Shown here: positions 1 through 64,000 of the stretch, piece by piece | Layout of the letters: every line of letters starts with the position of its first letter | Numbering within the stretch: position 1 is the first letter of the stretch | Notes under the pieces: generated by a model | The model's input: the letters and a program-made list of their open reading frames with translations, nothing else | Databases searched by the model: none | Told to the model about the DNA's origin: nothing | Made by a program: the position numbers and the translations under genes | Assembly: GCA_963781885.1 (NCBI GenBank) | Contig: CAWAHW010000004.1 | Location: 744,800-808,799, forward strand | Length of the DNA: 64,000 nt | Reading direction: 5' to 3' | From: an uncultured Spirochaetota bacterium | GTDB lineage: Bacteria > Spirochaetota > Spirochaetia > SZUA-6 > Fen-1364

Positions 1-231
1 GACCGCAGCGGTCTCGAGCTTCTTGAGCCAAATTACGGCTTCGCGCAATCCGACAATGCGTCCGTCACGAAACCGCCGCCGCTCTCGGCTCATCCTGGCC
101 GGTGTCGCCAGCTGCAGCCGCAGCCATTCTTGCAGGCCTTCAATCGCCGGTGAGTACTCTGACCTCACCTTCGAGCGAGACTCGCTTCCAGAGATCAGCA
201 TCCGCGTGCGCGCACTTACAGCGTCCTTCAT
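1..231 (-). CDS. hypothetical protein, runs off window start
   Basis: Open frame on - from ATG at 231 (MKDAVSARTRMLISG...WLKKLETAAV) to position 1 with no stop. Confidence 0.35.
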   Translation of the reverse strand, partial: MKDAVSARTRMLISGSESRSKVRSEYSPAIEGLQEWLRLQLATPARMSRERRRFRDGRIVGLREAVIWLKKLETAAV

Positions 232-1138
232 TTCGGGATCCTCCCTGCGAACTAGTACGGCGTATCTGTTCGTTTGACTTGACCCCACCGCTCTCCCGCC
301 AGGCGCGAGCTCGCGTGCCGATCGAGGACGTCGGCGCGCTCGATCGGGCCAGGGCGAACACAGTACGCACCCCCGCCCACCGCTCCGCTGCCCCCCACGC
401 TCGGGGTGCGCCCCCAGGACCTCGCGCGGCCGTCCCCTCCCGATCGGCCGCGCCCTCCCCAACACCAAGACCGCACCGATCGGGCTGCAGCCGGTCAGCT
501 GCCCTGCAGGGGAAACGCGTCCCGCTGACCGCACGGCCTGCCCTGCGGGTGTTCTATGCACCCTCGGTCAGTCCGTGCGGTGGCCATCGGTACACTCGCG
601 CAGCGGGCCTGACAGCGGCCGCCCGGGTGGCTTCGCCTCGAGGCGGCCACGTTTTCAGGGGGTAGCTGTACAGGGGGGAGGCCCTGAAAACGCGCTGCAG
701 CCCCGCCACGCGCGTCCCCTGCAGGAGTTTCTTCGAAACAACGCCCGATCGGCGCTCCAGCGTCCCCCTTCCCCCTCCGCGGGGGAGACATTCGCCGCGT
801 GGACGCGCGAGGGCTCCGCGCGCTCCGCGTTCTTGCTCCGCAGCTGGGATCCACCCCCACCACCACCCTCCCGCCGCCCCCTCGCAGGGGTGCTCCACGG
901 AAAAGAGGATCCCGGATCCACGATCACAGCTGGCCAGCCGGCTTCACCAGGTTCGGGGGATCCCCGGGCGAGATCTCCAGGACCAAGAGGGCGGGTGAAG
1001 GGGTGATCGCGCGGAGGTCTCCCATCGGAGCGGAAGACCGACGATGCGCGGGTGTTCGACGTTCGACGACCGAGAAAGAGGCGGGTGATGCCCTTCGGGC
1101 ATGAAGAAAATATTAACACAACTTTTACAATTCCCTAC

Positions 1139-1167
1139 TTGACATATTGCCGACCGTGGTCTATATT
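1139..1167 (+). promoter_or_regulatory. sigma70-type promoter of the sigma-like gene
   Basis: TTGACA(1139-1144)-17 bp-TATATT(1162-1167); RBS GGAGG before ATG 1189. Confidence 0.6.
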
Positions 1168-1188
1168 TATGACACGGAGGATGCAAGA

Positions 1189-1977
1189 ATGAACAACGAA
1201 GAAAGGGAACAGACAGAACGGTGCGGCATGACTTTTGAGCAGGCTGGATTGCAGACCTACCAGTACGGCCTTCGCAAGAGTCGCGGCGACACCGACAAGG
1301 CGGCTGACTTTTACCTTCGCATGGTGCCGATGATTCGCCGAATGTTTGACCGCTACATCGACAAGGGCGCCCCTTTTAGCTCGTACTTGTTTCGTACTTT
1401 GAAATGGCAGTGGTATAGCTTTGTCACGGAGACGGCTATGCGGCAGAATCAAATAGCCGTTGCAGACACCGCAGAAGCGTCGCACAACACGCCGCCCCAC
1501 GAGATTGCCGAAGCCGTCCAGCCCCGCATTGATTTGAAAAAGACCGGCGCAACGGAACGGCGTGGCCTGTTCTACCTTGCTCTGTCACTTCCTGAAATCG
1601 ACAGCGACAAACTCGCCGAGATTTCCCGGGTGTCTGGCGTACCGGTCAAAGAGATAGTGTCCCATGCGGACGCACTCACGAAGGACTACGCTCGTGCAGA
1701 TCGTTTCCGCGCACGCAGAGACAAGGCTTTCGCACGGCTTCTCGCGATTGACTACCGCATTGCCGACGAAGTTGACCCCGAAAAAAAGGCGCGGCTGGCG
1801 AAGGAGCGCGACGCGATAAGGCGCAGACTGCACAAGGCGAATGAACGGCTTGCCAAAACCAAGACCGCCCCAACTCACGCGGAGATAGCGCAGGAAGTGG
1901 GCGTTCCGAAAGGCACCGTTGACAGTAGCGTTTTCTGGCTCTTGCGCTCCCGCACGAAGCAGGACGCAGAGAAATGA
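1189..1977 (+). CDS. sigma70-family sigma factor-like protein
   Basis: Region-2-like FSSYLFRTLKWQW; C-terminal region-4 HTH PTHAEIAQEVGVPKGTVDS; RBS GGAGG. Confidence 0.65.
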   Translation: MNNEEREQTERCGMTFEQAGLQTYQYGLRKSRGDTDKAADFYLRMVPMIRRMFDRYIDKGAPFSSYLFRTLKWQWYSFVTETAMRQNQIAVADTAEASHNTPPHEIAEAVQPRIDLKKTGATERRGLFYLALSLPEIDSDKLAEISRVSGVPVKEIVSHADALTKDYARADRFRARRDKAFARLLAIDYRIADEVDPEKKARLAKERDAIRRRLHKANERLAKTKTAPTHAEIAQEVGVPKGTVDSSVFWLLRSRTKQDAEK

Positions 1978-2491
1978 AGAAACAGGAGGACTTTATAGCG
2001 ACCGTCTGTGAGGCGGTCGCTATGGTTGAGCCGCAGACGGAACGAGCCGAGCTTTGGTTGACACAGCACTTTCGTCCCGAAGAATTGCACATTGGCTTTT
2101 TGTTCATCGAGCAGAGCCGACTATCCGAACTTGTGCAGTCAATCCTTGCCGCCGAGCTTTCCGTATTCCTCCTTCGGCATCGCCCGTCTTGACCAAGGCT
2201 TAGTCGAAACAGAACTCCTCCGTGCCCGGGCGCGAGCTGCCGCTCGGCCCTGGTTGTCCACAATCGCGGCTCGGGTGTTTGGGCACCCTCGCGAAAACCG
2301 CTCATGATGGACAACCAGCCCGAGCTCGCGGGCCGATCGAGGATGTCGGCGAGCTCGCCATGCGGACCCTGGCAGTCGCGCTCGAAAATCTCGACGACAA
2401 TCGCGCACAACAGCTCGTCCTAAGTTATTGCAATACCGCTGCCCGACTGCGGGCCAGGCGTTCAGACGAATCGAAAGAACAATTGCCATAA
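1974..2491 (+). pseudogene. hypothetical protein split by frameshifts
   Basis: ATGA overlap with upstream gene; consecutive coding-like segments in three frames (1974-2192, 2092-2307, 2222-2491). Confidence 0.4.
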
Positions 2492-2511
2492 TCAGCACCA
2501 CGGTCTATTAT
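2483..2511 (+). promoter_or_regulatory. sigma70-type promoter
   Basis: TTGCCA-17 bp-TATTAT, then RBS AAGGAG and ATG 2531. Confidence 0.5.
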
Positions 2512-2530
2512 TCTGTAAAGGAGACGCTGT

Positions 2531-2731
2531 ATGGCAACCGTGATACTACTTCTCATCATCGCCGTTGTCCTGGCAGTCCGTATTCTGCGCTTTCTACTGA
2601 GAGCTCGTCTGCTCTTGTCGGTTGCTTCCGCGCGGCACCTTCGAAAAACCTTCCGATTTTTCTACGGCGTTCGACGGACGGTCAAATGGAGAAACACAAT
2701 ACGCACTTTCAGTGCGGAGGGCACTGTATGA
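2531..2731 (+). CDS. small membrane-anchored protein
   Basis: RBS AAGGAG; hydrophobic N-terminus VILLLIIAVVLAV; ATGA overlap with next gene. Confidence 0.5.
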   Translation: MATVILLLIIAVVLAVRILRFLLRARLLLSVASARHLRKTFRFFYGVRRTVKWRNTIRTFSAEGTV

Positions 2732-3054
2732 TGATTACCAGTCCGCAACTCGCCGATAGACTCGGCAAGTCGCGCAAAACCGTCGCGATGTACTGCCAGA
2801 AACTCGGCATACCAAAGCTCGGAAGCATCTATGCAATGACGGAAGCGCAGGCCGCCCAGGTTGAGGCAGTCATGCATGAGCGGTCGGGCCGACCGCCTGG
2901 TCCGCAACCATGGATAGCCGAAGGCATTACACGTCAAGCCTGGCACTGGCGACAGAAGAAGCGTGAGCAGCCGCCAGAGGAAGCCACTACGAACCCCAAG
3001 AAAGGAAAAACGGCCACGGCCCCGCAGAAGAAGATCCTGAAACGCAAGAAGTAA
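2728..3054 (+). CDS. small HTH DNA-binding protein
   Basis: RBS GGAGG; ITSPQLADRLGKSRKTVAMYCQKLGI HTH; GRP and PWIAEGITRQAWHWR motifs; basic tail. Confidence 0.6.
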   Translation: MMITSPQLADRLGKSRKTVAMYCQKLGIPKLGSIYAMTEAQAAQVEAVMHERSGRPPGPQPWIAEGITRQAWHWRQKKREQPPEEATTNPKKGKTATAPQKKILKRKK

Positions 3055-3138
3055 ATGCTAGGCCTTTTGGGAACGCAATCTGACGAGTCTTGCATAATCC
3101 GATAGTCGCCTGCGGCCACCTATGGCGCCTTCAAAGAT

Positions 3139-3166
3139 CAAAAAGTATCGCCGGCGATACTTTTTG
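3139..3166. repeat. perfect 28-bp palindrome CAAAAAGTATCGCCGGCGATACTTTTTG (copy 1 of 3)
   Basis: Read directly; core also at 3395-3412 and 10764-10787. Confidence 0.9.
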
Positions 3167-3394
3167 TCCGGGTCTGAGGGACGTGTAGGACAAGATAAAG
3201 GGTGTAAACGATTTTTCCTAATTCCTTTCTATATATAGAATTGAACTGTTAGCAGACTTTGTTTGTGTTAACAAAGTTTCGCTAAACCTTTACATCATAA
3301 TGAATTGGCTGTTAACACTTGCTTTCTTGTTGTCCGCTCGCTTTCACATCGCTCTATCGATGCTCTTGCTCAAGTTGGAACACCGCCTGGTCGA

Positions 3395-3412
3395 AGTATC
3401 GCCGGCGATACT
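3395..3412. repeat. palindrome AGTATCGCCGGCGATACT (copy 2)
   Basis: Read directly. Confidence 0.9.
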
Positions 3413-3692
3413 CGTTTACGGAAACTCCATCCTGCTCATAGTCGGAAGGAGTTAGGTGATCGGCCCGCAACGGCCCTCCGACAAGCGGACCCGCGTGTTT
3501 CATAATCATAAGTTGTGCAACAGTCGTAAACCGACGGGTTGACAGGAGGGTGGCCAGGATGACGGAGCAACGTGCCGGCAGGGCCTCCGCGCGAGACTCA
3601 CCTCGAGCGCCGCGTCGCCCAGCTCGCCGGGAGATGCCCGAGATTGCGGACCTCACGCCGGCCAGGTCGACAAGATCGCACAGGGCGTCGTC

Positions 3693-4585
3693 GTGGACGA
3701 GCTGAAGGCCGAGATGCGGCGGGCGATCGTCGCCGAGCGTGTTGACTGGCAGGCGGAGCGGGAAGCGTTCCTCAGCGATGCCAAGAGCACGCACACGCCG
3801 GAGGCCTACGGCGGGCCCTGGATCACCTCGGCACATGGCTCGAGCTGCACAACCTCCCGGCGGCGAACCTCACACCGCGCCTGGCCGACGATTTCATCCG
3901 GGACATGCGCGCAATGAGTGGAAGGACGCGGACAGCACGCGCCTGGTCGTGTCGGCCTGCAGCTCTTCTTCACATTCCTCGAGCGCCGCTTCGATGAGAT
4001 CCGCAATCCCTTCCGGGATCCCGAGCTCGGCCGCGTCGACATGGACCGAGGCGGTGATCCCGACCGCCCGGAGCTGAGGTCCTGGCAGGCGGAGCCCGCC
4101 CTCGCCGCGGCCCTGGCGGTGGCCATCGAAACGGGGCTCCGCGTCGGAGGCCTCCCGGGGCTCAACGTACGGGAGGACGGGACCTGGCACACTGTCTCGA
4201 AGGCGCACCGCCTTCAGTCCGCGGAGCCGCTCTCTGCAGACGTCTGCAGCGCCTTTAGAGTCGCGCGGCTGGATCCCCGCCGGCCGTTTGACCCGGAGAG
4301 CTTCCCGCGAGGACCTGGACGGGTGGACGGAGAGACAAAGGGCAGCCCGGAGCGAGCTCCTCATCGCGTGGCTGAAGACGCGGCTCGCGCGGCTCTGCGC
4401 GCAGCTCCATGACGAGAGGGAAGATCTCCGCGGTCTACTCATGGCACGACCTTCGCCATGCGTTCGCCGAGCGGAACGCCGGCCGCGGCCTGGTGTGGCT
4501 GCGGGACCGGCTCGGGCACTCCAGCGTGAGCGTGACGGAGCGCTATCTGCGGAACGTGTTGAACGTGGACACGGGGAAGATGTAG
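3693..4585 (+). pseudogene. tyrosine recombinase/integrase, frameshifted
   Basis: AIETGLRVG (catalytic R) in ORF 3918-4412; another frame reads YSWHDLRHAFA...LGHSSVSVTERY (HxxR, H, Y), stop TAG 4583-4585. Confidence 0.75.
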
Positions 4586-4596
4586 CCAGGGCCGCT

Positions 4597-6697
4597 TCAA
4601 TTCCGACCGTTGTCGGGTCGCCAGCCTTCCAGATACTTATCCACCAAAGCAAGGAGTGTAGTATCGTTCGGCTGGCTGATGGCCTTGAGGCGATCCAGTC
4701 TACATCTGAAATTTTCCAAACTGCCGAACAGGAGCGATCATGGGATCCCACTGGAGCTGTTTGCGAGCGCGGATAGTCCGGCTGTTGGCCCCCTGACTCC
4801 GAGTTTCGCTGACCGCCGATCGCAAGATGGCGAGAGTGAGTTGCGGCGAATCTGGAATCTCGAATGGAGGCTGGCTACCTTCAGACCCTTCTCGCGCAAA
4901 ATGCAGCAAGCGGAAGAGATCCCATTCCGCCGCCAGAGCCTCGGCGGTTGCGCCTCGAATCTCTGCGCGGAGGCCGCGCTCGAGGTCCAGTGCAGCTGCT
5001 TCGGATATGAGCTTGTGCCCCGTCCCGTCACGGTGGCCCACCATGCCGATCAGGTCCAGTTTCCCGGATAAAGCCGCGACCTCTGGCAGTATCTTCCGAA
5101 CCGAGGCTTCAATTGCTTCAGCAGCTCCGGCCGGACCGCACGAGTCGATAGACTACTCGCCCAACAATAAAACGAGAATCGAACTCGAACATTCCAAGGG
5201 GACGCTGCGGGATGGCAGGGATGATGTTCAAGAGAGCAATCGCTCCGGGTTCAACGTGCTCGAGTCGAAAGTTGTCCTGGAAGGTCTCCAAAGACGCGAT
5301 CACATCCTGCAGGCGCTCCGGGGTCGAGCGAGCGCAAATATTTATCGAATGCGGCCCTTGTCAGCCATCGTGCCAAATGCCTTGCCGGAATCATAGAAAG
5401 ACAAGAGGGATTCGCCAGGAATCCGTTCAATGTAGAGTCCGAAGATTTCTTCGTTTGCGACTCTGCGCGATTGGAGCCACCGGGCGCGGAACTCGCCACC
5501 GTAGTGGATCGCTCCGATATGCCGGTCCGCAGCAAGGAATACTCGATGGATCAGCGAACGAACGACGTATCCCTTATCCCCAGCTTTCTCGATGAGGTAG
5601 TTGATAGACGTCTTTAGGTGCTTTGGATCAGACATGTCTCCGTATCCCCCCCAAGTCGTTGTGAGAGCTTCCGTTGTCGCATGAAGCAGTCCGAACACGT
5701 CCGGCAAGAAAAGACGGATCGCCTCAAGAGCCATTACGTCAGCGAGCTCGATTTGCCCTTCGAGGGCCACCACCGCGCCCTTGACCGCCGCAGCATACTT
5801 TCGAACGTCGCGCATATTCCTTATGAGCGGTTGCACTATCTCCGTGAAGATGTCCGGCCAGAGCGCTTCGTTAAATGGCTCCATTTTTTGACCCGAAAGT
5901 GCGTTGTCTATCGCCGCGAGAGTCTGGCGCTGCAGGACTGCCGGCGGAATAGCGGGAAGGTCAAGCGATAGCTGCAGTATTTTCTCCAGATAGTCACGGC
6001 CTGGGACTCCTTCTTCGGTGAGCGCGATCTCAACCCGCTTCCGATCAAAGGCAACGATGTAGATAACGTTCGGAAAGTTTGCGGTCAACCTGATCAGCCT
6101 AAAGATGTCTCGGAGCTCAGAGGTAGACAAACGGTCGATATCATCCAGAACGACGACAATCGGACGGTTGAGCTTGAGCAGGCTTCTTCTCAAGTCTCGT
6201 TCTTTGGTTTGCGACGCCAGTCGTCATCCGTCCGAAGATCTTGCTTGCCAACTTCACCAAGGCTCCGAGGATGCCGGTCCACGGACCGGCAGGCGAGAGC
6301 GCCTCAACACCTGTGAAGATCTCGCCGTATTCCGCAATTTCCCGAGCGATCGCCTTGAAGCCGGGACGCAGCCGGAGTTGGGTCGTGAGCTCGTTGAAGA
6401 ATGAATCCATAAGCTGTTCCGTGCCGCTGAACATCCACGGATTGAAATCGAGAACAAGTATCCCAGAAGCGTCCAGCTCAATGCGGGCCAAGTTGATGAA
6501 AGAGGTTTTCCGGACCCCCAACTGCCAAGCACTCCGACCACTGCACCCTCATTTGCATCCATGGAAGCGATTTGGCGAGCGAATCGCCGGGCAGAATGAG
6601 CTCTGCCCAGCGCATCATCCTGGAGCCGCCGAATTGGGTTGTCATTCGGAACGATCTTAGCGTCTGTGTTCTTGGGATCCTTGTGAAGGTCGTTCAT
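4597..6697 (-). CDS. KAP-family P-loop NTPase (several frameshifts)
   Basis: DNPI..DDALGR; Walker A VGVLGSWGSGK/TS; DFNPWMFSG; Walker B VVVLDDIDRL; YLEKILQ; fragments 6254-6733, 6141-6521, 5342-6193, 5118-5303, 4700-5044. Confidence 0.8.
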
Positions 6698-6862
6698 AGC
6701 TTGCTCTCCGCTCCAACTTATTGTGATCCACACTGAAATAAGGCAGACGGCTCCAGTTCAGAGGGGTCGAATCATTTTTCTTCTTTCGAACGAATTCGTC
6801 CCCGACGAGCACACCCTATACCCGGTGAGAGTTTGGTACAAGGGAAAAGCCCCGTCGTCCAG

Positions 6863-6963
6863 CGGCACGCCTTCGCAAAGCAAAACGCCGAGGCGCGGCC
6901 TGATATGGCTACGAGACCGTCTCGGGCATTTCCAGTGTCAGCGTGACGGAGCGCTATCTGCGG
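6863..6963 (+). pseudogene. second, diverged copy of the integrase 3' end
   Basis: Across two indels reads RHAFA..RGLIWLRDRLGH..VSVTERYLR; 24 bp identical (6940-6963 vs 4529-4552). Confidence 0.75.
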
Positions 6964-7081
6964 GAATTTTCCTAGGGCCCGCGGCGGACCGGCGCCCCCG
7001 CACGGGTCGTGTGTCATAGGATGAGCTGGTCAGCGCGGGGCTGGAGGCGGGGATCCTGGCGTGCTCAGCGGGAACGATAGC

Positions 7082-8298
7082 TCAGACTAACCATTCCGCG
7101 TCTTGAATTACGGCCACATGATCGCCCTGCGCCCACCAATGCATGACTTTCATGTGCCTATCCTGAGAAATGACCAATGCGACACAATCCCGGTTCTGAG
7201 CGACGAACCGAGCGGCTGACTGGTGCCGTGTCCCGCCAACCTCAGATATCGGACTCAGCTCCGCATTCTGTTCGGCAGGAAGCGAACGAAAGATGCAAAC
7301 GCTTTTCGCAACGTCCGCTTCAGTGGCTATTTTCGCTCCAAAGCCCAAGACTCCTAAATCCTTAGTAATCACAAGAGCGCCATCTACCCGTGCCAGTGAT
7401 GCAACGCGACGGATTTCTGTCGGCAAGTTCCAAGCATCAACGGTGAGCGCACTCGAGAAGAATATTCTTGCTTCGTCGGTGATCCCCGCTTTTTTCAATT
7501 CTTCGAGCATCTTTCCGCCAGAAAATTGTCGCGTAAGGTTCTGCCTAATTGCGTCGTGTAGCGACAGATCAGGTGTTGCGAATCGATGAACAAATGGATT
7601 TAAGGACTCCGACCACGCGTCAGCTTCCCCAGGAACGATCAGGACGGTCCCGCCGTGCCCATCGCCGAGGATCAGCCTTCCAAGCTCTGCAAGGGTGTGG
7701 CTTTCTTGGCCTACTGCCTGAGTTTCAAGCATGTTATCAGGGGGAAACTGCTTCTTTAGAAGATTCAGCAGTATCACTTGTAGGTCGATACCCGTTCCTT
7801 CGACTATTGACATTGAATCTCGTTTGAAAACTGCGAACGTCTTGTAGGGGCCAAGTCCAACGCGCACTGTTCCAGGATCGGGCACCTCGAGAAGGACGCC
7901 GTCCGTCTGCATGCCCCCGCGTCTGCCGAATCCCCAAATCCTTAGTTCTTCAAGCGATCCATCAACGAGCAGGCAGCCTCCTGGAGGGGCGGCTGGGGCA
8001 AGCCTTTCGATTTGCGCCGCATCGTACGGCACCATCTGACCAAAGGCTATTGCACCAAGCACTTTCCCGGGATCCGCGACCGCGACAGAGAACGGGTCGG
8101 CCGCCCTTCATCAAAACTCAGGCCAGCCCAGAAAGCCGTGACGATGAGATCTGTAATCTGTTTCTTGCTGAGGAGTCTTCCCGAGCCAATAGGCGGGGGC
8201 GAGATCTTCACAAGATGGGCGTGTTGAGCGTGAAGCTTGTCGATACATTCGCCGCGGACTTCAAAGCCAAGAAACTGGTAGCCTTCTTTCACTTTCAT
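7082..8298 (-). CDS. DACNV sensor domain + diadenylate cyclase (DisA_N-like), frameshift near 8050
   Basis: LIVTAFWAGLSFDEGRP (DACNV-like); DGHGGTVLIVP; RVDGALVI (DGA motif); GGTRHQSAARF; ALVISQD. Confidence 0.75.
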
Positions 8299-8308
8299 TG
8301 CCAGTATC

Positions 8309-8725
8309 CTACTCCTCACACAATCGCCGCCCGAGTATGCGATTCCCGATTGAGGTTTTTCGAGCTTCGAAATCCTTTCCGCCGAGATTCCCGTCCTGCC
8401 AGTCTCGATAGAGATCCCGAATGTCGTTGATGAGATCTGTGTACCGATTGGCCATCGTGGCGACTACCCCGCCTATCACATCTCCGGAGGAGAGCCGGAA
8501 GATTCGCCACAATACCGATCTTTTCGAGTGCCCAATCACAGAAATGGATTCTCTGCCATTCCGAACAAGTGCACTGAAGCTTGATCGGTTGAACAGCAGC
8601 AACAAACTTATGCTTTCCATCCGGACTTCCGAATATACAGCTGACTGCCATTCTTGCTCCCCTTTTCTTGGAAAAATGAGATGATTTCTGAGAAGAACTA
8701 CCCGTTTCCCTATCTTTTTTGACAT
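8309..8725 (-). CDS. hypothetical protein (possibly frameshifted)
   Basis: 138-aa ORF co-oriented and immediately upstream of the DAC gene. Confidence 0.4.
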   Translation of the reverse strand: MSKKIGKRVVLLRNHLIFPRKGEQEWQSAVYSEVRMESISLLLLFNRSSFSALVRNGRESISVIGHSKRSVLWRIFRLSSGDVIGGVVATMANRYTDLINDIRDLYRDWQDGNLGGKDFEARKTSIGNRILGRRLCEE

Positions 8726-8989
8726 AACCTTAAATACTCTGTTACGGCAAGTCTATATGAATAGTAGATTTGGGTACATCGGAGTATGCGAGTGGGGAAT
8801 CGAAAACGGCCCTAAAATTCTCGCGTGATGATTCTCAGCGACCCAGCGGAAAGTTGCCGAGGCAGTCGCGACCACAATGAGCGACAAGGGGCTCGAAGTC
8901 AAACTCCAGCATAAACGGAATGTGCGTACACTCGCCTTGTAGAGCATGCTTGAGTTCGGAATGCGCTACATGTTCCATGGAGACAGCAA

Positions 8990-9289
8990 CTAATCTCCGA
9001 TGTATCCATAATCTTGAATGAGCATGTCTCGAATTGTTTTCAAGTCTTCCTTGCTCGGCCCTCTTATGATTCCAAAAAGCATTGGGTTATCGGCATCGGA
9101 CAACCGGGTTCCAGCGTGTCCTGGCAGGAGAACAATGCTATTGGGGATTAAACGACACTTGGTCTTGGCATCCTGTGAGTCCTTTTCGATTTCTTTCCAA
9201 CTCCCGGCGTAGCAGTTGAACCAATGGTAGCCGCGCACTGCACTGTCTTGCTCGATGGCTGTAACTCGTTTTTGGCTTTCGTCTTCCAT
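8990..9289 (-). CDS. hypothetical protein
   Basis: 99-aa ORF with globular composition in AT-richer cargo. Confidence 0.45.
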   Translation of the reverse strand: MEDESQKRVTAIEQDSAVRGYHWFNCYAGSWKEIEKDSQDAKTKCRLIPNSIVLLPGHAGTRLSDADNPMLFGIIRGPSKEDLKTIRDMLIQDYGYIGD

Positions 9290-9437
9290 GGGAGGTCAAT
9301 CTACTACGATTGAGATCAGCCGATCAACAACCCGCTGATCAACGCAGGTTCCTCCTCCATAAAATAGACTTGTCCCCCAACAATTATTTATTGTCAATTG
9401 CTTGATATTTAGCTTTCTACGTGATCTCTCTATTCGT

Positions 9438-10731
9438 ATGAGACACTTCTCTTTCAGGACAGCCGATTCCTTCGAACCCTCACTGCCAGCGGTGCGTCGC
9501 CCGAGAAAAGATTCTGGGGCGAGTCTGTACCGACTGTTCAGGCAGATCAACAGAGGCTTCGGACGTCACTCCGGCGGCGCCTCAGGTTCATCCAAATCGG
9601 ACAGCGACCGGCGGCAGCGGTGCATCGTCAAGGTAAGATATAGTCTCGGTGCAGGCTCTTTGCGAGCGCACCTCTCATACATCCAACGGAAGGGCTCGGG
9701 GAAGGATGGAGAGAAACCCGAACTATTCGGCAGCTCAGAGAAGTCCGAGCTGACCTCTGGCGAGGTGGGTAATCTGCGTCACTACCGCCTTGTGATCTCC
9801 CCTGAGAACGCCGAGGACTTGCCTCTACAGGTGCTTGCAAAGAAGCTCATCCATCGCATCGAGTATGATACAGGATACTCGTCTCTCCTGGGTCGCGGCC
9901 ATTCATGAGAATACCGAGCACGCCCATATTCACCTTGTGATCGGCGGCCAAGACAAGAACGGCCTTGAGGTTTCATTCAGCCGCAAGTACATATCCTCGC
10001 AAATGCGCGAGCACACCCGTAACATCCTTACCGAAGCCCTCGGGGAACGTCGGCCCATCCCCGAAGAGGAGCGCGTAAAGAAAGAGATCAAGGCTAATCG
10101 CTTCACAAGCCTCGATGAAGCAATCCAGATGGCTGCCAGGGCTGGCAGGCTATCGGTGAAGGCATTGCGAGTAGTCACTATGCCCGCAAAAGCTGATGCG
10201 GCCGTCGCCCGACTCAAGTTCCTTGAAGAGGTGGGGCTTGTGCACCGCGAAGGTCGCGATTATCACCTTGCAGCCAACTGGCAAGATTCGCTTGAGGTCT
10301 CGCGTCGGTTCGCGAGCTATCTTGGGGCAGCCAAGCAACTGAAGTTCACACCGCCCAGCCTTTTGCGTCTCTATTCTCCTGAAAAGGATGGCCGTATTGT
10401 AGGGCGGGTCAGCGCCATAGGACGGATCGATGAGCTTTCCAACAATAACTACATCCTTCTTGAGTCCATCGACGGACGAGCGTTCTATGTGCCACTTTTG
10501 CGAAGGCCGCAGGGAATCTCGGTCGGGGATTCAATCGCAATGATGAAATCACTTGAAGCCGGCTCCACCGCGCGCGGAAAACATCGGTCATCACCAAGCG
10601 GCCGACCATCTACAGCTTCAACCTACATGAGCCTTCTGGATGTACGCTATGCAAAACTGCCCGATGAGAAACTCAAGAGCGAGCTTACACGAGTTGGGGA
10701 GAAACGAAGCGGCTTCGGGCTTCAGCTATGA
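9438..10731 (+). CDS. conjugative relaxase, VirD2/MOB-P-like, DUF3363-type (frameshift near 9880)
   Basis: QRCIVKVRY; AHLSYIQRKG; RHYRLVISPE; WVAAIHENTEHAHIHLVI (3H motif); RFTSLD; DELSNNNYILLESIDGR. Confidence 0.85.
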
Positions 10732-10763
10732 CAACCTACTGGTAGCGCCGCGCTGGGCTTTAA

Positions 10764-10787
10764 AAAAGTATCGCCGGCGATACTTTT
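10764..10787. repeat. palindrome AAAAGTATCGCCGGCGATACTTTT (copy 3)
   Basis: Read directly; between relaxase and virD4. Confidence 0.9.
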
Positions 10788-10874
10788 CAAAGGCTTTAGT
10801 CTCGGTGTTTTTTTGTTGCACAATATAAAGCAGATGTATATAATTCGCAAACAAGGCACCTGAATAGGTCTGGA

Positions 10875-13005
10875 ATGCAAAGCAACATCCGCAAAAAGCC
10901 GAAGCCCAACTCAAATGTGAACCAGACCTTCGCTGTCTTTCATAAGGCCATTCCCTTGGCGCTCATCTTTGCAGGCCTTTGGGTCTCCACTCAGGCCTTC
11001 GCTGGAATGTGCAACTATTCATCCGTCCTTGGCCCTTGCTGGTTTCGCTACGGTCCTACGCCTGTCTATCGCCCGTGGATGCTGCTCGCCTGGGCCTACA
11101 AGTTCGCAAGCTGGAAGCCGGTGCATGAATACCTCTACCAGGCCAGCCTTTACCTTCTGGTCTTCTCAGCAATAGCGCTGGTGACCTATTTGGTCTTGAG
11201 CTTCTTTCGCGGCCTCAGTTCCAATACCGACAACCTCTACGGTACGGCCCGTTGGGCAACCGTTCGCGACCTGCGCCGTAACGGCCTACTCTTCGGCAAG
11301 GGCGTAATTTGCGGCCAGACCGCCAAAGCCGTTCTTCGGGCTGACGCCAAGACCGGCACCACGAAGTATCGCCTCCATCGTTCTGCCAGGATTATCAGCC
11401 ATGCAGGTGAGACCTCCACTCTCATGGTCGCCCCAAGCAGATCAGGCAAAGGCGTGAGCACGGTGATCCCCTCCCTTCTCTCATGGCCAGGCAGCGTCAT
11501 CGTTTTTGATCCAAAAGCTGAAAACTGGCACATTACCGCGGGGTTCCGCCGCGCCTTCTCTCACACCCTCCGCTTCAGCCCCGTGCTCAAGGATTCAGTG
11601 CACTTCAACATCCTCTCCGAGGTAAGGCCTGGTGAGAACGCGGTTCGCGATGCTGAGATCATCGCCGACATCCTCACCGCTCCCCAGGATGAAAGTGCGG
11701 CCAAGGGTGAGAACCAACAGCACTTCATCGACACGGCGAAGAACCTGCTCACGGGTGCGATATTGCACGTGCTTGCCTCACCTGAAATCAGGAACAAAAC
11801 ACTCGGCGGGGTGCTGGATTTTCTCTCATCCTCTGCTTTGAATGCCGATGGCAAAGAGGACTTCGGTGCCGGCATCTGCAAACAAATGATATTCGGCGAA
11901 CACCTTGGTGATTTGCACGCCGTTATCCAGAGCATCGGCAATCAACAGCTTGCGCGGGCGGATCGCGAGCGCTCGAGCGTTTTTTCTACCGCGGTCCGAG
12001 CAGTTCAGACCTTCAAGGATCCTCTCATCCGCAGAAACACATCGGAGAGCGATTTCACTCTCGAGGACTTCGCAAATTCAGCAAGCCCCATCTCATTGTA
12101 CCTGACCGTGCCCTATTCGGACATCGACCGCCTTTCCTCACTTCTGAGGCTACTCATATCCTTTATCATTCGACGTTTCGCAGAAGGTGAAACGCGCTAC
12201 GGCGAAGTGAAGCTAAAGAATCGTATTCTTTTCCTTCTGGATGAGTTTCCCATTCTTGGCAGCTTTCCCTTCCTGGAAAAGACCATGGGATTGCTCACCG
12301 GCTATGGAATGTCTTTTCTTATCATCTGCCAAAGCCTCCAGCAGATCATCAAGCTTTACGGGCCGAACAACTCTTTCCTGGAGCACTGCAAGACTTGGAT
12401 CACCTATGCGCCTGGGGACCTCAATAGCGCCAAAACCTTTTCCGAGGTGACCGGCAAGGAGTCGATATGGAAGGAGAGCGTTTCAACAAGCGGCAGCAAG
12501 TTTGCCGTTGGCCTATCGCATCTGAACCTAAGCGGCAATGAGGTCGAGCGCAACCTCATCAATCCCGATGAGATCATGCGACTCCCGCCAACAGATCTGC
12601 TCGTTTTCGCACACGGTATGCCACCCTACCGTGGTAAGAAGATCATCTACTACCTTGACTCCCGCTTCAAACGCTTCGTTAACCTCCCTACCCCCGAGAC
12701 GCGAGACGATATCCTCAGCGAGCTTCCACCAGCAACTTCTTCACGTAACGCTTGGAGCAACCTTGCAGACGAGGATTATGCAATCACTGAAACTCTTGAA
12801 GGTGGCGCCAGAGCGTATTCCCCTCAGAATGCAGGAAGGCGCTACTGGTAGCACCACGGGTGCCCTTGAGGTAAGTCCCGAGGTGATGCTGCACCCCGAG
12901 CAGTACTTTCCCCCGGATCCATTTGCAGGGGAAGCCTCCGGCGGTGAGAGTGATCCCGAGCTGGTCGACTCCCCCTTTGGACCGATCCACAGGGGAGAAC
13001 TATGA
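10875..13005 (+). CDS. virD4: type IV coupling protein VirD4/TraG (probable C-terminal frameshift near 12800)
   Basis: N-terminal TM; YGTARWA; APSRSGKGVSTVIP; FDPKAEN; LFLLDEFPILG; tail probably continues in ORF 12538-13005. Confidence 0.92.
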
Positions 13006-13454
13006 AGCGACGTTCTCCTACCACCGTAGTCGGTGTACGAATTGAAGATGGGCTTCTCACGCGAATCGATGATGTCGTTAGGTCGAACGGGAACTACAAA
13101 GATCGATCTCAATTTCTTGGTGCAGCGCTTCGCGAGAAGCTTGTCAAAGATTTTGAAGATTCAGAGCTCCAGGCTATAGCGCTAAAGAAGATATCAAAGG
13201 ACATTCGCGTACTGGATGACAAGCTTTCGACGTTCATGGAACTTTTTGGAGAGTTCATTTTCGCCTTTTTCATGAGCAGCGCTCCCCTCCCCCTGGATGA
13301 CAAGAAGAAGCTCGCAGCCATTGCGATCCCCGCCAAAAATCAGTACGAGGCTTTCATAGAAAACTTCATCGACAAAACCAAGAAATCTTCCATAGGCCTG
13401 CTATCCAGGCTAGCCGCAGACCTGATTGAAGAGCAGAGCGAAAGTCATGGCTGA
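13002..13454 (+). CDS. CopG/RHH DNA-binding protein
   Basis: VVGVRIEDGLLTRIDD...DRSQFLGAALRE; usual position between traG and trbB. Confidence 0.7.
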   Translation: MKRRSPTTVVGVRIEDGLLTRIDDVVRSNGNYKDRSQFLGAALREKLVKDFEDSELQAIALKKISKDIRVLDDKLSTFMELFGEFIFAFFMSSAPLPLDDKKKLAAIAIPAKNQYEAFIENFIDKTKKSSIGLLSRLAADLIEEQSESHG

Positions 13455-14403
13455 GAGTTCTACCCTCTACCGGCGACAACTCGCCAACCTGGACGAAGAC
13501 CTCAAGCCCATCATGGCGGAACTTCTTGATGAGCGCGTGACCGACATCATGGTGAATCCCGGAGGCGAGCTATGGGTAAAAAGGTTCGGCGAGACTACTA
13601 CTTTCAGCGCCAGGATCATCGAGCGAGAAGCAATACTGCGGATCATCATGTCCACCGCCGCCTTGATCGACAAAAAGGTTACCAAAAACGATTGGAACTT
13701 GAGCGGGGTCATACCCAAGTACAACGCAAGGATCGAGGCTTTCATCGAGCCGACCGTCACCTCGCCCACATTCTGCCTGCGCAAGCCTACGCTCCTAACG
13801 CTCTCCCTTGCCGACTATGTCAGGGCTGAAAGACTGAGCCTCGCCCACCAAGCGATCATCGTACAGGCGGTCAAAGACCGCAAAAACGTTCTCATCGGCG
13901 GGGGCACAGGTACCGGGAAGACCACCCTCCTTAACGCCATCATCGGCGAGATAGCCCGCCTGCGCCCCGCGGATCGCCTTTACATAGTAGAGGACACCCC
14001 AGAGATCAACTGCAAGGCCCCCAACTTTGTCTCCCTCGTTGTACCCCCCAATGAGTCGATACGGGCGGTTCGTTCGGCTCTCAGGTATAAGCCCGATCGC
14101 ATCATCTTCGGCGAGCTGCGCTACGGTGAGGTGGCACTTGAATGGCTAAAGGCAAGTGCAACCGGACACCCCGGGGGAATGTGTACCCTCCATGCGGACA
14201 GTGCTCAGCGGATGCTCCCGCGCATGCGAGATCTTCTTCTTGAATGCTTCAGCACCACGGTGCCCTTGAACATCATCTACGAAGCCATAGGCCTGTGCGT
14301 ATACCTGAAAGAGATCCCGGACTTCGGCCCGCGGGTCGTTGAAGTGGCGGAAGTGTTGCCCGGCCTAGATGCCGGGGGCAATTTCCAATATACAACCTAC
14401 TGA
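13447..14403 (+). CDS. trbB: VirB11/TrbB secretion ATPase
   Basis: DIMVNPGGELWV; GGTGTGKTT; VEDTPE; ALRYKPDRIIFGELR; TGHPGGMCTLHA. Confidence 0.92.
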   Translation: MAESSTLYRRQLANLDEDLKPIMAELLDERVTDIMVNPGGELWVKRFGETTTFSARIIEREAILRIIMSTAALIDKKVTKNDWNLSGVIPKYNARIEAFIEPTVTSPTFCLRKPTLLTLSLADYVRAERLSLAHQAIIVQAVKDRKNVLIGGGTGTGKTTLLNAIIGEIARLRPADRLYIVEDTPEINCKAPNFVSLVVPPNESIRAVRSALRYKPDRIIFGELRYGEVALEWLKASATGHPGGMCTLHADSAQRMLPRMRDLLLECFSTTVPLNIIYEAIGLCVYLKEIPDFGPRVVEVAEVLPGLDAGGNFQYTTY

Positions 14404-14417
14404 AGGAGGGGTATCAG

Positions 14418-14735
14418 ATGCCCGAAAAGAGTCTTGTTCGGCGTGTTTTCTCGGTTGGTATCTTCTATTTCCTGGCTGCTGCAGCAACGACCTATGCTGC
14501 GGACATCACCGACTCACTTGGCCTGGGATCGAAGCTTGACGATATCGTCAATATCTTCAAAAGCAAACTGATCCGGGTCATACTGATCGTTGCGGTGGGC
14601 GGCTGCGCCATCGGCCTCATCGTCAACAAGGACAACGAGGCGATGAAGAAGCGTTTCATGATCATAGGCGTTGCTGCAATCATCCTCTTAGGCGTTCAAG
14701 GCCTTGTGGATTTCATCTGGACTCCCAAAGGATAG
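14418..14735 (+). CDS. trbC: TrbC/VirB2 pilin
   Basis: Signal peptide plus two hydrophobic helices; RBS AAGGAGG; position after trbB. Confidence 0.75.
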   Translation: MPEKSLVRRVFSVGIFYFLAAAATTYAADITDSLGLGSKLDDIVNIFKSKLIRVILIVAVGGCAIGLIVNKDNEAMKKRFMIIGVAAIILLGVQGLVDFIWTPKG

Positions 14736-14749
14736 TCCTGCCCCGCCAC

Positions 14750-14802
14750 GGCCTGCCGCTCGCCCCGATTGTGCAGAACAAAGGCGCGGCAGGCCTTCTT
14801 TT
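14750..14802 (+). terminator. hairpin plus U-tract after the pilin gene
   Basis: GGCCTGCCGC...GCGGCAGGCC followed by TTCTTTT (long loop). Confidence 0.4.
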
Positions 14803-14813
14803 GGAGGAAGAAC

Positions 14814-15077
14814 ATGGAAAGCGAGCAAGTTACTGACTACCCCTGGAAGGTGCACCGATCCCTGTTGAGACGGGATCTTGTGGCAGGGGTATCCCGTGTC
14901 ACCTTTGCCATCATCATCTCACTCACCGTCTATATGGTGTTTGGCGTACGGCAATACTGGTTTATAGCCGTTGCAGTGATCCTCTACGTCGTCTTGCGCG
15001 CACTGACCAAGTCTGACGAGTACCTGGTGGAGATCATCCTCGATTCCCTTCTACTTCCAGATGACCTTTACCCATGA
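14814..15077 (+). CDS. trbD: TrbD/VirB3
   Basis: VHRSLLRRDLVAGV; two TMs; TKSDEY motif; RBS GGAGG. Confidence 0.8.
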   Translation: MESEQVTDYPWKVHRSLLRRDLVAGVSRVTFAIIISLTVYMVFGVRQYWFIAVAVILYVVLRALTKSDEYLVEIILDSLLLPDDLYP

Positions 15078-15207
15078 TATGATAGGCGTAGAGCAAGGGC
15101 GGGCAACAAAAGTGTCCTGGGATGGTTCAGCCTGGGCTGTGCATGGGCTGCAAACCCCCTTTTGTTGATCTTTACGCTTACATACGATGCGGTCGATAGG
15201 GTAATCG

Positions 15208-15648
15208 GTGACAAAAGCAGTTGCATTCCTTGATCAGCTTGCAAGAACACGCAAGCTCTTAAGCTTTTCAAAGAACTACAAGCTGTCCTACGTCTATCTA
15301 TGGCAGCTCAAAACTCCAAAGACCGACTCCAAGGGCAAGCCCCTAAAGGATCCTAAGACTGGAAAAGTCGTTTATCGACGTAACCCATCCTTTAAGGTCA
15401 TTAACAGACTGAAAAGCGCTATCCCTACCGAACACTGGTACGAGGAGGCAACTGTTTCAGTTGAGGAGGAGTATGCCTCCCGATCAAAGCGCTCGAGCTC
15501 AAGTGATACCTCGATGAAACATTTGTGGCTCCTGGCCGACGACCCTTTCTGCGGTGTCGTCTCGGCCTACGATTGTGACCCTGAGCTTGCCGTGCATTCC
15601 GGCAGGTTTTCCTCTCCGACTCTGCCCAAGATCATACTTGACTTCTAG
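15208..15648 (+). CDS. basic putative DNA-binding protein (Cro-like), C-terminus uncertain
   Basis: SFSKNYKLSYVYLWQL...RNPSFKVINRL..AIP.EHWY pattern; upstream of parA. Confidence 0.4.
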   Translation: MTKAVAFLDQLARTRKLLSFSKNYKLSYVYLWQLKTPKTDSKGKPLKDPKTGKVVYRRNPSFKVINRLKSAIPTEHWYEEATVSVEEEYASRSKRSSSSDTSMKHLWLLADDPFCGVVSAYDCDPELAVHSGRFSSPTLPKIILDF

Positions 15649-15665
15649 TTCGCCTGGGCTTACAA

Positions 15666-15691
15666 CAATATAAAGCAATTGCTTTATATTG
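15666..15691. promoter_or_regulatory. perfect 26-bp palindrome upstream of parA (operator/centromere-like)
   Basis: CAATATAAAGCAATTGCTTTATATTG abutting RBS GGAGG; half-sites at 10821-10832 and 34709-34720. Confidence 0.65.
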
Positions 15692-15701
15692 GAGGAAGCC
15701 T

Positions 15702-16430
15702 ATGAAAACAATCACCATTGGAACGATCAAGGGTGGAGACGGCAAATCCAGCCTCTGTATCCTCCTCTCCCGCTACCTTGCAAGCATCGGCAAGCGTGTG
15801 CTCACCATCGACCTGGACATCCAAAACTCTACTTCCTACAGCCTTCTGCCTGATGGCGATCCCGACGGACGGCATATCGTACGGGCGATTATCGAAGACA
15901 ATATCGCAAGCCAGACCATCTCACTCGCCCCATGCCACTTCCTCGTTCAGTGCGACTTCAAGCTCACCCAACTGCGAACCATGTCCGCCCAGACCATCAA
16001 GGCATGCCTTTCAAAGGTCAGCGGCGATTACGACTTCTGTCTCATCGATACCCCACCCAACTACGACAACATCGTTATCAGCGGCATGACAGCTTCGAAC
16101 CTCATTATTCTCCCCGTGATGCTCAAGAACTCCTTTTCGATAAAGGCAAGCCGCTTCGTTCGAGAGGCGCTGAGCGTAGATGCACCGCACCTCGCGGAGC
16201 GTCTATTTGTCCTTTACAACTTCTTTGAAGCTGACGGGGTCGGTGAGCAGTACGTGGAGCAGTTCCAGGCTATCCATGGGAATGCGTTTTTCAACACACG
16301 CTTCCCAAAGACTGCCCAGGTCCGCCGCGCCGTGGACTACCACCAGCTACCGACGAACGCGTACAGATTCAATGTGCTCTTCCCCGCCCTTCAGGCCCTA
16401 GCACACGAAGTCATGGAATGGTTTGAGTGA
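15702..16430 (+). CDS. parA: ParA-family ATPase
   Basis: KGGDGKSS deviant Walker A; VLTIDLDIQ; YDFCLIDTPP. Confidence 0.9.
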   Translation: MKTITIGTIKGGDGKSSLCILLSRYLASIGKRVLTIDLDIQNSTSYSLLPDGDPDGRHIVRAIIEDNIASQTISLAPCHFLVQCDFKLTQLRTMSAQTIKACLSKVSGDYDFCLIDTPPNYDNIVISGMTASNLIILPVMLKNSFSIKASRFVREALSVDAPHLAERLFVLYNFFEADGVGEQYVEQFQAIHGNAFFNTRFPKTAQVRRAVDYHQLPTNAYRFNVLFPALQALAHEVMEWFE

Positions 16431-16443
16431 GCGAGGCAGATGC

Positions 16444-17325
16444 ATGCCGCCAAAAGGAAAGCTTCAAATAGGTTCGAACATTGGAATCGACAAAGAGCAG
16501 GCCTACAAAGAGAGAATCTCAGATCTGGAAAAGAGCCAGGTGCATGAGATTCCGCTCGTCCTCATTGATGAAATTGAGAACGTCCGAAGCTGCTACGATG
16601 AAGATGGCATCAAGCAGCTTGCCGCTTCTATCGAAAAGAGAGGACTCCTACAGCCTGTGATCTTGAGCGAAATGGGAACACGCTACGGTATCCAGGCCGG
16701 CCATCGGCGTGTGCTCGCATTCAGGCTTCTGGAGCGCGAAACCATCCCTGCCCTTGTGAGGCCTTCACCTGAAATGCTTGCTGAAATCCAGTTGATTGAA
16801 AACATCCAACGAGAAGATCTCTCACCCGCGGATCTTGAGATTGCGGTCACAGCTCTGGCCGAAAGCAAAGGCTCGCAGGAAGCGGTCGCAGAGCTTCTCA
16901 AGAAGAGCAAGCAGTGGGTAAGCAACGTGATCGCCGCTGCCGATGTTCGTGAGGAACTCAGCCCAATACTTGAGCAGCATGGAGTGAAGGGCTCACTGCC
17001 CTCCGGTCATCTGAGGGACATAGCCGCCCTGCCCAAGAAAGATCGCGTGAAAGCCGCCAAAGAAGCCATGGATAACGGCGGCGGCAAACGTGACTTTCGC
17101 GCGGCCGCGCAGAAGGCAAAGGAAAGGCGAGCACATTCAGCGCCCAATGCAAAGCCTGAGCACATTTTCACCCTGATCCTGACGGCTGAGAGGGCGCCGG
17201 ATGGCTCGGTCACGTTCAAACCAGAGCTCACTGGAGAGGCAAGCCCAGAGGTCAAAGCTCGCTTTGACTCCTTCTGCGAGGAGGTTAAAAGCCTTCTCAT
17301 CGCCAAGAGCACCGCTGCAAGTTGA
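16444..17325 (+). CDS. parB: ParB-family protein
   Basis: LAASIEKRGLLQPVIL; AGHRR; QLIENIQREDL; HTH SQEAVAELLKKSKQWVS. Confidence 0.9.
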   Translation: MPPKGKLQIGSNIGIDKEQAYKERISDLEKSQVHEIPLVLIDEIENVRSCYDEDGIKQLAASIEKRGLLQPVILSEMGTRYGIQAGHRRVLAFRLLERETIPALVRPSPEMLAEIQLIENIQREDLSPADLEIAVTALAESKGSQEAVAELLKKSKQWVSNVIAAADVREELSPILEQHGVKGSLPSGHLRDIAALPKKDRVKAAKEAMDNGGGKRDFRAAAQKAKERRAHSAPNAKPEHIFTLILTAERAPDGSVTFKPELTGEASPEVKARFDSFCEEVKSLLIAKSTAAS

Positions 17326-17391
17326 TTCCCTTCGCGCTCATTCCTCTTGAAGCGGATGCTGACGCAATCTCCTTGAGGTAAGGATGTTCAA

Positions 17392-17529
17392 ATGGCCAAT
17401 CAGTTTTTTCACCGTCCTCGATTCCAGCAGCACTTGCCGGCAATCATTAGAAGACTCATTCTCATCGCCGCAAGTCTCGCAATCGCATACTACGTCCTTT
17501 CGACGCTTTTCACAGGCCTAGCGCAATAG
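17392..17529 (+). CDS. 45-aa small membrane protein (below ORF-track cut-off)
   Basis: AAGGA RBS; MANQFFHRPRFQQHLPAIIRRLILIAASLAIAYYVLSTLFTGLAQ. Confidence 0.45.
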   Translation: MANQFFHRPRFQQHLPAIIRRLILIAASLAIAYYVLSTLFTGLAQ

Positions 17530-17575
17530 CATCGTCGCCCATGAGACGAGTTATCGATCCTACAGTGACAGCTAC

Positions 17576-18019
17576 CTATGGCATGTCTTCACGAGGCTTC
17601 AGCTCCTGCAATAGCGAATACTTTTGAATCGTCAGGAGGTAGAGCTCCTTGACCATGTAGAGGCGAAAGCTTCTGTAGGGAGTGAGCATACCAAGCTGGG
17701 ACCAGAAGGCTTGCGGAATCTGCTCAAGATCTCCTATCTTTTCTCGAAGCTCTCGAATGGCTTTCCTCAACCGGGCCACTTCCGCCCCGCGGACCGAGAG
17801 AAGGATTTTGAAGTCCCCTTCGATGTTTGGCAGGAAATCCTTCTGCCTTCTCTCGCTTCGAAGAACATAGCCTCTACATTCTCCAGGGTAGTAGTAATAG
17901 GCTGGGATGATTCGTCCTTCGGTGAAAACGAAATCCGTTCCCTCAGCTTCATCGCCACATGCGTCGATAAACATGGAAACTGGATCACTCTTGGCAGTTG
18001 GGTGGATTCGTAGCTTCAT
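17576..18019 (-). CDS. hypothetical protein
   Basis: 147-aa ORF, globular composition, divergent from the ardC operon. Confidence 0.55.
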   Translation of the reverse strand: MKLRIHPTAKSDPVSMFIDACGDEAEGTDFVFTEGRIIPAYYYYPGECRGYVLRSERRQKDFLPNIEGDFKILLSVRGAEVARLRKAIRELREKIGDLEQIPQAFWSQLGMLTPYRSFRLYMVKELYLLTIQKYSLLQELKPREDMP

Positions 18020-18157
18020 GGTTTATTATTGCGTTCTGCTTTATTTCAGTGTACAATAGTTTTGGCTTGAATGGCAGCAATGAAATTCTCTAAAGTACGT
18101 TCTGAGGGCACCTTGAGTATCAGATTGCGATTCACTGGCCCGCCGAAAGGAGAGTCT

Positions 18158-18460
18158 ATGAGCTTCACCAAAAAATCGGGCACCGCGGCCCGTTTCACAC
18201 ACCTTGCAGGACAGCAGCTCACCGACGAGCATGGCAAACCTTTTATCAACGACACCATCGATGGTGACACGGGCGCGATACTACGTTTCAAGAACGGTTA
18301 CCTTGACGGAGGAAAACTTCCTGCCATTGAATGCGACGATGCCCACATGGAGTTCTACAAGGACGGACAGTTGCATCGAGAGGATGGCCCCGCTGTGGTA
18401 TCCGACTACGGCAAGGTCAAAGAGTATTGGAAGAATGGCCGCCGCGCCTCAAATCCGTAG
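18158..18460 (+). CDS. MORN-variant (LHREDGPAV) repeat protein
   Basis: RBS AGGAG; EFYKDGQLHREDGPAV..KEYWKNG motif. Confidence 0.6.
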   Translation: MSFTKKSGTAARFTHLAGQQLTDEHGKPFINDTIDGDTGAILRFKNGYLDGGKLPAIECDDAHMEFYKDGQLHREDGPAVVSDYGKVKEYWKNGRRASNP

Positions 18461-18481
18461 CACCTTGAGAGGACAGCCATT

Positions 18482-19303
18482 ATGACGATCAATCATGACG
18501 ATGATGCTTTCACCAGAGATGTCGCCTCCCGGATAAGCCGAATGACCCTTGAAGGGAAGGCGCCCTGGCTCAAGGACCACCCTGCAGGCGCCGCAGAAGT
18601 CGCCTACTACCCCTTCATCGACCCCGCGGCTATCTACACTGGAGTCAACGCCGTTCTTCTTGATCTTGTCGCCGCGGAACGCGGCTTCAAGGATCCCCGC
18701 TGGATTCCCATGGCCATGGCGGAGTCAAACGGACTCGCTCCCAAATACGGTGAAAAGCCGGTTTGCCTTGCGTTCCGCAACAGGTTTGTCGAGGTCACGG
18801 ATACAAATCCCATTAGTGGAACTATTGCATCGGCCCTTTCCGACGGTGCAAAGCGGATCAGCTACTACTATGTCTACAATGCCGAGCAGATTCGGGGCAT
18901 GCCTCCATTACAGAAGGAACGGGATACAACTCTTGTCAAGATGAAGACGCAAAACGCACTCAAAAACACTGGCGCGAAGCGCACCTCAGAGCTGATCCAA
19001 TCCTTTTCCAGCCAATTGCCCAGCCACAATTGCGATGCAAAAGAGACGCTGGCCGCGATTGCAAAGTACCGACTTGCTTGCCAGCTGCGCCTTCCTTACA
19101 AGGCTGAGGTCAACCTTGAAAAGGTGCGTCGTGAAGTTCAGAAAAAAGATCAAGACTCTCTCCTTCGTGCCGCCTACTATGCGGCAAACGATGCCTCCAT
19201 TGCGACCAATCCCGGAAAGGCTTTGGTTGTAGAGCCGCGCAGAACCATTCAGAGGGATCCAGAATTATCGCATCAAAGAAGCTCGCGCGGTATCGAGCGT
19301 TAG
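18482..19303 (+). CDS. ArdC-like protein, N-terminal ssDNA-binding domain only
   Basis: LEGKAPW; YTGVNAVLL; FKDPRW; YYVYNAEQI; no HExxH domain. Confidence 0.7.
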   Translation: MTINHDDDAFTRDVASRISRMTLEGKAPWLKDHPAGAAEVAYYPFIDPAAIYTGVNAVLLDLVAAERGFKDPRWIPMAMAESNGLAPKYGEKPVCLAFRNRFVEVTDTNPISGTIASALSDGAKRISYYYVYNAEQIRGMPPLQKERDTTLVKMKTQNALKNTGAKRTSELIQSFSSQLPSHNCDAKETLAAIAKYRLACQLRLPYKAEVNLEKVRREVQKKDQDSLLRAAYYAANDASIATNPGKALVVEPRRTIQRDPELSHQRSSRGIER

Positions 19304-19330
19304 CCATACACCTTGCTGCAGAGGTAGATC

Positions 19331-20311
19331 ATGACTGCAAGCGATGCAGGAAGCCCTCGACTCTCGTATCCAGAAAAAGTGACCCAGCGTATCATCGAAT
19401 GTCTTCAAAAGGGTACGGCTCCGTGGATACGTCCGTGGGAAGCAGGAAGCGTACCGGACCGTCCCTATAATCCTGTTTCCCAGACCATCTACCGCGGGCT
19501 TAACACTATCTATTTGAGCGTTGCAGCGATAGCGAACGGGTATAACGATCCTCGTTGGATGACCTTTCTGCAATGCAATAATAAGGGTTGGAATGTCCGA
19601 CGAGGCGAGCACGCTGAAACCATTTGCTATTTCTCCCGCACAACGACAAAGACAGAAGAAGATCCTGACACCCACGAGAAAGTGAAGCGCGCCTATCGCC
19701 TGGATCGTCCCATTTTTCGCTACGCCTGCGTGTTCAACGCATGCCAAGTCGAAGGTATTGAGCCGCTTGATCGTGGATCCATAGAGCTGAAATTTGATTC
19801 CCTTCAGAAGGCAGAAGAACTCATACGGTCTCACAATCCTGCCATTATCCATGACCAAAACGACGCATGCTTCTATAGGCCCTCCACCGACTCCATCCAT
19901 CTGACCCCGATGGCTCAATTCAAGTCGCAGGATCTTTACTACGCTACCGTGCTCCACGAGATGGGCCACTGGACAGGACATTCAACCAGGCTTGACCGGG
20001 ACATCTCGAATCTTTATGGCACCCCGGCTTACGCCCGCGAGGAATTGCGTGCCGAGATCGCCTCATACATGCTCTCATCAGATATCGGCATCTCGCACGA
20101 TCCGAGCAACCACGCCAGCTATATCGCTTCATGGATTGAGGTCCTAAACCAAGACAAAACCGAGATCTTCAAAGCTTCCAATGACGCGGAGAAGATACTC
20201 CATTTCATAACAGGCCCGGGTAGGAGCATCGACAATTCGTTGGAGGATACAATCGAGAGCCCTGATCGAGTAGCTATGGAAAGATCGAGTGTTTTTGAAA
20301 TCGGGGCATAA
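19331..20311 (+). CDS. ardC: antirestriction protein ArdC
   Basis: GTAPWIRPW; YRGLN; DPRWMTF; VFNACQ; YYATVLHEMGHWTGH; YAREELRAEIAS. Confidence 0.92.
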   Translation: MTASDAGSPRLSYPEKVTQRIIECLQKGTAPWIRPWEAGSVPDRPYNPVSQTIYRGLNTIYLSVAAIANGYNDPRWMTFLQCNNKGWNVRRGEHAETICYFSRTTTKTEEDPDTHEKVKRAYRLDRPIFRYACVFNACQVEGIEPLDRGSIELKFDSLQKAEELIRSHNPAIIHDQNDACFYRPSTDSIHLTPMAQFKSQDLYYATVLHEMGHWTGHSTRLDRDISNLYGTPAYAREELRAEIASYMLSSDIGISHDPSNHASYIASWIEVLNQDKTEIFKASNDAEKILHFITGPGRSIDNSLEDTIESPDRVAMERSSVFEIGA

Positions 20312-20404
20312 AGCAAAAGGCCGCTTCAGCCTTGACGAGTACCGGCTCTTAGGGCAAGTGCTTGGGTTGGCTCAGGACATTCCAGATTCGGATATGTCCC
20401 ACCA

Positions 20405-21124
20405 TCAAAGCTCCATGCCGCCTCGATCACGATCAGAACGCCTGACGATACTTTCATCGCTCAATTGCTTGCTCAAAATATCAATACTGGGGATTGGAAA
20501 CACCTGAGAAGCCCTGGCGGCCTGGACCCGAAGTTCTTCACGAACCTTGGCTTCAACCTTCGCCAAATCGCCATCTTCATAGAAGGTTAACGCCCGCAGG
20601 CACTCTGCCGGAGCGAATGCAGAACCATACATTGCCCTCGCCGCTCCAAGCCCTTGACTCAAGCTCGATCCGCCACGCAAGAGTTCGGCGATGTCGATGT
20701 AGTCCTTGGCCTCTGCTCGCTGCATGATTACTTTGAGTTTCGTCGCCAGGAGATCAAGCGGCGATGCGACCAAGAGAATGCCATCACTGGTCTGGCTTGG
20801 GGCACCAACCCGCCCCATACCCAAGTCGCCAAAGAATGACAGCTTCACGTTGCCAGGTTCGGTAAACAGGGAGAGGGAGTTCTTCTCATCCTGAACGACA
20901 TGAAAAGCAATGCCGGATTTTTGCAGCTCATGATGGATAAGAGTTTGATTCAATTGCCTGTCTGTGAAAAAGTCGAAATCGATCGATGCGCGATGTCCAC
21001 ACCACAGGGCGACAGCGGTGCCGCCGTACAGAACGAGGCCGTTGGTTTTCGTCCACGCCAAGGCAGGCCAGATCTGTTTTTGGGTTTCAGGCAGTATTTC
21101 CGAATGCTCTTTGAATGAGGTCAT
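20405..21124 (-). CDS. AbiEii/AbiGii-family nucleotidyltransferase toxin
   Basis: LYGGTAVALWCGHRASIDFDFF; KLKVIMQRAEAKDYIDI. Confidence 0.88.
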   Translation of the reverse strand: MTSFKEHSEILPETQKQIWPALAWTKTNGLVLYGGTAVALWCGHRASIDFDFFTDRQLNQTLIHHELQKSGIAFHVVQDEKNSLSLFTEPGNVKLSFFGDLGMGRVGAPSQTSDGILLVASPLDLLATKLKVIMQRAEAKDYIDIAELLRGGSSLSQGLGAARAMYGSAFAPAECLRALTFYEDGDLAKVEAKVREELRVQAARASQVFPIPSIDILSKQLSDESIVRRSDRDRGGMEL

Positions 21125-21408
21125 GAGACTCTCCGCAAAGGCAAGGGCGGCAAGGTAGCATCTGATAGTCCGTTAAGCAGGTATTGCCAGTATGACCAGG
21201 AGCGAGGACGGAATTGTCCCGCCTCGGCATTTTGCAGCGTCTGACGCAGCGCATCCTCACCAACGATACCCACTAGTTTGTGAATATCCTCAAAAGTGCC
21301 GATGTCCATGATCCGGGCGATGACCCGCTGCGGGTATTCCATGGCCTCTTCCGGTGGAAGCCACCAAGTATAGCTTCTTGCCAGCTCAAGCAGTCTTGGA
21401 TCACTCAT
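21121..21408 (-). CDS. putative cognate antitoxin
   Basis: YTWW...RVIARIMDIGTFED...SWSYWQ; 4-bp overlap with toxin. Confidence 0.7.
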   Translation of the reverse strand: MSDPRLLELARSYTWWLPPEEAMEYPQRVIARIMDIGTFEDIHKLVGIVGEDALRQTLQNAEAGQFRPRSWSYWQYLLNGLSDATLPPLPLRRVS

Positions 21409-21620
21409 TTCTTTGTACCCGCGTGATCCGGGGGCTTGTTCGGATAGACGGTAAATGATCCGTCTTTGTTTTCCCTGATGTAGGCCGTCATGCCTTTCAC
21501 GAGGCCCAGAGAGCGCACCAAGTCAGCAGGGAGACTCATTCGCATAGATTGTGCAAATGTGCCATTATTCGCTTGGAAAGTAGAGGCAAACAGACCTGAT
21601 TCTGTTTTTGATTTCCCCAT
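21405..21620 (-). CDS. AbrB/MazE-type DNA-binding protein
   Basis: SMRMSLPADLVRSLGLVKG; promoter TTGACA-17-TACTAT on - at 21655-21627. Confidence 0.7.
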   Translation of the reverse strand: MGKSKTESGLFASTFQANNGTFAQSMRMSLPADLVRSLGLVKGMTAYIRENKDGSFTVYPNKPPDHAGTKK

Positions 21621-21752
21621 GATCGTATAGTACCCGCTGCCTATCGGGTTGTCAAGGCGAGGCGCGTCAAGTATCGAATCAACGATCGCAAAGAGCGGGC
21701 AAGAATATTTTTGGATTCGTATGCCAAGCGAAACCAGGCCAGACCTTCCCCA

Positions 21753-24700
21753 TCACCCAAGCTCCTGCTCAATTCCACTTTTTCCATAGGAGGCCACAGG
21801 ATCGCGTGCCCTGGAAAGGTCCACTTCTTTTCGTAGCCTCACAGCAATGCCGTTGAAGATATAAAACCGCCTTACCCTTTCTCTAACGCCGCTCAAACCG
21901 CCTTCGCCACCAAGATACTTCTCAAGCCCCGAAGCTGTGATCAGGTAGGCCCCGTACTTCACTCCCTCCGGCTCCAATATCTTTTTTACAAGGACATCTC
22001 CAGCACAGATAGTGCCCTTGTTTCTCACATATGAACCGGCAAGGCCATCCCCATTCCCCTCGATCCAGGTCGGTCCTTTTTCGTCAAAGTCCCGTATTGC
22101 CTCTTCTACGATATTCATTGCCCTTTCGGCTCGAAGGCATTCTTCGTTGAGCGCCTTTTCGAGGTTCGCAATAATCATTCCAGGTAGTTCAAGTCCATAG
22201 AGATTCTTTGTCTTTTCCAGAACTTGCTCTACCGTAGTGAGGGCTTCCTCGTCCTTTCTCGGCATCATGACCGTCACGATGCTATTGAGATATCGTTCTA
22301 TCTCCTCACTTACCTTATCCGCGGGCCATGTTTCAAGGCCTTCCCAATCAATTCGACAGTCTTCGCTCCTGTCTTTGTTTTTCTCGTTGTGCTCCTGGAT
22401 GGCCTGGACTACCACTTTGTAACGTGCTTCCTTTTCATTCAGTTCTGCGGTTTTGCTGAACTCACTCGATGCCATTTTTTCAAGTCCAGGCCTGGTCGAC
22501 ACCCTGCTTTTCAGCATCTTCTCTTGGTAGTCCAGCTTGCCGTCCATGCCCTTATAGATAGAATGGTGAAAAGATCGTATGAGGCCGATGGGATCTGAAT
22601 CCACCCTTATATCCGAACCATAGGCATAGAATGTGGCTTTCACATATATTTCAGCAAGGTGATTTTCCCACAATCCGTTTACGCGAACCATGACTGGGTA
22701 GCCCGCATAGGTTCCTACCACTTTCTCAGCCTCTTTTTGGCTTGCCCGTGCCTTCTCATTCAATAGCTTCGCTTCCCTCAATATCTCAAGCCCTGCTTCC
22801 CGCCTTTCCCCGTACTCTCGCCCATTTATGACCATGATGAACTCTTCCCCTTTTGACTCCGGCGCCCTCAGGGATATGTCCTTCCTTATCTTCTCGGTTT
22901 CTTCTTTGAGCCGCTTGGTCTCAGAGGGCAGCAGACTCAGTTGACGCGCGGCGCTTGCCACTTCGTTTCGGAATCCCTTCTGAAACGATTTTAGCTTTTT
23001 GACCGCATGATCCAGCTCAATCGCCTCTTTCATCAGAGGATTGTCTATCGAAAGCTCTTTCACGCTGCCGTAGTAGTTTTCTTCTATCTCCCGCGTGGCC
23101 TTGTCCGAACCATCCATAACTTGGCGAATGGCGATAGCCTTTGTTTCCAAGACATTCCACAGGCCAGTATCCAGCGATCCCTTTGTCACCATGTTATACA
23201 CGTCAAGGGTTCCTGTTGTGTTGCCTTGCCTGTAGCCACGGCCATTCTGCTGTTCGATGTCCCGCGGCCTCCAGGGCGCATCCACATGAACTATCGATTT
23301 CAGCAGTCTCTGAAAGTTCACCCCTGCGCCCATGGTTTCGGTACTCCCGAAAACAATCCGCTTCTTTCCCTCATTTACATCGACCGACAGAAGGTATCGA
23401 TCCTCAAAGGTCTTGCACTCCCGCATGTCACCGATCTCTTGTGGATCTACACCAAGTGAAATCAAACCTGCCTTCATCTCCGCCACAGCATCGAATCTCA
23501 GGCTTCCATCTTCGGAGAAGCTTCGCGGTTTGTCAAAGAACACCGCGGTGGTGTACCTATCCTTCTTGTGTCTATCATAGATCTCATAGATCTTTCGAAT
23601 GCTCATATTGAGCTTTGACTTGGGATCGTTGGGCAGGCTGGGGTGAATCAGCCTCATGTCGATGGCGGCCTTCCTGCCGTCGGTCATTATCGAGAGAATA
23701 TTGTCCGCACCCTTCTCTGCCCTTCCTGAAAGCTTGCTTTCTCTTTCCTGCAAGTACCGTAGATACGACTTCATAAGCGGCGAAGCAGGGGCTGCCTCAT
23801 TCTTTTGATTCAGATTGGGCAGGTTCACACCAGGTACAAAAATCCCACTCGCCTCGAGGTTGTGAGCCGTCTGAATGTCCCAACACTGGCGCAGGCTTGT
23901 GACTAGCTCTGGAACATTCACGATCTTCGAAAACCGCGTTACAGGCACGTACCCCGTTCCTGTATTGTTCAGCTCCATCTGCGTAACGGTTTCCGCGTAC
24001 TGCCTTGCCCATTCGTCAAACGCTTCCAGCCTGTTTGCCTTCAGTACTTCAGGCTGCAAAAACCGCTGCATCGTGTAGCCTTCAACGAGTGTATTCGATA
24101 TGGGCGTTCCGGTGGCGAAAACTACCCCACCGTCGATGCTCTGGATGTACCTGACCTTCAACATCATGTCGAACGCCCTGTCGCTTCCCAGCGCAGAGCC
24201 GAGGCCTCGAACGTTAGTCAATTGCGTGTAGTATTCAAGGTTCTTGTAGATGTCCGCCTCATCGATCATCAGTTGATCGACTCCAAGCTTATCGAACGGA
24301 ATCACTCCTTCATCTTGCCTTATGTCAGATAGCTGCTTGATCTTTTCTTCATACCGCTTGATAGCCTTTTCGGCATCCTTAGTCGATCTGGATCTTCGTC
24401 TGCCGGAACTTCCATCCGTCTCAGACAGGATCTGCCTATATTCGGAAATCTTTGAGTAGAAAAAGTCCTTCTGAAGCTCTTTGCTCACCGGGATCATCTT
24501 GAAAGATTCCGCCCTGATCACCACCGCATCCCAATCCCCAGTGGCGATCTTATTGATAAAGGTCTTTCGATTGTCCTTGTGCCAGTTCTGGTCATCGGCG
24601 ATGAGCAGTTTGGCGTTGGGATAGGCTGCTCTGAAATTGTCGGCCCACTGCCCGATGAGATGGTCAGGACAAACAATCATCGGCTTTGCCCTTAGGCCTA

Positions 24701-27597
24701 GCCGCCTTAGTTCCATCGCGGCGCATATCATTTCAAGTGTCTTGCCCGCCCCTACGCTATGAGCCAACATCACGTTTTTCTGTTGCAGGATTCGCCACAC
24801 CGCGTCGGCCTGGTGTGCCCTCAATGGGTAAGGGAAATTGCAGCCACTGAAAAATACCTTAGCCGCTGGGTCAACCAGTCTCTCAGGATATGTGAATGTC
24901 CGTTCTACATGGCTATTGAAGACCTCGTTATACCTCTTGGCAATGTCAGTTGCCCGCTCGTTATCTGCCCATATCCAGTCCATGAAAGCGGTGTTTATCG
25001 CCTCAGCCTTGCTTTCCACAAGTGCCGTTTTCTCAGGATTCAGCACAGGGTTGCCCTTCTCATCCTTGTCGAAAACCTTCACGGGCTTTCCGTTCATCAT
25101 CAAATTGATGATTTCAACGGCATCAAGGTCCTGGGTCCCGAACTCCTGGTTTCTCTTGTTCCAGTCCGTTCGCCAGGCATTTATCTCCCATCTTCCATTA
25201 ATGCTCAAATGCTGGATATCAATGTCTTCATCGCTTGCATCCAGAAGGGATGAGATAAACGACTGAATGTGCGCCTCACCCACTATGGGGGAATTGATCC
25301 TGATTGAAATCTCCTCTGGCCCAAGGGGTGCAGGCTGCACTTTCCGCAACGCAATCACATTTCCCATAAATAGGCTTGGCTGCATATCAGCCATCTTTTC
25401 TGCGATCTCAAGCTTCACCCTGACGTTGCCTGAAAGATACTCATCCGATGTAAGATGCCGTATGGTCTGGCTCGTCTGATACTCTTCGGGGTCAATGTAG
25501 ACCATACCCCCTGCAATCAATGCTGCCAAAAGCTGCTCCCGATCCGTGCCCGTGATTGCTTCCATGTATGCTTCGTTCAAGTGGCCGAACCTCGAAAGGG
25601 AGAGAATCAAAGCGTCGGTGGGGTTCTCTGCCGAAGTGACATAGGCTTTCCTTGCAAAAGATATGCCCTTGAATATGTCTGCTTTCGCGGCAATCTTTGC
25701 CTTGGCATTCCAGTTCTCAAGGGAGCAGAGGAGCGTTGCATCAGGATCCTTGTGAATGAGACGCCAATTCTTCTTCTCGTTTAGGAATCCATGCTCTGCA
25801 ACAAAGCTGTCATACAATGCGTTGAGACGAGTGAGCTCTTGCTGAACATCCAGCGGTTGATCGTTATGGTAGTGTTGTATTGCTTTCTTGGCTGACTCCT
25901 TTATCGTTACCATTTTCATGATGCACTGTATTTTCTCTCTGTTTGCCGCCTCATCTTCGTAGAGCGATGATAGCTCGACCACTCCCGTTAGCGGGTGTTT
26001 CTGATATAACCTCGTATCATCGCCAATTACGTAGCTCCCGTTTGAAAGTCCCTCCCCGCTTGCACTCGGCACGGGGCTTCCCTTCTTCTCCAGCTCCCTC
26101 GTGCGTTCCTCCACTATGACGGACATGAGGTTCTCGGGAAGAAGCGCGATCACTTTGTCTATTTCGCCATACAGATCCTCATATTCGGAAGTCACGGTGT
26201 ACTCATTTGCCTTGTACATCGTGCCGGCCAGCTCCGCTCGGCCCAGGACAAATTGAGGGTTGTCAATGAAAAACTGGTTTACATGAACCTTCGCCAGTCC
26301 GCCTTTCCCGGGAAGCTCCATCTCTCCCGCTAGGACAAACTTCCGCGTCAGCTCCGTAGGTTCTCGCCCTTCAACTCTCTTCTGCAAGAAGACAATATCG
26401 GTGACAACCTCAGTATTCGCGATTTCTCTGGAATGTATTGTTCGGAAGTCGGATCGCACCTATGAAATCAGCCACTTGGGCAATCTTTTCTCGAACTTCC
26501 TTGGATTCCTTGTCCATTGTGTAGCGACTGGTGATAAAGGCAACTATTCCGCCCTGCCGTGTGCCATACAGGGACTTCAGGAAATAGAAGTCATGCAAGG
26601 CATACCGACCATCGAGGCCAGGGGTCCTGGTCTTGCTGTCTTCGTAGGGCTTTACCTCAGAGAAGGGAACGTTGGAGAGGACCAGATTGTAGCGGTTGGC
26701 CTCTATGCGAACATCTTCATAGGGCATGATCCGAATGTCGGCGGACTGGTACAGATGTTGGGCAATCCTGCCTGAGACCGTGTCCATCTCGATGCCGTGC
26801 ATTTCGATGGCCGCCTCAAGCGGACGAACACCGAAGAAATGACCGACCCCCGCGGCAGGTTCGAGCGTAGGTCCTCCGCTATACCCAAGCCTTCTCACGG
26901 CTTTCCATATACATCGCGCTATTTCAGGGTCCGTGTAGTGTGCGTTTAATGTCGATCGTGAGGCCGAGCGGTATTCTTGTTCACTAAGAAGGTCTTTAAG
27001 CTCATGGAAGCGTTCATTCCACCTTCCCTCTTGCCCTTCCTTGAAGGCTTCTGCCAACCCTCCCCATCCGATGTATTTGACGAGGACGGCCTGCTCCTCG
27101 GAGGTTGCGTATCGGCTTTCCCGCTCTAAAAGCTTTAGAAGCCTGATTGCAGCGACATTCTGCTCGTACTTTTCGACTTTCCCGCCTACCCCTACCTTGT
27201 CACCAACATTTATCCGATAGTTTCCCCGATCGTCAGTATGCCCGTTTCTCAGCTCCCCAGAAGATCGTGCTGCGCCTCCTCTGGGCCTATCAGGATATAT
27301 TTCGGGAGCACGATCTCCAGCGCCTCGTTGTGCCTCATCCCCTGATCCGAGACCAGAGACAGAAGTTCCTCTTCGGCCATCCGTGCCACGCTCACCAGAT
27401 GCTCCTCCAACTTCCCCTCCCTCTCCAGCCGGCGGTAGAGCGTCGGGAGATACCTCATGCGGTGCCCTCTTGCCATCTCTACGAAGTTGTCCATCTTCTT
27501 CCTCCGCGGAATCTCCTTCCTCATCGGTGTTGAGGAGGTCCCCAAATAGATTAAGCTGCGTTTCATCATCTTGAGCTTTCCCTTTGCGCTTTGCCAT
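21753..27597 (-). CDS. DarB-like N6-adenine methyltransferase + SNF2 helicase (frameshift near 26430)
   Basis: NAHYT; LEPAAGVGHF; LSNVPF; YLSGNVRVKL; LAHSVGAGKT; IDEADIYKNL; ATGTPISN; QQNGRGYRQGN. Confidence 0.88.
27249..27494 (-). CDS. TnpV-like small protein nested out of frame in the helicase 5' end
   Basis: RBS GGAGG; MDNFVEMARGHRMRYLPTLYRRLEREGKLEEHL...ALEIVLPKYIL. Confidence 0.5.
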   Translation of the reverse strand: MDNFVEMARGHRMRYLPTLYRRLEREGKLEEHLVSVARMAEEELLSLVSDQGMRHNEALEIVLPKYILIGPEEAQHDLLGS

Positions 27598-27693
27598 TGT
27601 AGTCCAACTCCAAAAGAGATTGTAGTAGGCCCATTTATCACAGAAGGGGATCCCGCGCTTGGCAAGACCCCCTTCTTTTCAGGCTGCTTCGGC

Positions 27694-28074
27694 CTATAGC
27701 TCCACTCCTGCCTCTTGGTTCCTTGATGCGGCTTTTTCACGATTCAGCTCGCGCGGCTCTACCTTGTTTGCTTCGATGAGAACCATGTTGTGCTGCTTTC
27801 CTTCAGCGTCCGTCCACTGTTCCTGTCCGAGTGAACCTTCGATATGGATGGGTTCGCCCTTACGCATATCAGCCACTGCATCAGCGATCGTATTCCACGC
27901 CTTTACGTCGATGTAGCTCGTCTTCTCCTTCCATTCGGGGTCCTCTCGGCCTTTGTAATACCGATTGCTGGCGATACGCATCGTGGCAACCCGCATGCCA
28001 CCGTCAAGCAGTTTGATCTTGGGTGCCTCTACCAACCTTCCATCGATGTTCACCTGGTTCAGATCGCTTGCCAT
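27694..28074 (-). CDS. ssb: single-stranded DNA-binding protein
   Basis: LNQVNIDGRLVEAP; SYIDVKAW; KGEPIHIEGSL; OB-fold pattern. Confidence 0.9.
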   Translation of the reverse strand: MASDLNQVNIDGRLVEAPKIKLLDGGMRVATMRIASNRYYKGREDPEWKEKTSYIDVKAWNTIADAVADMRKGEPIHIEGSLGQEQWTDAEGKQHNMVLIEANKVEPRELNREKAASRNQEAGVEL

Positions 28075-28200
28075 CCCTTTGCCTCCTGTTGATTCAGATA
28101 GTGGTTCAACTTCGTGAACCGCAGTTTCTCGTTATTCCCACGTTAGAAGATCAATTCGATGTCTGGCCCTTTCCTCCCCTCACCCTTCTCGATTCCCTTG

Positions 28201-28566
28201 TCAGATTCCTTCGCGCTGGTAATCCCTGCAATCTGTACTGACCTTTTTAGGTTTCCGAAGCTTATCCAGCTCATCCTCATGGAAGTACTCGGCGGCACTC
28301 TCTACCACTTTCATGTTGCACTCGATCTCTTGGAATAGCTCTTGCCGATGTTCTTCGCTTGAGATTGTGCATCCGTTGGAGATGAAGCGGAAAAGCGGGC
28401 TTCTCAATAAACTGCCACGCCATTCCCTGGCCGTCTTTTGCGCCTGCAGAGCATCAGGTTTCCAGGGGTCATAACGAAACGGAGCCTCTTTATCGTCTTT
28501 ACCCATCAAGTCCTCCAGCGTTATTGCCGGTCTCGCTCGTGAATCTCGCAGCACTCTCCAAGGCAT
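28201..28566 (-). CDS. hypothetical protein (probably frameshifted)
   Basis: Co-oriented ORF in the operon upstream of ssb. Confidence 0.4.
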   Translation of the reverse strand: MPWRVLRDSRARPAITLEDLMGKDDKEAPFRYDPWKPDALQAQKTAREWRGSLLRSPLFRFISNGCTISSEEHRQELFQEIECNMKVVESAAEYFHEDELDKLRKPKKVSTDCRDYQREGI

Positions 28567-28593
28567 TCATGTCTTCTCTGATCCATCCTGTCA

Positions 28594-29351
28594 TCAAGAA
28601 GGCAGGCGGGGACCGAGAACCGATCCAGCGCCTCCATTCGTGGCCGCGCACATATGTTTGTTCTTTTCCTCCTCACGGGGGGCAATGCTCGGAGGATGCA
28701 TGACAGAAATTCCTGAAAAATCTTTGCCAACTTGCCCAGCAGGCGACCAATCCCAACTTCCAAGACTTGAGGGCATTCTCGCGCCAGTTTCTTGCTGCCC
28801 CTGCAATCGTTCCAGTCTGTGGCGGGCTTTCTGCATTTTCATTTGCGAATCCTGCCTCATCTTCTTTGATGATTGCTTCTTTCCATGCATTGCAGCTAGG
28901 TGCGTGGCGGCATTGCAGTTCATAGAGACGACCCAGTCTGCCGTGTTCCGTCCTTGCATGAAGGCTTCTGTCTTCCTATTTCCAGTAAAAGGCCACCAAC
29001 TCGAAATGATTGATCGGCAACCTTCTCCTTCATAAGCTCGTCGGCCTCGCTAAGGATCGCGGCCATTCTTCCCTTATGCCTTTGGCACTCTTCTTGTAGC
29101 CCAGCGGATAGTCTGCTCGTTGCGTCTTTTGAGAGAGCAATCTTTTTTTCAATGAGGGTTAAGATGTTGCCTTCCCCTATAATCTCCTTCATGAGCTTCT
29201 CTACCCGAGCCGCCCTGATCTCGTTCTGGGCAAGCGCCTTACTCAACATGACCGCCGCTACCTGAGAGGCGGTCTTGGTGGGGCTGCCGCTTCTTTCCCA
29301 TTTCCTTACCCAGCCTCTGATGATGTCCAAATCAATCATTAATCCCGTCAT
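28594..29351 (-). CDS. hypothetical coiled-coil protein (two fragments, probable frameshift)
   Basis: ORFs 28920-29351 and 28594-28959; RBS GGAG before 29351. Confidence 0.45.
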
Positions 29352-29551
29352 GGTTGTCGCTCCATTCGAACAAGTTGTTTCGCACGGGACTTGCTTTCAT
29401 GTAACTTTTTCATTATCGCTGGCCCAGACTACCTCTGGGCCAGCCTTCATCCGCTTCTATCTGTCAGTCCCAGGCAATGATTATTGGCCAAGACTTCGTA
29501 AGGATTTGCGAACCGTTGTGAGTAACGACAAGGTACAAGGTCCCTGTGGTC

Positions 29552-31201
29552 CTAGTACCCCCCGATCAGAGCCCAGCCGGCGCTGTAGTTGAAGGTGTAC
29601 ATATTGTCACTCACCGTTCCGTAGGTCAGATTCCCGCCGTCGTTCTCTCCCTGGTAATTCCATGTGTAGGCTATGCCCGTTGCCCCGCTCTGGCTTGGAG
29701 TGCAGGTGAGGGTTATTGAACCGCCCTGGTTTGCGATCTGAAGTGCTCCGGTGGATAACTGTTGGGACAGCACGCTTGACTGACCGTTTGAGAAGGAGGC
29801 GGTGACATTGGCGCTCAAGGTGGTGAAGCTGTAGGCGCATCCAATGTTTGCCGTCGCGTCGGTGGTTGATGCGGTGATGTTTGCCTGCCCCTCTTGATGC
29901 GGCGTTACAGTAATCGTGTGGGTGGAATTGTTCACACTTACTGTGGCAACCGAACTGTTATCGGATGTCACGTTAACCGTGGTACCAGGAGGCGATACGC
30001 TGTAATTCACCGTCGTCGCCCCATCGCTTGGAGCTCCATTTATGCTTGTCTGGGACAGCGTGAGAGACCTGTCCCATTTGGAGGTGATGCTCAAGCTATC
30101 AGAGGTCATCCCATCCGCCAGCGTCGCCTTTAGCGTAGCCGTCCCTTCCTTTATTAGGGTGACAGTGACCTGCTTTGCACCGCGGTTGTCCGAATAGCTT
30201 GCGACATTCACATCACTCAACGACCAATTGATGCTCATCGTGGCAGGGCTATAGTCATAGCCAATGGTGAAGGTGTTTCCCGGATATCCTGAGACGGCCC
30301 CTGTCTGAAAGGCCATCTTCTTGTTTGACTGCACGATCACGTCGCACTGAGCTACCTGCGTGCCGAATACCGCAAACACCGTACCCTGCCCAGCGCTATT
30401 GGCTATCAGGTTCACCAACGCTCCGTTTCCGGCGACTGTAAGGAAGTTGCTGTCCGTCCCTGTTGCTGCGCGAACCGACCACTGAATCGAGGCGATATCC
30501 GATGTTGAGCCACCCGCGATTGAGGCATCCAGCTCCTGGATGTCTCCTGGGTTCATCATGAAGTTGTTCTTGCTGAGTTGTAGCGCCTTCGTCGATCCGT
30601 CAACCTTGATTGAAATAGAGAAGGTTGAGGTGGACATCGGATGACTGAGGATGATCTGCGTCGTTGCCGCTTTGAGAGCTGTAACGACGGCATTCGGCCC
30701 CTGGCCAAGGATTTCAAGGACACTGGGATCCTTAACCTGCCACTGAATGCCATTCTGATCTTGGTCGCTTCCTCCCACAAGCTGTGCTGAGATGCTTCTG
30801 GAGTCCCCTGGGGCCATGAGGATCACGGTTTCTGAGCTTGTGATGTAGGCGCCACTTCCTGAGCCACTTGATGGCACCACATTGCAGAGCACCTGGGTTT
30901 GTTTGTCCCCGATCGTTGCCGTCAGGGTCGTAGAGCCCAGGTGCTTTCCCGTGATGAGGCCAACCTTGCTGGTACCGTAGACATCAGCGTAGTAGTCGTC
31001 TTTGACTTTCCATGAGACCTCCCCCGCGGCCCCTGGCGGATCTGTGGTGACATTCACGGTCACCTGCTCTCCAGGTCCTACCGTGAGGTATGCTGGGTCC
31101 ACCGTTATGCTTGCGATACCTGTCGTGTCGTTAGGCACGAACAAATAGCAGCCCGAAAGCATCACGCCCAACACGACTGCGAAAGCCAAACCCTTTTTCA
31201 T
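29552..31201 (-). CDS. lipoprotein with tandem bacterial Ig-like (Big_2-like) repeats
   Basis: Lipobox LSGC; repeats of WxVxDxxV..G..TL.AT; Ser/Thr-rich beta composition; overlaps trbI stop. Confidence 0.75.
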   Translation of the reverse strand: MKKGLAFAVVLGVMLSGCYLFVPNDTTGIASITVDPAYLTVGPGEQVTVNVTTDPPGAAGEVSWKVKDDYYADVYGTSKVGLITGKHLGSTTLTATIGDKQTQVLCNVVPSSGSGSGAYITSSETVILMAPGDSRSISAQLVGGSDQDQNGIQWQVKDPSVLEILGQGPNAVVTALKAATTQIILSHPMSTSTFSISIKVDGSTKALQLSKNNFMMNPGDIQELDASIAGGSTSDIASIQWSVRAATGTDSNFLTVAGNGALVNLIANSAGQGTVFAVFGTQVAQCDVIVQSNKKMAFQTGAVSGYPGNTFTIGYDYSPATMSINWSLSDVNVASYSDNRGAKQVTVTLIKEGTATLKATLADGMTSDSLSITSKWDRSLTLSQTSINGAPSDGATTVNYSVSPPGTTVNVTSDNSSVATVSVNNSTHTITVTPHQEGQANITASTTDATANIGCAYSFTTLSANVTASFSNGQSSVLSQQLSTGALQIANQGGSITLTCTPSQSGATGIAYTWNYQGENDGGNLTYGTVSDNMYTFNYSAGWALIGGY

Positions 31202-32664
31202 CTGTTCTCTCCTTCCTTCTTGGGAATCGAATACTTCTCGGTGACCTTCCGTTGGCTTGCGGGGGGCATGATGATGTCGGAATTGACAAACACCTGCACC
31301 TTCGCCCCCTGTTTGACAATGATTGTGGGCTGTATGTTCATGGCGTTGGACGTGTACTGCGTGCCAACTTGATCGATTCCGGCCGTAACCGAGTTCGCCA
31401 CGTCGCTCAAGCCTTGGGTGTTTGCCGTCTTTATCGAGTACTGAAGCTGGCCGTCGATTATGCTAAAAAGCGCCATAAGCCCGATGCCTTTGGCATATTC
31501 CCACCAGTGCTGATCGACGTACCCTGGATATCCACTCATCCCTTGAGGATCCACGCCGTTCATGTTTGCAAGCTGAAGACTCAATCCGTCGGGCCGTATA
31601 AGCCGCTGCCAGGCAACCTGTACCCTGCTTTGGCCGAACGATACGTTGCTGCTGTACTGGGCCAAGAGTTTTGAGCCCTGTGGAATGAGAAGGTTCTTCC
31701 CGCTCACCGAATCAAAAACATTTTCAGATACCGTTGCCAGCAGATCGCCAGGAAGGTCCGTGTTGATGGCTGTTTCAAGTGCCGCAGGTATTATCGTGCC
31801 TGCGAAAATGGTATAGGGCAAAAGTGCCGGGTCCGCCGGTCGTCCGACGTTTGGCGCCGATGACTCCGCCTGTGCCTGAGAAAACGAACTCTTGCTCTGT
31901 TGGTCGTTGAAGTCGCGGTATATCTGCCCTGGGGTATAGCTCGCCTGAGAGGTTGCGCCTCCTACGAGATTCTGCGGTTGTATTCCTGGAGCCGCGGCCG
32001 TGACCGCTGCAGGATTGGAGGTCCGATCGGAAGAGGATTGCACCGTTGAGCTATTGATCTGTGCCGATGAGCCGGTGGTAAGCCCGGCTGTCAGCTTGGT
32101 GGCCACTTCCATCGGCGCTCGCCGGGCGGCGGCCTCCGCTTCTACTTTCGCCTCCGCTGCCGCTGCACCCTGGTAATCACGGGTTGCCACGTTTGTGGAA
32201 TCCGCCCCTGCAGCGCGAGATGAGGAAGTGCTTCCACCTGTAGTTCCCTGGTATCCGACGAAAGGGTTTCCGACATTCGCAGGTCTTTGGTATCCCGAAC
32301 TGCTGGTAGCAGCGGCGACAGTCGTACTTGCCTCTGGCATTTTCAGTGCCATTTCTTTCACGTCTTGCGGAATCGTGTCGTTGGCGTAGACAGGGCTTCC
32401 ATCGGAGTTGGCTTGTTTGGAAGCTTTTTCACTCGGGAGAAAATTAAGGACGAGCAGCCCGATCCCAAGGGCTCCCGCCACCCCCAATATGAGCCTCTTG
32501 TTGAGCCTTCCCATGGGCTTGCTCTTCCCAATGACTGCCTCAGGCGATGCCTTACCCTTGGACGCCGCCCCTTCGGCTCCCTCTTTGGCAAGCCCTCCCA
32601 GTTTTGCACCCGCATCGCCCTTCTCATCAGGCATCTGCGTCTCACTCGCTTCAGGGCTGCTCAT
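31198..32664 (-). CDS. trbI: TrbI/VirB10
   Basis: AGTIIPAALETAINTDLPG; LLIPQGSKL; RVQVAWQRLIRPDG; IQPTIIVKQG. Confidence 0.92.
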   Translation of the reverse strand: MSSPEASETQMPDEKGDAGAKLGGLAKEGAEGAASKGKASPEAVIGKSKPMGRLNKRLILGVAGALGIGLLVLNFLPSEKASKQANSDGSPVYANDTIPQDVKEMALKMPEASTTVAAATSSSGYQRPANVGNPFVGYQGTTGGSTSSSRAAGADSTNVATRDYQGAAAAEAKVEAEAAARRAPMEVATKLTAGLTTGSSAQINSSTVQSSSDRTSNPAAVTAAAPGIQPQNLVGGATSQASYTPGQIYRDFNDQQSKSSFSQAQAESSAPNVGRPADPALLPYTIFAGTIIPAALETAINTDLPGDLLATVSENVFDSVSGKNLLIPQGSKLLAQYSSNVSFGQSRVQVAWQRLIRPDGLSLQLANMNGVDPQGMSGYPGYVDQHWWEYAKGIGLMALFSIIDGQLQYSIKTANTQGLSDVANSVTAGIDQVGTQYTSNAMNIQPTIIVKQGAKVQVFVNSDIIMPPASQRKVTEKYSIPKKEGENR

Positions 32665-32665
32665 C

Positions 32666-33976
32666 TCATGCCCCTTTCTTTTTGATGTCCACAGTGACGT
32701 CTCTTAGCTTCAGCTGCATTTTTTTCAAGAGCCTGTCGATCGTGATCACGTTGTCTTTCACCCTGAAGTTCACGATTTCACCGTTCTCTCCAAAAACCGC
32801 TGGCAGTTCGTGGTGGATGACAGATTCGGGCAGAACGATGTATGTCTTGCTTCCATCGTCTACCACCATGGTGGGAAGCCAATCGGGAGGATTGTTCTTT
32901 GGATAACTCACCGTGTAGTCGGTAGACATGAAGGCAGGATCCAATCCGTAATTGGCGGAGGCATTCTGGATTTGATTCGTTCCTTGCCCTGATAGCGAAT
33001 CGCTTTGTTCTTTCTTGCTGTCAGGAGAGATGAAATCCAGCGGCATTCCAAAACCGGGGTACCGCCACATCACGGCCAACATGAATGTGTCTTTGAAACT
33101 CTTGATGATGAGGTGGTAGATTCGTTTGTCCGTGTTTACGATGAGTGTGGTTTCAAGCCCCTCTTCAGACGGCTTTAAGTACAGATGCTGCGTGTCCACC
33201 CCGCCCGTTTTGGAAACGCCTCCTCCGATGCTCCACCTCGTCGTATCACCGCAGAAAGGCCCTTCTATGACTTTCTCACCCGGCTGGAGGTACAGATCTG
33301 TTACGCGCAGGGGCATCGTGAATATCTGGTAGACCAAGGTGTCATCGTAGTCATAGAAAATCATCGCACCGTTGTAGTCCTTGGGTTTCATGACCCCTTG
33401 CGATACTGCGTTCGCGACAACCTCCCCCGGCTTTGGCGGTGCACTTTGAGTGATTTCGGGAAGGTAGATAGGCTTTTCGATGTAGATCCTCTTCTCTATT
33501 ACCACAGGGGGAGCTCCCGCGGACCCTTCAGCGGATGCAGAGGATTGAGGCGTGGAGGTTTGTGGATTCTGCTGGCTACTACCCGCAACGACTCCTGATG
33601 GAGTTTGCGATGCTGCTTGGTTTGGTTGTGTCCCATCCGTTGCAGGCGGGGTGGTTACGACGGCCTTTGAGGCGTGCTCGTCAGAAGTCCCTGTTGGTGC
33701 AGCGTTGGTTTTCGGTTGCACCGTGGCGTTTGCCACACTTGCATCAGTCCCTGAGCTCTGATCGGAAGTTGCATCTTGTCCCAAGGCTTCTTTGCTGTTC
33801 GGCTGGCTCGTCGGCTCAAACCCTCCTGCCTGCGACGCGCTGTCACCGCCTACGTTTCCCGCTTCAACGGCAACCAATTCTGGGCGCCTTTCCAGGTCTT
33901 TTGTCGTTGTGCATCCCGAAAGGGCAAGCGCGATGGTCAGGGCGAATACAAATGTTCGGATGTTTTTCATGATCAT
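32666..33976 (-). CDS. trbG: TrbG/VirB9 with lipoprotein signal and low-complexity linker
   Basis: LSGC lipobox; LYLQPGE; GDTTRW; HLYLKP; TTLIVNTDKRIY; VDDGSKTYI. Confidence 0.88.
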   Translation of the reverse strand: MIMKNIRTFVFALTIALALSGCTTTKDLERRPELVAVEAGNVGGDSASQAGGFEPTSQPNSKEALGQDATSDQSSGTDASVANATVQPKTNAAPTGTSDEHASKAVVTTPPATDGTQPNQAASQTPSGVVAGSSQQNPQTSTPQSSASAEGSAGAPPVVIEKRIYIEKPIYLPEITQSAPPKPGEVVANAVSQGVMKPKDYNGAMIFYDYDDTLVYQIFTMPLRVTDLYLQPGEKVIEGPFCGDTTRWSIGGGVSKTGGVDTQHLYLKPSEEGLETTLIVNTDKRIYHLIIKSFKDTFMLAVMWRYPGFGMPLDFISPDSKKEQSDSLSGQGTNQIQNASANYGLDPAFMSTDYTVSYPKNNPPDWLPTMVVDDGSKTYIVLPESVIHHELPAVFGENGEIVNFRVKDNVITIDRLLKKMQLKLRDVTVDIKKKGA

Positions 33977-34680
33977 TTCCCCTGCTCTATGTCCTGGATC
34001 TGAAAGGAATCGATAAAGATCCCAAGCGGATTTAGCTTGATCTGCTGTGCATCCGGTTGGCCCTGCAGCACTGTGTAGATCCCGCGCTTCCTGATGGCAC
34101 TCACTTCCTCGCCACTCGCGCTGGTCACACTCTCCACCCAGTCCGCCTGCCAGCTTTTTGCAGTCACCCGAATGAGGGTCTCAAGTTGGATCTCGCGTCG
34201 GCCACCACCGATCTTGGTAAACGCATCCTCTGCCTTGAGTAGCGCTGTGAGCACCCCTGAGCCCGTCTGGGTCACCATCGCGTAGGCTTCGCTGAGGTTC
34301 TTCAGCGTCATGTCCCGATCGGGCGATATCTGACGCGTGTACTGGATGAACTTGGTGAGGTAGTAACGCCAAGAGGCGTCGGTTATCGTCACCCCGCCCG
34401 CTTCGGCTTGCCCAATGTTTCCCATGTACTTCGATTCTCCCCAGGGCTGAACCTCGATTACGTAGGGAACGGTCTTTTGGAGGCTTGCGATGTACAGCCA
34501 TCCACCGATGGAAAGTACCAAGAACGCCAGAAGCGCCATCGATACCGTTCTCCAAGCCTTCTCACGCTTCCTGGACTCCCCGATGAACTCGTCAAACTCC
34601 TTCAGATTGCTGTTGAAGGGAGTGTCGTTCGTTCCCTCGTTGGGATAGGAGAGCCCACTCTTGTATTTCAGCTTCCCCAT
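33973..34680 (-). CDS. trbF: TrbF/VirB8
   Basis: AWRTVS + TM; VPYVIEV; SWQADWVE; NPLGIFI. Confidence 0.88.
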   Translation of the reverse strand: MGKLKYKSGLSYPNEGTNDTPFNSNLKEFDEFIGESRKREKAWRTVSMALLAFLVLSIGGWLYIASLQKTVPYVIEVQPWGESKYMGNIGQAEAGGVTITDASWRYYLTKFIQYTRQISPDRDMTLKNLSEAYAMVTQTGSGVLTALLKAEDAFTKIGGGRREIQLETLIRVTAKSWQADWVESVTSASGEEVSAIRKRGIYTVLQGQPDAQQIKLNPLGIFIDSFQIQDIEQGK

Positions 34681-34760
34681 TCTCTTTTCCTCATATTTTT
34701 ATGTCCTTTTGCTTTATATTCATTGATCCATCATTTCGGCCCTCCCTTCATTTGATACCC

Positions 34761-36329
34761 CTACTCGTCCTTCTGGCTTTCCCTTCGCAGGCCCTTCGCC
34801 GAACGCGCCTTGGCGTAGGAAACGAGTCCTGGAGTTTTACTTAACTGATGCGCCTGGGAGTGAGGGTTGCTCTGCCAGGCCGGTGGCCTGTGTTTCCCTC
34901 TGCCCAGCCCTCCTCCCGCTCCTCCTCCACCCCCTTGTGACGGAGAGCCCAGTGAATGTGACAAGGTGTGTCCTGCACTCCGCAACCCCGATCCCACAGA
35001 TCCTGCCAAGCTCTTCACGAAGGCCTGCCGCCCCGCTTGAGCCGCCCCTTTACGATCCTTAGGGGAATACCCGTTCTCTCCAGGAGTAAGCCCGCTCAAT
35101 GTTGCATCCCGGGCACCCGATGCGGCTCCTCTTGCCTCCGACATCGCACCCACTCCCCTGGAAAGCCCTTGGTATGCACCACGCATTGCACCCCCTGAGA
35201 GGTACTTGGCAGCCCCCGCCAACACACCCGCTGTCTGAATGCCCTGCGTTACCGTGCGTACGGTGTTGAGAACCGTGTCTCCTGTCAGTGAGGGAGAACC
35301 TGAAAGAATCCCCGTGGCGATTGCAGGAACAGAGGATGCAAGAATCGCATACAGAAGCATCGTAAAGACGTACTTCACGATCTGGTCTAGACTTCCTGTA
35401 AACTCCGTCGTTGCAAGGCTGACAAATGCACCAGAAAAGACGCCTATGATAACGATGATGAGAATTATCTTGATGAGGTGACCGAAGATTGCCCCTATGA
35501 ACTTCTCCGTTATGAATCGCGTCTTGTCAAAGAGAGCAAAGGGCACCAATAGTATTCCCACCCCGACAATTATCTGGTACTCAACCATGGCCATGATGTA
35601 TTGAAGTACCACGATGCCCGCGCAAATCATCATCGCAAGCAAGGCGACTATGCAAAGGAGCATCTGGCCAGCGTTTGTGAGTAGATTTCCCTTGAATGAT
35701 GCAGCATACAAAGGCGTCGCTATGATCATGGTATACTTCATGATGCCATCGGGCCTGATGAACTCGGCCTGAATGTTCTTGCCATTGGCACCCTTGAAGG
35801 TGAAAGTTCCCGTAAACGATATGTTGGCCTTTGCGTTGGCAGCCAGCGTTTGGTAGTTGTCGGGCACCCTCGCGCTCTTGTCGCCCTTGGCTACCTTTTC
35901 ATAGTAAGCCTTCATGAGTGTGTCGGCCTGATTCTGCATCGTGGTTTGCGCATCCTGGAGCGCCGACCTCACCGGAACCAACCCTACGTTTTGCGCGAAC
36001 TTCATAAGATTGGTCATGATGCTTGGATACCAAATCATCATCACCGTGATGATGAAAATGGTCAGAAGCCTCTTGTTAAGCTCCTTCTGGACTTCCCCGC
36101 CATTCAGGGCCCACATGATCGCCATCAAACCCAGATCTATCATCAAGAGGATCCGACCTATGCTGTAGGCGGTGGCGGTGTAGGCCGCATAGAGATTCCC
36201 AAACCTACCCAGCAGATCGAAAAATGGCCCGTCGATCCACCCCTGCGTCGTTATGTCATCAGCAAAAGAAAGTGAGCCTGCAAGGAGCAACGCCAGCGTC
36301 GCAATGATGATCCTCTGCCTCTTGCTCAT
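34761..36329 (-). CDS. trbL: TrbL/VirB6
   Basis: Polytopic membrane protein; VEYQII...ILLVPFALFDKTRF; PAIATGILSGSPSL; Gly/Ala-rich tail. Confidence 0.88.
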   Translation of the reverse strand: MSKRQRIIIATLALLLAGSLSFADDITTQGWIDGPFFDLLGRFGNLYAAYTATAYSIGRILLMIDLGLMAIMWALNGGEVQKELNKRLLTIFIITVMMIWYPSIMTNLMKFAQNVGLVPVRSALQDAQTTMQNQADTLMKAYYEKVAKGDKSARVPDNYQTLAANAKANISFTGTFTFKGANGKNIQAEFIRPDGIMKYTMIIATPLYAASFKGNLLTNAGQMLLCIVALLAMMICAGIVVLQYIMAMVEYQIIVGVGILLVPFALFDKTRFITEKFIGAIFGHLIKIILIIVIIGVFSGAFVSLATTEFTGSLDQIVKYVFTMLLYAILASSVPAIATGILSGSPSLTGDTVLNTVRTVTQGIQTAGVLAGAAKYLSGGAMRGAYQGLSRGVGAMSEARGAASGARDATLSGLTPGENGYSPKDRKGAAQAGRQAFVKSLAGSVGSGLRSAGHTLSHSLGSPSQGGGGGAGGGLGRGKHRPPAWQSNPHSQAHQLSKTPGLVSYAKARSAKGLRRESQKDE

Positions 36330-36339
36330 ATCCGGCCCC

Positions 36340-37147
36340 TCACTTGGAGTTGAAGAAATCCAAGCTCAGCGGGTTTCCAATCTCCTCACCCACGATTGCC
36401 TCATCCTGAGCTGAGCGTGATAGGGGCACTCCATTTCTCTGGAGGTCCGCCGTGAACCCTGCTACGTTGGTCGCCAGATTGCCCATTTGCAACTTCAAGT
36501 CCAGAAGCTCCTGAGCAATTTCGCCTTGGAGAAGCGCCGAAGTTTGAAGTCCCGCCACCACCGACTGCTCCCCTTGTGCCTGCTGCAGAAGATTGCTGAT
36601 TCGTTGTTGCTCCTCCTTCGCGTTCTTCTCGTTATCCGCGGCAATGTGCCGCTGACTTTCTTGCAGCGCTTGTGGTCATGTCTTTCAACTGGTTGGCCAC
36701 TGTCACCAGGTCGGGAGACATGCCCAATAGATCGTATGCAGCAAGCTCATCGGAAGTGCCGCCTTTACCATTTGCGATATCACCAATCTTCTTTTGGTAG
36801 GCGTCCCAATATCCCAGCACATCGCTCAAGGCAAGATTTTGACCGTTCACATTAATTTGCAGGGCCTTGATCCTGCTCTCGGTCGTCAATACATAACTCG
36901 CCTGGCCGCTCAGAAAGCTCATGAAATCGTTGTAGCTGTTCAACTTCAGCGACTTTAGGGACTGGACCTGGTTCTGTAGGCTCTGATAGACGTAGGAGAC
37001 TTCCTTCAGTTCATTCTGGATCTGCTGGATCATCTTTGCCGTCTGCGCAACCTCTTCCGCATAAATGAGTGGCGAGAATGCGTCCTGCGCATTCGCATGA
37101 ATCACAAATGCTGCAAGGAGCAATAGCAATGCTGCTTTTCGTTTCAT
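36340..37147 (-). CDS. trbJ: TrbJ/VirB5-like (frameshift near 36640)
   Basis: Signal peptide; QIQNELK..QNQVQSLKSL coiled coil; between trbE and trbL. Confidence 0.7.
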
Positions 37148-39612
37148 ACTGCGTCCTCCGTGCTAAGGTCTTCGCTGAAAAGCCTGTTGGCCTTCTCCAA
37201 CAAGCTCTCCCCATCGCGCGCTGTTTTGTGTTCGAGAATCTCGTACAGGATGTCGGCCGCGTCCTTCTGTGAAACCTCATCCAGAAATGCATGATCCTGA
37301 CCCGTGATAAGGCCAAGCTGGATCGGACCCAGCTCGAGCCTGAACAGTCTTGTTCCCAGCGAAGATTTGTAGAAGTAATCCCGTTTCTTCTGGCTCCTGG
37401 CGATCAGGTCGATTTCAGGATCACTTAGGCCGAAGCTTCGATACATCTCCCGCGATCCCGGCGCCTGCGCCTCCTCGTCGGGCAGGTAGATCTTTGTATG
37501 GCACTGTTGGAGGATGGTTGAGGCGATATCGCTTTTCGCGGCATCCGCGATCTCCTGTGTCGCATAGACGCAGGCAACGTTCTTCTTTCGAAGCGTCTTC
37601 AGCCAGTTCTGTTGCTGGCGCTTGAAAGTCTCATGCCGTAGGAAAAGCCACGCCTCATCAAGCACGAGCATCGTCGGGCGTCCATCAAAAAGATCCTCAA
37701 GCTCGTGAAACATGTACGAGAGGGCTGGCATCACCGCCTTGTCCCCCAACTGCATCAAGGGGCCCATCTCGATCATGATCCAGAAGTCATCCTTCAGAGA
37801 GCTTTCACTGGCATCAAAGATCGTTCCATAGGGACCATCTACGGTGTAGGGTTGAATCCCAGTCTTTATCTCATCGTTCTGTACGTATTGATGGAAGGTC
37901 GAGAGCGTACGCCGCGACACATCAACGGTCTTCATTATCTTGAGGGCCTCGATTATCAAAGCGGTCTTCTCGGCGTTCATGGGAACATTTTGCAGCGACA
38001 GCAAAAGATCTATGAACTCCGCAGCCCAAATCACGTCCTCTTCCCTTTCAAGCTTTCGAAGCGGCTGGAAGAGGACAGCTTCGGTCACAGGTTCATAGTA
38101 GGATCCCCCTACCACGTAGGTGAGCTGTCGAGAAGAGCGGTCCTTGTCAAAAAGAATCACCCTCGAATGTGGATACTTCAGCCACTGCACCATGAGCAGC
38201 CCCAGCAGCGTGGACTTTCCAGCACCCGTGGGACCAGCAATAAAGGTGTGTCCCACATCCCCCACATGCAGGTTCAGGAAGAAGGGCGTAGAGAAGTTCG
38301 TGCTGCACGTGAGAAGAGGAACGCCAACGCCGCAGACCTCATCCAGAAAGGAATTGCTTTTCATCCCCGTCCACACGGCTGTGATTGGCACCACATGCGC
38401 CATATTGCCCGTCGATACCAGCGGCCGCCTGATGTTGGCATACACGTGCCCCGGCATCATTCCCTGCCAGGCTCTGAATGAGTTAAGAGTCTCGGTAATG
38501 CAGGTAAATCCGTTCGCCTGGATGAGTTTTCTCGCAAAGCCCGCCTTCTCTTGCGCGGCTTTGTGGTCCTTGTCCCAGACCTGCAAGCATGAGGTGTAGT
38601 ACCCGTAGCCAACCACATCGTTGACGCATTCAACCTGGGCCTCATTCGCATCCTGCTCCATGGAAAGCGCTCCCTGGTTCACTCGTGCATCGGTGACCTC
38701 TTTCGTCATGGCTTCCCCAGCGAACTGTTTCCAATTCTTTCGAGATCCGTAGTATTTCTTCTGATAGCTCTCGATGGCCTTAAGCGCATCGGCTTTGTCA
38801 AGGCAGATGAACCTGCTCACCCATCGGTACTCGATGTCCGCCCTGTTTAGCGCATCAAGGATGCCCGGATACGTTTCCATCGGGAAATCGTTAATCGTTA
38901 TGATAGGGCAGAAGTACTCACCCACTCGCAGTTCTGTGCCAGTGTGGACCTCGGTGTCCACCAGAAACCGATCCAGGAACGCCATGCGGCTGGGCGGCCG
39001 CACCCTGTGCCAGTCCATGGAGAGTGAGGTATGCAGGTACGACAGGGTCTCCTCATTGTCCAGGGGCTGGATTTCCATCTTGGCCGAAAGGATTCCCGCC
39101 ACATCATCGCAGACGGAAGTGAACTTGCGTACATCCTCGATTATGCTCTGCTCATCCCCTTTGCCTTCCTTGTAAAAGACCCCCGTTGCTTTGCGCACCG
39201 CATCCGCGGGTGACTCCCAGACGAAGGTGAGGTAGTAGGACTTCGCATGGTGCTTGCCGTAGGCGGTATAGGTCGCCTTCCTCTCGGCATCAACGAGAAA
39301 CGCAGCGCGGTTGGTGAACTTCGCCCCGGGGTACTCCGCAGTCATGTAGCTCTGTATCTCGGTGTAGACAGCCCAACCCGATCCGAATCGTTTCAGAGCG
39401 TCGTTGAGTTGAATCGATATGGATGCAACGGAAGCCGATGAGGCGGCATCGAGATCGGGCCCTCGAAAAGCATAGCTCTTTTGCATGCACCCGCCCTTTT
39501 GAATCACCACACCGTAGGCCCCCTCACAGTCGGCCATAAACGCCCAGGGCACATATTTGGAAAGCCTTGTAGTTGGCTCTTTATGGATCTTCTTAGCGAA
39601 TCCTAGAAACAC
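37144..39612 (-). CDS. trbE: TrbE/VirB4 ATPase
   Basis: FRGPDLD; DVGHTFIAGPTGAGKS; LFDKDRS; LVLDEAW; WLKTLRKKN; YATQ. Confidence 0.93.
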   Translation of the reverse strand: MFLGFAKKIHKEPTTRLSKYVPWAFMADCEGAYGVVIQKGGCMQKSYAFRGPDLDAASSASVASISIQLNDALKRFGSGWAVYTEIQSYMTAEYPGAKFTNRAAFLVDAERKATYTAYGKHHAKSYYLTFVWESPADAVRKATGVFYKEGKGDEQSIIEDVRKFTSVCDDVAGILSAKMEIQPLDNEETLSYLHTSLSMDWHRVRPPSRMAFLDRFLVDTEVHTGTELRVGEYFCPIITINDFPMETYPGILDALNRADIEYRWVSRFICLDKADALKAIESYQKKYYGSRKNWKQFAGEAMTKEVTDARVNQGALSMEQDANEAQVECVNDVVGYGYYTSCLQVWDKDHKAAQEKAGFARKLIQANGFTCITETLNSFRAWQGMMPGHVYANIRRPLVSTGNMAHVVPITAVWTGMKSNSFLDEVCGVGVPLLTCSTNFSTPFFLNLHVGDVGHTFIAGPTGAGKSTLLGLLMVQWLKYPHSRVILFDKDRSSRQLTYVVGGSYYEPVTEAVLFQPLRKLEREEDVIWAAEFIDLLLSLQNVPMNAEKTALIIEALKIMKTVDVSRRTLSTFHQYVQNDEIKTGIQPYTVDGPYGTIFDASESSLKDDFWIMIEMGPLMQLGDKAVMPALSYMFHELEDLFDGRPTMLVLDEAWLFLRHETFKRQQQNWLKTLRKKNVACVYATQEIADAAKSDIASTILQQCHTKIYLPDEEAQAPGSREMYRSFGLSDPEIDLIARSQKKRDYFYKSSLGTRLFRLELGPIQLGLITGQDHAFLDEVSQKDAADILYEILEHKTARDGESLLEKANRLFSEDLSTEDAV

Positions 39613-39686
39613 ATCTCACCGCCTCACCTTCCTCACCCTGCCCTCAACCACGACAACTTTCACTTCGCCCACGGTCAATCCGGCAT

Positions 39687-41331
39687 TCACGGCCCACCCC
39701 CCATTTTATCCGCTACTCCGCTACCCGATCCCTCATCTTTGCGAATTCGCTGTAAAAACCCCATGTTTTGCGCTTTGCCATCGGTAGCGGTTGGGTAGCG
39801 GTAGCGGCAATTATCCGCTACCTCCTCTCCATTCGGGCCCTTGAGTGGCGGCAAATACCGCATCCACGCATCGCTGAAGCTCTCACGTTTGTACCCCTTG
39901 GCAACCGTATCCTTGCCAGCTCTCGCCATCCCGGCCGATCTTCAGGTTTGCACTCACGATGCCAAAGGCCTTAAGCATGCGGCCCAGGCCCCGCGGATTG
40001 ATTCGTTCTCCGCGGTAGAAGGTGGACCAGGGCGACTCCTCCAACTCGCAAAGCCTGTCGATGAGTACGCTCGTCGCAATGGCCTTGCAATCCGTTCCTT
40101 CCGCGCCAAATACGGCCCGAATGTCCTTGAGTAGCTCGAAGCGCACGTCCTGCTCCTCATCCCTTCCTGCCCCCGAGAGCTCCAACGCCGATGCACGCGC
40201 TCGTAACGGCCACTCTCCTCCCGCCATGTCGGCGATCGCCAACAGGGCAGCCCAGTTGTCCGATGCCCTGTCGTTAAGGCCTGAGGGTATTAAGGGCCGC
40301 GCTTTCCCCACCGCTCTCCCGTGATCCCCAGCCCACCGAAGGAGCTTTCGACGGATCTCCTTGAACTCCCCCTGATCGTCCAGGACGGAAAAGCGACGAA
40401 TCTTTTCGTTTTCAAGCTTCCTGCGTAGCTCTACGACTATGGAGCGGTCTTCCATCGTGTCAGGGATATGTCCGATACCCGCAAGCACCTTCGCCCCGAA
40501 TGCTTCAAAAGACACCACTTCCCTGTCCTCCCCGACGCAGCGAAGCACGCGGCTTGATGTGCGGTCATTCCCCGCGTTAAGGAGCCCTCGAAGGGCTTCC
40601 GCGGTATCGGTTTTTTGAGTGAGAGTGGCATCCACTTCATCCAGGAGCAGTGTGGGCTGTAAGGAATCAACGATCCGATAAAGCGCCGCCGATGAAATGC
40701 TTGAAACGCTCAAGGCGCGAAAACTCATCCGGAGGAGCAACCCCAGCAGCGTCGTTTTGCCGCTTCGCTTCACCGCACTTTTCAATAGAAGCATCGGGCA
40801 TAGCTGCAAATCGCTTACTGTGTAGGTGAGCATCGTGTACAAGGCCACAGCCAGCACGCCCCCCGAATCAAGGACTACATGCTCGCGAAGTTTTTCCAAT
40901 ATCGTGCAGAGGATCTCTGCCGTTCCCACCGGCTGCGGCCATGGATCTTCCAGGGGCAGTTCCACCTTCTTCCCCCCGCCGGGCCTTGTCTCGTTAAGCG
41001 ATTGGTGTAGCTGTCTCCACCATTTGCGTAGGAGCCCCGCGCTCACTCCATGCCGCTTGGCGATCTCTTTCAAACGGAGCTCGAACTCATTCTCCTTAAG
41101 GTCCTCAATCTCAGCGATGATCCTTTGAAACTTCTCATTTGCCGCGGCCGCCTCTGCACCACCGCAAGCTTCTTGGAGCTCAAGGCTACGCCGTATTTCG
41201 ATTTTTACGGCTGCGAACTCTTCATTTGTGAGCTCGCTGATCGGACGGTTAAGCAATCCTTGTCCGTTGCTGCCTCCCGAAGCCGCCTTTCCAGCCCCGC
41301 TATCCAGGTCTTTGTTATCGGCCGGCGCCAT
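39687..41331 (-). CDS. DUF3631-domain replication protein (satellite/prophage-type), frameshift near 39930
   Basis: PWPQPV; SAVKRSGKTT; PTLLLDEVD; LNDRASDNW.ALLAIAD.AGGEW; tail AKGYKRESFSDAWMRYL. Confidence 0.8.
39710..39823 (-). repeat. CCGCTAC/GTAGCGG iteron array 1 (6 copies)
   Basis: Copies at 39710, 39718, 39784, 39795, 39801, 39815. Confidence 0.8.
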
Positions 41332-41512
41332 TTCCAGCCCTCCCTGATCCGGGTTGGGAAGCCAATGTGCACTCTTCGACACTCTTGAAGACCTTCGCGA
41401 TCTGCCCGTCGTGCAACTGCACTCCGATTGAAAGACGGCCGAAAGGCGTGCGGGGTATCTCTGCCTTCAACCACTCGATTGCCGCTGAAAGCCCATCGTC
41501 GGCGCCACTCAT
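41315..41512 (-). CDS. small DUF2292/YezD-like protein
   Basis: PFGRLSIGVQLHDGQIAKV motif; overlaps neighbours. Confidence 0.55.
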   Translation of the reverse strand: MSGADDGLSAAIEWLKAEIPRTPFGRLSIGVQLHDGQIAKVFKSVEECTLASQPGSGRAGNGAGR

Positions 41513-41700
41513 TTTTCACTCCCCAGGGGTGCGACCGCCATGCTGTTAACCCAGGTATGTATTTCATCGGGATCGAATCGAACGTGTCGTGAGATTTTGA
41601 AAAAGGGAATCGTTCGAGTCGCTACGGCGTGGTCGACAGAGGAGATCGAACGCCCTAAAAATCGAGCAACATCTTTCTTTGTCCAAAGCTCCCGATCCAT
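41509..41700 (-). CDS. Xis/AlpA-like HTH protein
   Basis: LWTKKDVARFLGRS...IPFFKISRHVRFDPDEIHTWV; RBS GGAGG. Confidence 0.8.
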   Translation of the reverse strand: MDRELWTKKDVARFLGRSISSVDHAVATRTIPFFKISRHVRFDPDEIHTWVNSMAVAPLGSEK

Positions 41701-41791
41701 ACCCTTTCCTCCTGCCCAAGCTTTTTGATGCTTTCAGGGGAGAGCGTATCGAACAGAAGCCAGCAAAAACCTCTACCGGTCTAGTAGCGGT

Positions 41792-42577
41792 CTAGCTATT
41801 TCCTTGAATTTTTTCAATTATTTCATCAATCGACTCGTGATTCTTTGGCTTACCCGCTTCATCCCCAGGGGCCTTATTGTTGTGGTATTGATAGGCCCAT
41901 GCGCCAAGATCCTTTCGGGTGATCGGCCTACCCTTTCTGTCCCTGAAAACCCCATCAAGTGCCGCCCACAATTCCCCGTCATCATCAACTGCTTCTTTAT
42001 CGCACAAAGCCTCGAATAAGTAGGGAAGCAAGCGATTGGTCCAATTCCACTGCACTCCCAATCGCTCTGCGGAACGCGGCTTTCCAGACATGTTGCTCTT
42101 TTGCGATGTTGCTTCGGCGACAAGCGGAATGAACCCGGTTTCACGCAATCTCTCAAGTTTCTTGCGCTCTCGAGACAGAGCTCTCAGGTAGAAGCGTTGA
42201 AAATCAGCATGCCAGACCACATCGTGCCGGCCATCGGCGGAGAGTTTGACCTCTATGGGGAGGACATCCTTATCACTCCCGCGATTCTGGGGGGCCAATC
42301 TTTCCAATTGCTCATTGGCCAACTTGACACGAAGCTTGAGGGCCAACCAGGTCAAACGACTCTCAACGTCCCTAATGTCGAGATCTTCTTCGAGGTGCTT
42401 TGCCGCAAAACCATAATCGATCCACGATCCGCGCTCCTGAAGCCAGTATTGCAGCCGTTTTTCCACAATGTCCAAGTACGCCCGGGCCGCCTCATAGTTC
42501 CCGAGTGTCACCTTCCAGTATTCAGCTATCTTTTGGAAGTTGAAGTCGAAATGTGGATAGCGATCTTCGTTACTCAT
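41792..42577 (-). CDS. hypothetical protein
   Basis: 261-aa ORF, RBS GGAGG, co-oriented with the xis-like gene. Confidence 0.6.
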   Translation of the reverse strand: MSNEDRYPHFDFNFQKIAEYWKVTLGNYEAARAYLDIVEKRLQYWLQERGSWIDYGFAAKHLEEDLDIRDVESRLTWLALKLRVKLANEQLERLAPQNRGSDKDVLPIEVKLSADGRHDVVWHADFQRFYLRALSRERKKLERLRETGFIPLVAEATSQKSNMSGKPRSAERLGVQWNWTNRLLPYLFEALCDKEAVDDDGELWAALDGVFRDRKGRPITRKDLGAWAYQYHNNKAPGDEAGKPKNHESIDEIIEKIQGNS

Positions 42578-43267
42578 TCCCGTTCCCCTCCCTTAAGCCC
42601 GCACAAAAGCGATAAGGCTTGAAAGGTAAACATTCTTTCAGAAACGTCAGGCGGACGTTATATCCTATGGTTTCCTGCCTTAATCAGGACGAAACGCTAT
42701 GTCTTGCACTTGTCCTTTCTTCTGGGCGTTCTATTGCTTTTGTATCCGAAAACGCTTCGAATGCATGGCGAATCTTAGAGAAACCGATCCCTCCGACAAT
42801 TGGGTGAGAATCTGTTCACGGTTGTGTGTGAAGGACTCGCCTTTTTCGGACCTGAACTGGATTTTTCTTCGGTCTTGATGACGAGGCGCTTCAGAATTCT
42901 TGAAGCATCAACATTTGCATACATCATTTATCTTCCCGCTTTGATACCGAGTCCAAGATTCGAAGCGAATTGCTATGCAATCCGTGACGTACGATCACAA
43001 ATCAAGACAACTTGGTCGTGAAGATATGTCACGATAATACAATATTCGGCAATAGCGCAGAATACTTGCCTTAAAAAGAAGCTTGCTTTTGAGCTGCAAA
43101 CTTTGCTTTTGCTGCCTGCTGCAACTCTTTGATAACCATCATAGACCGTTGCAGGTCTATGCAAACCATCGATGGATCCGACGGATCGTGCATAGAGGGG
43201 AAAATTGAACTCTTCTGAGCATGCGCCGAACATTGACAGTCGTTCCTTTTGTCACAGGTTGGGGCGC

Positions 43268-43357
43268 AGGTAGCGGTTCTATTCCGCTACCGCTACCTTG
43301 CCGCTACCGGGAAATGCCTTGTTTTCCAGTCTATTTCGCTTAAGTAGCGGGTAGCGG
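43268..43357 (+). repeat. CCGCTAC/GTAGCGG iteron array 2 (6 copies), inverted relative to array 1
   Basis: Copies at 43270, 43284, 43290, 43301, 43344, 43351. Confidence 0.8.
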
Positions 43358-44084
43358 CAAATTTGGCAGAAAGGCATGCTCGCATTTCTTCCCCTCCTGA
43401 TAGCGAGAGCGTGTCTGAAATCCGGTCCTTCGATAAAACGGCACCGCACTTTTTGTAGTCGTAGCAGTATGGCTTCGCGATGGCGTGCCACATCCGGCGC
43501 CGGGAACACGGCTGCTCCGTAAGCTGATTGATCTGAACATGACCCTTGCAATCATCCACAGCACTCCCCTCTTCCCCGAAGACGCCGAACTACCGGAAGT
43601 TCAATCCGTTTATGCTATAGGCGAGCTGATGATCGACGGACCCTCAGCAAAACCTCTGAGCCAAATATTCCTTTGCATGCGGCATTGAAGAGGAGAGCTA
43701 TAAAAGGTCAACATTGTCTTCTTCGTGAGAGATCATCGGCATGCCGTACAAGTCGGCTACAGAACGGGCCAGCGCGTACCGGCTGAAACTCAACCTCAGG
43801 CTTCGTATCCATCGTCCGGCCGCGCGTTTCGAAGATGGCGATGCGGCGTCCGTCTAGTCGGGCTGCGAAGTAAACATGGAGCCTTGAGCTCGCCAGCAGA
43901 CCGCCGAAAGCCTCGAGGGCTGCCGCCGCATCCTCGCAGCACAGAATGACTATGAGCGCTCATGCCACTTCGACACTTCAATAGAAGTGAGGGCCTTGGT
44001 AGAATAGGGCGTGGAGTCAAGATGAACCAGCCCTGCTTTGATGCATGAAAGCTTGCGGTTGATTGTAAGCGCCCGAGGAACCAC

Positions 44085-45614
44085 CTACGCCTTTTCGGGA
44101 GGACATGTCAGCTTGGGAACGATATTCTGAGGTAGAAGCGCAACGTACTGCTCCGTTGTCGTCGCGGAAATCAGCTCATCGAACAGGAACCGCAGATACC
44201 AATACGGTTCGTGCCCATTAGCTTTCGCGGTTTCAATGATGCTGTAGAGGGCAGCACTTGCCTGCGCCCCGCGAGAGGTGGCGCTGAATAGCCAGTTCTT
44301 CCTCCCTACCACGAACGGCCGTATGGCGTTCTCGGCAAGGTTGTTGTCAGGATGCAGCATCCCGTTCTCCGGGTACCGCTCCAGCCTTTCCCACTGCCCA
44401 AGGGAATATCCGACCGCCTTGCCCAGCAGCCCCTGGGGCGGCGTCTGATCACGAAGGTCCTCAAGCCATTTCTTGAACGCTGCCAGCAAGGGTTTCGCCT
44501 TTCGAGTGCGCAGTTCGGCTCTCTGCTCATCATCAAGACCCCGTTGATCAGCCTCAACTTCCACGGCATAGAGCTTACGGATGTGCTCGATGGCCTCATG
44601 CGCCGCCGATCCAGCTGCCGCTACCTTGGTGACATCCACAAACTTGCGTCGTGCATGAGCCCAGCAGCCCATCATCACCACACCGTCGCAGCGGCCCAAC
44701 TTGTCGTAGCCGCGGTAGCCATCGGTCTGTGCATACCCCTGGTAGCCATCCAGGAACTCGTAGGGCACGTCGCCACTGCGTGAGGGGTGATAGGCATAGA
44801 CCAGGGTGGGAGCTTTCGGATTCCCGCCCCGATATACCCACATCTGGCTCGTTGATCCCGGATCACTCAATACCTGCAACGGTGTCTCATCGATCTGCAC
44901 GTAGGGCCCAGCCCGTATCTGGTCTCGCATCAGCTGCAGAAATGGTTCCAGCCTCTGAGCCACCTCCATAGCCCAGCTGCACATCGTTGTCCGTGACAGA
45001 TCCACTCCCATGCGGGCGAATATCTTCTCCTGGCGGTAGAACGGCAGGGCGTCGGCGAACTTGCTCACCATCAGGTAGGCCAGGAGTTCGGGAGTAGCGA
45101 TGCTCTTGGGGATCAATTGAGGAGCCGGCGGGGCGATCTTCACCGCACCCCCCTCTGTATCCACTCCCTGGCATGCTCGGCAGGCGTACTGGGGCCTCAC
45201 ATGCTGAATGACCTTCGCATGGGCAGGAATGATCTGCAACTGCTCGCTCACCTCTTGCCCGATGCGGCTCATTACCGCTCCGCAGGCGCACACCTTCTGC
45301 TCTTCGGGGATATCGTGCACCACTACTTCCCGCGGCAAGTTCTCAGGCAGCGGGCGGCGACCGGCTTTCTTGCGCGTGTGGCCAGCAACGGCAATGACGG
45401 GTTCTTCAGGCTCGGAGGCTTCAACGGCCGCTGAGGATCCCTGCTCGGCCTCGTTGAAAAGCCGCGCCTGCTTCTCCTCCGCCTCACGATCCGCGGAGCG
45501 CCCGAAGCGGTGAGCTTTGGCCAACCGTAGCTCTTCTTCAAGAATCTGGATCGTCTTGCCCTGCTCGATAACCAAATGGCGCAGCTCCTGCACATCCGTG
45601 GGAATATCAGCCAT
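44085..45614 (-). CDS. tnpC: IS66 transposase TnpC
   Basis: LPENLPRE; CACG..C..C zinc finger; LPFYRQ; IDETP; TDGY; CWAHARRKF; DNNLAENAIR. Confidence 0.95.
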   Translation of the reverse strand: MADIPTDVQELRHLVIEQGKTIQILEEELRLAKAHRFGRSADREAEEKQARLFNEAEQGSSAAVEASEPEEPVIAVAGHTRKKAGRRPLPENLPREVVVHDIPEEQKVCACGAVMSRIGQEVSEQLQIIPAHAKVIQHVRPQYACRACQGVDTEGGAVKIAPPAPQLIPKSIATPELLAYLMVSKFADALPFYRQEKIFARMGVDLSRTTMCSWAMEVAQRLEPFLQLMRDQIRAGPYVQIDETPLQVLSDPGSTSQMWVYRGGNPKAPTLVYAYHPSRSGDVPYEFLDGYQGYAQTDGYRGYDKLGRCDGVVMMGCWAHARRKFVDVTKVAAAGSAAHEAIEHIRKLYAVEVEADQRGLDDEQRAELRTRKAKPLLAAFKKWLEDLRDQTPPQGLLGKAVGYSLGQWERLERYPENGMLHPDNNLAENAIRPFVVGRKNWLFSATSRGAQASAALYSIIETAKANGHEPYWYLRFLFDELISATTTEQYVALLPQNIVPKLTCPPEKA

Positions 45615-45679
45615 GTTAGCCACGCGTGTCACGGGCACATGCGTAGCATTGTTGACTTCCGGACGTTCAAGGACTTTTC

Positions 45680-46027
45680 TCAAACAACTCGGGAGTATTT
45701 CACTTCCGCGTGCGCTTCCCTGACATCAAGACCCGCCAACAACCATTCCAGTTGCCGACCATCCATCTGCATGACCTCCGCGGCGCTCTTCGGCCAGCGG
45801 AATCGATCACGTTCCAGGCGCTTCTGCCAAAGGCAGAAGCCGTTACGGTCCCAGTAGAGAACCTTGATCCTATTGCGCCCTCGGTTGCTGAAGACGAAAT
45901 ACCCGCCCCCCAGAGGATCGTGCCCCATATGCTGCTGCGCCAGGATCGCCAGCCCATTGATCGCCTTTCTCATATCCGTGACGCCCACTGCCAGGTAGAC
46001 CTTCGCGTTGGTCTCCAGTCTCATCAT
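45680..46027 (-). CDS. tnpB: IS66 accessory TnpB
   Basis: TDMRKAINGL; KVLYWDRNGFCLWQKRLE. Confidence 0.95.
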   Translation of the reverse strand: MMRLETNAKVYLAVGVTDMRKAINGLAILAQQHMGHDPLGGGYFVFSNRGRNRIKVLYWDRNGFCLWQKRLERDRFRWPKSAAEVMQMDGRQLEWLLAGLDVREAHAEVKYSRVV

Positions 46028-46365
46028 GCGCGACGCTCCACCACCTGCAACAACTCTTCCAGGGTACGGGTGCAGAATCCGGGGTACACCTCGATGTGAT
46101 ATCCCCTCCCTACCACAAGGCGAATAGCTCCATGTCGGTCAGGGTTCATCATCGTATGCGGCAGTTGCATGGGCACGGGAACGAATGTGGCGGGTTTCTC
46201 ATCCTTTCCCATCAGCTTCAGTTTCCAGTAGACAAATGCATGTTTGGATATTTGATGCTCTCGGCAATACTCGACTTGTTTCAGGCCGCTGGCTTTCCAG
46301 GCCGCCAGTTGTTCGTTCCAGTATTGTCTCCTCTGCTCGTCCTGTCCTGCCTTTTCCAAATCCAT
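46024..46365 (-). CDS. tnpA: IS66 TnpA
   Basis: WKASGLKQVEYCREHQI...FVYWK; FVPV. Confidence 0.9.
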   Translation of the reverse strand: MDLEKAGQDEQRRQYWNEQLAAWKASGLKQVEYCREHQISKHAFVYWKLKLMGKDEKPATFVPVPMQLPHTMMNPDRHGAIRLVVGRGYHIEVYPGFCTRTLEELLQVVERRA

Positions 46366-46447
46366 GATGCTCCTCCTCGTGGTCGATTTGGGAGCATCAT
46401 TTCACGTAGATGATTTTTCCAGAAGTTGCGGTTTATCGGGCGCTTAG

Positions 46448-47565
46448 GATCAATCGCTTCAAGGCAGATGGTTCGAAAGGTTTGGAAGAACTCAGCCGAC
46501 GGCCGCATAGTTGCCCTTGGCAAATGGATGAACGGATTGCGGCGGATCTCATCGCGATGAGAAGAGCGCGGCCCAGCTTGGGACCGAAGAAGCTGCTGAA
46601 AAAGCTGCAGAAACGCCACCGCTATCTCGAGTTGCCCGCTGTGTCCACTGTGGCGCACCTTTTAGACCGAGAGAGTTTGATAGCCGAGCCCAGAAGACAC
46701 CGCCGAGCACATCCCGGATGCCCGAAGAACGTGGCTACTTCTCCCAACGACACCTGGGCGGCCGACTACAAGGGACAGTTTCGGCTGAAGAACGGCCAAT
46801 ACTGCTTCCCACTAACTGTCAGCGATCTGTATTCTCGCTTCCTGCTGGGCTGTGAGGCACACCCCGCAGTTTCCATGGAACGCACAATTGCCTATTTTAT
46901 GCACCTTTTCCGCACTTATGGGCTGCCCAACCGCATCCGAACTGATAACGGAGTGCCCTTTGCCTCCTGCGCTTTGGCTCGGCTTTCGGCTCTACAGGTG
47001 ATGTTCATCAAGTATGGGGTCTACCCAGAGCTGATCGAACCAGGAAAGCCGCAACAAAATGGAATCCATGAGCGCATGCATCGTACCCTCAAGCAGGAGG
47101 CCACCATACCTCCGGCGAGCAGCCTGAGCGGGCAGCAGAAAAAGTTTGATTCATTTAGGGAGGAGTTCAACACCGAGCGCCCGCACGAAGCTCTTGGCAT
47201 GGTCGAACCTGCAAGTGTGTACTGCCCCTCAGGACGAACGTTACCTGAGCATGTTGGCATCTACGACTATCCGCACCACTACCTGGTTCGGCGCGTGAGT
47301 CGCTGCGGTACCATTCGCGTGTTTCACAACCAGGTCTTTGTGACGCAAACCCTCAATGAGGAGTACGTGGGTCTCGAGGAAGTGGATGACGGGGTCTATG
47401 ATCTATACTTCTGTTTCTACCAGATTGGTCGCTACGAATTGCGCACCAACAAGATCCAGGATATTATCTCTCGGGTGCCAACCAGTCAGCCCCGGGCGGA
47501 TCTGACTTCGAGGGTGTTACCGATGTCTTTAGAATAATGTGTTACCCATGTCTTTGGACTGTACA
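46448..47565 (+). mobile_element. IS481-family element A, 5'-truncated at the IS66 end
   Basis: DDE core WAADYKG, RTDNG, QNGIHERMHRTLK (ORF to 47537); right end with doubled GTGTTAC..ATGTCTTT ending TGTACA. Confidence 0.85.
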
Positions 47566-47573
47566 GGACGGCT

Positions 47574-47689
47574 GCATAACAAATCGTTGGAGCACTCCGG
47601 ACTAGAATTTGGTCCACCAGACCCACTTCCGGGGCCGATCTTTGTGGTTTCTGTCTGATGCGGGCCGGGTGCTCAACTCTATGTTATAG
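47574..47689 (+). repeat. attC 1 (type A)
   Basis: R'' GCATAAC; L boxes GTTGGAGCACTCCGG/CCGGGTGCTCAAC with unpaired G and T; R' GTTATAG. Confidence 0.9.
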
Positions 47690-47726
47690 CTCCCAAAGGT
47701 CACTATTCGTCGGAGGAAATACGCTA

Positions 47727-48782
47727 GTGAGAACCGATCCAGTATCGCAGGTGCTGTCTTCCGTCTCCCGCGTCACCGATGTGCTCGTCACGGTACTCAT
47801 CCTTGGTTGCTCGGTCGGTGTGTTCTCGTCTGCCCTGGTATCATTGATAACACCGTCATCCATCGCCCTATTGGCCCTGCTTACAGTTTCGCTCCTGGCA
47901 ACCGCCGCCGCCTTCGTTCGACTCACATTCAGCGAGATCGCGGTTCGATCTGCGAGTATGACGGTTCCGACCGCTTTTGCTGTCAACTTGAAGACCGGCC
48001 GGGCATCCCCGCCTGTTCGCCTGCGAATGGCTGCCTCGGTGACGGCAGAGCCTCGGCCCTTTCCGATTGTTTTCCTCGAAGTTCACAATCGTCTCCAAGA
48101 CGCGGAACTGGATGCTGGAATCGACCGGCAGTTCTTTGAGCCGATGGCATGCCTCCTCTATGCGCTTCGGGACAAGCTGGGTGCCTGCGACGCTTTCGCT
48201 CCTCTACTCGCAAGAATAAGCCGCGGCCCTTTCATCAATAGCGTTGTTCAGCAACCGCTGTCTCATTTGCCGCAGGACATAGAGCAGATTGCACCCTCAA
48301 TTCTTGATACTGCAGTGCTACGTCGCTACTTTCACGGGCTCACATTCAACCTACCGACCGGTGTCACACTTCGTCTGTCCCTAAACCCTTTGGAGCTGTG
48401 GATTGCGGGATATGGTATCAGCCTTCGACTGCATCCGATAACCGCCGTGGCTGCCGGTGGAGCCACCTCCACATGGAAGCGACGTTTCTTCGATCACGAC
48501 AACTGCCGCATCTCGGGCGCTGCTTTCCACCTTACGCTTACCTACGGAGGCCCGGGGTTGCTATTTGTCCGCAAGAAGGTACAACCGCCCAAGTGGTCGA
48601 CGGAGGCCATCCTGAGTTGGTTTCAGGGCCTCGTTGACTGGATCAGCGGCTATCTCGATTGGCTGGATACCGATGACGAAATCAGGACTGCGGAGAGATT
48701 TGACCTAGTCACCGAATCGCCCCTTCACTATCGTTCGGCGTCTGGCTCTCTCCCCCCTGACATTGTGTTTGAGATTGAGTAG
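47727..48782 (+). CDS. cassette gene: hypothetical protein with two N-terminal TM helices
   Basis: RBS GGAGG + GTG; stop just before attC2. Confidence 0.7.
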   Translation: MRTDPVSQVLSSVSRVTDVLVTVLILGCSVGVFSSALVSLITPSSIALLALLTVSLLATAAAFVRLTFSEIAVRSASMTVPTAFAVNLKTGRASPPVRLRMAASVTAEPRPFPIVFLEVHNRLQDAELDAGIDRQFFEPMACLLYALRDKLGACDAFAPLLARISRGPFINSVVQQPLSHLPQDIEQIAPSILDTAVLRRYFHGLTFNLPTGVTLRLSLNPLELWIAGYGISLRLHPITAVAAGGATSTWKRRFFDHDNCRISGAAFHLTLTYGGPGLLFVRKKVQPPKWSTEAILSWFQGLVDWISGYLDWLDTDDEIRTAERFDLVTESPLHYRSASGSLPPDIVFEIE

Positions 48783-48790
48783 TGGATTGT

Positions 48791-48906
48791 GCCTAACAAA
48801 TCGTTGGACCAGTCGCCTTAGAATTTGTCTGGATTGACCCAACTTTGTCCTAATCGTCGGGTGGGGCTGGGGTGATGCGGCGGCGCTGGTCAACTCTATG
48901 TTAGGC
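48791..48906 (+). repeat. attC 2 (type B)
   Basis: GCCTAAC...GTTGGACCAGTCGCC/GGCGCTGGTCAAC...GTTAGGC. Confidence 0.9.
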
Positions 48907-48918
48907 GGATACAAACCT

Positions 48919-49716
48919 ATGTTTGTAGCGAGAAGTGAATCCTCCTCAAGGTGCATTGCTTGGGAAACCGAAAAGGACGAGGCGCCCTTCTTTTGCCCCG
49001 AATGTGACGCTCAAGTCATACTCAAGAAAGGACCCGCACGAATTGAGCATTTTGCGCATAAGCCCCCGGTGAATTGCATCTACGGTAAAGGGGAGACAGC
49101 GGACCACCTGCGCGCAAAGAAGGCGATTTACCTTGCTCTCCAAAAACACACAGACTGCACAAGATGCGAAATGGAGCGCTCCCTCAAGGGGGTACGGCCG
49201 GACATAAGCCTTCGCATTCGTGGAACTCCAGTTGCGATTGAAGTTCAGAATAGCTCAATCGCGATCGAAACGATCTTTCAACGCTCCGTGCGCTACTATG
49301 ACCTCGGTATCAGCGTCATGTGGGTCCTTCCAATGCACTTCCCAACTTCTGCTTACTACGATGAGGAAGAAGCTGAAGTTCACAGAATGAAGCATTGGGA
49401 AAAATATATTCAGGCCCTTCATTTTGGGCGTCTCTATTACTGGCAACTTGGAAGTTTCGTCCATGCTTATCATTTCAAACCATTTCGGAAGTACGTTCCG
49501 GAATCGGAGTGGTACAATCCCGATGGATCCCAAGAAACCCCTGGGGGGTACTATCAGGGGAGGAAGGACTTGCGAGAAGTGTGTAAGTTGGGGCCTCAAC
49601 TCCTAGATATCGCGTTCGACTTTGTTCCAAAAATGCACCGCAAGGTATTTGCCATTTCTCAAGGGAGAATTCCAATTTGTAGCACATGGCAAGACAATGT
49701 GCAGAGATGGTGGTAG
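48919..49716 (+). CDS. cassette gene: CoiA-like PD-(D/E)xK nuclease-family protein
   Basis: FFCPEC..VILKKG..IEHFAH; GETADHLRAK; VRPDI; VAIEVQNS. Confidence 0.8.
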   Translation: MFVARSESSSRCIAWETEKDEAPFFCPECDAQVILKKGPARIEHFAHKPPVNCIYGKGETADHLRAKKAIYLALQKHTDCTRCEMERSLKGVRPDISLRIRGTPVAIEVQNSSIAIETIFQRSVRYYDLGISVMWVLPMHFPTSAYYDEEEAEVHRMKHWEKYIQALHFGRLYYWQLGSFVHAYHFKPFRKYVPESEWYNPDGSQETPGGYYQGRKDLREVCKLGPQLLDIAFDFVPKMHRKVFAISQGRIPICSTWQDNVQRWW

Positions 49717-49721
49717 TATCC

Positions 49722-49836
49722 GCCTAACAAATCGTTGGACCAGTCGCCTAGGATTTCTTGTGGATAGACCCAACTTTTTCCTAATCGTCGGGTGGGGCCG
49801 GTTGATGCGGCGGCGCTGGTCAACTCTATGTTATGT
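49722..49836 (+). repeat. attC 3 (type B)
   Basis: GCCTAAC...GTTATGT. Confidence 0.9.
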
Positions 49837-49935
49837 CCATCCGCAATTTGATCGACTGCGACTGTATTACCCTGCTTGCGGACGCCGCATTGACGGCTCA
49901 CGTAGATCAAGGTAGAATACTATTGGAGGCATTCT

Positions 49936-50130
49936 ATGGCCAAAGAAGATCCAAAAAAAGGAACCGAGTCTAGGGACAAGGTTTTCAGCGAAAGCTTGGA
50001 ATTCGTGCAGGACTCTGCAGATGCCTTGTCTTCGGCCGCGGAGACGGCTGGACCGCCACCAAAGCTCTTTGTGAACAAGAAGCAGGCATCCAAGGCACCG
50101 AACAGCGACAAGAAGAAGGGAAATAGCTAA
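49936..50130 (+). CDS. small charged protein
   Basis: RBS GGAGG; 64 aa. Confidence 0.55.
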   Translation: MAKEDPKKGTESRDKVFSESLEFVQDSADALSSAAETAGPPPKLFVNKKQASKAPNSDKKKGNS

Positions 50131-50147
50131 CCTCGCCTTGAGGCTAT

Positions 50148-51141
50148 ATGGCCCTACCCGCGGATCTTATCGTTTCCCTACTTTTTCTCTTACCCGGCTT
50201 TTTGGTTGTGCAGGCTAGACGCCGTGCCAAGGAGTATGTTCAGCATGAAGCTTTTGAATTCACTATCATTTCCCTGGCATTCAGCTTTTTTCTTCTTTTA
50301 CTGTGGGTAGCTATTTGTCTTTTCCAAAGGGCGCTAATCGATTCGAAATTTTCTGTCTTTCAGTCTCTAGAAGAATATGTCTCGAAGTCCGGGGTTGCCT
50401 CCCTTTTCAATAGCTATGTCTATATTGCACTCATTTGCTATTTGCTAGTTTTCTTGACTTTTACCTTCGTTGCATATGCGTTTGCATATTCGTCTACCCT
50501 TCACTTTGTCGTGCGGATTTTTGGCCTCAGGAGAAGGACAAGGCATCTGACCCCGTGGGAGGACTTCCTTCATCTAAATCGGAGGCGTTGGGTAAGCATT
50601 TCACTCAACGATAATCGAACTTACGTAGGACGAGTTGGAATTTTCAGCCATAAACCATTTGAGGATGAACTTATTCTGATTAAACCCTGCTCTTTCTCTT
50701 TGCCATACTTCCTTGCTGGTCGCAATCAAACGAAGCTCCGCCAGGATGGTTCGAAGGCGATGCTGTAACCGAATCATCTCTCGCTGGGATTTGGTGGATC
50801 GACGTGCCGTTAGTGATCAAAAGCATGGAATCATCACCTACAAAGGCACAAAGCAACAGCGTACGTCCAAACCTTTGGCAAGCGTCTACATACCTTCTCG
50901 CAGCATTGTTTCAATGGAGTCATACGTCTCGGGAGTAGAGAGGAAGGAACTGGTTTGGCACCATTGGGTGCTCCTTGTGGCAGCTTTCGCTCTTTTCGTC
51001 TTCTTGGCAAGAGTTTCCTATACGATTCCGGCGGCAGCATTTCATATCAGACGGATAGAATTGATTGACTGGATTACGCTTGGCGGCATAGCCGCGTGCG
51101 TTGCATCAATGCTGTTCATGCGATCATCTTTTTCACGTTAG
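50148..51141 (+). CDS. membrane protein, DUF6338-like (probable frameshift near 50700)
   Basis: LLFLLPGFL; TPWEDF; WVSISLNDNRTYVG; continues in ORF 50713-51141. Confidence 0.6.
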
Positions 51142-51278
51142 CAATCCTATTATAGTAGGTTAGAAAATCCTTCAGTCCCGACAAGCAATTCTACTGCTAG
51201 ACATTGGGCCGCTCAAGCATATGGACTCGATAGATTTATGAAGAAGGCTTCCTTGGAATCCAATCGATTTTTTGGTGG

Positions 51279-51394
51279 GCATAACATAGAGTTGACCAGC
51301 GCCGCCGCATCAACCAGCCCCACCTCGACGATTAGGAAAACGCTGGGTCTAAACAGAGAAAATCCTAGGCGACTGGTCCAACGATTTGTTATGT
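51279..51394 (-). repeat. attC 4 (type B), inverted
   Basis: Reverse complement reads ACATAACAAATCGTTGGACCAGTCGCC...GGCGCTGGTCAACTCTATGTTATGC. Confidence 0.9.
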
Positions 51395-51517
51395 CCATCC
51401 TGGCGATAATTGAGGTATGAAGTCAACGCATCTTGCCAAGCGTCGTTCAGATGCTGCAAAAATGAAGGCAATTCAACCTTTAGGACTCTACTCAATTTGA
51501 CACAAGAAAGCTGGTGG

Positions 51518-51632
51518 GCATAACAAGTCGTTGGAGCACTCCAGGCTGAATTTGCTCCAATAGACCCGCTTCCGGCCCAAATCTTCGTGGTCTTTGTCTG
51601 ATGCGGGCCGGGTGCTCAACTCTATGTTCTGC
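51518..51632 (+). repeat. attC 5 (type A)
   Basis: GCATAAC...GTTCTGC. Confidence 0.9.
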
Positions 51633-51772
51633 GCATCTTTGATATTGAAGCTATTAGCAGGCGGCCAGGTTTCCGAATGATCCGTCACTTCCGTCCCCAC
51701 TACAACTTCCATTTCTGCGAACCGTGTGATATCATACACATGAAAGGCAAATGGAACGAAATGACAGGACAA

Positions 51773-52090
51773 ATGGAGTCAGTAGAAACCCGGCAGGCAA
51801 TCATAGACTACATCGACTCACAGATGCCGCGGTTTCGTAGCACATATTATGTTCGCAAAATGGCTCTTATTGGATCATTTGCCAGAGATGAACAGACTTC
51901 TGGTAGTGATATTGATCTGCTGATAGACCTTGAACCCGGGGCACCCGACATTCACCAAATCAAGCATATCCTCAAGGCTGAGCTCGAGCAACATTTTGGT
52001 CGAAGGGTGGAGATTGCGTCCGAGCGCTACCTGAAACCATACTATAGAAAGCAGATACTCCAGGAAGCTATTTATGTCCAGCAAGGATGA
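51773..52090 (+). CDS. minimal nucleotidyltransferase (MNT) antitoxin
   Basis: LIGSFARDEQTSGSDIDLLID; start codon uncertain. Confidence 0.88.
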   Translation: MESVETRQAIIDYIDSQMPRFRSTYYVRKMALIGSFARDEQTSGSDIDLLIDLEPGAPDIHQIKHILKAELEQHFGRRVEIASERYLKPYYRKQILQEAIYVQQG

Positions 52091-52418
52091 AGCCAATCTT
52101 TTGGCAATCCTCGACTCAATGCAAAGGATCAAAGAATACATCCAAGGTATCAACTCGCCTGATGACTTCTTGAAATCAAAGGTAGTCTTTGACGCTACCT
52201 TAATGAACTTCATTAATATTGGAGAGATGGCAGACCGATTGTCGATCAACCTCCGCGATCAAAACAGTGACGTCGACTGGCAAAAGATAAAGGACTTCAG
52301 AAATATCGTTGCGCACGATTACCTTGGAATTGATGCTGAAGAAGTATGGCAGATAATTCAAAGTGACATCCCTTCTTTGAAAAAGTCGATTGAAAAAATC
52401 TTAGCCACATTCCAGTAG
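52074..52418 (+). CDS. HEPN (DUF86) RNase toxin
   Basis: INIGEMA; WQKIKDFRNIVAHDY (Rx4H). Confidence 0.9.
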   Translation: MSSKDEANLLAILDSMQRIKEYIQGINSPDDFLKSKVVFDATLMNFINIGEMADRLSINLRDQNSDVDWQKIKDFRNIVAHDYLGIDAEEVWQIIQSDIPSLKKSIEKILATFQ

Positions 52419-52439
52419 TGCCAATGGACTCGAAAGAGC

Positions 52440-52553
52440 GCAGAACAAATCGTTGGAGCACTCCAGGCTGAATTTGCTCGAATAGACCCGCTTCCGGAGC
52501 AAATCGGTGTGGTGCCTTCTGATGCGGGCCGGGTGCTCAACTCTATGTTAGAT
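52440..52553 (+). repeat. attC 6 (type A)
   Basis: GCAGAAC...GTTAGAT. Confidence 0.9.
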
Positions 52554-52633
52554 GCTCCAAGATAAGGAGCATTCTCACTTGCGGGTAAACGGTCTCTCTT
52601 GACGTGGTGCTGAAATATAACTATATTGTAACT

Positions 52634-52921
52634 ATGGCAAGCATTACGGTTCGCAACATACCTGATGACGTGCTTGGGAAGATCAAAGCACTTTCTTCAA
52701 TAGAGAAGCGCAGTGTCAACAACGAGATTCTCGTGATCCTCGAGCGGGGAACATATGATGAGTATGAGGACAAACTGCAAAAGCGCAAGTATCTCTCAAA
52801 GGCTACTCAGGTTGAGATCTGGAAACGTTTGGCGGGTACCTGGGAGGATAGCCGATCCGCAAAGGAGATAATTGAAGACATCTATACCCACAGAACGGGT
52901 GGCCGTGACGTGCAGCCATGA
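52634..52921 (+). CDS. FitA/Arc-like RHH antitoxin
   Basis: MASITVRNIPDDV...RSVNNEILVILE; promoter TTGACG-17-TATATT at 52599-52627. Confidence 0.85.
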   Translation: MASITVRNIPDDVLGKIKALSSIEKRSVNNEILVILERGTYDEYEDKLQKRKYLSKATQVEIWKRLAGTWEDSRSAKEIIEDIYTHRTGGRDVQP

Positions 52922-53307
52922 TCCTGATAGACACTGATGTCTGCATCGACCTATTGAAAGGAAACAAAAAGATCCTCCGCCGACGTGAAGAGTATGATGG
53001 GCCAATAGGCGTTTGTTTCATGACAATAGCCGAGCTCTTTTATGGAGCTCAAAAGTCGAGTGACCCTTCCAGGAATATCGACACAGTAGAAAGGCTTCTT
53101 CTAACGCTTGAAATAGTGCAGTCCGATCTCAGCATCTTAAAACGATTCGGAACCATCAAGGCCCAGCTTCAGAATGCGGGAATGCCGATCGCGGATGCTG
53201 ATATCCTTATAGCTTCAGCTACGCTTGAAAAGGCAGAAAAGCTTATTACCGGGAACACCAAGCACTTTGAACGCATTCCCGGGCTGAGTTTGGAGGACTG
53301 GCGTTAA
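52918..53307 (+). CDS. vapC: PIN-domain toxin VapC
   Basis: LIDTDVCI; TIAELFYGA; ADILIASAT; LITGNTKHFERIPGL. Confidence 0.92.
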   Translation: MILIDTDVCIDLLKGNKKILRRREEYDGPIGVCFMTIAELFYGAQKSSDPSRNIDTVERLLLTLEIVQSDLSILKRFGTIKAQLQNAGMPIADADILIASATLEKAEKLITGNTKHFERIPGLSLEDWR

Positions 53308-53373
53308 GGCGCTTTCCTTTCTACTAGGCAGGAATTGACACGAATAGACAAACATCGATTGAAATCGCGGAGC

Positions 53374-53489
53374 ATCTAACAAATCGTTGGAGCACTCCGG
53401 ACTAGAATTTGGTCCAGCAGACCCGCTTTCGGTGCAAATCTTTGTGGTCTTTGTCTGATGCGGGCCGGGTGCTCAACTCTATGTTAGGC
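53374..53489 (+). repeat. attC 7 (type A)
   Basis: ATCTAAC...GTTAGGC. Confidence 0.9.
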
Positions 53490-53497
53490 GCATCGTG

Positions 53498-54816
53498 GGT
53501 CCTGTCTAAGCACATCGTTGACAGAATTCTAAGCACATCGTTGACACTTTTTTGGGCGACGTTTTCTCCGAGAGGAGAGCGGGATGCCCTGGAGGGAACG
53601 GTCAGCGATGGACGAAAAGGCTAGTTTCGTTCTTGAGTGGGAGTCAGGCCAGCACACGTTCACTGCTCTGTGCAAATCTTATGGTATCTCCCGTACTTTA
53701 GGTTACCGCTACATACTGCGCTATCTGTTGCGGGGTGTAGCGGGACTCAAGGAGCAATCGCGGGCTCCGCGGCGGGTGTGGAACCGCACTGCACCGAGCA
53801 TCGAGCGGGCAATCGTACGAATACGAGGCAGGTGGCCTCGCATGGGTCCGCTGAAGATCTTTCAGCTGCTCACGGAGAGGTATGGTGGTCGGCGGAAGGT
53901 GCCTTCGGTGGCGACGATCGCCTTGGTGCTCAAACGCTATGGCCTAGTCAAGAAGCGGCGCCGCGTTCGTCGCATTCGAGAGATGCACCCGATCTTTGAG
54001 GCGAAGGCCCCCAACGAGATCTGGAGCGTGGACTTCAAAGGGAAGTTCCGCATGGGCGACGGGCGCTACTGCTACCCGCTGACCGTCATGGACGCCTACA
54101 GCCGCTTTGTGCTGGCGGTGGTGGGAATGCATAATCCCACATATGAGGGCACAAAGGCCGTATTTGAGGCCCTTTTCAAGAAGTACGGTTTGCCCAAACA
54201 GATCCACAGTGACAACGGAGAGCCCTTCGCCAGTGGGGTGAGCCTCTCGCGGCTTACGCGGCTTGCCGTCTGGCTCATGGATCTGGGGATCCAGCCGGTC
54301 TATTCTGACCCGGCTCACCCCGAGCAGAACGGTAGTCACGAGCGGATGCACGAAGAGCTAAAGGCTGAGGCCACAAAGCCGGCCGCCTACAGCCTGGTCC
54401 AGCAGCAACACAAGTTCGACGCCTTTCGTCATTTCTACAACGTGCAGCGTCCTCATCAGACGCTGGGACAGAGGAGGCCCAAGGAGTTCTACCGCCACTC
54501 CCCTCGCCGCCTTCCACGCATAACTAGGACCTGGAAGTATCCAGAAGGCATGTGCACGAAATACGTTTGCCGCAACGGGGCAATCCGCTGGGGCTCCAGC
54601 AAGTGGGTCGTCGTCAGCACAACGCTGATCGAGAAGTACGTCGGACTGGAGCAGATCGTGAAGGGCAAGTGGCGCGTGTATTACCGCGACACCCTGTTAG
54701 GCTATCTTGACGAGCGGCAGCTGCGCATCCAGGATGAGCTCGGCCGCTTGGTTAGGGCAGCGAGATAACTGTTAGGATGTGCTGCGAAAAGTGTCAACGA
54801 TGTGTTAGTTAGGACA
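53498..54816 (+). mobile_element. IS481-family element B, copy 1
   Basis: IRs GGTCCTGTCTAAGCACATCGTTGACA / (rc) TGTCCTAACTAACACATCGTTGACA; boundaries from identity with copy 2. Confidence 0.92.
53584..54768 (+). CDS. IS481-family transposase
   Basis: MPWRE; WSVDFKG; HSDNGEPF; QNGSHERMH. Confidence 0.95.
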   Translation: MPWRERSAMDEKASFVLEWESGQHTFTALCKSYGISRTLGYRYILRYLLRGVAGLKEQSRAPRRVWNRTAPSIERAIVRIRGRWPRMGPLKIFQLLTERYGGRRKVPSVATIALVLKRYGLVKKRRRVRRIREMHPIFEAKAPNEIWSVDFKGKFRMGDGRYCYPLTVMDAYSRFVLAVVGMHNPTYEGTKAVFEALFKKYGLPKQIHSDNGEPFASGVSLSRLTRLAVWLMDLGIQPVYSDPAHPEQNGSHERMHEELKAEATKPAAYSLVQQQHKFDAFRHFYNVQRPHQTLGQRRPKEFYRHSPRRLPRITRTWKYPEGMCTKYVCRNGAIRWGSSKWVVVSTTLIEKYVGLEQIVKGKWRVYYRDTLLGYLDERQLRIQDELGRLVRAAR

Positions 54817-54908
54817 TAGTAACTTTGGAGGTTCGTCATTCATGAGCAAGGACCGGTTGGCGGTAGTTCTTGGTGCTGGATCCACGCTGGAATTGGGATT
54901 CCCAACAA

Positions 54909-55468
54909 ATAAAGCATCCACCTCCAGAGGAGGTGGTTTTGAACCCCGGCCTCTAAAAGAGGCCTGCTTCTTCGTGCTCTTTCTCTTCGAGCCGCTCGTT
55001 TTCTTCCTGGTATCGTACGTAGCGACGTATCTTCTCTTCATCCAGCCCTATCGTCGTTACGCAATAGCCGCGGCTCCAGAAATGATTTCCCCAGTATGGT
55101 TTCCGCTTCAAGCTCTTGTAGTTTTGAAATATTCCTATTGCTGTCTTGCCCTTCAAAATCCCCATCAGTTCTGATATCGATACCCTTGGAGGAACGTTTA
55201 CCACCAGATGCACATGATCTTTCATCACATTCAGTTCCTCTATTCCACTATCCTTCCATTCGCAGATCGCCCTGATACGTCCTTCGACGTACTTCGCTAC
55301 AGCACCTTCAAGTATTCGAAATCTATACTTGGGGCACCATACTATGTGATAGCTGCACTGGTAGACCACGTGCGATTGTTTTTTCCATTTCGTCATGTTT
55401 CGATTTTATTCGCATTCCGTCTTACGGCATAGCCATCAGGACATCACCACCGCCATAGGCGGTGGGTT
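54909..55468 (-). mobile_element. IS200-type element (ends approximate)
   Basis: Subterminal hairpins CCACCTCC-aga-GGAGGTGG and CCACCGCC-ata-GGCGGTGG. Confidence 0.85.
54953..55396 (-). CDS. tnpA: IS200 Y1 HUH transposase
   Basis: YHIVWCPKYR; DHVHL; HFWSRGY; IRRYVRYQ. Confidence 0.95.
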   Translation of the reverse strand: MTKWKKQSHVVYQCSYHIVWCPKYRFRILEGAVAKYVEGRIRAICEWKDSGIEELNVMKDHVHLVVNVPPRVSISELMGILKGKTAIGIFQNYKSLKRKPYWGNHFWSRGYCVTTIGLDEEKIRRYVRYQEENERLEEKEHEEAGLF

Positions 55469-56423
55469 ATCAAGTCTCACTCAAGACCTAACCAAGCGCC
55501 TCATGAAAGACTGTGCAGCAGCTCGCGCTGCGGCCGTTGAATTGGCCTGCCACACCAACTTTAACTTCGAGGACCTATTTCAGCACCTTGTAGACAATTA
55601 CCGTGCCGCGCATTCCGTACAGAACAGCGTCGACCTCGATCCGAAGCAAACTCTCCAAGACCTTCAGTGTTGCATTCGCTCCGTCAAGGAAGCTATCATA
55701 GGCGCCGCAGTCAGACGCTGCTTCTTGGCACAATTCAGTGATTTCTACCACGAACTTGCAAAAAGCTTTGACCTTGATATCGTCAGCCTCAACTATGATA
55801 GTCTTTTCGAGACGGACATATTCGGAGAAACAATCCAAAACGGGTTCACAGTTAGGACTGGCAACTTCTGGCAGTTTGATAGCGCGTTTGCCACTCGCGT
55901 TCCGGATCGACATAGAATCCTGCGACTCCATGGCTGTGTCAACTTCGTTCCGGCGTACGATCTAAACGTAGTCACTTCGGACAACGAGTCTAGCGCTGAC
56001 TACTTTCAGCGTCATTCCATGTACTGGTCGAACCATGCAAGGCAGACGCTTTTCACGACCGTCAGCAGTTTTGGCGGTCAACAGATTCCAGCTGGAGGAA
56101 TCGAATTCTCAAAAGGTGAACCAATATCCCCAATCATAACCGGACTCCAGAAGGACCACTTCTTTAGCGTCGAACCCTACCACAGCTATTACGAAATGCT
56201 CCAGGGCCTGTTTCAGAATCCACGATTGCTGGTCGTGGGCTACAACTACAACGCCAACGACCAGCACCTGAATCAGCATCTCCAACATCAGCGCAATAGA
56301 GTCCTCATAAACATGAACCCGGCGCTCTCGTCTGAACTGGATAATGGTAAGTGTCTTCAGCTAAGTACTGGCTTCATGGATTCCGTACGCAAGATCGGTA
56401 TGATAGTTGATCACCTACGGGCA

Positions 56424-56539
56424 GTCTAACAAATCGTTGGAGCACTCCGGGCTAAAATTCGCTGCATCAGACCCACTTCCGGTGCAAATCTTTGTGATCT
56501 TTGTCTGATGCGGGCCGGGTGCTCAACTCTATGTTATAT
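56424..56539 (+). repeat. attC 8 (type A)
   Basis: GTCTAAC...GTTATAT. Confidence 0.9.
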
Positions 56540-56715
56540 GGCATAAAATATTCTCTAAGCTTCCCAGATTGGTTCGCCTTCTCATAACGCCGAGCCATCT
56601 ATACCGAAGTCATCGGACGTCGAACAGCGTCCACAATCGATTTAAGGTTATTGATTTCTCGCCACTTGTCAAATTGACTAGTCTGCGTCTCAAATCTTTC
56701 ATGTGGGAGGCAAAA

Positions 56716-57228
56716 ATGGAACAACTGATTTATCAAACGTCGCCGGTGGTGACTCTCGCGACAAATAGGTTTATCAATGTACCAATTATCTTTCAGTACG
56801 AGGACACTCCCTTAATTGTAATAGTTAAGGAACAATCCCTCGGCTATACATCGAGTATCCCTATTTACGATTCAGCTGGGACTTGTTTGGCCAAGATAAA
56901 TGGCACCAGGATATTTCCAACCGCAGAGGGCAAGACGGTTGATATACAAATTGAAAAACGTAGTCTACTTACTATCTGTAAGATCGGCAGCCGCACGGCA
57001 TTCGAGATTCATCATCAACCGGGAGATGCTTTTCGAATAGTAGCAGAGCTTTATGCTCCCGATGGCTACTTCGTCAAATTTGAAGAGCAACCGCAGCCGA
57101 AACTCCTTGACGCCAGCGGAAACGCTATCAAAGTGGGCGGAGTTACCATGATCGGCAACACTATAGAGAATTTACGCATCGGCGTTTGGCTTAAAAAGGA
57201 TGGATCTTGCTTAATCGGCGTGAGCTAA
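56716..57228 (+). CDS. cassette gene: beta-rich hypothetical protein
   Basis: RBS GGAGG + ATG 56716; sole long ORF of the cassette. Confidence 0.7.
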   Translation: MEQLIYQTSPVVTLATNRFINVPIIFQYEDTPLIVIVKEQSLGYTSSIPIYDSAGTCLAKINGTRIFPTAEGKTVDIQIEKRSLLTICKIGSRTAFEIHHQPGDAFRIVAELYAPDGYFVKFEEQPQPKLLDASGNAIKVGGVTMIGNTIENLRIGVWLKKDGSCLIGVS

Positions 57229-57393
57229 CTTTTCTGATCTGAGAATTACTCTTTATCCAGAGAATGCCCCGTGCTTCCTGCTCGCTCGCAGCATGACACG
57301 TTCTGCTAGATTTCGAGAAGCGCCCAGATATTTGACATCGCTTGGATCTGAGTCCTTGTAGAATTCAGCGGCGTATCGTTTGGAACCAATGCC

Positions 57394-57509
57394 ATATAAC
57401 AAATCGTTGGAGCACTCCGGGCTAGAATTTGCTCCATCAGACCCGCTGCCGGTGCCAATCGTTGTGGTTTTTGTCTGATGCGGGCCGGGTGCTCAACTCT
57501 ATGTTAGCC
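57394..57509 (+). repeat. attC 9 (type A)
   Basis: ATATAAC...GTTAGCC. Confidence 0.9.
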
Positions 57510-57518
57510 TCATTCATT

Positions 57519-58837
57519 GGTCCTGTCTAAGCACATCGTTGACAGAATTCTAAGCACATCGTTGACACTTTTTTGGGCGACGTTTTCTCCGAGAGGAGAG
57601 CGGGATGCCCTGGAGGGAACGGTCAGCGATGGACGAAAAGGCTAGTTTCGTTCTTGAGTGGGAGTCAGGCCAGCACACGTTCACTGCTCTGTGCAAATCT
57701 TATGGTATCTCCCGTACTTTAGGTTACCGCTACATACTGCGCTATCTGTTGCGGGGTGTAGCGGGACTCAAGGAGCAATCGCGGGCTCCGCGGCGGGTGT
57801 GGAACCGCACTGCACCGAGCATCGAGCGGGCAATCGTACGAATACGAGGCAGGTGGCCTCGCATGGGTCCGCTGAAGATCTTTCAGCTGCTCACGGAGAG
57901 GTATGGTGGTCGGCGGAAGGTGCCTTCGGTGGCGACGATCGCCTTGGTGCTCAAACGCTATGGCCTAGTCAAGAAGCGGCGCCGCGTTCGTCGCATTCGA
58001 GAGATGCACCCGATCTTTGAGGCGAAGGCCCCCAACGAGATCTGGAGCGTGGACTTCAAAGGGAAGTTCCGCATGGGCGACGGGCGCTACTGCTACCCGC
58101 TGACCGTCATGGACGCCTACAGCCGCTTTGTGCTGGCGGTGGTGGGAATGCATAATCCCACATATGAGGGCACAAAGGCCGTATTTGAGGCCCTTTTCAA
58201 GAAGTACGGTTTGCCCAAACAGATCCACAGTGACAACGGAGAGCCCTTCGCCAGTGGGGTGAGCCTCTCGCGGCTTACGCGGCTTGCCGTCTGGCTCATG
58301 GATCTGGGGATCCAGCCGGTCTATTCTGACCCGGCTCACCCCGAGCAGAACGGTAGTCACGAGCGGATGCACGAAGAGCTAAAGGCTGAGGCCACAAAGC
58401 CGGCCGCCTACAGCCTGGTCCAGCAGCAACACAAGTTCGACGCCTTTCGTCATTTCTACAACGTGCAGCGTCCTCATCAGACGCTGGGACAGAGGAGGCC
58501 CAAGGAGTTCTACCGCCACTCCCCTCGCCGCCTTCCACGCATAACTAGGACCTGGAAGTATCCAGAAGGCATGTGCACGAAATACGTTTGCCGCAACGGG
58601 GCAATCCGCTGGGGCTCCAGCAAGTGGGTCGTCGTCAGCACAACGCTGATCGAGAAGTACGTCGGACTGGAGCAGATCGTGAAGGGCAAGTGGCGCGTGT
58701 ATTACCGCGACACCCTGTTAGGCTATCTTGACGAGCGGCAGCTGCGCATCCAGGATGAGCTCGGCCGCTTGGTTAGGGCAGCGAGATAACTGTTAGGATG
58801 TGCTGCGAAAAGTGTCAACGATGTGTTAGTTAGGACA
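57519..58837 (+). mobile_element. IS481-family element B, copy 2
   Basis: Matches 53498-54816 at offset 4021. Confidence 0.92.
57605..58789 (+). CDS. IS481-family transposase
   Basis: Protein identical to 53584-54768. Confidence 0.95.
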   Translation: MPWRERSAMDEKASFVLEWESGQHTFTALCKSYGISRTLGYRYILRYLLRGVAGLKEQSRAPRRVWNRTAPSIERAIVRIRGRWPRMGPLKIFQLLTERYGGRRKVPSVATIALVLKRYGLVKKRRRVRRIREMHPIFEAKAPNEIWSVDFKGKFRMGDGRYCYPLTVMDAYSRFVLAVVGMHNPTYEGTKAVFEALFKKYGLPKQIHSDNGEPFASGVSLSRLTRLAVWLMDLGIQPVYSDPAHPEQNGSHERMHEELKAEATKPAAYSLVQQQHKFDAFRHFYNVQRPHQTLGQRRPKEFYRHSPRRLPRITRTWKYPEGMCTKYVCRNGAIRWGSSKWVVVSTTLIEKYVGLEQIVKGKWRVYYRDTLLGYLDERQLRIQDELGRLVRAAR

Positions 58838-58955
58838 CCGTGCTTGAAAACATCCCTAGAAAACCTGAATATGAGCACTGGCAAGTTGCGAGTGCCCGGA
58901 CGCCAGTCAACTCGAGATGCTCGCATAGCGGCCGGACAGCTGGACGGGAGGACAT

Positions 58956-59492
58956 ATGAAACCGCGCGGTCAACTAATGATCGAACACCGACTTATCGAA
59001 AAGTTCCTTGCTTTTGCCGCGGAAGCTACAAATGGTATGAAGGACAGCTCCTACAACCCCGTGCTAATAGACACAATCGTCGACTTCATAAAGACATATG
59101 CTGATAGAACCCATCATGGAAAGGAAGAAGATATTCTCTTTCATGAGCTAGTGGAAAGGGCAATCAGCGGCAATGATCTTGTTGTAATGAATGAACTAAT
59201 CCAGGAGCACAAACTGGCAAGGGAAAAAGTCGCTGAAATAGTGAAATTGAATGATCAATACCGCTCAGGCAGCAAGAAGGTCGTTTCCCAGATCAAAGAA
59301 ATCGTACTCTGGCTCGCTGACTTCTATCCAGTCCATATCTTGAAAGAGGACAAGGATTTCTTTCCAAAGAGTGAGGCTTATTTCAACCAAGTGGAATTGG
59401 AAGCAATGTTAGAAGCTTTCTGGACTTTTGACCGAAACATGATCCACGAGAAGTACCAAAGGCTATATGAAAGCCTCAGGCTTAAGTCATAA
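58956..59492 (+). CDS. cassette gene: hemerythrin (HHE) domain protein
   Basis: LMIEHRLI; YADRTHHGKEEDILF; LIQEH; HILKED. Confidence 0.88.
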   Translation: MKPRGQLMIEHRLIEKFLAFAAEATNGMKDSSYNPVLIDTIVDFIKTYADRTHHGKEEDILFHELVERAISGNDLVVMNELIQEHKLAREKVAEIVKLNDQYRSGSKKVVSQIKEIVLWLADFYPVHILKEDKDFFPKSEAYFNQVELEAMLEAFWTFDRNMIHEKYQRLYESLRLKS

Positions 59493-59536
59493 AAACGCTT
59501 CATTTGATCAAGTGAGCGGCTTTTTGAAATGGAGCC

Positions 59537-59651
59537 GCGTAACAAATCGTTGCAGTACTCCAGGCAGAATTCGCTCGAATAGACCCGCTTCCGTAGCAAA
59601 TCGGGGTGGTGCCGTTCTGATGCGGGCCGGGTACTGAACTCTATGTTATGT
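59537..59651 (+). repeat. attC 10 (type A')
   Basis: GCGTAAC...GTTGCAGTACTCC/GGGTACTGAAC...GTTATGT. Confidence 0.9.
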
Positions 59652-59807
59652 CCAATCAGAGTCTGTTTTCGTACAAATTTGATTGAGAAAACCACCTTTC
59701 TGATACATTTCGGGCAGATTGATATCTTTACCTCGATAGGCGGGAAGCAAGCTGGAATACTTGACAAATGTATGACAACGTAGTACGTTACGGGTACGAG
59801 GTGACCC

Positions 59808-60026
59808 ATGAAACAAGCGGTTACAGTACGGCTGCCCGATGAATTGCGGAAAGAACTGCAGCAAATAAGCGACAACGAAGCTAAACCCATAAGCGACCTT
59901 GTTCGGGAGTCAATTCAGAAATTTGTCTCAGTCTATAACTTTCGGCGGCTCCGCAACACTGTTCTACCTTTTGCTGAAGCACAAGGAATCCTTACGGACG
60001 AGGATGTCTTTCGCACCATATCATGA
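59808..60026 (+). CDS. CopG/RHH antitoxin
   Basis: VTVRLPDELRKEL...SDLVRESI...GILTDEDVF; promoter TTGACA-17-TACGTT at 59761-59789. Confidence 0.85.
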   Translation: MKQAVTVRLPDELRKELQQISDNEAKPISDLVRESIQKFVSVYNFRRLRNTVLPFAEAQGILTDEDVFRTIS

Positions 60027-60439
60027 AAGTTGTGCTAGACACAAACGTGATAGTTGCAGCATTCGCCACGCAGGGACTATGTCATGCTGTATTTGAGATG
60101 TGCCTGGACCAGCAAGATCTATACCTGAGTTCGGAAATACTTAACGAGATAGCTGACGCGTTGAAACGGAAGCTAAAAGTTCCACCTCAAACTATCCAAG
60201 ACACCCTTGAATACCTAAAAGAGCATTCAACTGTTTTTCATGTCAAACCGCTAGGCAAACGCATTTCAAGGGATCAAAATGATGACCATATCATTGCCCT
60301 TGCTGAACAAGCGTTGGCAGATTACATCATTACTGGGGATGAGGACTTGCTAGTACTCAAGAAGCACAAAGGCATTCCGATCATACAGCCAAGACAGTTT
60401 TGGGAAATAATGAAGAACACAGAACGAACTAACGGATGA
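60023..60439 (+). CDS. PIN-family toxin
   Basis: VVLDTNVIVAA; RDQNDDHII; ADYIITGDEDLL. Confidence 0.9.
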   Translation: MKVVLDTNVIVAAFATQGLCHAVFEMCLDQQDLYLSSEILNEIADALKRKLKVPPQTIQDTLEYLKEHSTVFHVKPLGKRISRDQNDDHIIALAEQALADYIITGDEDLLVLKKHKGIPIIQPRQFWEIMKNTERTNG

Positions 60440-60465
60440 CCTAACGCCATTTGAAAATAGATTGG

Positions 60466-60582
60466 ACATAACAAATCGTTGGAGCACTCCGGGCTAAGAA
60501 TCTGCTCCAATAGACCCGCTTCCGGTGCCAGTCTTTGTGGTTTTTGTCTGATGCGGGCCGGGTGCTCAACTCTATGTTATGA
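60466..60582 (+). repeat. attC 11 (type A)
   Basis: ACATAAC...GTTATGA. Confidence 0.9.
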
Positions 60583-60708
60583 CGCCTCAGAATTTGGCAT
60601 CACGGGTCATTTGAGGTCGGTTTCGGGAGAGGAGGTCAGGCGTCCATGCCTGACCTCCTCTCCCTCAAGCAATCAACTGCAGGAGCATGCTTCTTTCGCG
60701 CCTAATGA

Positions 60709-60737
60709 TTGACAACGCATACCAATTATGGTATGTT
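60709..60737 (+). promoter_or_regulatory. TA promoter with overlapping operator
   Basis: TTGACA-17-TATGTT with IR CATACCA-atta-TGGTATG (60718-60735). Confidence 0.7.
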
Positions 60738-60742
60738 TCGAT

Positions 60743-61075
60743 ATGCTATATGAAGTCATCCTTCTGGATCCGGCGAAGGACTTTCTCGTTGGTCTTGGAG
60801 AAAAGCTTCAAGCCAAGGCCTATCGCGCAATCGACCTCTTGGCCTACTTTGGCCCGTTGTTGCGGATGCCACATTCCAGAAAACTTGGTGACAAGGACCT
60901 GTGGGAGTTACGGGTCCAGCAGGCGGGCATGATCTCCCGGCTGTTCTATTTCCATGATCGAGAAAGGATTTACGTCGTGACGTCCGGCTACGTGAAGAAG
61001 ACCGAGAAAACCAGCCCGGACAAGATGCAGAAGGCACTCCGGCTTAAGGCGGAATACCTTGGAGGAATTAGGTGA
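60743..61075 (+). CDS. RelE/Gp49-like toxin
   Basis: LRMPHSRKL..LWELRV...RLFYF...GYVKKTEKT. Confidence 0.88.
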   Translation: MLYEVILLDPAKDFLVGLGEKLQAKAYRAIDLLAYFGPLLRMPHSRKLGDKDLWELRVQQAGMISRLFYFHDRERIYVVTSGYVKKTEKTSPDKMQKALRLKAEYLGGIR

Positions 61076-61368
61076 TCAAAACCACCCGATATGAGGACTT
61101 TCTTAAGCAGCAACTTAAGAATCCAAAGCTTCGTAAGGAATACGATGCCCTTGGAGGCGAATTTGCCCTTGCAAAGGAAATCATCGAACTGCGCATCAAG
61201 AAGAAGCTGACTCAGAAGCAATTGGCACAGCAGATTGGAACTTCACAGCCGGCGATCGCCAGAATTGAGTCTGGTAGCTACCGGAATGTTTCCTTGTCTT
61301 TCCTCAGGCGCGTTGCTGATGCATTGGGCGCAGTACCGGAGATCCACTTGAAGCGCAAAGGTGCCTGA
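61072..61368 (+). CDS. XRE-HTH antitoxin
   Basis: LTQKQLAQQIGTSQPAIARIESG. Confidence 0.9.
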   Translation: MIKTTRYEDFLKQQLKNPKLRKEYDALGGEFALAKEIIELRIKKKLTQKQLAQQIGTSQPAIARIESGSYRNVSLSFLRRVADALGAVPEIHLKRKGA

Positions 61369-61507
61369 AGAATAGGGGAATGCATTTGTTGTGGGGCGGG
61401 GACATGGTAGGCCGCAACCCGGTCCACGCCCTCGCCGTCCTTGGCTCGGGCGCCCTTCGCCCCGAGAGATTTCCTTCCACCGAAGGCAAACAGTGCGCCG
61501 AGAGGCG

Positions 61508-61623
61508 TCATAACAAATCGTTGGAGCACTCCGGACTAGAATTTGGCCCATCAGACCCGCTCACGGTGCAAATCCATGTGGTTTTGGTTTGATGCGGGCC
61601 GGGTGCTCAACTCTATGTTAGCC
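61508..61623 (+). repeat. attC 12 (type A)
   Basis: TCATAAC...GTTAGCC. Confidence 0.9.
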
Positions 61624-61653
61624 TCATTCAAAGGATTAACAGTAGGTAACCGT

Positions 61654-62154
61654 ATGGATGGAATTCTGATTCGGCCAATACTCGAAAAGGATCTTCTCGC
61701 AATAGCGGACCTACTTCGCCAACTGGCGGACCATGCGCATTCGACCTTTGAAATGGATGTCGACCACGTGCGCTCAGTCTACTCAAAAATGATCAGCAGT
61801 CCGCAAAGCTACAAGAACCTTGTGGCTTGCAAGAATGAAGTTGCTGTCGGCTTCATATCCGTTGTCTACTACCTCAGCTTCTTTCACGAAGGCGGAACCG
61901 CACTGATAAACGAACTGATTGTCGCAGCGGACCATCGAAACCAAGGCATTGGAAGAGCACTGGTTCAGCACGCAGTATCCACAGCAAGGCAAGACGGAAT
62001 GGATGAAATAGAAGTCGGAACAGAAAGAGGCAACAGGCCGGCAGCCGCCTTCTATAGAAACTCAGGATTTGATGAAGAGTACGTACTTTTGGGCATGGAA
62101 TTCGGTCTGGATACTGATTGCCATCGAATGGCCGATTCAACGTCGGGAAAATGA
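61654..62154 (+). CDS. cassette gene: GNAT acetyltransferase
   Basis: LIVAADHRNQGIGRALV; NRPAAAFYRNSGF. Confidence 0.9.
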   Translation: MDGILIRPILEKDLLAIADLLRQLADHAHSTFEMDVDHVRSVYSKMISSPQSYKNLVACKNEVAVGFISVVYYLSFFHEGGTALINELIVAADHRNQGIGRALVQHAVSTARQDGMDEIEVGTERGNRPAAAFYRNSGFDEEYVLLGMEFGLDTDCHRMADSTSGK

Positions 62155-62267
62155 ATGTGCTTTGACTTTGTGAATACATCCGTAAAGACCCAACTCCAAA
62201 TGATCAGAGCAAATTGACCATAAGAGGGTTCCAGACCTTGCCCATAGTTCAGACAAAAGCGGAATGA

Positions 62268-62383
62268 GGCTAACAAGTCGTTGCAGTACTCCGGGCTAGA
62301 ATCTTTCTGCTGAGACCCAATTCCGGGTCAAATCTTTGTGGTTTTGGTCTGATGCGGGCCGGGTACTGAACTCTATGTTATAA
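62268..62383 (+). repeat. attC 13 (type A')
   Basis: GGCTAAC...GTTATAA. Confidence 0.9.
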
Positions 62384-62441
62384 CGTGCTTGAGCTTTGTC
62401 ATTTGACGCCCTTTTTCAAAGCTTAGGTATAGTAGGCATCA

Positions 62442-63215
62442 GTGAAACTTGAAACCTGGATAGCAGAGAATGAATCGCTGATAGATTGGAGTCTCTTTTC
62501 TTCGCCATGGGATGCCATGCAGGTCAAACACAACCCATTCAGGCAAGAGCAGATTGAAGCTATTTTACAGTCATCAGGATTTCTTGCGAAAGAATCTCCT
62601 GTCGTCCTTGATCTCGGATGCGGCCCAGGAATCCTTGGGAAGCTATTAGCCAATGAAAAGCCTTTGGCACAGTACTTTGGCATCGACGGTGATCCTTTGA
62701 TGCTCGCTGCAATGAACCACCTCTTGAACAACAGGAACGTCAATGCGCTTCAATACGATTTACGCAAAGTAGAATGGAGCGAACCTTTCAAAGGTCATTT
62801 TGATTCAGTTGTAAGCCTTACGGCCCTACACTGGCTATCCCAGGAACACCTAAATAAGACATATAAAGCAGCCTTTGAGGTTCTTAAGCCCGGAGGCACC
62901 CTCATTATTGGTGACCCCTACCAACCAGAAGATCCTGAAGAACGTAAAAAGCTCGAGGAGCTTCATTGTAGCCGTGCTTCAACACTAGAGGGCCAGACTT
63001 GGGAAGAATACTGGCAACAATTCTTTGACAAATACTCTATTAAAGAAGCATACACCGAATATCACACACAAAAGGGCTACCAGATACCCTTTGAAGGCTC
63101 TGATGACGGATATCCCCTCTCATGGCACCTGGCGTCACTCAAAAACGCCGGATTCAGCGGCGCTTCAGTCTTTTGGAAGGCTGATCTACGCGCTGTTTAC
63201 GGAGGAACTAAATAA
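62442..63215 (+). CDS. cassette gene: class I SAM methyltransferase
   Basis: VLDLGCGPG; FDSVVSLTALHWL; LKPGG. Confidence 0.9.
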   Translation: MKLETWIAENESLIDWSLFSSPWDAMQVKHNPFRQEQIEAILQSSGFLAKESPVVLDLGCGPGILGKLLANEKPLAQYFGIDGDPLMLAAMNHLLNNRNVNALQYDLRKVEWSEPFKGHFDSVVSLTALHWLSQEHLNKTYKAAFEVLKPGGTLIIGDPYQPEDPEERKKLEELHCSRASTLEGQTWEEYWQQFFDKYSIKEAYTEYHTQKGYQIPFEGSDDGYPLSWHLASLKNAGFSGASVFWKADLRAVYGGTK

Positions 63216-63249
63216 CAAAGGATAAGGGCCTACACAATTCAGGCGCACG

Positions 63250-63365
63250 TTATAACAAATCGTTGGACCAGTCGCCTTAGAATTGGCCTGGATAGACCCT
63301 GCTTTGTCCTAATCGTCGGGGTGGTGCCGGTTGATGCGGCGGCGCTGGTCAACTCTATGTTAGCC
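63250..63365 (+). repeat. attC 14 (type B)
   Basis: TTATAAC...GTTAGCC. Confidence 0.9.
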
Positions 63366-63431
63366 ACAACCAAGAAAGATTTGGCTATAGACAGCACTTG
63401 ACAACTATCCGCCATTGGCGTACTTTTAGAT

Positions 63432-63749
63432 ATGAAGTTCATGGAGACGCCGACATTTACAAAGATCGTCAACCAAAAACTGATTGATGATGAGTATCGG
63501 CTGCTCCAAACAGCACTGGTGCTACGTCCCGAACAAGGGGCACTTATTCCTGGAACGGGTGGTCTCCGCAAACTGAGATGGGCCGGCAAGGGACACGGCA
63601 AATGTGGTGGGTACCGACTTATCTACTATTGGGACAGACCGTCAGACGCTATTTACATGCTATATCTGTATCCGAAAAATGAACAAGAAGACCTCACTGC
63701 CCAGCAGACCAAGATCCTGAGGCAGTTGGTAGAAAGGGAGTTCAAATGA
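63432..63749 (+). CDS. RelE/HigB-type toxin
   Basis: FMETPTF; IPGTGGLRKLRW; GGYRLIYY; YPKNEQEDL; promoter TTGACA-17-TACTTT at 63398-63426. Confidence 0.9.
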   Translation: MKFMETPTFTKIVNQKLIDDEYRLLQTALVLRPEQGALIPGTGGLRKLRWAGKGHGKCGGYRLIYYWDRPSDAIYMLYLYPKNEQEDLTAQQTKILRQLVEREFK

Positions 63750-64000
63750 ACACCATGGATTTCAAGGAGCTTGCACAGAGCATCAAGCAGGCTGGGAAAA
63801 TCAAGCGCGGCAAAGTTAAGCCTTCAAGGGTAACGGTATTCAACTCCGCAGACGTACGGGCAATCCGTGAGAAACTACATAAGTCTCAAAGTGAGTTCGC
63901 CTTAATGATTGGGGTAAGCATTGCCACACTTCAGAACTGGGAACAGGGACGACGCAAACCGGAAGGCCCAGCACAAGCCCTATTGAGGGTGGCTTCTATT
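63746..64000 (+). CDS. HigA-type HTH antitoxin, runs off window end
   Basis: DVRAIREKLHKSQSEFALMIGVSIATLQNWEQGRRKPEGPA. Confidence 0.9.
   Translation, partial: MNTMDFKELAQSIKQAGKIKRGKVKPSRVTVFNSADVRAIREKLHKSQSEFALMIGVSIATLQNWEQGRRKPEGPAQALLRVASI

What the first reader, a model, noticed from the sequence alone, without database searches (positions are those of the whole stretch)
47565..57519. IS481-family elements sit at a fixed distance from attC sites
Seen: IS481-B starts 8 bp (53498) and 9 bp (57519) after R' of attC7 and attC9. The different IS481-A ends 8 bp (47565) before R'' of attC1. All three are co-oriented with the array, have unrelated flanks and leave attC intact, landing just outside the 12-13 bp extended stem. 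Known: attC targeting is described for IS1111-attC elements and group IIC introns; I do not recall it for IS481 DDE elements. Inference: structure- or protein-guided targeting that lets the IS ride inside cassettes. Both B copies also begin GGT rather than the usual TGT.
Basis: partly seen in the sequence, partly recalled or inferred. Interest (0 to 1): 0.75.

Follow-up and report, generated by a model that had tools for sequence, protein, structure and literature searches.

The report
Insertion sequences docking beside attC sites
Two related jumping genes in this bacterium, and their relatives in several other phyla, land about eight bases outside the recombination sites of integron gene cassettes without damaging them, a targeting habit I could not find described for this transposon family.

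Summary
The window is the end of one piece of a very large chromosomal integron (105 attC sites genome-wide; intI on another contig). All 11 IS481-model hits in the genome lie in array regions. IS481-B and a 75%-identical cousin have 9 left ends: 8 lie 5-9 nt after the R' box of different attC sites, all co-oriented. IS481-A has 3 right ends, all 8 nt before an R'' box. Empty sites show ordinary transposition with 3-4 bp duplications. Both window B copies have hybrid flanks without duplications, so IS-IS recombination followed insertion. The same geometry recurs in relatives: 33 of 65 evaluable loci from Spirochaetota, Bacteroidota, Fibrobacterota, Acidobacteriota, Chloroflexota, Nitrospirota and others. 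The attC-facing tip usually starts GG rather than TG. I conclude these are attC-flank-targeting DDE elements. How they read the site (R-box sequence, folded structure or bound IntI) is unresolved. Seven literature searches found no such report. The closest analogue is the IS1202-family 'dif hunters'.

The parts
44065..46446 (-). IS66-family element (three ORFs, of 113, 115 and 532 aa) that truncates IS481-A and bounds this piece of the array. DNA to its left is conjugation-type (VirB4-like, TrbL).
   Evidence: Pfam DDE_Tnp_IS66 and TnpB_IS66. GTAAGCG-type ends read. Single copy in the genome. Its left flank is not IS481-A. Boundaries are good to about 2 nt.
46447..47565 (+). IS481-A, the 3' 1.1 kb only, ending ...GGACTGTACA. 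The full copy is 1348 bp at G000:C6:58769-60116.
   Evidence: Pfam rve, rve_3 and HTH_32. 99.8% identical to the C6 copy. Ends and the 3-bp duplication CGG were defined against the empty cassette.
47566..47573 (.). 8-nt spacer GGACGGCT between the IS481-A tip and the R'' box of attC1.
   Evidence: The other two A copies also have 8 nt (CGGAATGA, CTCTATGA).
47574..47689 (+). attC1 (R'' GCATAAC ... R' GTTATAG), the first of 13 attC sites in the window (47574-63365).
   Evidence: Repeat family; nhmmer E=2e-34.
53374..53489 (+). attC7 (R'' ATCTAAC ... R' GTTAGGC), intact.
53490..53497 (.). 8-nt spacer GCATCGTG between R' of attC7 and the IS481-B tip.
53498..54816 (+). IS481-B copy 1, 1319 bp, GGTCCTG...TTAGGACA. 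Transposase ORF 53584-54768 (394 aa). No duplication; hybrid cassette.
   Evidence: The cassette start does not match the next R'' (run of 5).
54908..55485 (-). IS200-like 578-bp element (Y1 transposase, 147 aa). An unrelated IS used as a control.
   Evidence: Pfam Y1_Tnp E=1e-39. Five copies, two of them outside the arrays on C2, and none at the fixed offset.
57394..57509 (+). attC9 (R'' ATATAAC ... R' GTTAGCC), intact.
57510..57518 (.). 9-nt spacer TCATTCATT. It is the start of a GNAT-type cassette that also occurs without an IS.
   Evidence: The same start, GTTAGCCTCATTCATT, is seen at C6:60749.
57519..58837 (+). IS481-B copy 2, identical to copy 1. Transposase ORF 57605-58789. No duplication; hybrid cassette.
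62260..62262 (+). Empty target CGG for IS481-A in an uninterrupted paralogue of the GNAT cassette. It lies 5 nt before R'' GGCTAAC (62268-62274).

Best explanation
IS481-A and IS481-B belong to a subgroup of IS481-like DDE insertion sequences that choose their target relative to an integron attC site.

Shown:
- The element inserts by ordinary transposition with a 3-4 bp target duplication.
- One particular tip faces the attC. It usually starts 5'-GG; in IS481-A it is TGTACA. It ends up 7-9 bp (range 5-10) outside an R box (GTTRRRY, or its partner RYYYAAC).
- The attC stays intact and the IS lies inside a cassette.
- In class B the attC-facing tip is the end upstream of the transposase gene. 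In class A it is the downstream end.
- The trait is clade-specific and is found in several phyla whose attC sequences share little beyond the R boxes and the fold.
- After insertion, homologous recombination between copies produced hybrid cassettes. This explains the two window copies that lack duplications, and the fragmentation of the array.

Inferred:
- The single transposase (two HTH domains, an RNase H core and a C-terminal beta domain, with no helper ATPase) measures a fixed distance from the R box.
- It could do so by reading the R-box DNA itself, the folded or cruciform attC, or IntI bound there. I cannot separate these and give them roughly equal odds.
- The pay-off is a harmless landing site and possible carriage with the cassette when IntI moves it.
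For: Own genome:
- 8 of 9 B-type left ends are 5-9 nt after R' of different attC sites, all co-oriented.
- 3 of 3 A right ends are 8 nt before R''.
- All 11 NF033577 hits at E<=1e-20 lie in array regions.
- The unrelated IS200-like element has 2 of 5 copies outside the arrays and no fixed offset.

Transposition:
- Empty paralogous sites give GTTAGCCATA|TTGG|AATGG for B, AAAAG|CGG|AATGAGGCTAAC for A, and GTTAGAAGGTT|TTC|AGATT for the cousin.
- CAA and TTT flank two more B copies.
- A contig of public run X3 carries the exact empty site, with 464 of 464 flanking letters identical.
- Intact duplications go with cassettes whose start and end match. The three copies without duplications sit in cassettes whose start and end do not match.

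New sites:
- Run X2 holds IS-B (1 difference in 578) 8 nt after another R', GTTATGT.
- Run X1 holds the IS-A tip 8 nt before another R'', GCCTAAC.

Congener G015: 4 of 5 A-like copies, of two subtypes 72% alike, end 8-9 nt before different R'' boxes.

Other phyla (80 loci):
- 17 class-B loci have GTTRRRY 7-10 nt before the GG tip.
- 16 of 19 evaluable class-A loci have RYYYAAC 6-9 nt after the tip.
- At the far end of class A only 1 of 19 has a GTT box at 6-9 nt.
- All multi-copy genomes in the set agree: 4 of 4, 3 of 3, 3 of 3 and 2 of 2 copies.

Tree: class A is one clade (SH-aLRT 99). The attC-adjacent class-B loci form two starred 7-row clades plus single rows. Labels need 11 changes, against 35 when shuffled.
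Against: - One B copy (C5:320044-321361, 94% identical) follows an attC cut off before its 3' arm.
- One G015 copy (L032) has no attC after it.
- 3 of 19 class-A loci (L070, L073, L075) show no R box.
- 32 of 65 evaluable loci are elsewhere: 11 in tandem or G-rich repeats and 21 in other contexts.
- Tips of single-copy elements were predicted from a subterminal motif, not proven.
- attC sites outside this genus were called by simple criteria: an R box plus either an arm duplex or local repeats. Three class-A loci (L063, L076, L111) and four class-B loci (L041, L051, L052, L055) have neither a duplex nor local repeats; L052 and L055 keep only the IS-proximal half of the local attC and L041 and L051 were read by eye. 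My two general hairpin detectors were poor.
- The 80 loci were picked by likeness to A and B, and several rows are the same records as G008 and G015.
- No experiment shows target choice, and no cassette carrying an IS was seen moved.
Confidence: 0.85

Rival explanations
1. Surrogate-end targeting. The transposase binds the attC arm because it looks like its own inverted repeat, and it joins the other IS end next to it, as recalled for IS911 and IS30 insertion beside IR-like sequences.
For: IS-B inverted repeats resemble the attC 5' arm. An example is TAAGCACATCGTTGACAG against TAACAAATCGTTGCAG. Local alignment scores are 10.5-11.7 against 94 attC sites, compared with 6.5 +/- 1.2 against 2000 random segments. 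Between 0.05% and 1.9% of random segments reach the attC median. The right end carries TCAAC-N4-TGTTAG, like the R' arm.
Against: IS-A inverted repeats score like random (6.2-7.6 against 5.9-6.1), yet IS-A is placed more precisely. Class-A transposases that are close relatives of one another (end branches about 0.1-0.5) sit at 8 nt from attC sites of unlike sequence in Spirochaetota, Chloroflexota and delta-type genomes. The R''-like box in the IS-B tip is not kept in the 85% relative L040.
Confidence: 0.15
2. No targeting. Insertions fall at random in the array, and only those at cassette borders survive because they spare cassette genes and attC.
For: Borders are non-coding. Arrays tolerate insertions: IS66, IS200-like and IS3-like elements are also present.
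Against: Selection cannot give 2-nt precision, a fixed orientation and a fixed choice of tip. Non-coding stretches of 50-250 nt between R' and the cassette gene are available but unused. The IS200-like copies lie 156-164 nt from R'. The same offset holds in other phyla.
Confidence: 0.03
3. One old insertion was copied around by IntI or by duplication of an attC+IS unit, so the fixed distance is inherited.
For: IntI shuffles cassettes. attC sites of this array are 60-92% alike.
Against: Every copy has a different spacer and a different attC variant. There are three different duplications with matching empty sites. Distances vary from 5 to 9 nt. Three diverged element types (A, B and the cousin) and other phyla show the same geometry.
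Confidence: 0.02

Closest known systems
IS1202 family, ISAjo2/ISAba32 subgroup ('dif hunters')
   Same: A single rve-type DDE transposase without helper proteins. The element is found in one orientation, with one fixed end a few bp outside the binding arm of a tyrosine-recombinase site. The site stays intact and the duplication is short. The authors likewise cannot tell whether recognition goes through the recombinase or the site architecture. (Passages read in PMC10132070, and bioRxiv 10.1101/2022.12.17.520857.)
   Different: Their target is the XerC arm of dif/pdif at 5 bp with a 5-bp duplication. Their transposases are 441-457 aa with Q at the seventh residue after the catalytic E, and their tips are TGT/ACA. 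Here the target is an attC R box at 7-9 bp with a 3-4 bp duplication. The transposases are 394-408 aa with K at that position. The best NCBIfam model is IS481, and one tip starts GG.
IS1111-attC group (IS110/IS1111 family)
   Same: Insertion sequences specialised on integron attC sites, in a fixed orientation. (Known to me from Tetu & Holmes 2008 and Post & Hall 2009.
   Different: DEDD transposase with RNA-guided site choice. From recall, insertion is inside the attC and without duplication. Here the transposase is a DDE rve type, insertion is outside the attC, and there is a duplication.
Group IIC-attC introns
   Same: Mobile elements that home to attC sites in one orientation (abstract of PMC3001079 in the listing).
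   Different: These are retroelements (ribozyme plus reverse transcriptase) that insert into the attC. No such genes are present here.
Canonical IS481 family (e.g. IS481 of Bordetella)
   Same: HTH plus rve transposase. The best family model is NF033577 at 207-224 bits. Single ORF, element of about 1.3 kb.
   Different: Scores sit at or just under the curated cut-off of 224: 1 of 6 reaches it. There is an extra C-terminal beta domain of about 90 aa beyond the model. One tip is GG. The target is an attC flank rather than the NCTAGN I recall for IS481.

Membership tests
IS481 family (NCBIfam NF033577 / ISfinder sense) | The transposase matches the IS481 model above its curated cut-off. | tested here: inconclusive
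   IS481 is the best model for 6 of 6 proteins tested, with 207.1-224.3 bits against a cut-off of 224. Only L054 reaches it. The IS3 model is second at 113-124 bits. In the own genome 0 of 11 hits are over the cut-off.
IS481 family (NCBIfam NF033577 / ISfinder sense) | N-terminal HTH plus an rve (RNase H-fold DDE) core, in a single ORF. | tested here: met
   Pfam rve, rve_3, HTH_32, HTH_29 and HTH_28. The AF2 model (pLDDT 87) shows two helical bundles, an RNase H core and a beta domain. The best PDB folds are IstA, TnsB and retroviral integrases.
IS481 family (NCBIfam NF033577 / ISfinder sense) | Tips 5'-TGT ... ACA-3' at both ends (as stated for IS3/IS481 in bioRxiv 10.1101/2022.12.17.520857). 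| tested here: not met
   IS-B is GGTCC...GGACA, so one end is GG. Most class-B and many class-A relatives also have one GG tip. IS-A is TGAATG...TGTACA.
IS1202 family | Q at the seventh residue after the catalytic E, and a transposase of about 441-457 aa (PMC10132070). | tested here: not met
   The alignment shows HERMHxxLK, that is K at that position, and lengths of 394-408 aa. No IS1202-type model came out on top in NCBIfam; the ISNCY model reaches only 28-44 bits.
IS1111-attC group | DEDD (IS110-type) transposase, with insertion inside the attC. | tested here: not met
   The domains are rve DDE. The attC sites beside the elements are complete from R'' to R'.
Integron attC array (the target) | Repeated imperfect palindromes bounded by RYYYAAC and GTTRRRY, spaced by single cassettes, next to an integron integrase. 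| tested here: met
   13 sites in the window and 105 in the genome. The integron integrase (TIGR02249, 400.8 bits against a cut-off of 265) lies at C6:69485-70420, facing the array. Cassette start and end are complementary in most cassettes. IntegronFinder itself was not available.

The most novel reading that the evidence does not exclude
A cross-phylum lineage of retroviral-integrase-like transposases uses the integron recombination complex itself as a landmark, meaning IntI bound to, or the folded form of, the attC R box. It measures one helical turn outward with a specialised 'GG' end. This makes these elements obligate integron hitch-hikers that IntI can then move between arrays and hosts as ordinary cassettes. 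Sister clades have retuned the same module to tandem heptamer repeats and REP-like palindromes. If so, this is a compact single-protein system for structure- or protein-tethered DNA insertion.
Probability: 0.3. Interest if true: 0.88.

Novelty: new variant of a known kind. Interest (0 to 1): 0.78.

Why it matters
Known attC-seeking elements (IS1111-attC, group IIC-attC introns) insert into the site. A DDE element that parks just outside it keeps the cassette recombination-competent. It could therefore spread with cassettes, break arrays into attC clusters without an integrase, and remodel large chromosomal integrons. All of these are visible here as hybrid cassettes, contig breaks at IS copies, and an array piece detached from intI. 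Together with the IS1202 'dif hunters', this suggests a general habit of rve-type transposases docking beside tyrosine-recombinase sites. That habit is testable with simple plasmid assays and might be usable for site-directed insertion. Annotators of integrons would also gain a marker: these elements flag attC sites in phyla where attC finders are weak.

Tried and rejected
- Two home-made general attC detectors were poor. The first required an R''/R' 7-mer match and a whole-hairpin MFE. It found 0-5 of 65 known sites, because in an array the R' box belongs to the next cassette. The second used arm folding and missed clear cases. A duplex-of-arms score recovered 65 of 65 known sites at -12 kcal/mol, but with about 0.7 false hits per kb per strand. 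I therefore used it only at predicted tips.
- Inverted-repeat detection by local alignment placed tips several nt too far inside. I replaced it with anchoring on the subterminal motif.
- IntI plus transposase complex prediction (alignments A3 and A2) gave no verdict, with score 0.00 in two runs and controls not run. It says nothing either way.
- The structure model and fold search gave only the generic IstA/TnsB/integrase architecture and no clue to the targeting surface.
- Looking for the missing partners of the hybrid flanks among the genome's cassettes found none.
- No cassette+IS unit was found at two array positions.
- Run parts without cover are not interpreted.
- Literature: seven searches found no report of IS481-type elements at attC flanks. 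Papers opened as passages only: PMC9952335, PMC3971601, PMC13548323, PMC10132070 and bioRxiv 10.1101/2022.12.17.520857. ISfinder/TnPedia entries, subscription journals and supplements were not visible and might hold such a note.
- I considered and dropped IntI-mediated capture of an IS circle. The crossover would lie at G|TT, not 8 nt away, and would leave no duplication.

Full report
**What is in the window.** From 47574 to the window end there are 13 similar attC sites of about 117 nt, all on the + strand. The window is G000:C4:744800-808799, the end of contig C4. A profile built from the 13 sites finds 105 attC in the 4.64-Mb genome. They are concentrated at four contig ends: C6:1-68 kb (65 sites), C4:792-809 kb, C5:300-334 kb and C1:1-11 kb. 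An integron integrase (TIGR02249, 400.8 bits, cut-off 265) lies at C6:69485-70420, facing the C6 array. This is therefore a very large sedentary chromosomal integron whose assembly breaks at repeats. Record titles of close relatives call the organism an uncultured Spirochaetota bacterium. Integron integrases were found in 14 of 20 genomes of the genus searched. To the left of the window's array piece lie an IS66-family element and conjugation genes, not intI.

**The observation.**
- IS481-B is 1319 bp, GGTCCTG...TTAGGACA, with a 394-aa transposase carrying rve, rve_3 and HTH_32 domains. Its two window copies start 8 and 9 nt after the R' 7-mers of attC7 and attC9.
- IS481-A ends 8 nt before the R'' 7-mer of attC1. 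Its 5' part is replaced by the IS66 element.
- The two transposases are 38-40% identical.

**All copies in the genome.**
- BLAST finds 7 full B copies and one 485-bp piece at the start of contig C6.
- Their left flanks are all different, and 7 of the 8 begin 5, 7, 7, 7, 8, 8 or 9 nt after a GTTRRRY box of a complete attC, co-oriented with the array.
- The eighth copy is a 94% variant. It follows an attC that stops before its 3' arm.
- A third type ('IS-C', 74-77% identical to B, itself interrupted) starts 7 nt after an R'.
- IS481-A has a full copy on C6 and a fragment on C5. Both end 8 nt before an R'' box, with different spacers.
- All 11 hits of the IS481 model at E<=1e-20 lie in array regions. 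One of them is really an IS3-like element that cuts an attC at its R' box.
- An unrelated IS200-like element (Y1_Tnp) has 5 copies. Two lie outside the arrays, and those inside lie 156-164 nt from R'.

**These are transposition events.** In nearly all cassettes the bases following R' of one attC are the reverse complement of the bases preceding R'' of the next attC, in runs of 9-14. This is the signature of a cassette that was once circular. That check sorts the B copies into two groups.
- Three copies sit in cassettes whose start and end match. Each has a short direct repeat (TTGG, TTT, CAA).
- Three copies, including both window copies, sit in 'cassettes' whose start and end do not match (runs of 4-5). 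They have no direct repeat. They are best read as products of recombination between IS copies.

Paralogous cassettes without the IS give the empty sites:
- GTTAGCCATA-TTGG-AATGG for B;
- AAAAG-CGG-AATGAGGCTAAC for A, the empty copy being in the window at 62260-62262;
- GTTAGAAGGTT-TTC-AGATT for IS-C.

Contigs of public metagenome runs add three points (checked against the locus).
- Run X3 has the B empty site exactly, behind 464 of 464 identical cassette letters and joined to a different attC.
- Run X2 has IS-B (1 difference in 578) 8 nt after another R' (GTTATGT).
- Run X1 has the IS-A tip 8 nt before another R'' (GCCTAAC).

These are single contigs of short-read assemblies, and one run may be the source sample.

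**Relatives.**
- In a congener (G015), five A-like copies of two subtypes (72% nt identity) lie within 40 kb of one contig. Four end 8, 8, 8 and 9 nt before R'' boxes of different attC sites, and one has no attC.
- A scan of one genome per species, using an alignment of A- and B-type transposases, returned the best 80 of 178 confirmed loci.
- I predicted tips from a conserved 13-nt subterminal motif that lies 12-13 nt from the tip in the elements whose tips are known. I also read the flanks directly.
- The 80 loci divide as follows:
  - 15 could not be evaluated, because of short flanks or no recognisable ends.
  - 17 are class B, with the GG tip upstream of the gene and a GTTRRRY box 7-10 nt before it.
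  - 16 are class A, with an RYYYAAC box 6-9 nt after the downstream tip (16 of the 19 class-A loci that could be evaluated).
  - 11 lie in tandem heptamer or G-rich repeats.
  - 21 are in other contexts, some between REP-like inverted repeats.
- Independent signs of an attC are a paired arm at least 45 nt away or local repeats of the element.
  - Class B: an arm duplex with the box itself in 10 of the 15 loci scored. L056 has one only on a neighbouring GTT, and L053, L056 and L097 have local repeats. L046, L052 and L055 keep only the IS-proximal half of the local attC; L046 is among the 10 with a duplex. L041 and L051 were read by eye only, so L041, L051, L052 and L055 have neither sign.
  - Class A: present for 13 of the 16 loci. 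L063, L076 and L111 have only the box at the right spacing.
- At the far end of class A only 1 of 19 loci has a GTT box at 6-9 nt.
- Hosts, by record title, include Spirochaetota, Bacteroidales, Fibrobacteres, Thermoanaerobaculia and other Acidobacteriota, Nitrospirae, Neomarinimicrobiota, Gemmatimonadetes, Chloroflexota and delta-proteobacterial bins. Four rows (L061, L088, L098, L099) come from the same record as G015, and L040 is G008's locus.

**Tree.** I built a quick maximum-likelihood tree (79 rows; L040, L079 and L104 left out for a stop codon or short length; LG+G4; SH-aLRT only).
- Class A is one clade (support 99; 16 attC-adjacent, 3 other, 2 not evaluable).
- The attC-adjacent class-B rows form two fully supported 7-row clades, one holding IS-B with Bacteroidota, Fibrobacterota and Spirochaeta rows and one of Thermoanaerobaculia, plus three single rows.
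- The tandem-repeat rows form their own clade (8 of 9).
- The labels need 11 changes on the tree, against 35 on average when shuffled. Near-copies inflate this.
- No canonical IS481 member is in the tree, so where this subgroup sits in the family is not shown.

**A unifying geometry.** In both classes the tip that faces the attC is the unusual one. It starts GG in class B and in most class-A relatives (GGTAC... read inward). In IS-A it is TGTACA. The far tip is TG.... The transposase gene points away from the attC in class B and towards it in class A. Cassette genes run with the IS in the Spirochaetota, Bacteroidota, Chloroflexota and delta-type loci. They run against it in the Thermoanaerobaculia loci. 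There the extra unpaired base of the attC arms is also on the other arm, by my reading against the pattern of this genome. So the same GG tip can dock at either R box of the palindrome, always from outside. The distance follows the R box. Cassettes with 9-nt and with 13-nt start/end complementarity have the IS at the same place.

**How it may work.**
- The protein is a standard rve transposase. The AF2 model (mean pLDDT 87.4) has two N-terminal helical bundles, an RNase H core and a C-terminal beta domain of about 60 residues. Its nearest solved folds are IstA, TnsB and retroviral integrases. No helper gene is present.
- The IS481 model covers residues 12-302 only, at 207-224 bits against a cut-off of 224.
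- The centre of the 3-4 bp staggered cut lies about 9-10 bp from the G|TT crossover point of IntI. By my arithmetic that is one helical turn outward of the R box.
- Three readings fit: direct reading of the R-box region, recognition of the extruded or folded attC, or contact with IntI on the R box.
- For a generic cue rather than host-specific sequence: closely related class-A transposases keep the 8-nt offset at attC sites of unlike sequence in different phyla.
- For sequence reading in at least one case: the IS-B inverted repeats resemble the attC 5' arm well beyond random. IS-A's do not.
- The complex prediction gave no verdict. I therefore commit to attC-anchored target capture by the transposase (0.85) and leave the cue open.

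**Comparison with known systems.**
- The nearest analogue I found is the IS1202-family ISAjo2/ISAba32 group. [quoted passage not shown] It also has no helper, and its cue is also unknown (passages read). The present elements fail that family's markers: K rather than Q seven residues after the catalytic E, their size, and IS481 as the best model.
- IS1111-attC elements and group IIC-attC introns also seek attC, but with other enzymes, and by my recall they insert inside the site.
- Seven full-text searches found no report of IS481-type elements at attC flanks. ISfinder/TnPedia, subscription journals and supplements could not be checked.

**Verdict.** The mechanism is unresolved. This is a new variant of a known kind, namely insertion sequences that hunt recombination sites.

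Noticed in passing
window 44065-46446, and 34761-43600 to its left: An IS66-family element cuts IS481-A. Its other flank is not IS481-A, and no 8-bp duplication is seen. Beyond it lie VirB4-like, TrbL-like and DUF3631 genes of a conjugative element. This array piece is therefore detached from intI, which lies on contig C6.
   Followed up: partly
window 53490-54830 and 57510-58850; also G000:C6:29687-31005: The two window IS481-B copies and one C6 copy join the start of one cassette to the body of another and have no target duplication. Contigs C6 and C4 also end at or near IS copies. IS-IS recombination seems to be reshaping and fragmenting the array.
   Followed up: partly
window 54908-55485: A 578-bp IS200-like element (Y1 transposase) sits 91 nt after IS481-B. 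It has five copies in the genome, two of them outside the integron on contig C2.
   Followed up: partly
L074, L087, L095, L096, L108, L112, L113, L119 (Acidobacteriota), and L048/L049: A sister clade of the same transposases sits inside short tandem repeats, for example CTCCCAA-type heptamers on both sides, or in G-rich repeats. A 3-bp duplication (TTC) is readable in L112. This is a different and equally narrow target habit.
   Followed up: partly
L065, L071, L106, L109: Other relatives lie between short inverted repeats: GGGCCCTCAC...GTGAGGGCCC around L065, and G/C-rich REP-like palindromes elsewhere. The subgroup as a whole may favour hairpin-forming DNA.
   Followed up: no
window 53498-53540 and 54785-54816, against attC arms: The ends of IS481-B look like the two arms of an attC. 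The left end reads GTCTAAG-CACATCGTTGACAG against GTCTAAC-AAATCGTTGGAGCA, and the right end carries TCAAC-N4-TGTTAG. The likeness is statistically above random. It is absent in IS481-A and only partly kept in the 85% relative.
   Followed up: partly
G000:C5:332825-334167: An IS3-like element (an orfA-type ORF followed by an rve ORF) begins inside an attC, just before the GTT of its R' box, at the very end of contig C5.
   Followed up: no
G000:C5:114967-115890: A second integron-integrase-like gene (316.9 bits, cut-off 265) lies far from any attC array found by the profile.
   Followed up: no
L005 (G000:C6:32762-37080), run X3: In another sample of the same study, the cassette that carries IS481-B here is found without the IS and behind a different attC. 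The 464 letters compared are identical. This hints at recent cassette shuffling as well as recent transposition.
   Followed up: partly
window 47658-57228: Cassette genes include a CoiA-like nuclease, DUF6338, a nucleotidyltransferase, a PIN-domain protein, a SIR2_2-like protein and a hemerythrin (58956-59492). These are typical toxin-antitoxin or defence-flavoured cargo of large chromosomal integrons.
   Followed up: no

Follow-up and report, generated by a model that had tools for sequence, protein, structure and literature searches.

Extended, cassette-specific end matching in an integron cassette array from an uncultured spirochaete

In most integron cassettes, pairing between the two ends runs past the 7-nt R boxes over 9–11 nt, as stated in a passage of Bouvier et al. 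2009 (PMC2727003) that cites Rowe-Magnus 2003 and Sundstrom 1991; extended end matching is an already known integron feature, in print since at least 2009. Other parts of the same paper give 57–142 nt as the length range of attC sites and 9–13 bp as the size of tyrosine recombinase binding sites. Here, we describe a cassette array in a 64-kb window (the whole stretch of DNA analysed) from an uncultured Spirochaetota bacterium, in which the end matching is, like the extended R′/R″ boxes in that passage of Bouvier et al., specific to each cassette, longer than 7 nt and begun at the AAC/GTT triplets. In the attC family of the window its length has a mode of 12, 1–2 bases longer than the 9–11 nt given there. 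We consider it likely that these matching ends are ordinary R′/R″ boxes with their known outward extension, providing the outer attC arm for the integrase in the excised circle and maintained by selection. Any novelty would be minor: a length typical of each attC family, and the position of IS481-like and IS30 elements 12–16 nt from the crossover triplets.

Array and attC sites

The attC sites of the window are as follows.

47574–63365, plus strand: cassette array with 13 attC sites of one family, 114–117 bp each, with 7-bp R boxes
51279–51394, minus strand: inverted attC inside an inverted segment, missed by the original prediction

The plus-strand sites lie at 47574, 48791, 49722, 51518, 52440, 53374, 56424, 57394, 59537, 60466, 61508, 62268 and 63250. 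All 14 sites carry the boundary AAC and GTT triplets inside 7-bp R″ and R′ boxes, match the RRRY consensus at positions 4–7 only loosely, and have a length inside the published range. The five sites that were folded each formed, on the bottom strand, an R stem, a spacer, an L stem and two bulged bases, with fold energy z-scores from −2.8 to +0.7 in the array context. The first extrahelical base is a top-strand G, that is, a bottom-strand C, in 170 of the 174 family sites in register (59 of 233 lay in another register); this base is described as usually G on the bottom strand (PMC5027507), a departure that does not disqualify these sites as attC. The layout is that of an integron array: the attC sites share one orientation, apart from a single site flipped by later rearrangement, and one or two short genes lie between neighbouring sites. 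A search against Rfam gave no matches at gathering thresholds.

With 13 co-oriented attC sites and no tblastn match to an integron integrase in the 64 kb (E up to 1), the window resembles a CALIN, an attC cluster without a nearby integrase. It differs in that the array runs past the right edge of the window and that IS481-like and IS66 elements cut it on the left; because of this, an integrase may be encoded elsewhere in the genome. In related loci, arrays with attC sites of this family do have intI next to them, and all eight integrases tested there score above the TIGR02249 cut-off. Searches of plasmids with the attC family of the window and with the DNA of its MNT-HepT cassette gave no match, a plasmid search for further arrays with the cassette toxins returned ordinary toxin–antitoxin matches only, and a spirochaete integrase query returned class 1 records only.

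Matching cassette ends

Exact runs were counted from the G of GTT to the C of AAC. The cassettes with matching ends, together with the last cassette and the first interval, are given below.

48900–49728, plus strand: cassette with 13-bp ends (48900–48912 and 49716–49728), CoiA-like nuclease gene
51626–52446, plus strand: cassette with 9-bp exact ends, longer with one gap, nucleotidyltransferase and HepT-like toxin–antitoxin pair
52547–53380, plus strand: cassette with 12-bp ends, FitA-like antitoxin and PIN toxin
56533–57400, plus strand: cassette with 12-bp ends, gene without any Pfam or NCBIfam family
59645–60472, plus strand: cassette with 13-bp ends, PIN toxin with a short gene upstream
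60576–61514, plus strand: cassette with 13-bp ends, Gp49/DUF891 and HTH genes, a toxin–antitoxin-like pair
61617–62274, plus strand: cassette with 13-bp ends, GNAT acetyltransferase below all curated resistance-family cut-offs
62377–63256, plus strand: cassette with 12-bp ends, SAM-dependent methyltransferase
63359–64000, plus strand: final cassette, running past the window edge, RelE-like toxin and HTH antitoxin
47683–48797, plus strand: first interval, ends matching over 4 bp only, containing neither an IS gene nor a remnant partner

All eight start/end pairs listed in the original prediction were recovered at their positions, the second number of each marking the first base of the end repeat. 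Among the 12 adjacent pairs, 7 match over 12–13 bp and one over 9 bp; the other four reach 4 bp (47683/48797), 6 bp (49830/51524), 5 bp (53483/56430) and 4 bp (57503/59543). Only 2 of 132 non-adjacent pairs reach at least 9 bp; in one of these, start 57503 is a duplicate of start 61617, which accounts for the match. When the ends were permuted 200,000 times, seven pairs of at least 12 bp never arose. The end matching in the window is not due to chance. For the open cassette at 63359, the end given in the original prediction would fall beyond the window; the 12-nt start of this cassette was absent from all loci compared, none of which overlaps the array.

Inversion and insertion elements

Features linked to rearrangement or insertion are as follows.

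49830–51524, plus strand: two cassettes scrambled by an internal inversion, with a DUF6338 gene in the first
50739–51405, no strand assigned: inverted segment delimited by a perfect 11-bp inverted repeat (50739–50749 and 51395–51405)
46410–47565, plus strand: IS481-like element, type A, truncating the array on the left, its right end 15 nt ahead of the C in the R″ triplet
53498–54816, plus strand: IS481-like element, type B, copy 1, its left end 15 nt past the G of the R′ triplet
57519–58837, plus strand: copy 2 of the type B IS481-like element, identical to the first, its left end 16 nt past the G of the R′ triplet
53483–56430, plus strand: fused interval with 5-bp ends, holding 15 nt of a cassette start, the IS481-like element and a SIR2-like gene region broken by IS200
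57503–59543, plus strand: fused interval with 4-bp ends, its start equal to that of cassette 61617 over 14 nt, with the IS481-like element and a hemerythrin gene

Start 49830 pairs over 13 bp with the R″ box of the inverted attC (51388, minus strand), and the R′ box of that site (51285, minus strand) pairs over 13 bp with end 51524. Integration of a cassette in reverse orientation would leave both end pairs mismatched; we therefore reject it in favour of an internal inversion, under which both pairs become 13/13 and the 11-bp inverted repeat lies at the limits, where it would mark the breakpoints. With the inversion recognized, the window has 10 matching pairs, of which 9 are 12–13 bp long.

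The transposases of the three IS481-like elements have IS481 as their best family, with 177 and 210 bits against a curated cut-off of 224, and we therefore denote them IS481-like. No target duplication was seen at copy 1 of type B. Most broken pairs are explained by insertion of IS481-like or IS30 elements beside the crossover triplets, from which these elements lie 12–16 nt away. Ends match over less than 9 bp in 7 of 9 IS-bearing intervals, compared with 48 of 161 intervals without an IS. The proposal that the extension acts as a barcode of cassette integrity is supported, since the matching exposed one inversion and two IS-linked fusions.

Match length across attC families

The original prediction proposed measuring end complementarity across the attC family. 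This gave runs of at least 9 bp in 97 of 125 cassettes and of at least 12 bp in 71, with a mode of 12, many 13s and a sharp edge at 12, counts that leave out intervals longer than 1,300 bp (24 of 170 in this family). The per-position match falls from 0.81 at position 12 to 0.42 at position 13 (null 0.36 and 0.30). These ends include 57 distinct 12-mers, and shuffled pairing gave runs of at least 12 in 0.85% of pairs. For lack of exact ends, 58 of 400 and 30 of 187 nhmmer matches were dropped; three loci (L088, L092 and L094) gave no usable array.

The Vibrio superintegron, with VCR-type attC, shares with the window long attC sites, many toxin–antitoxin cassettes and ends matching over at least 9 bp (98 of 125 cassettes). 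In contrast to the sharp 12 of the window's attC family, its runs spread broadly over 9–12, with a median of 10, 18 of 125 at 12 or more, and per-position matches of 0.86, 0.66, 0.62 and 0.31 at positions 9–12. The megaplasmid array of Gemmatirosa kalamazoonensis (L089, L093) shows the same phenomenon with similar attC ends and an equally sharp edge, which however falls at 11: 55 of 65 cassettes match over at least 9 bp, 33 over exactly 11 and one over 12, and the per-position match drops from 0.66 at position 11 to 0.05 at position 12. Its attC sites are also shorter (roughly 86 nt between triplets), and its integrase has 319 amino acids, compared with 389–499 from the first Met in the window's attC family. 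That integrase length sets arm length is unsupported, as the Thiodictyon enzyme is long (457 amino acids) and its arms are short (runs of 4–9, in only four cassettes). Among the six distinct class 1 cassettes that were correctly delimited (L085, L086, L094 and the first rows of L096 and L097 being left out), aacA4 matches over 12 bp and blaVIM-2 over 11 bp, like the window's cassettes, whereas blaOXA-2 (7), arr-3 (8), aadA1 (4) and orfD (5) have shorter or interrupted matches.

These comparisons modify the original prediction in several respects. Complementarity over only about 7 bp, which it took as the expectation, was wrong in view of the 9–11 nt in the passage of Bouvier et al. (PMC2727003). 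Nor is the extension unexpected: the prediction would yield if such extensions were the norm in described arrays, and that passage gives them as the norm; they also occur in Vibrio, in Gemmatirosa and in a subset of class 1 cassettes. The uniform length that it reported holds within one attC family and breaks down across integrons.

Conservation and predicted folding

In 10 homologous cassette pairs of the window's attC family (mean body identity 80%), positions 8–12 were identical at 91 of 100 sites and the next 12 nt at 163 of 240, in a sample that includes same-genome pairs and whose positions are not independent. This supports the idea that homologous cassettes of this family retain the extension even when they have diverged. 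Vibrio homologues showed no such contrast (50 of 54 against 190 of 216, p 0.47). Some homologues carry paired changes at both ends: at position 5 or 6 in two short-cassette families, at positions 8–9 in one Vibrio family, and as an indel in L042/L060. A 291-bp cassette family has an A/C transversion at position 6 on both ends. Among inner transition mismatches, those that pair as G·T on the recombining bottom strand outnumber the reverse by 15 to 3, a bias also expected from C-to-T change on the bottom strand (p = 0.10 against a 2:1 mutational bias); another 17 inner mismatches pair on neither strand.

In the predicted bottom-strand folds of 78 cassettes with runs of at least 12, the energy was −30.6 kcal/mol in the circle context, compared with −21.1 in the array, and the crossover triplet was paired (P > 0.5) in all 78 circles compared with 60 of 78 array contexts. 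The predicted folding thus supports the suggestion that the full stem forms only in the excised circle. The extension is not needed for equilibrium folding, because in a control restricted to a 7-bp match the triplet was already paired in 76 of 78 cases, with a median P of 0.98.

Discussion

The matching ends most likely form, once attC has folded into its hairpin in the excised circle, an outer arm that gives the integrase a 9–13-bp duplex. While integrated, a cassette has its ends some 0.7–0.9 kb apart, and each attC is flanked by the start of the next cassette, an adjacency that leaves only a short outer stem. Excision by the integrase would join the cassette's own start to its own attC, and the bottom strand could then fold with the full 12–13-bp outer arm, which may be the duplex under the R-box integrase subunit. 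The circle would thereby carry a better site than the array, favouring reintegration. The match probably dates from the first making of the cassette and would then be kept by purifying selection. For a genomic site to serve as an integrase target, some 9 nt are required on either side (10.1101/2022.09.11.507474). The persistence of some class 1 cassettes with exact runs of 4–8 counts against this reading.

Several other origins can be weighed against this reading. Chance extension of the 7-bp consensus might draw on the biased base composition of the arm, where the null match is 0.3–0.4 per position, but it is refuted by the gap between shuffled and observed runs (71 of 125 at 12 or more) and by the window permutations. 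Transposon-like terminal inverted repeats, with a transposase moving each cassette, would accord with the proximity of IS481-like and IS30 ends to the triplets and with the inner repeat of the type B IS481-like element, which resembles an attC arm; yet the repeat differs from cassette to cassette and begins at the integrase crossover triplets, the cassettes lack flanking target duplications, and the ends are mostly broken where an IS is present, making this account highly improbable. Ongoing homogenization, in which hairpin mismatches are repaired or the arm is recopied in each excision–integration cycle without selection, could produce homologous cassettes with different yet internally perfect ends, as in the 291-bp family. 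Repair should readily clear G·T mismatches, however, and these are the commonest retained class; moreover, six copies of one family keep the same mismatch at position 9, and we regard homogenization as quite unlikely.

The matching ends might instead be only a trace of cassette birth, one end having been copied from the other over a length set by the machinery, with positions 8–12 functionless thereafter and decaying slowly. Stepwise mutation could hardly have brought 71 of 125 cassettes, all differing in sequence from one another at their ends, to a perfect match at 8–9 variable positions. The edge is sharp and characteristic of the family, the model shows adequate folding with an arm of 7 bp, and cassette formation is described in reviews as still open and largely unknown (PMC5371416; PMC8618304). 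The higher conservation of positions 8–12 than of the next 12 nt in homologues of the window's attC family and the joint changes at both ends argue against it, and as a complete account it appears unlikely. Copying at birth and later selection are compatible, and only the lack of function is disfavoured. Of 71 family cassettes, just 9 have the ORF stop within the arm, too few to tell the direction of copying.

Alongside the outer-arm reading, we tentatively raise a further idea, itself rather doubtful: arm length could be a ruler fixed per integron lineage (12 here, 11 in Gemmatirosa, 9–11 in Vibrio), because the cassette-forming reaction would template one end on the other along the stretch clamped by the integrase, and IS481-like and IS30 elements could have evolved to insert just outside the arm, where attC would mimic their own ends.

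As found, the matching ends matter little, being a known extension that differs by 1–2 bases. They do offer a cheap check of cassette integrity, overlooked by 7-bp definitions of the IntegronFinder kind. If cassette making does set a family-typical length, models of how cassettes form would have to accommodate it, and it could help to trace mobile cassettes back to the lineage they came from; and if arm length is indeed such a ruler, it would mark the lineage that made a cassette, a measurable signature of the cassette-forming step.

Matching ends of integron cassettes

The right quarter of the window carries 13 co-oriented attC sites of a single family, 114–117 bp in length, together with one inverted copy. 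Counting from the G of each R′ GTT up to the C of the R″ AAC that follows, exact reverse complementarity between adjacent starts and ends, the 7-bp R box included, spans 12–13 bp in seven of 12 pairs, 9 bp in one and 4–6 bp in four. Non-adjacent pairs reach 9 bp in only 2 of 132 cases, and none of 200,000 permutations reproduced the seven long pairs. The 12–13-bp matching ends of the original prediction, whose coordinates and sequences proved correct on re-measurement, are thus real. In the context of the array, R″ and R′ of the same attC match over only 3–7 bp; the long match is therefore a property of the cassette and not of the attC as placed in the array.

No integrase gene was found within the 64-kb window. 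On its left side the array is cut by IS481-like and IS66 elements and adjoins conjugative-element genes (window 9835–41382: relaxase-like, coupling protein, VirB-type T4SS, ParAB, ArdC, AbiEii and SNF2 helicase). Five cassettes (window 51626–53380 and 59645–64000) hold toxin–antitoxin-like genes (MNT–HepT, FitA–PIN, PIN, Gp49–HTH and RelE–HTH), which also occur in the cassettes of large sedentary arrays.

Broken pairs and insertion sequences

Interval 49830/51524 contains the inverted attC. Its start matches the R″ of that site over 13 bp, and the R′ of that site matches the end at 51524, also over 13 bp. The inverted segment is bounded by a repeat that covers positions 8–18 of one cassette end:

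50739–50749 and 51395–51405, 11-bp perfect inverted repeat

Judged from the sequence, an inversion appears to have scrambled two intact 13-bp cassettes here. Intervals 53483/56430 and 57503/59543 each open with 15–16 nt of cassette start followed by an IS481-like element; the two elements are identical (1319 bp) and lack target duplications, and the start at 57503 duplicates that at 61617 over 14 nt. In both, an IS-linked deletion has probably joined one cassette's start to a different cassette's body. Neither an IS nor a remnant partner was found inside interval 47683/48797, whose ends do not match and which holds a single long ORF without a Pfam or NCBIfam family.

At related loci with this attC (numbered L001–L083), insertion sequences also lie close to cassette ends. 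The R″ triplet follows the right end of an IS481-like type A element at a distance of 15–16 nt in the window (47565), L029 (twice), L037, L056 and L063; exceptions are a copy with an IS30 in between and a single divergent copy that does not adjoin an attC. Left ends of type B elements are found 15–16 nt after R′ in the window (53498 and 57519), L014/L015, L067 and L027; all three full copies (3/3) lack a target duplication, and the inner repeat of this type is similar to the attC R″–L″ arm. In five places, one in L037 and four in L056, an IS30-family element reaches to the edge of the matching arm, its end lying 12–13 nt ahead of the R″ triplet:

L056 11004–12047, IS30-family element
L056 18150–19112, IS30-family element
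L056 20148–21191, IS30-family element
L056 23574–24617, IS30-family element

Runs below 9 bp occur in 7 of 9 intervals with an IS versus 48 of 161 without. IS30 and IS3-type elements insert beside end-like sequences. A preference of these elements for the edge of the arm is possible, the positions coming from loci picked by attC. A search of titles and the beginnings of abstracts found no paper on IS insertion at this edge.

The attC family across related loci

Scanning GTDB genomes once for the end motifs of attC yielded 85 stretches representing 83 loci, 64 of them labelled Spirochaetota and none overlapping the window array. The IS elements of the window show 83–91% identity to spirochaete-labelled loci. 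Together with the labels of the loci, this identity makes a spirochaete the probable host of the window. Candidate integrases from family loci all exceed the TIGR02249 cut-off (8/8); those beside family attC at L004, L020, L021, L024, L026, L028 and L041 are long, with 110–225 open-frame residues ahead of the TIGR02249 match, a count that may include sequence before the true start. In 170 of 174 in-register sites (from 233 sites in L001–L083 and the window), the first extrahelical base of the bottom strand is C rather than the usual G.

The 233 distinct attC delimit 170 intervals. Restricting these to 1300 bp or less leaves 146, and removing identical ends brings the number to 125. Measured across the family in this way, as the original prediction had proposed, the run is 9 bp or more in 97 cassettes and 12 or more in 71, with a median of 12. 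Per-position match falls from 0.81 at position 12 to 0.42 at position 13 (nulls 0.36 and 0.30), and with homologues clustered, 57 of 95 clusters have 12 bp or more. Loci assigned to other phyla share this arm length (12, 12, 10, 12 and 13 in L060; 12 in L012), on small contigs that may be misbinned. The attC motif is also present on short contigs from archaeal bins (L036 and L078; Methanosarcina and Bathyarchaeia), which may likewise reflect misbinning. One array, in L003, L066 and L071, alternates longer cassettes with two short cassette families, one of about 291 bp (25 distinct copies) and one of about 320 bp (12 distinct copies).

Comparison with other integrons

A passage of Bouvier et al. 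2009 (PMC2727003) states that most cassettes self-pair past the 7-nt boxes, over 9–11 consecutive nt, and credits Rowe-Magnus 2003 and Sundstrom 1991; in a passage on oral cassettes (PMC4909258), complementarity across the 7-bp boxes is full in 51 of 58. Among 125 Vibrio cassettes from five arrays, 98 have runs of 9 bp or more (80 at 9–11 and 18 at 12 or more), as do 55 of 65 in a Gemmatirosa array (exactly 11 in 33, 12 in one). Six correctly delimited class 1 cassettes gave 12 (aacA4), 11 (blaVIM-2) and 4–8 (the remaining four), and four Thiodictyon intervals 4–9. Given the Vibrio and Gemmatirosa counts and the published statement, such extensions are already the norm, and the original view that matching beyond about 7 bp is unexpected does not hold.

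The family arm nevertheless exceeds the Vibrio and Gemmatirosa arms by one to two bases (Mann–Whitney P = 2e-6 and 4e-5, with cassettes of the same genome not independent). The literature searched, mostly without subscription papers and without supplements, yielded no statement of a 12–13-nt or lineage-specific arm length. Arm extension is not mentioned in passages of PMC12614218, PMC8876359, 10.1101/2023.11.21.568050, PMC3053210, PMC7439510, PMC4792948 and PMC8946536, and among the full texts searched the phrase ‘consecutive complementary’ occurs with attC only in PMC2727003.

The Gemmatirosa kalamazoonensis megaplasmid (L089 and L093; NZ_CP007129.1, about 810000–857000) carries an unannotated integron of at least 67 delimited cassettes, and L087 (MK672802.1 23843–41427), deposited as a Vibrio phage, contains thrS–rplT, intIA and the beginning of the host's superintegron.

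Role and upkeep of the arm

According to passages of PMC2727003 and PMC5027507, recombination uses attC solely as its folded bottom strand, and the excision product is a circle. In this circle the cassette’s own start completes R′. For 78 family and window cassettes, all with runs of 12 or more, mean predicted fold energies (kcal/mol) are −21.1 for the array context, −30.6 for the circle and −22.8 for a circle whose match is limited to 7 bp; the crossover triplet is paired in 60, 78 and 76 of the 78 folds, respectively. The lower energy and the consistently paired triplet suggest that the circle would be the better substrate. Because a 7-bp match is nearly enough for folding, protein binding or extrusion kinetics is the likelier role of the extra bases. 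The sites bound by tyrosine recombinases span 9–13 bp (a passage of PMC2727003), which is also the range of the arms measured, and integrase targets in genomes require about 9 nt per side (a passage of 10.1101/2022.09.11.507474); the arm may thus be the footprint of the integrase.

Copying at cassette birth is a plausible source of a perfect match over 8–9 variable positions; passages of PMC5371416 and PMC8618304 describe cassette formation as largely unknown. Ten homologous pairs of the family show identity of 91/100 at positions 8–12 and 163/240 over the next 12 nt; nine Vibrio pairs show no such contrast (50/54 versus 190/216). In a few cassette families both ends changed together. Inner mismatches are G·T on the bottom strand in 15 cases, on the top strand in three and on neither in 17, a 15:3 wobble bias with P = 0.008 against 1:1 and P = 0.10 against a 2:1 strand bias of C-to-T change. 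We favour upkeep of the arm by selection as the more probable reading. Matching ends are a real feature and a known property of integron cassettes; this family adds a typical length, 12, that slightly exceeds the published range.
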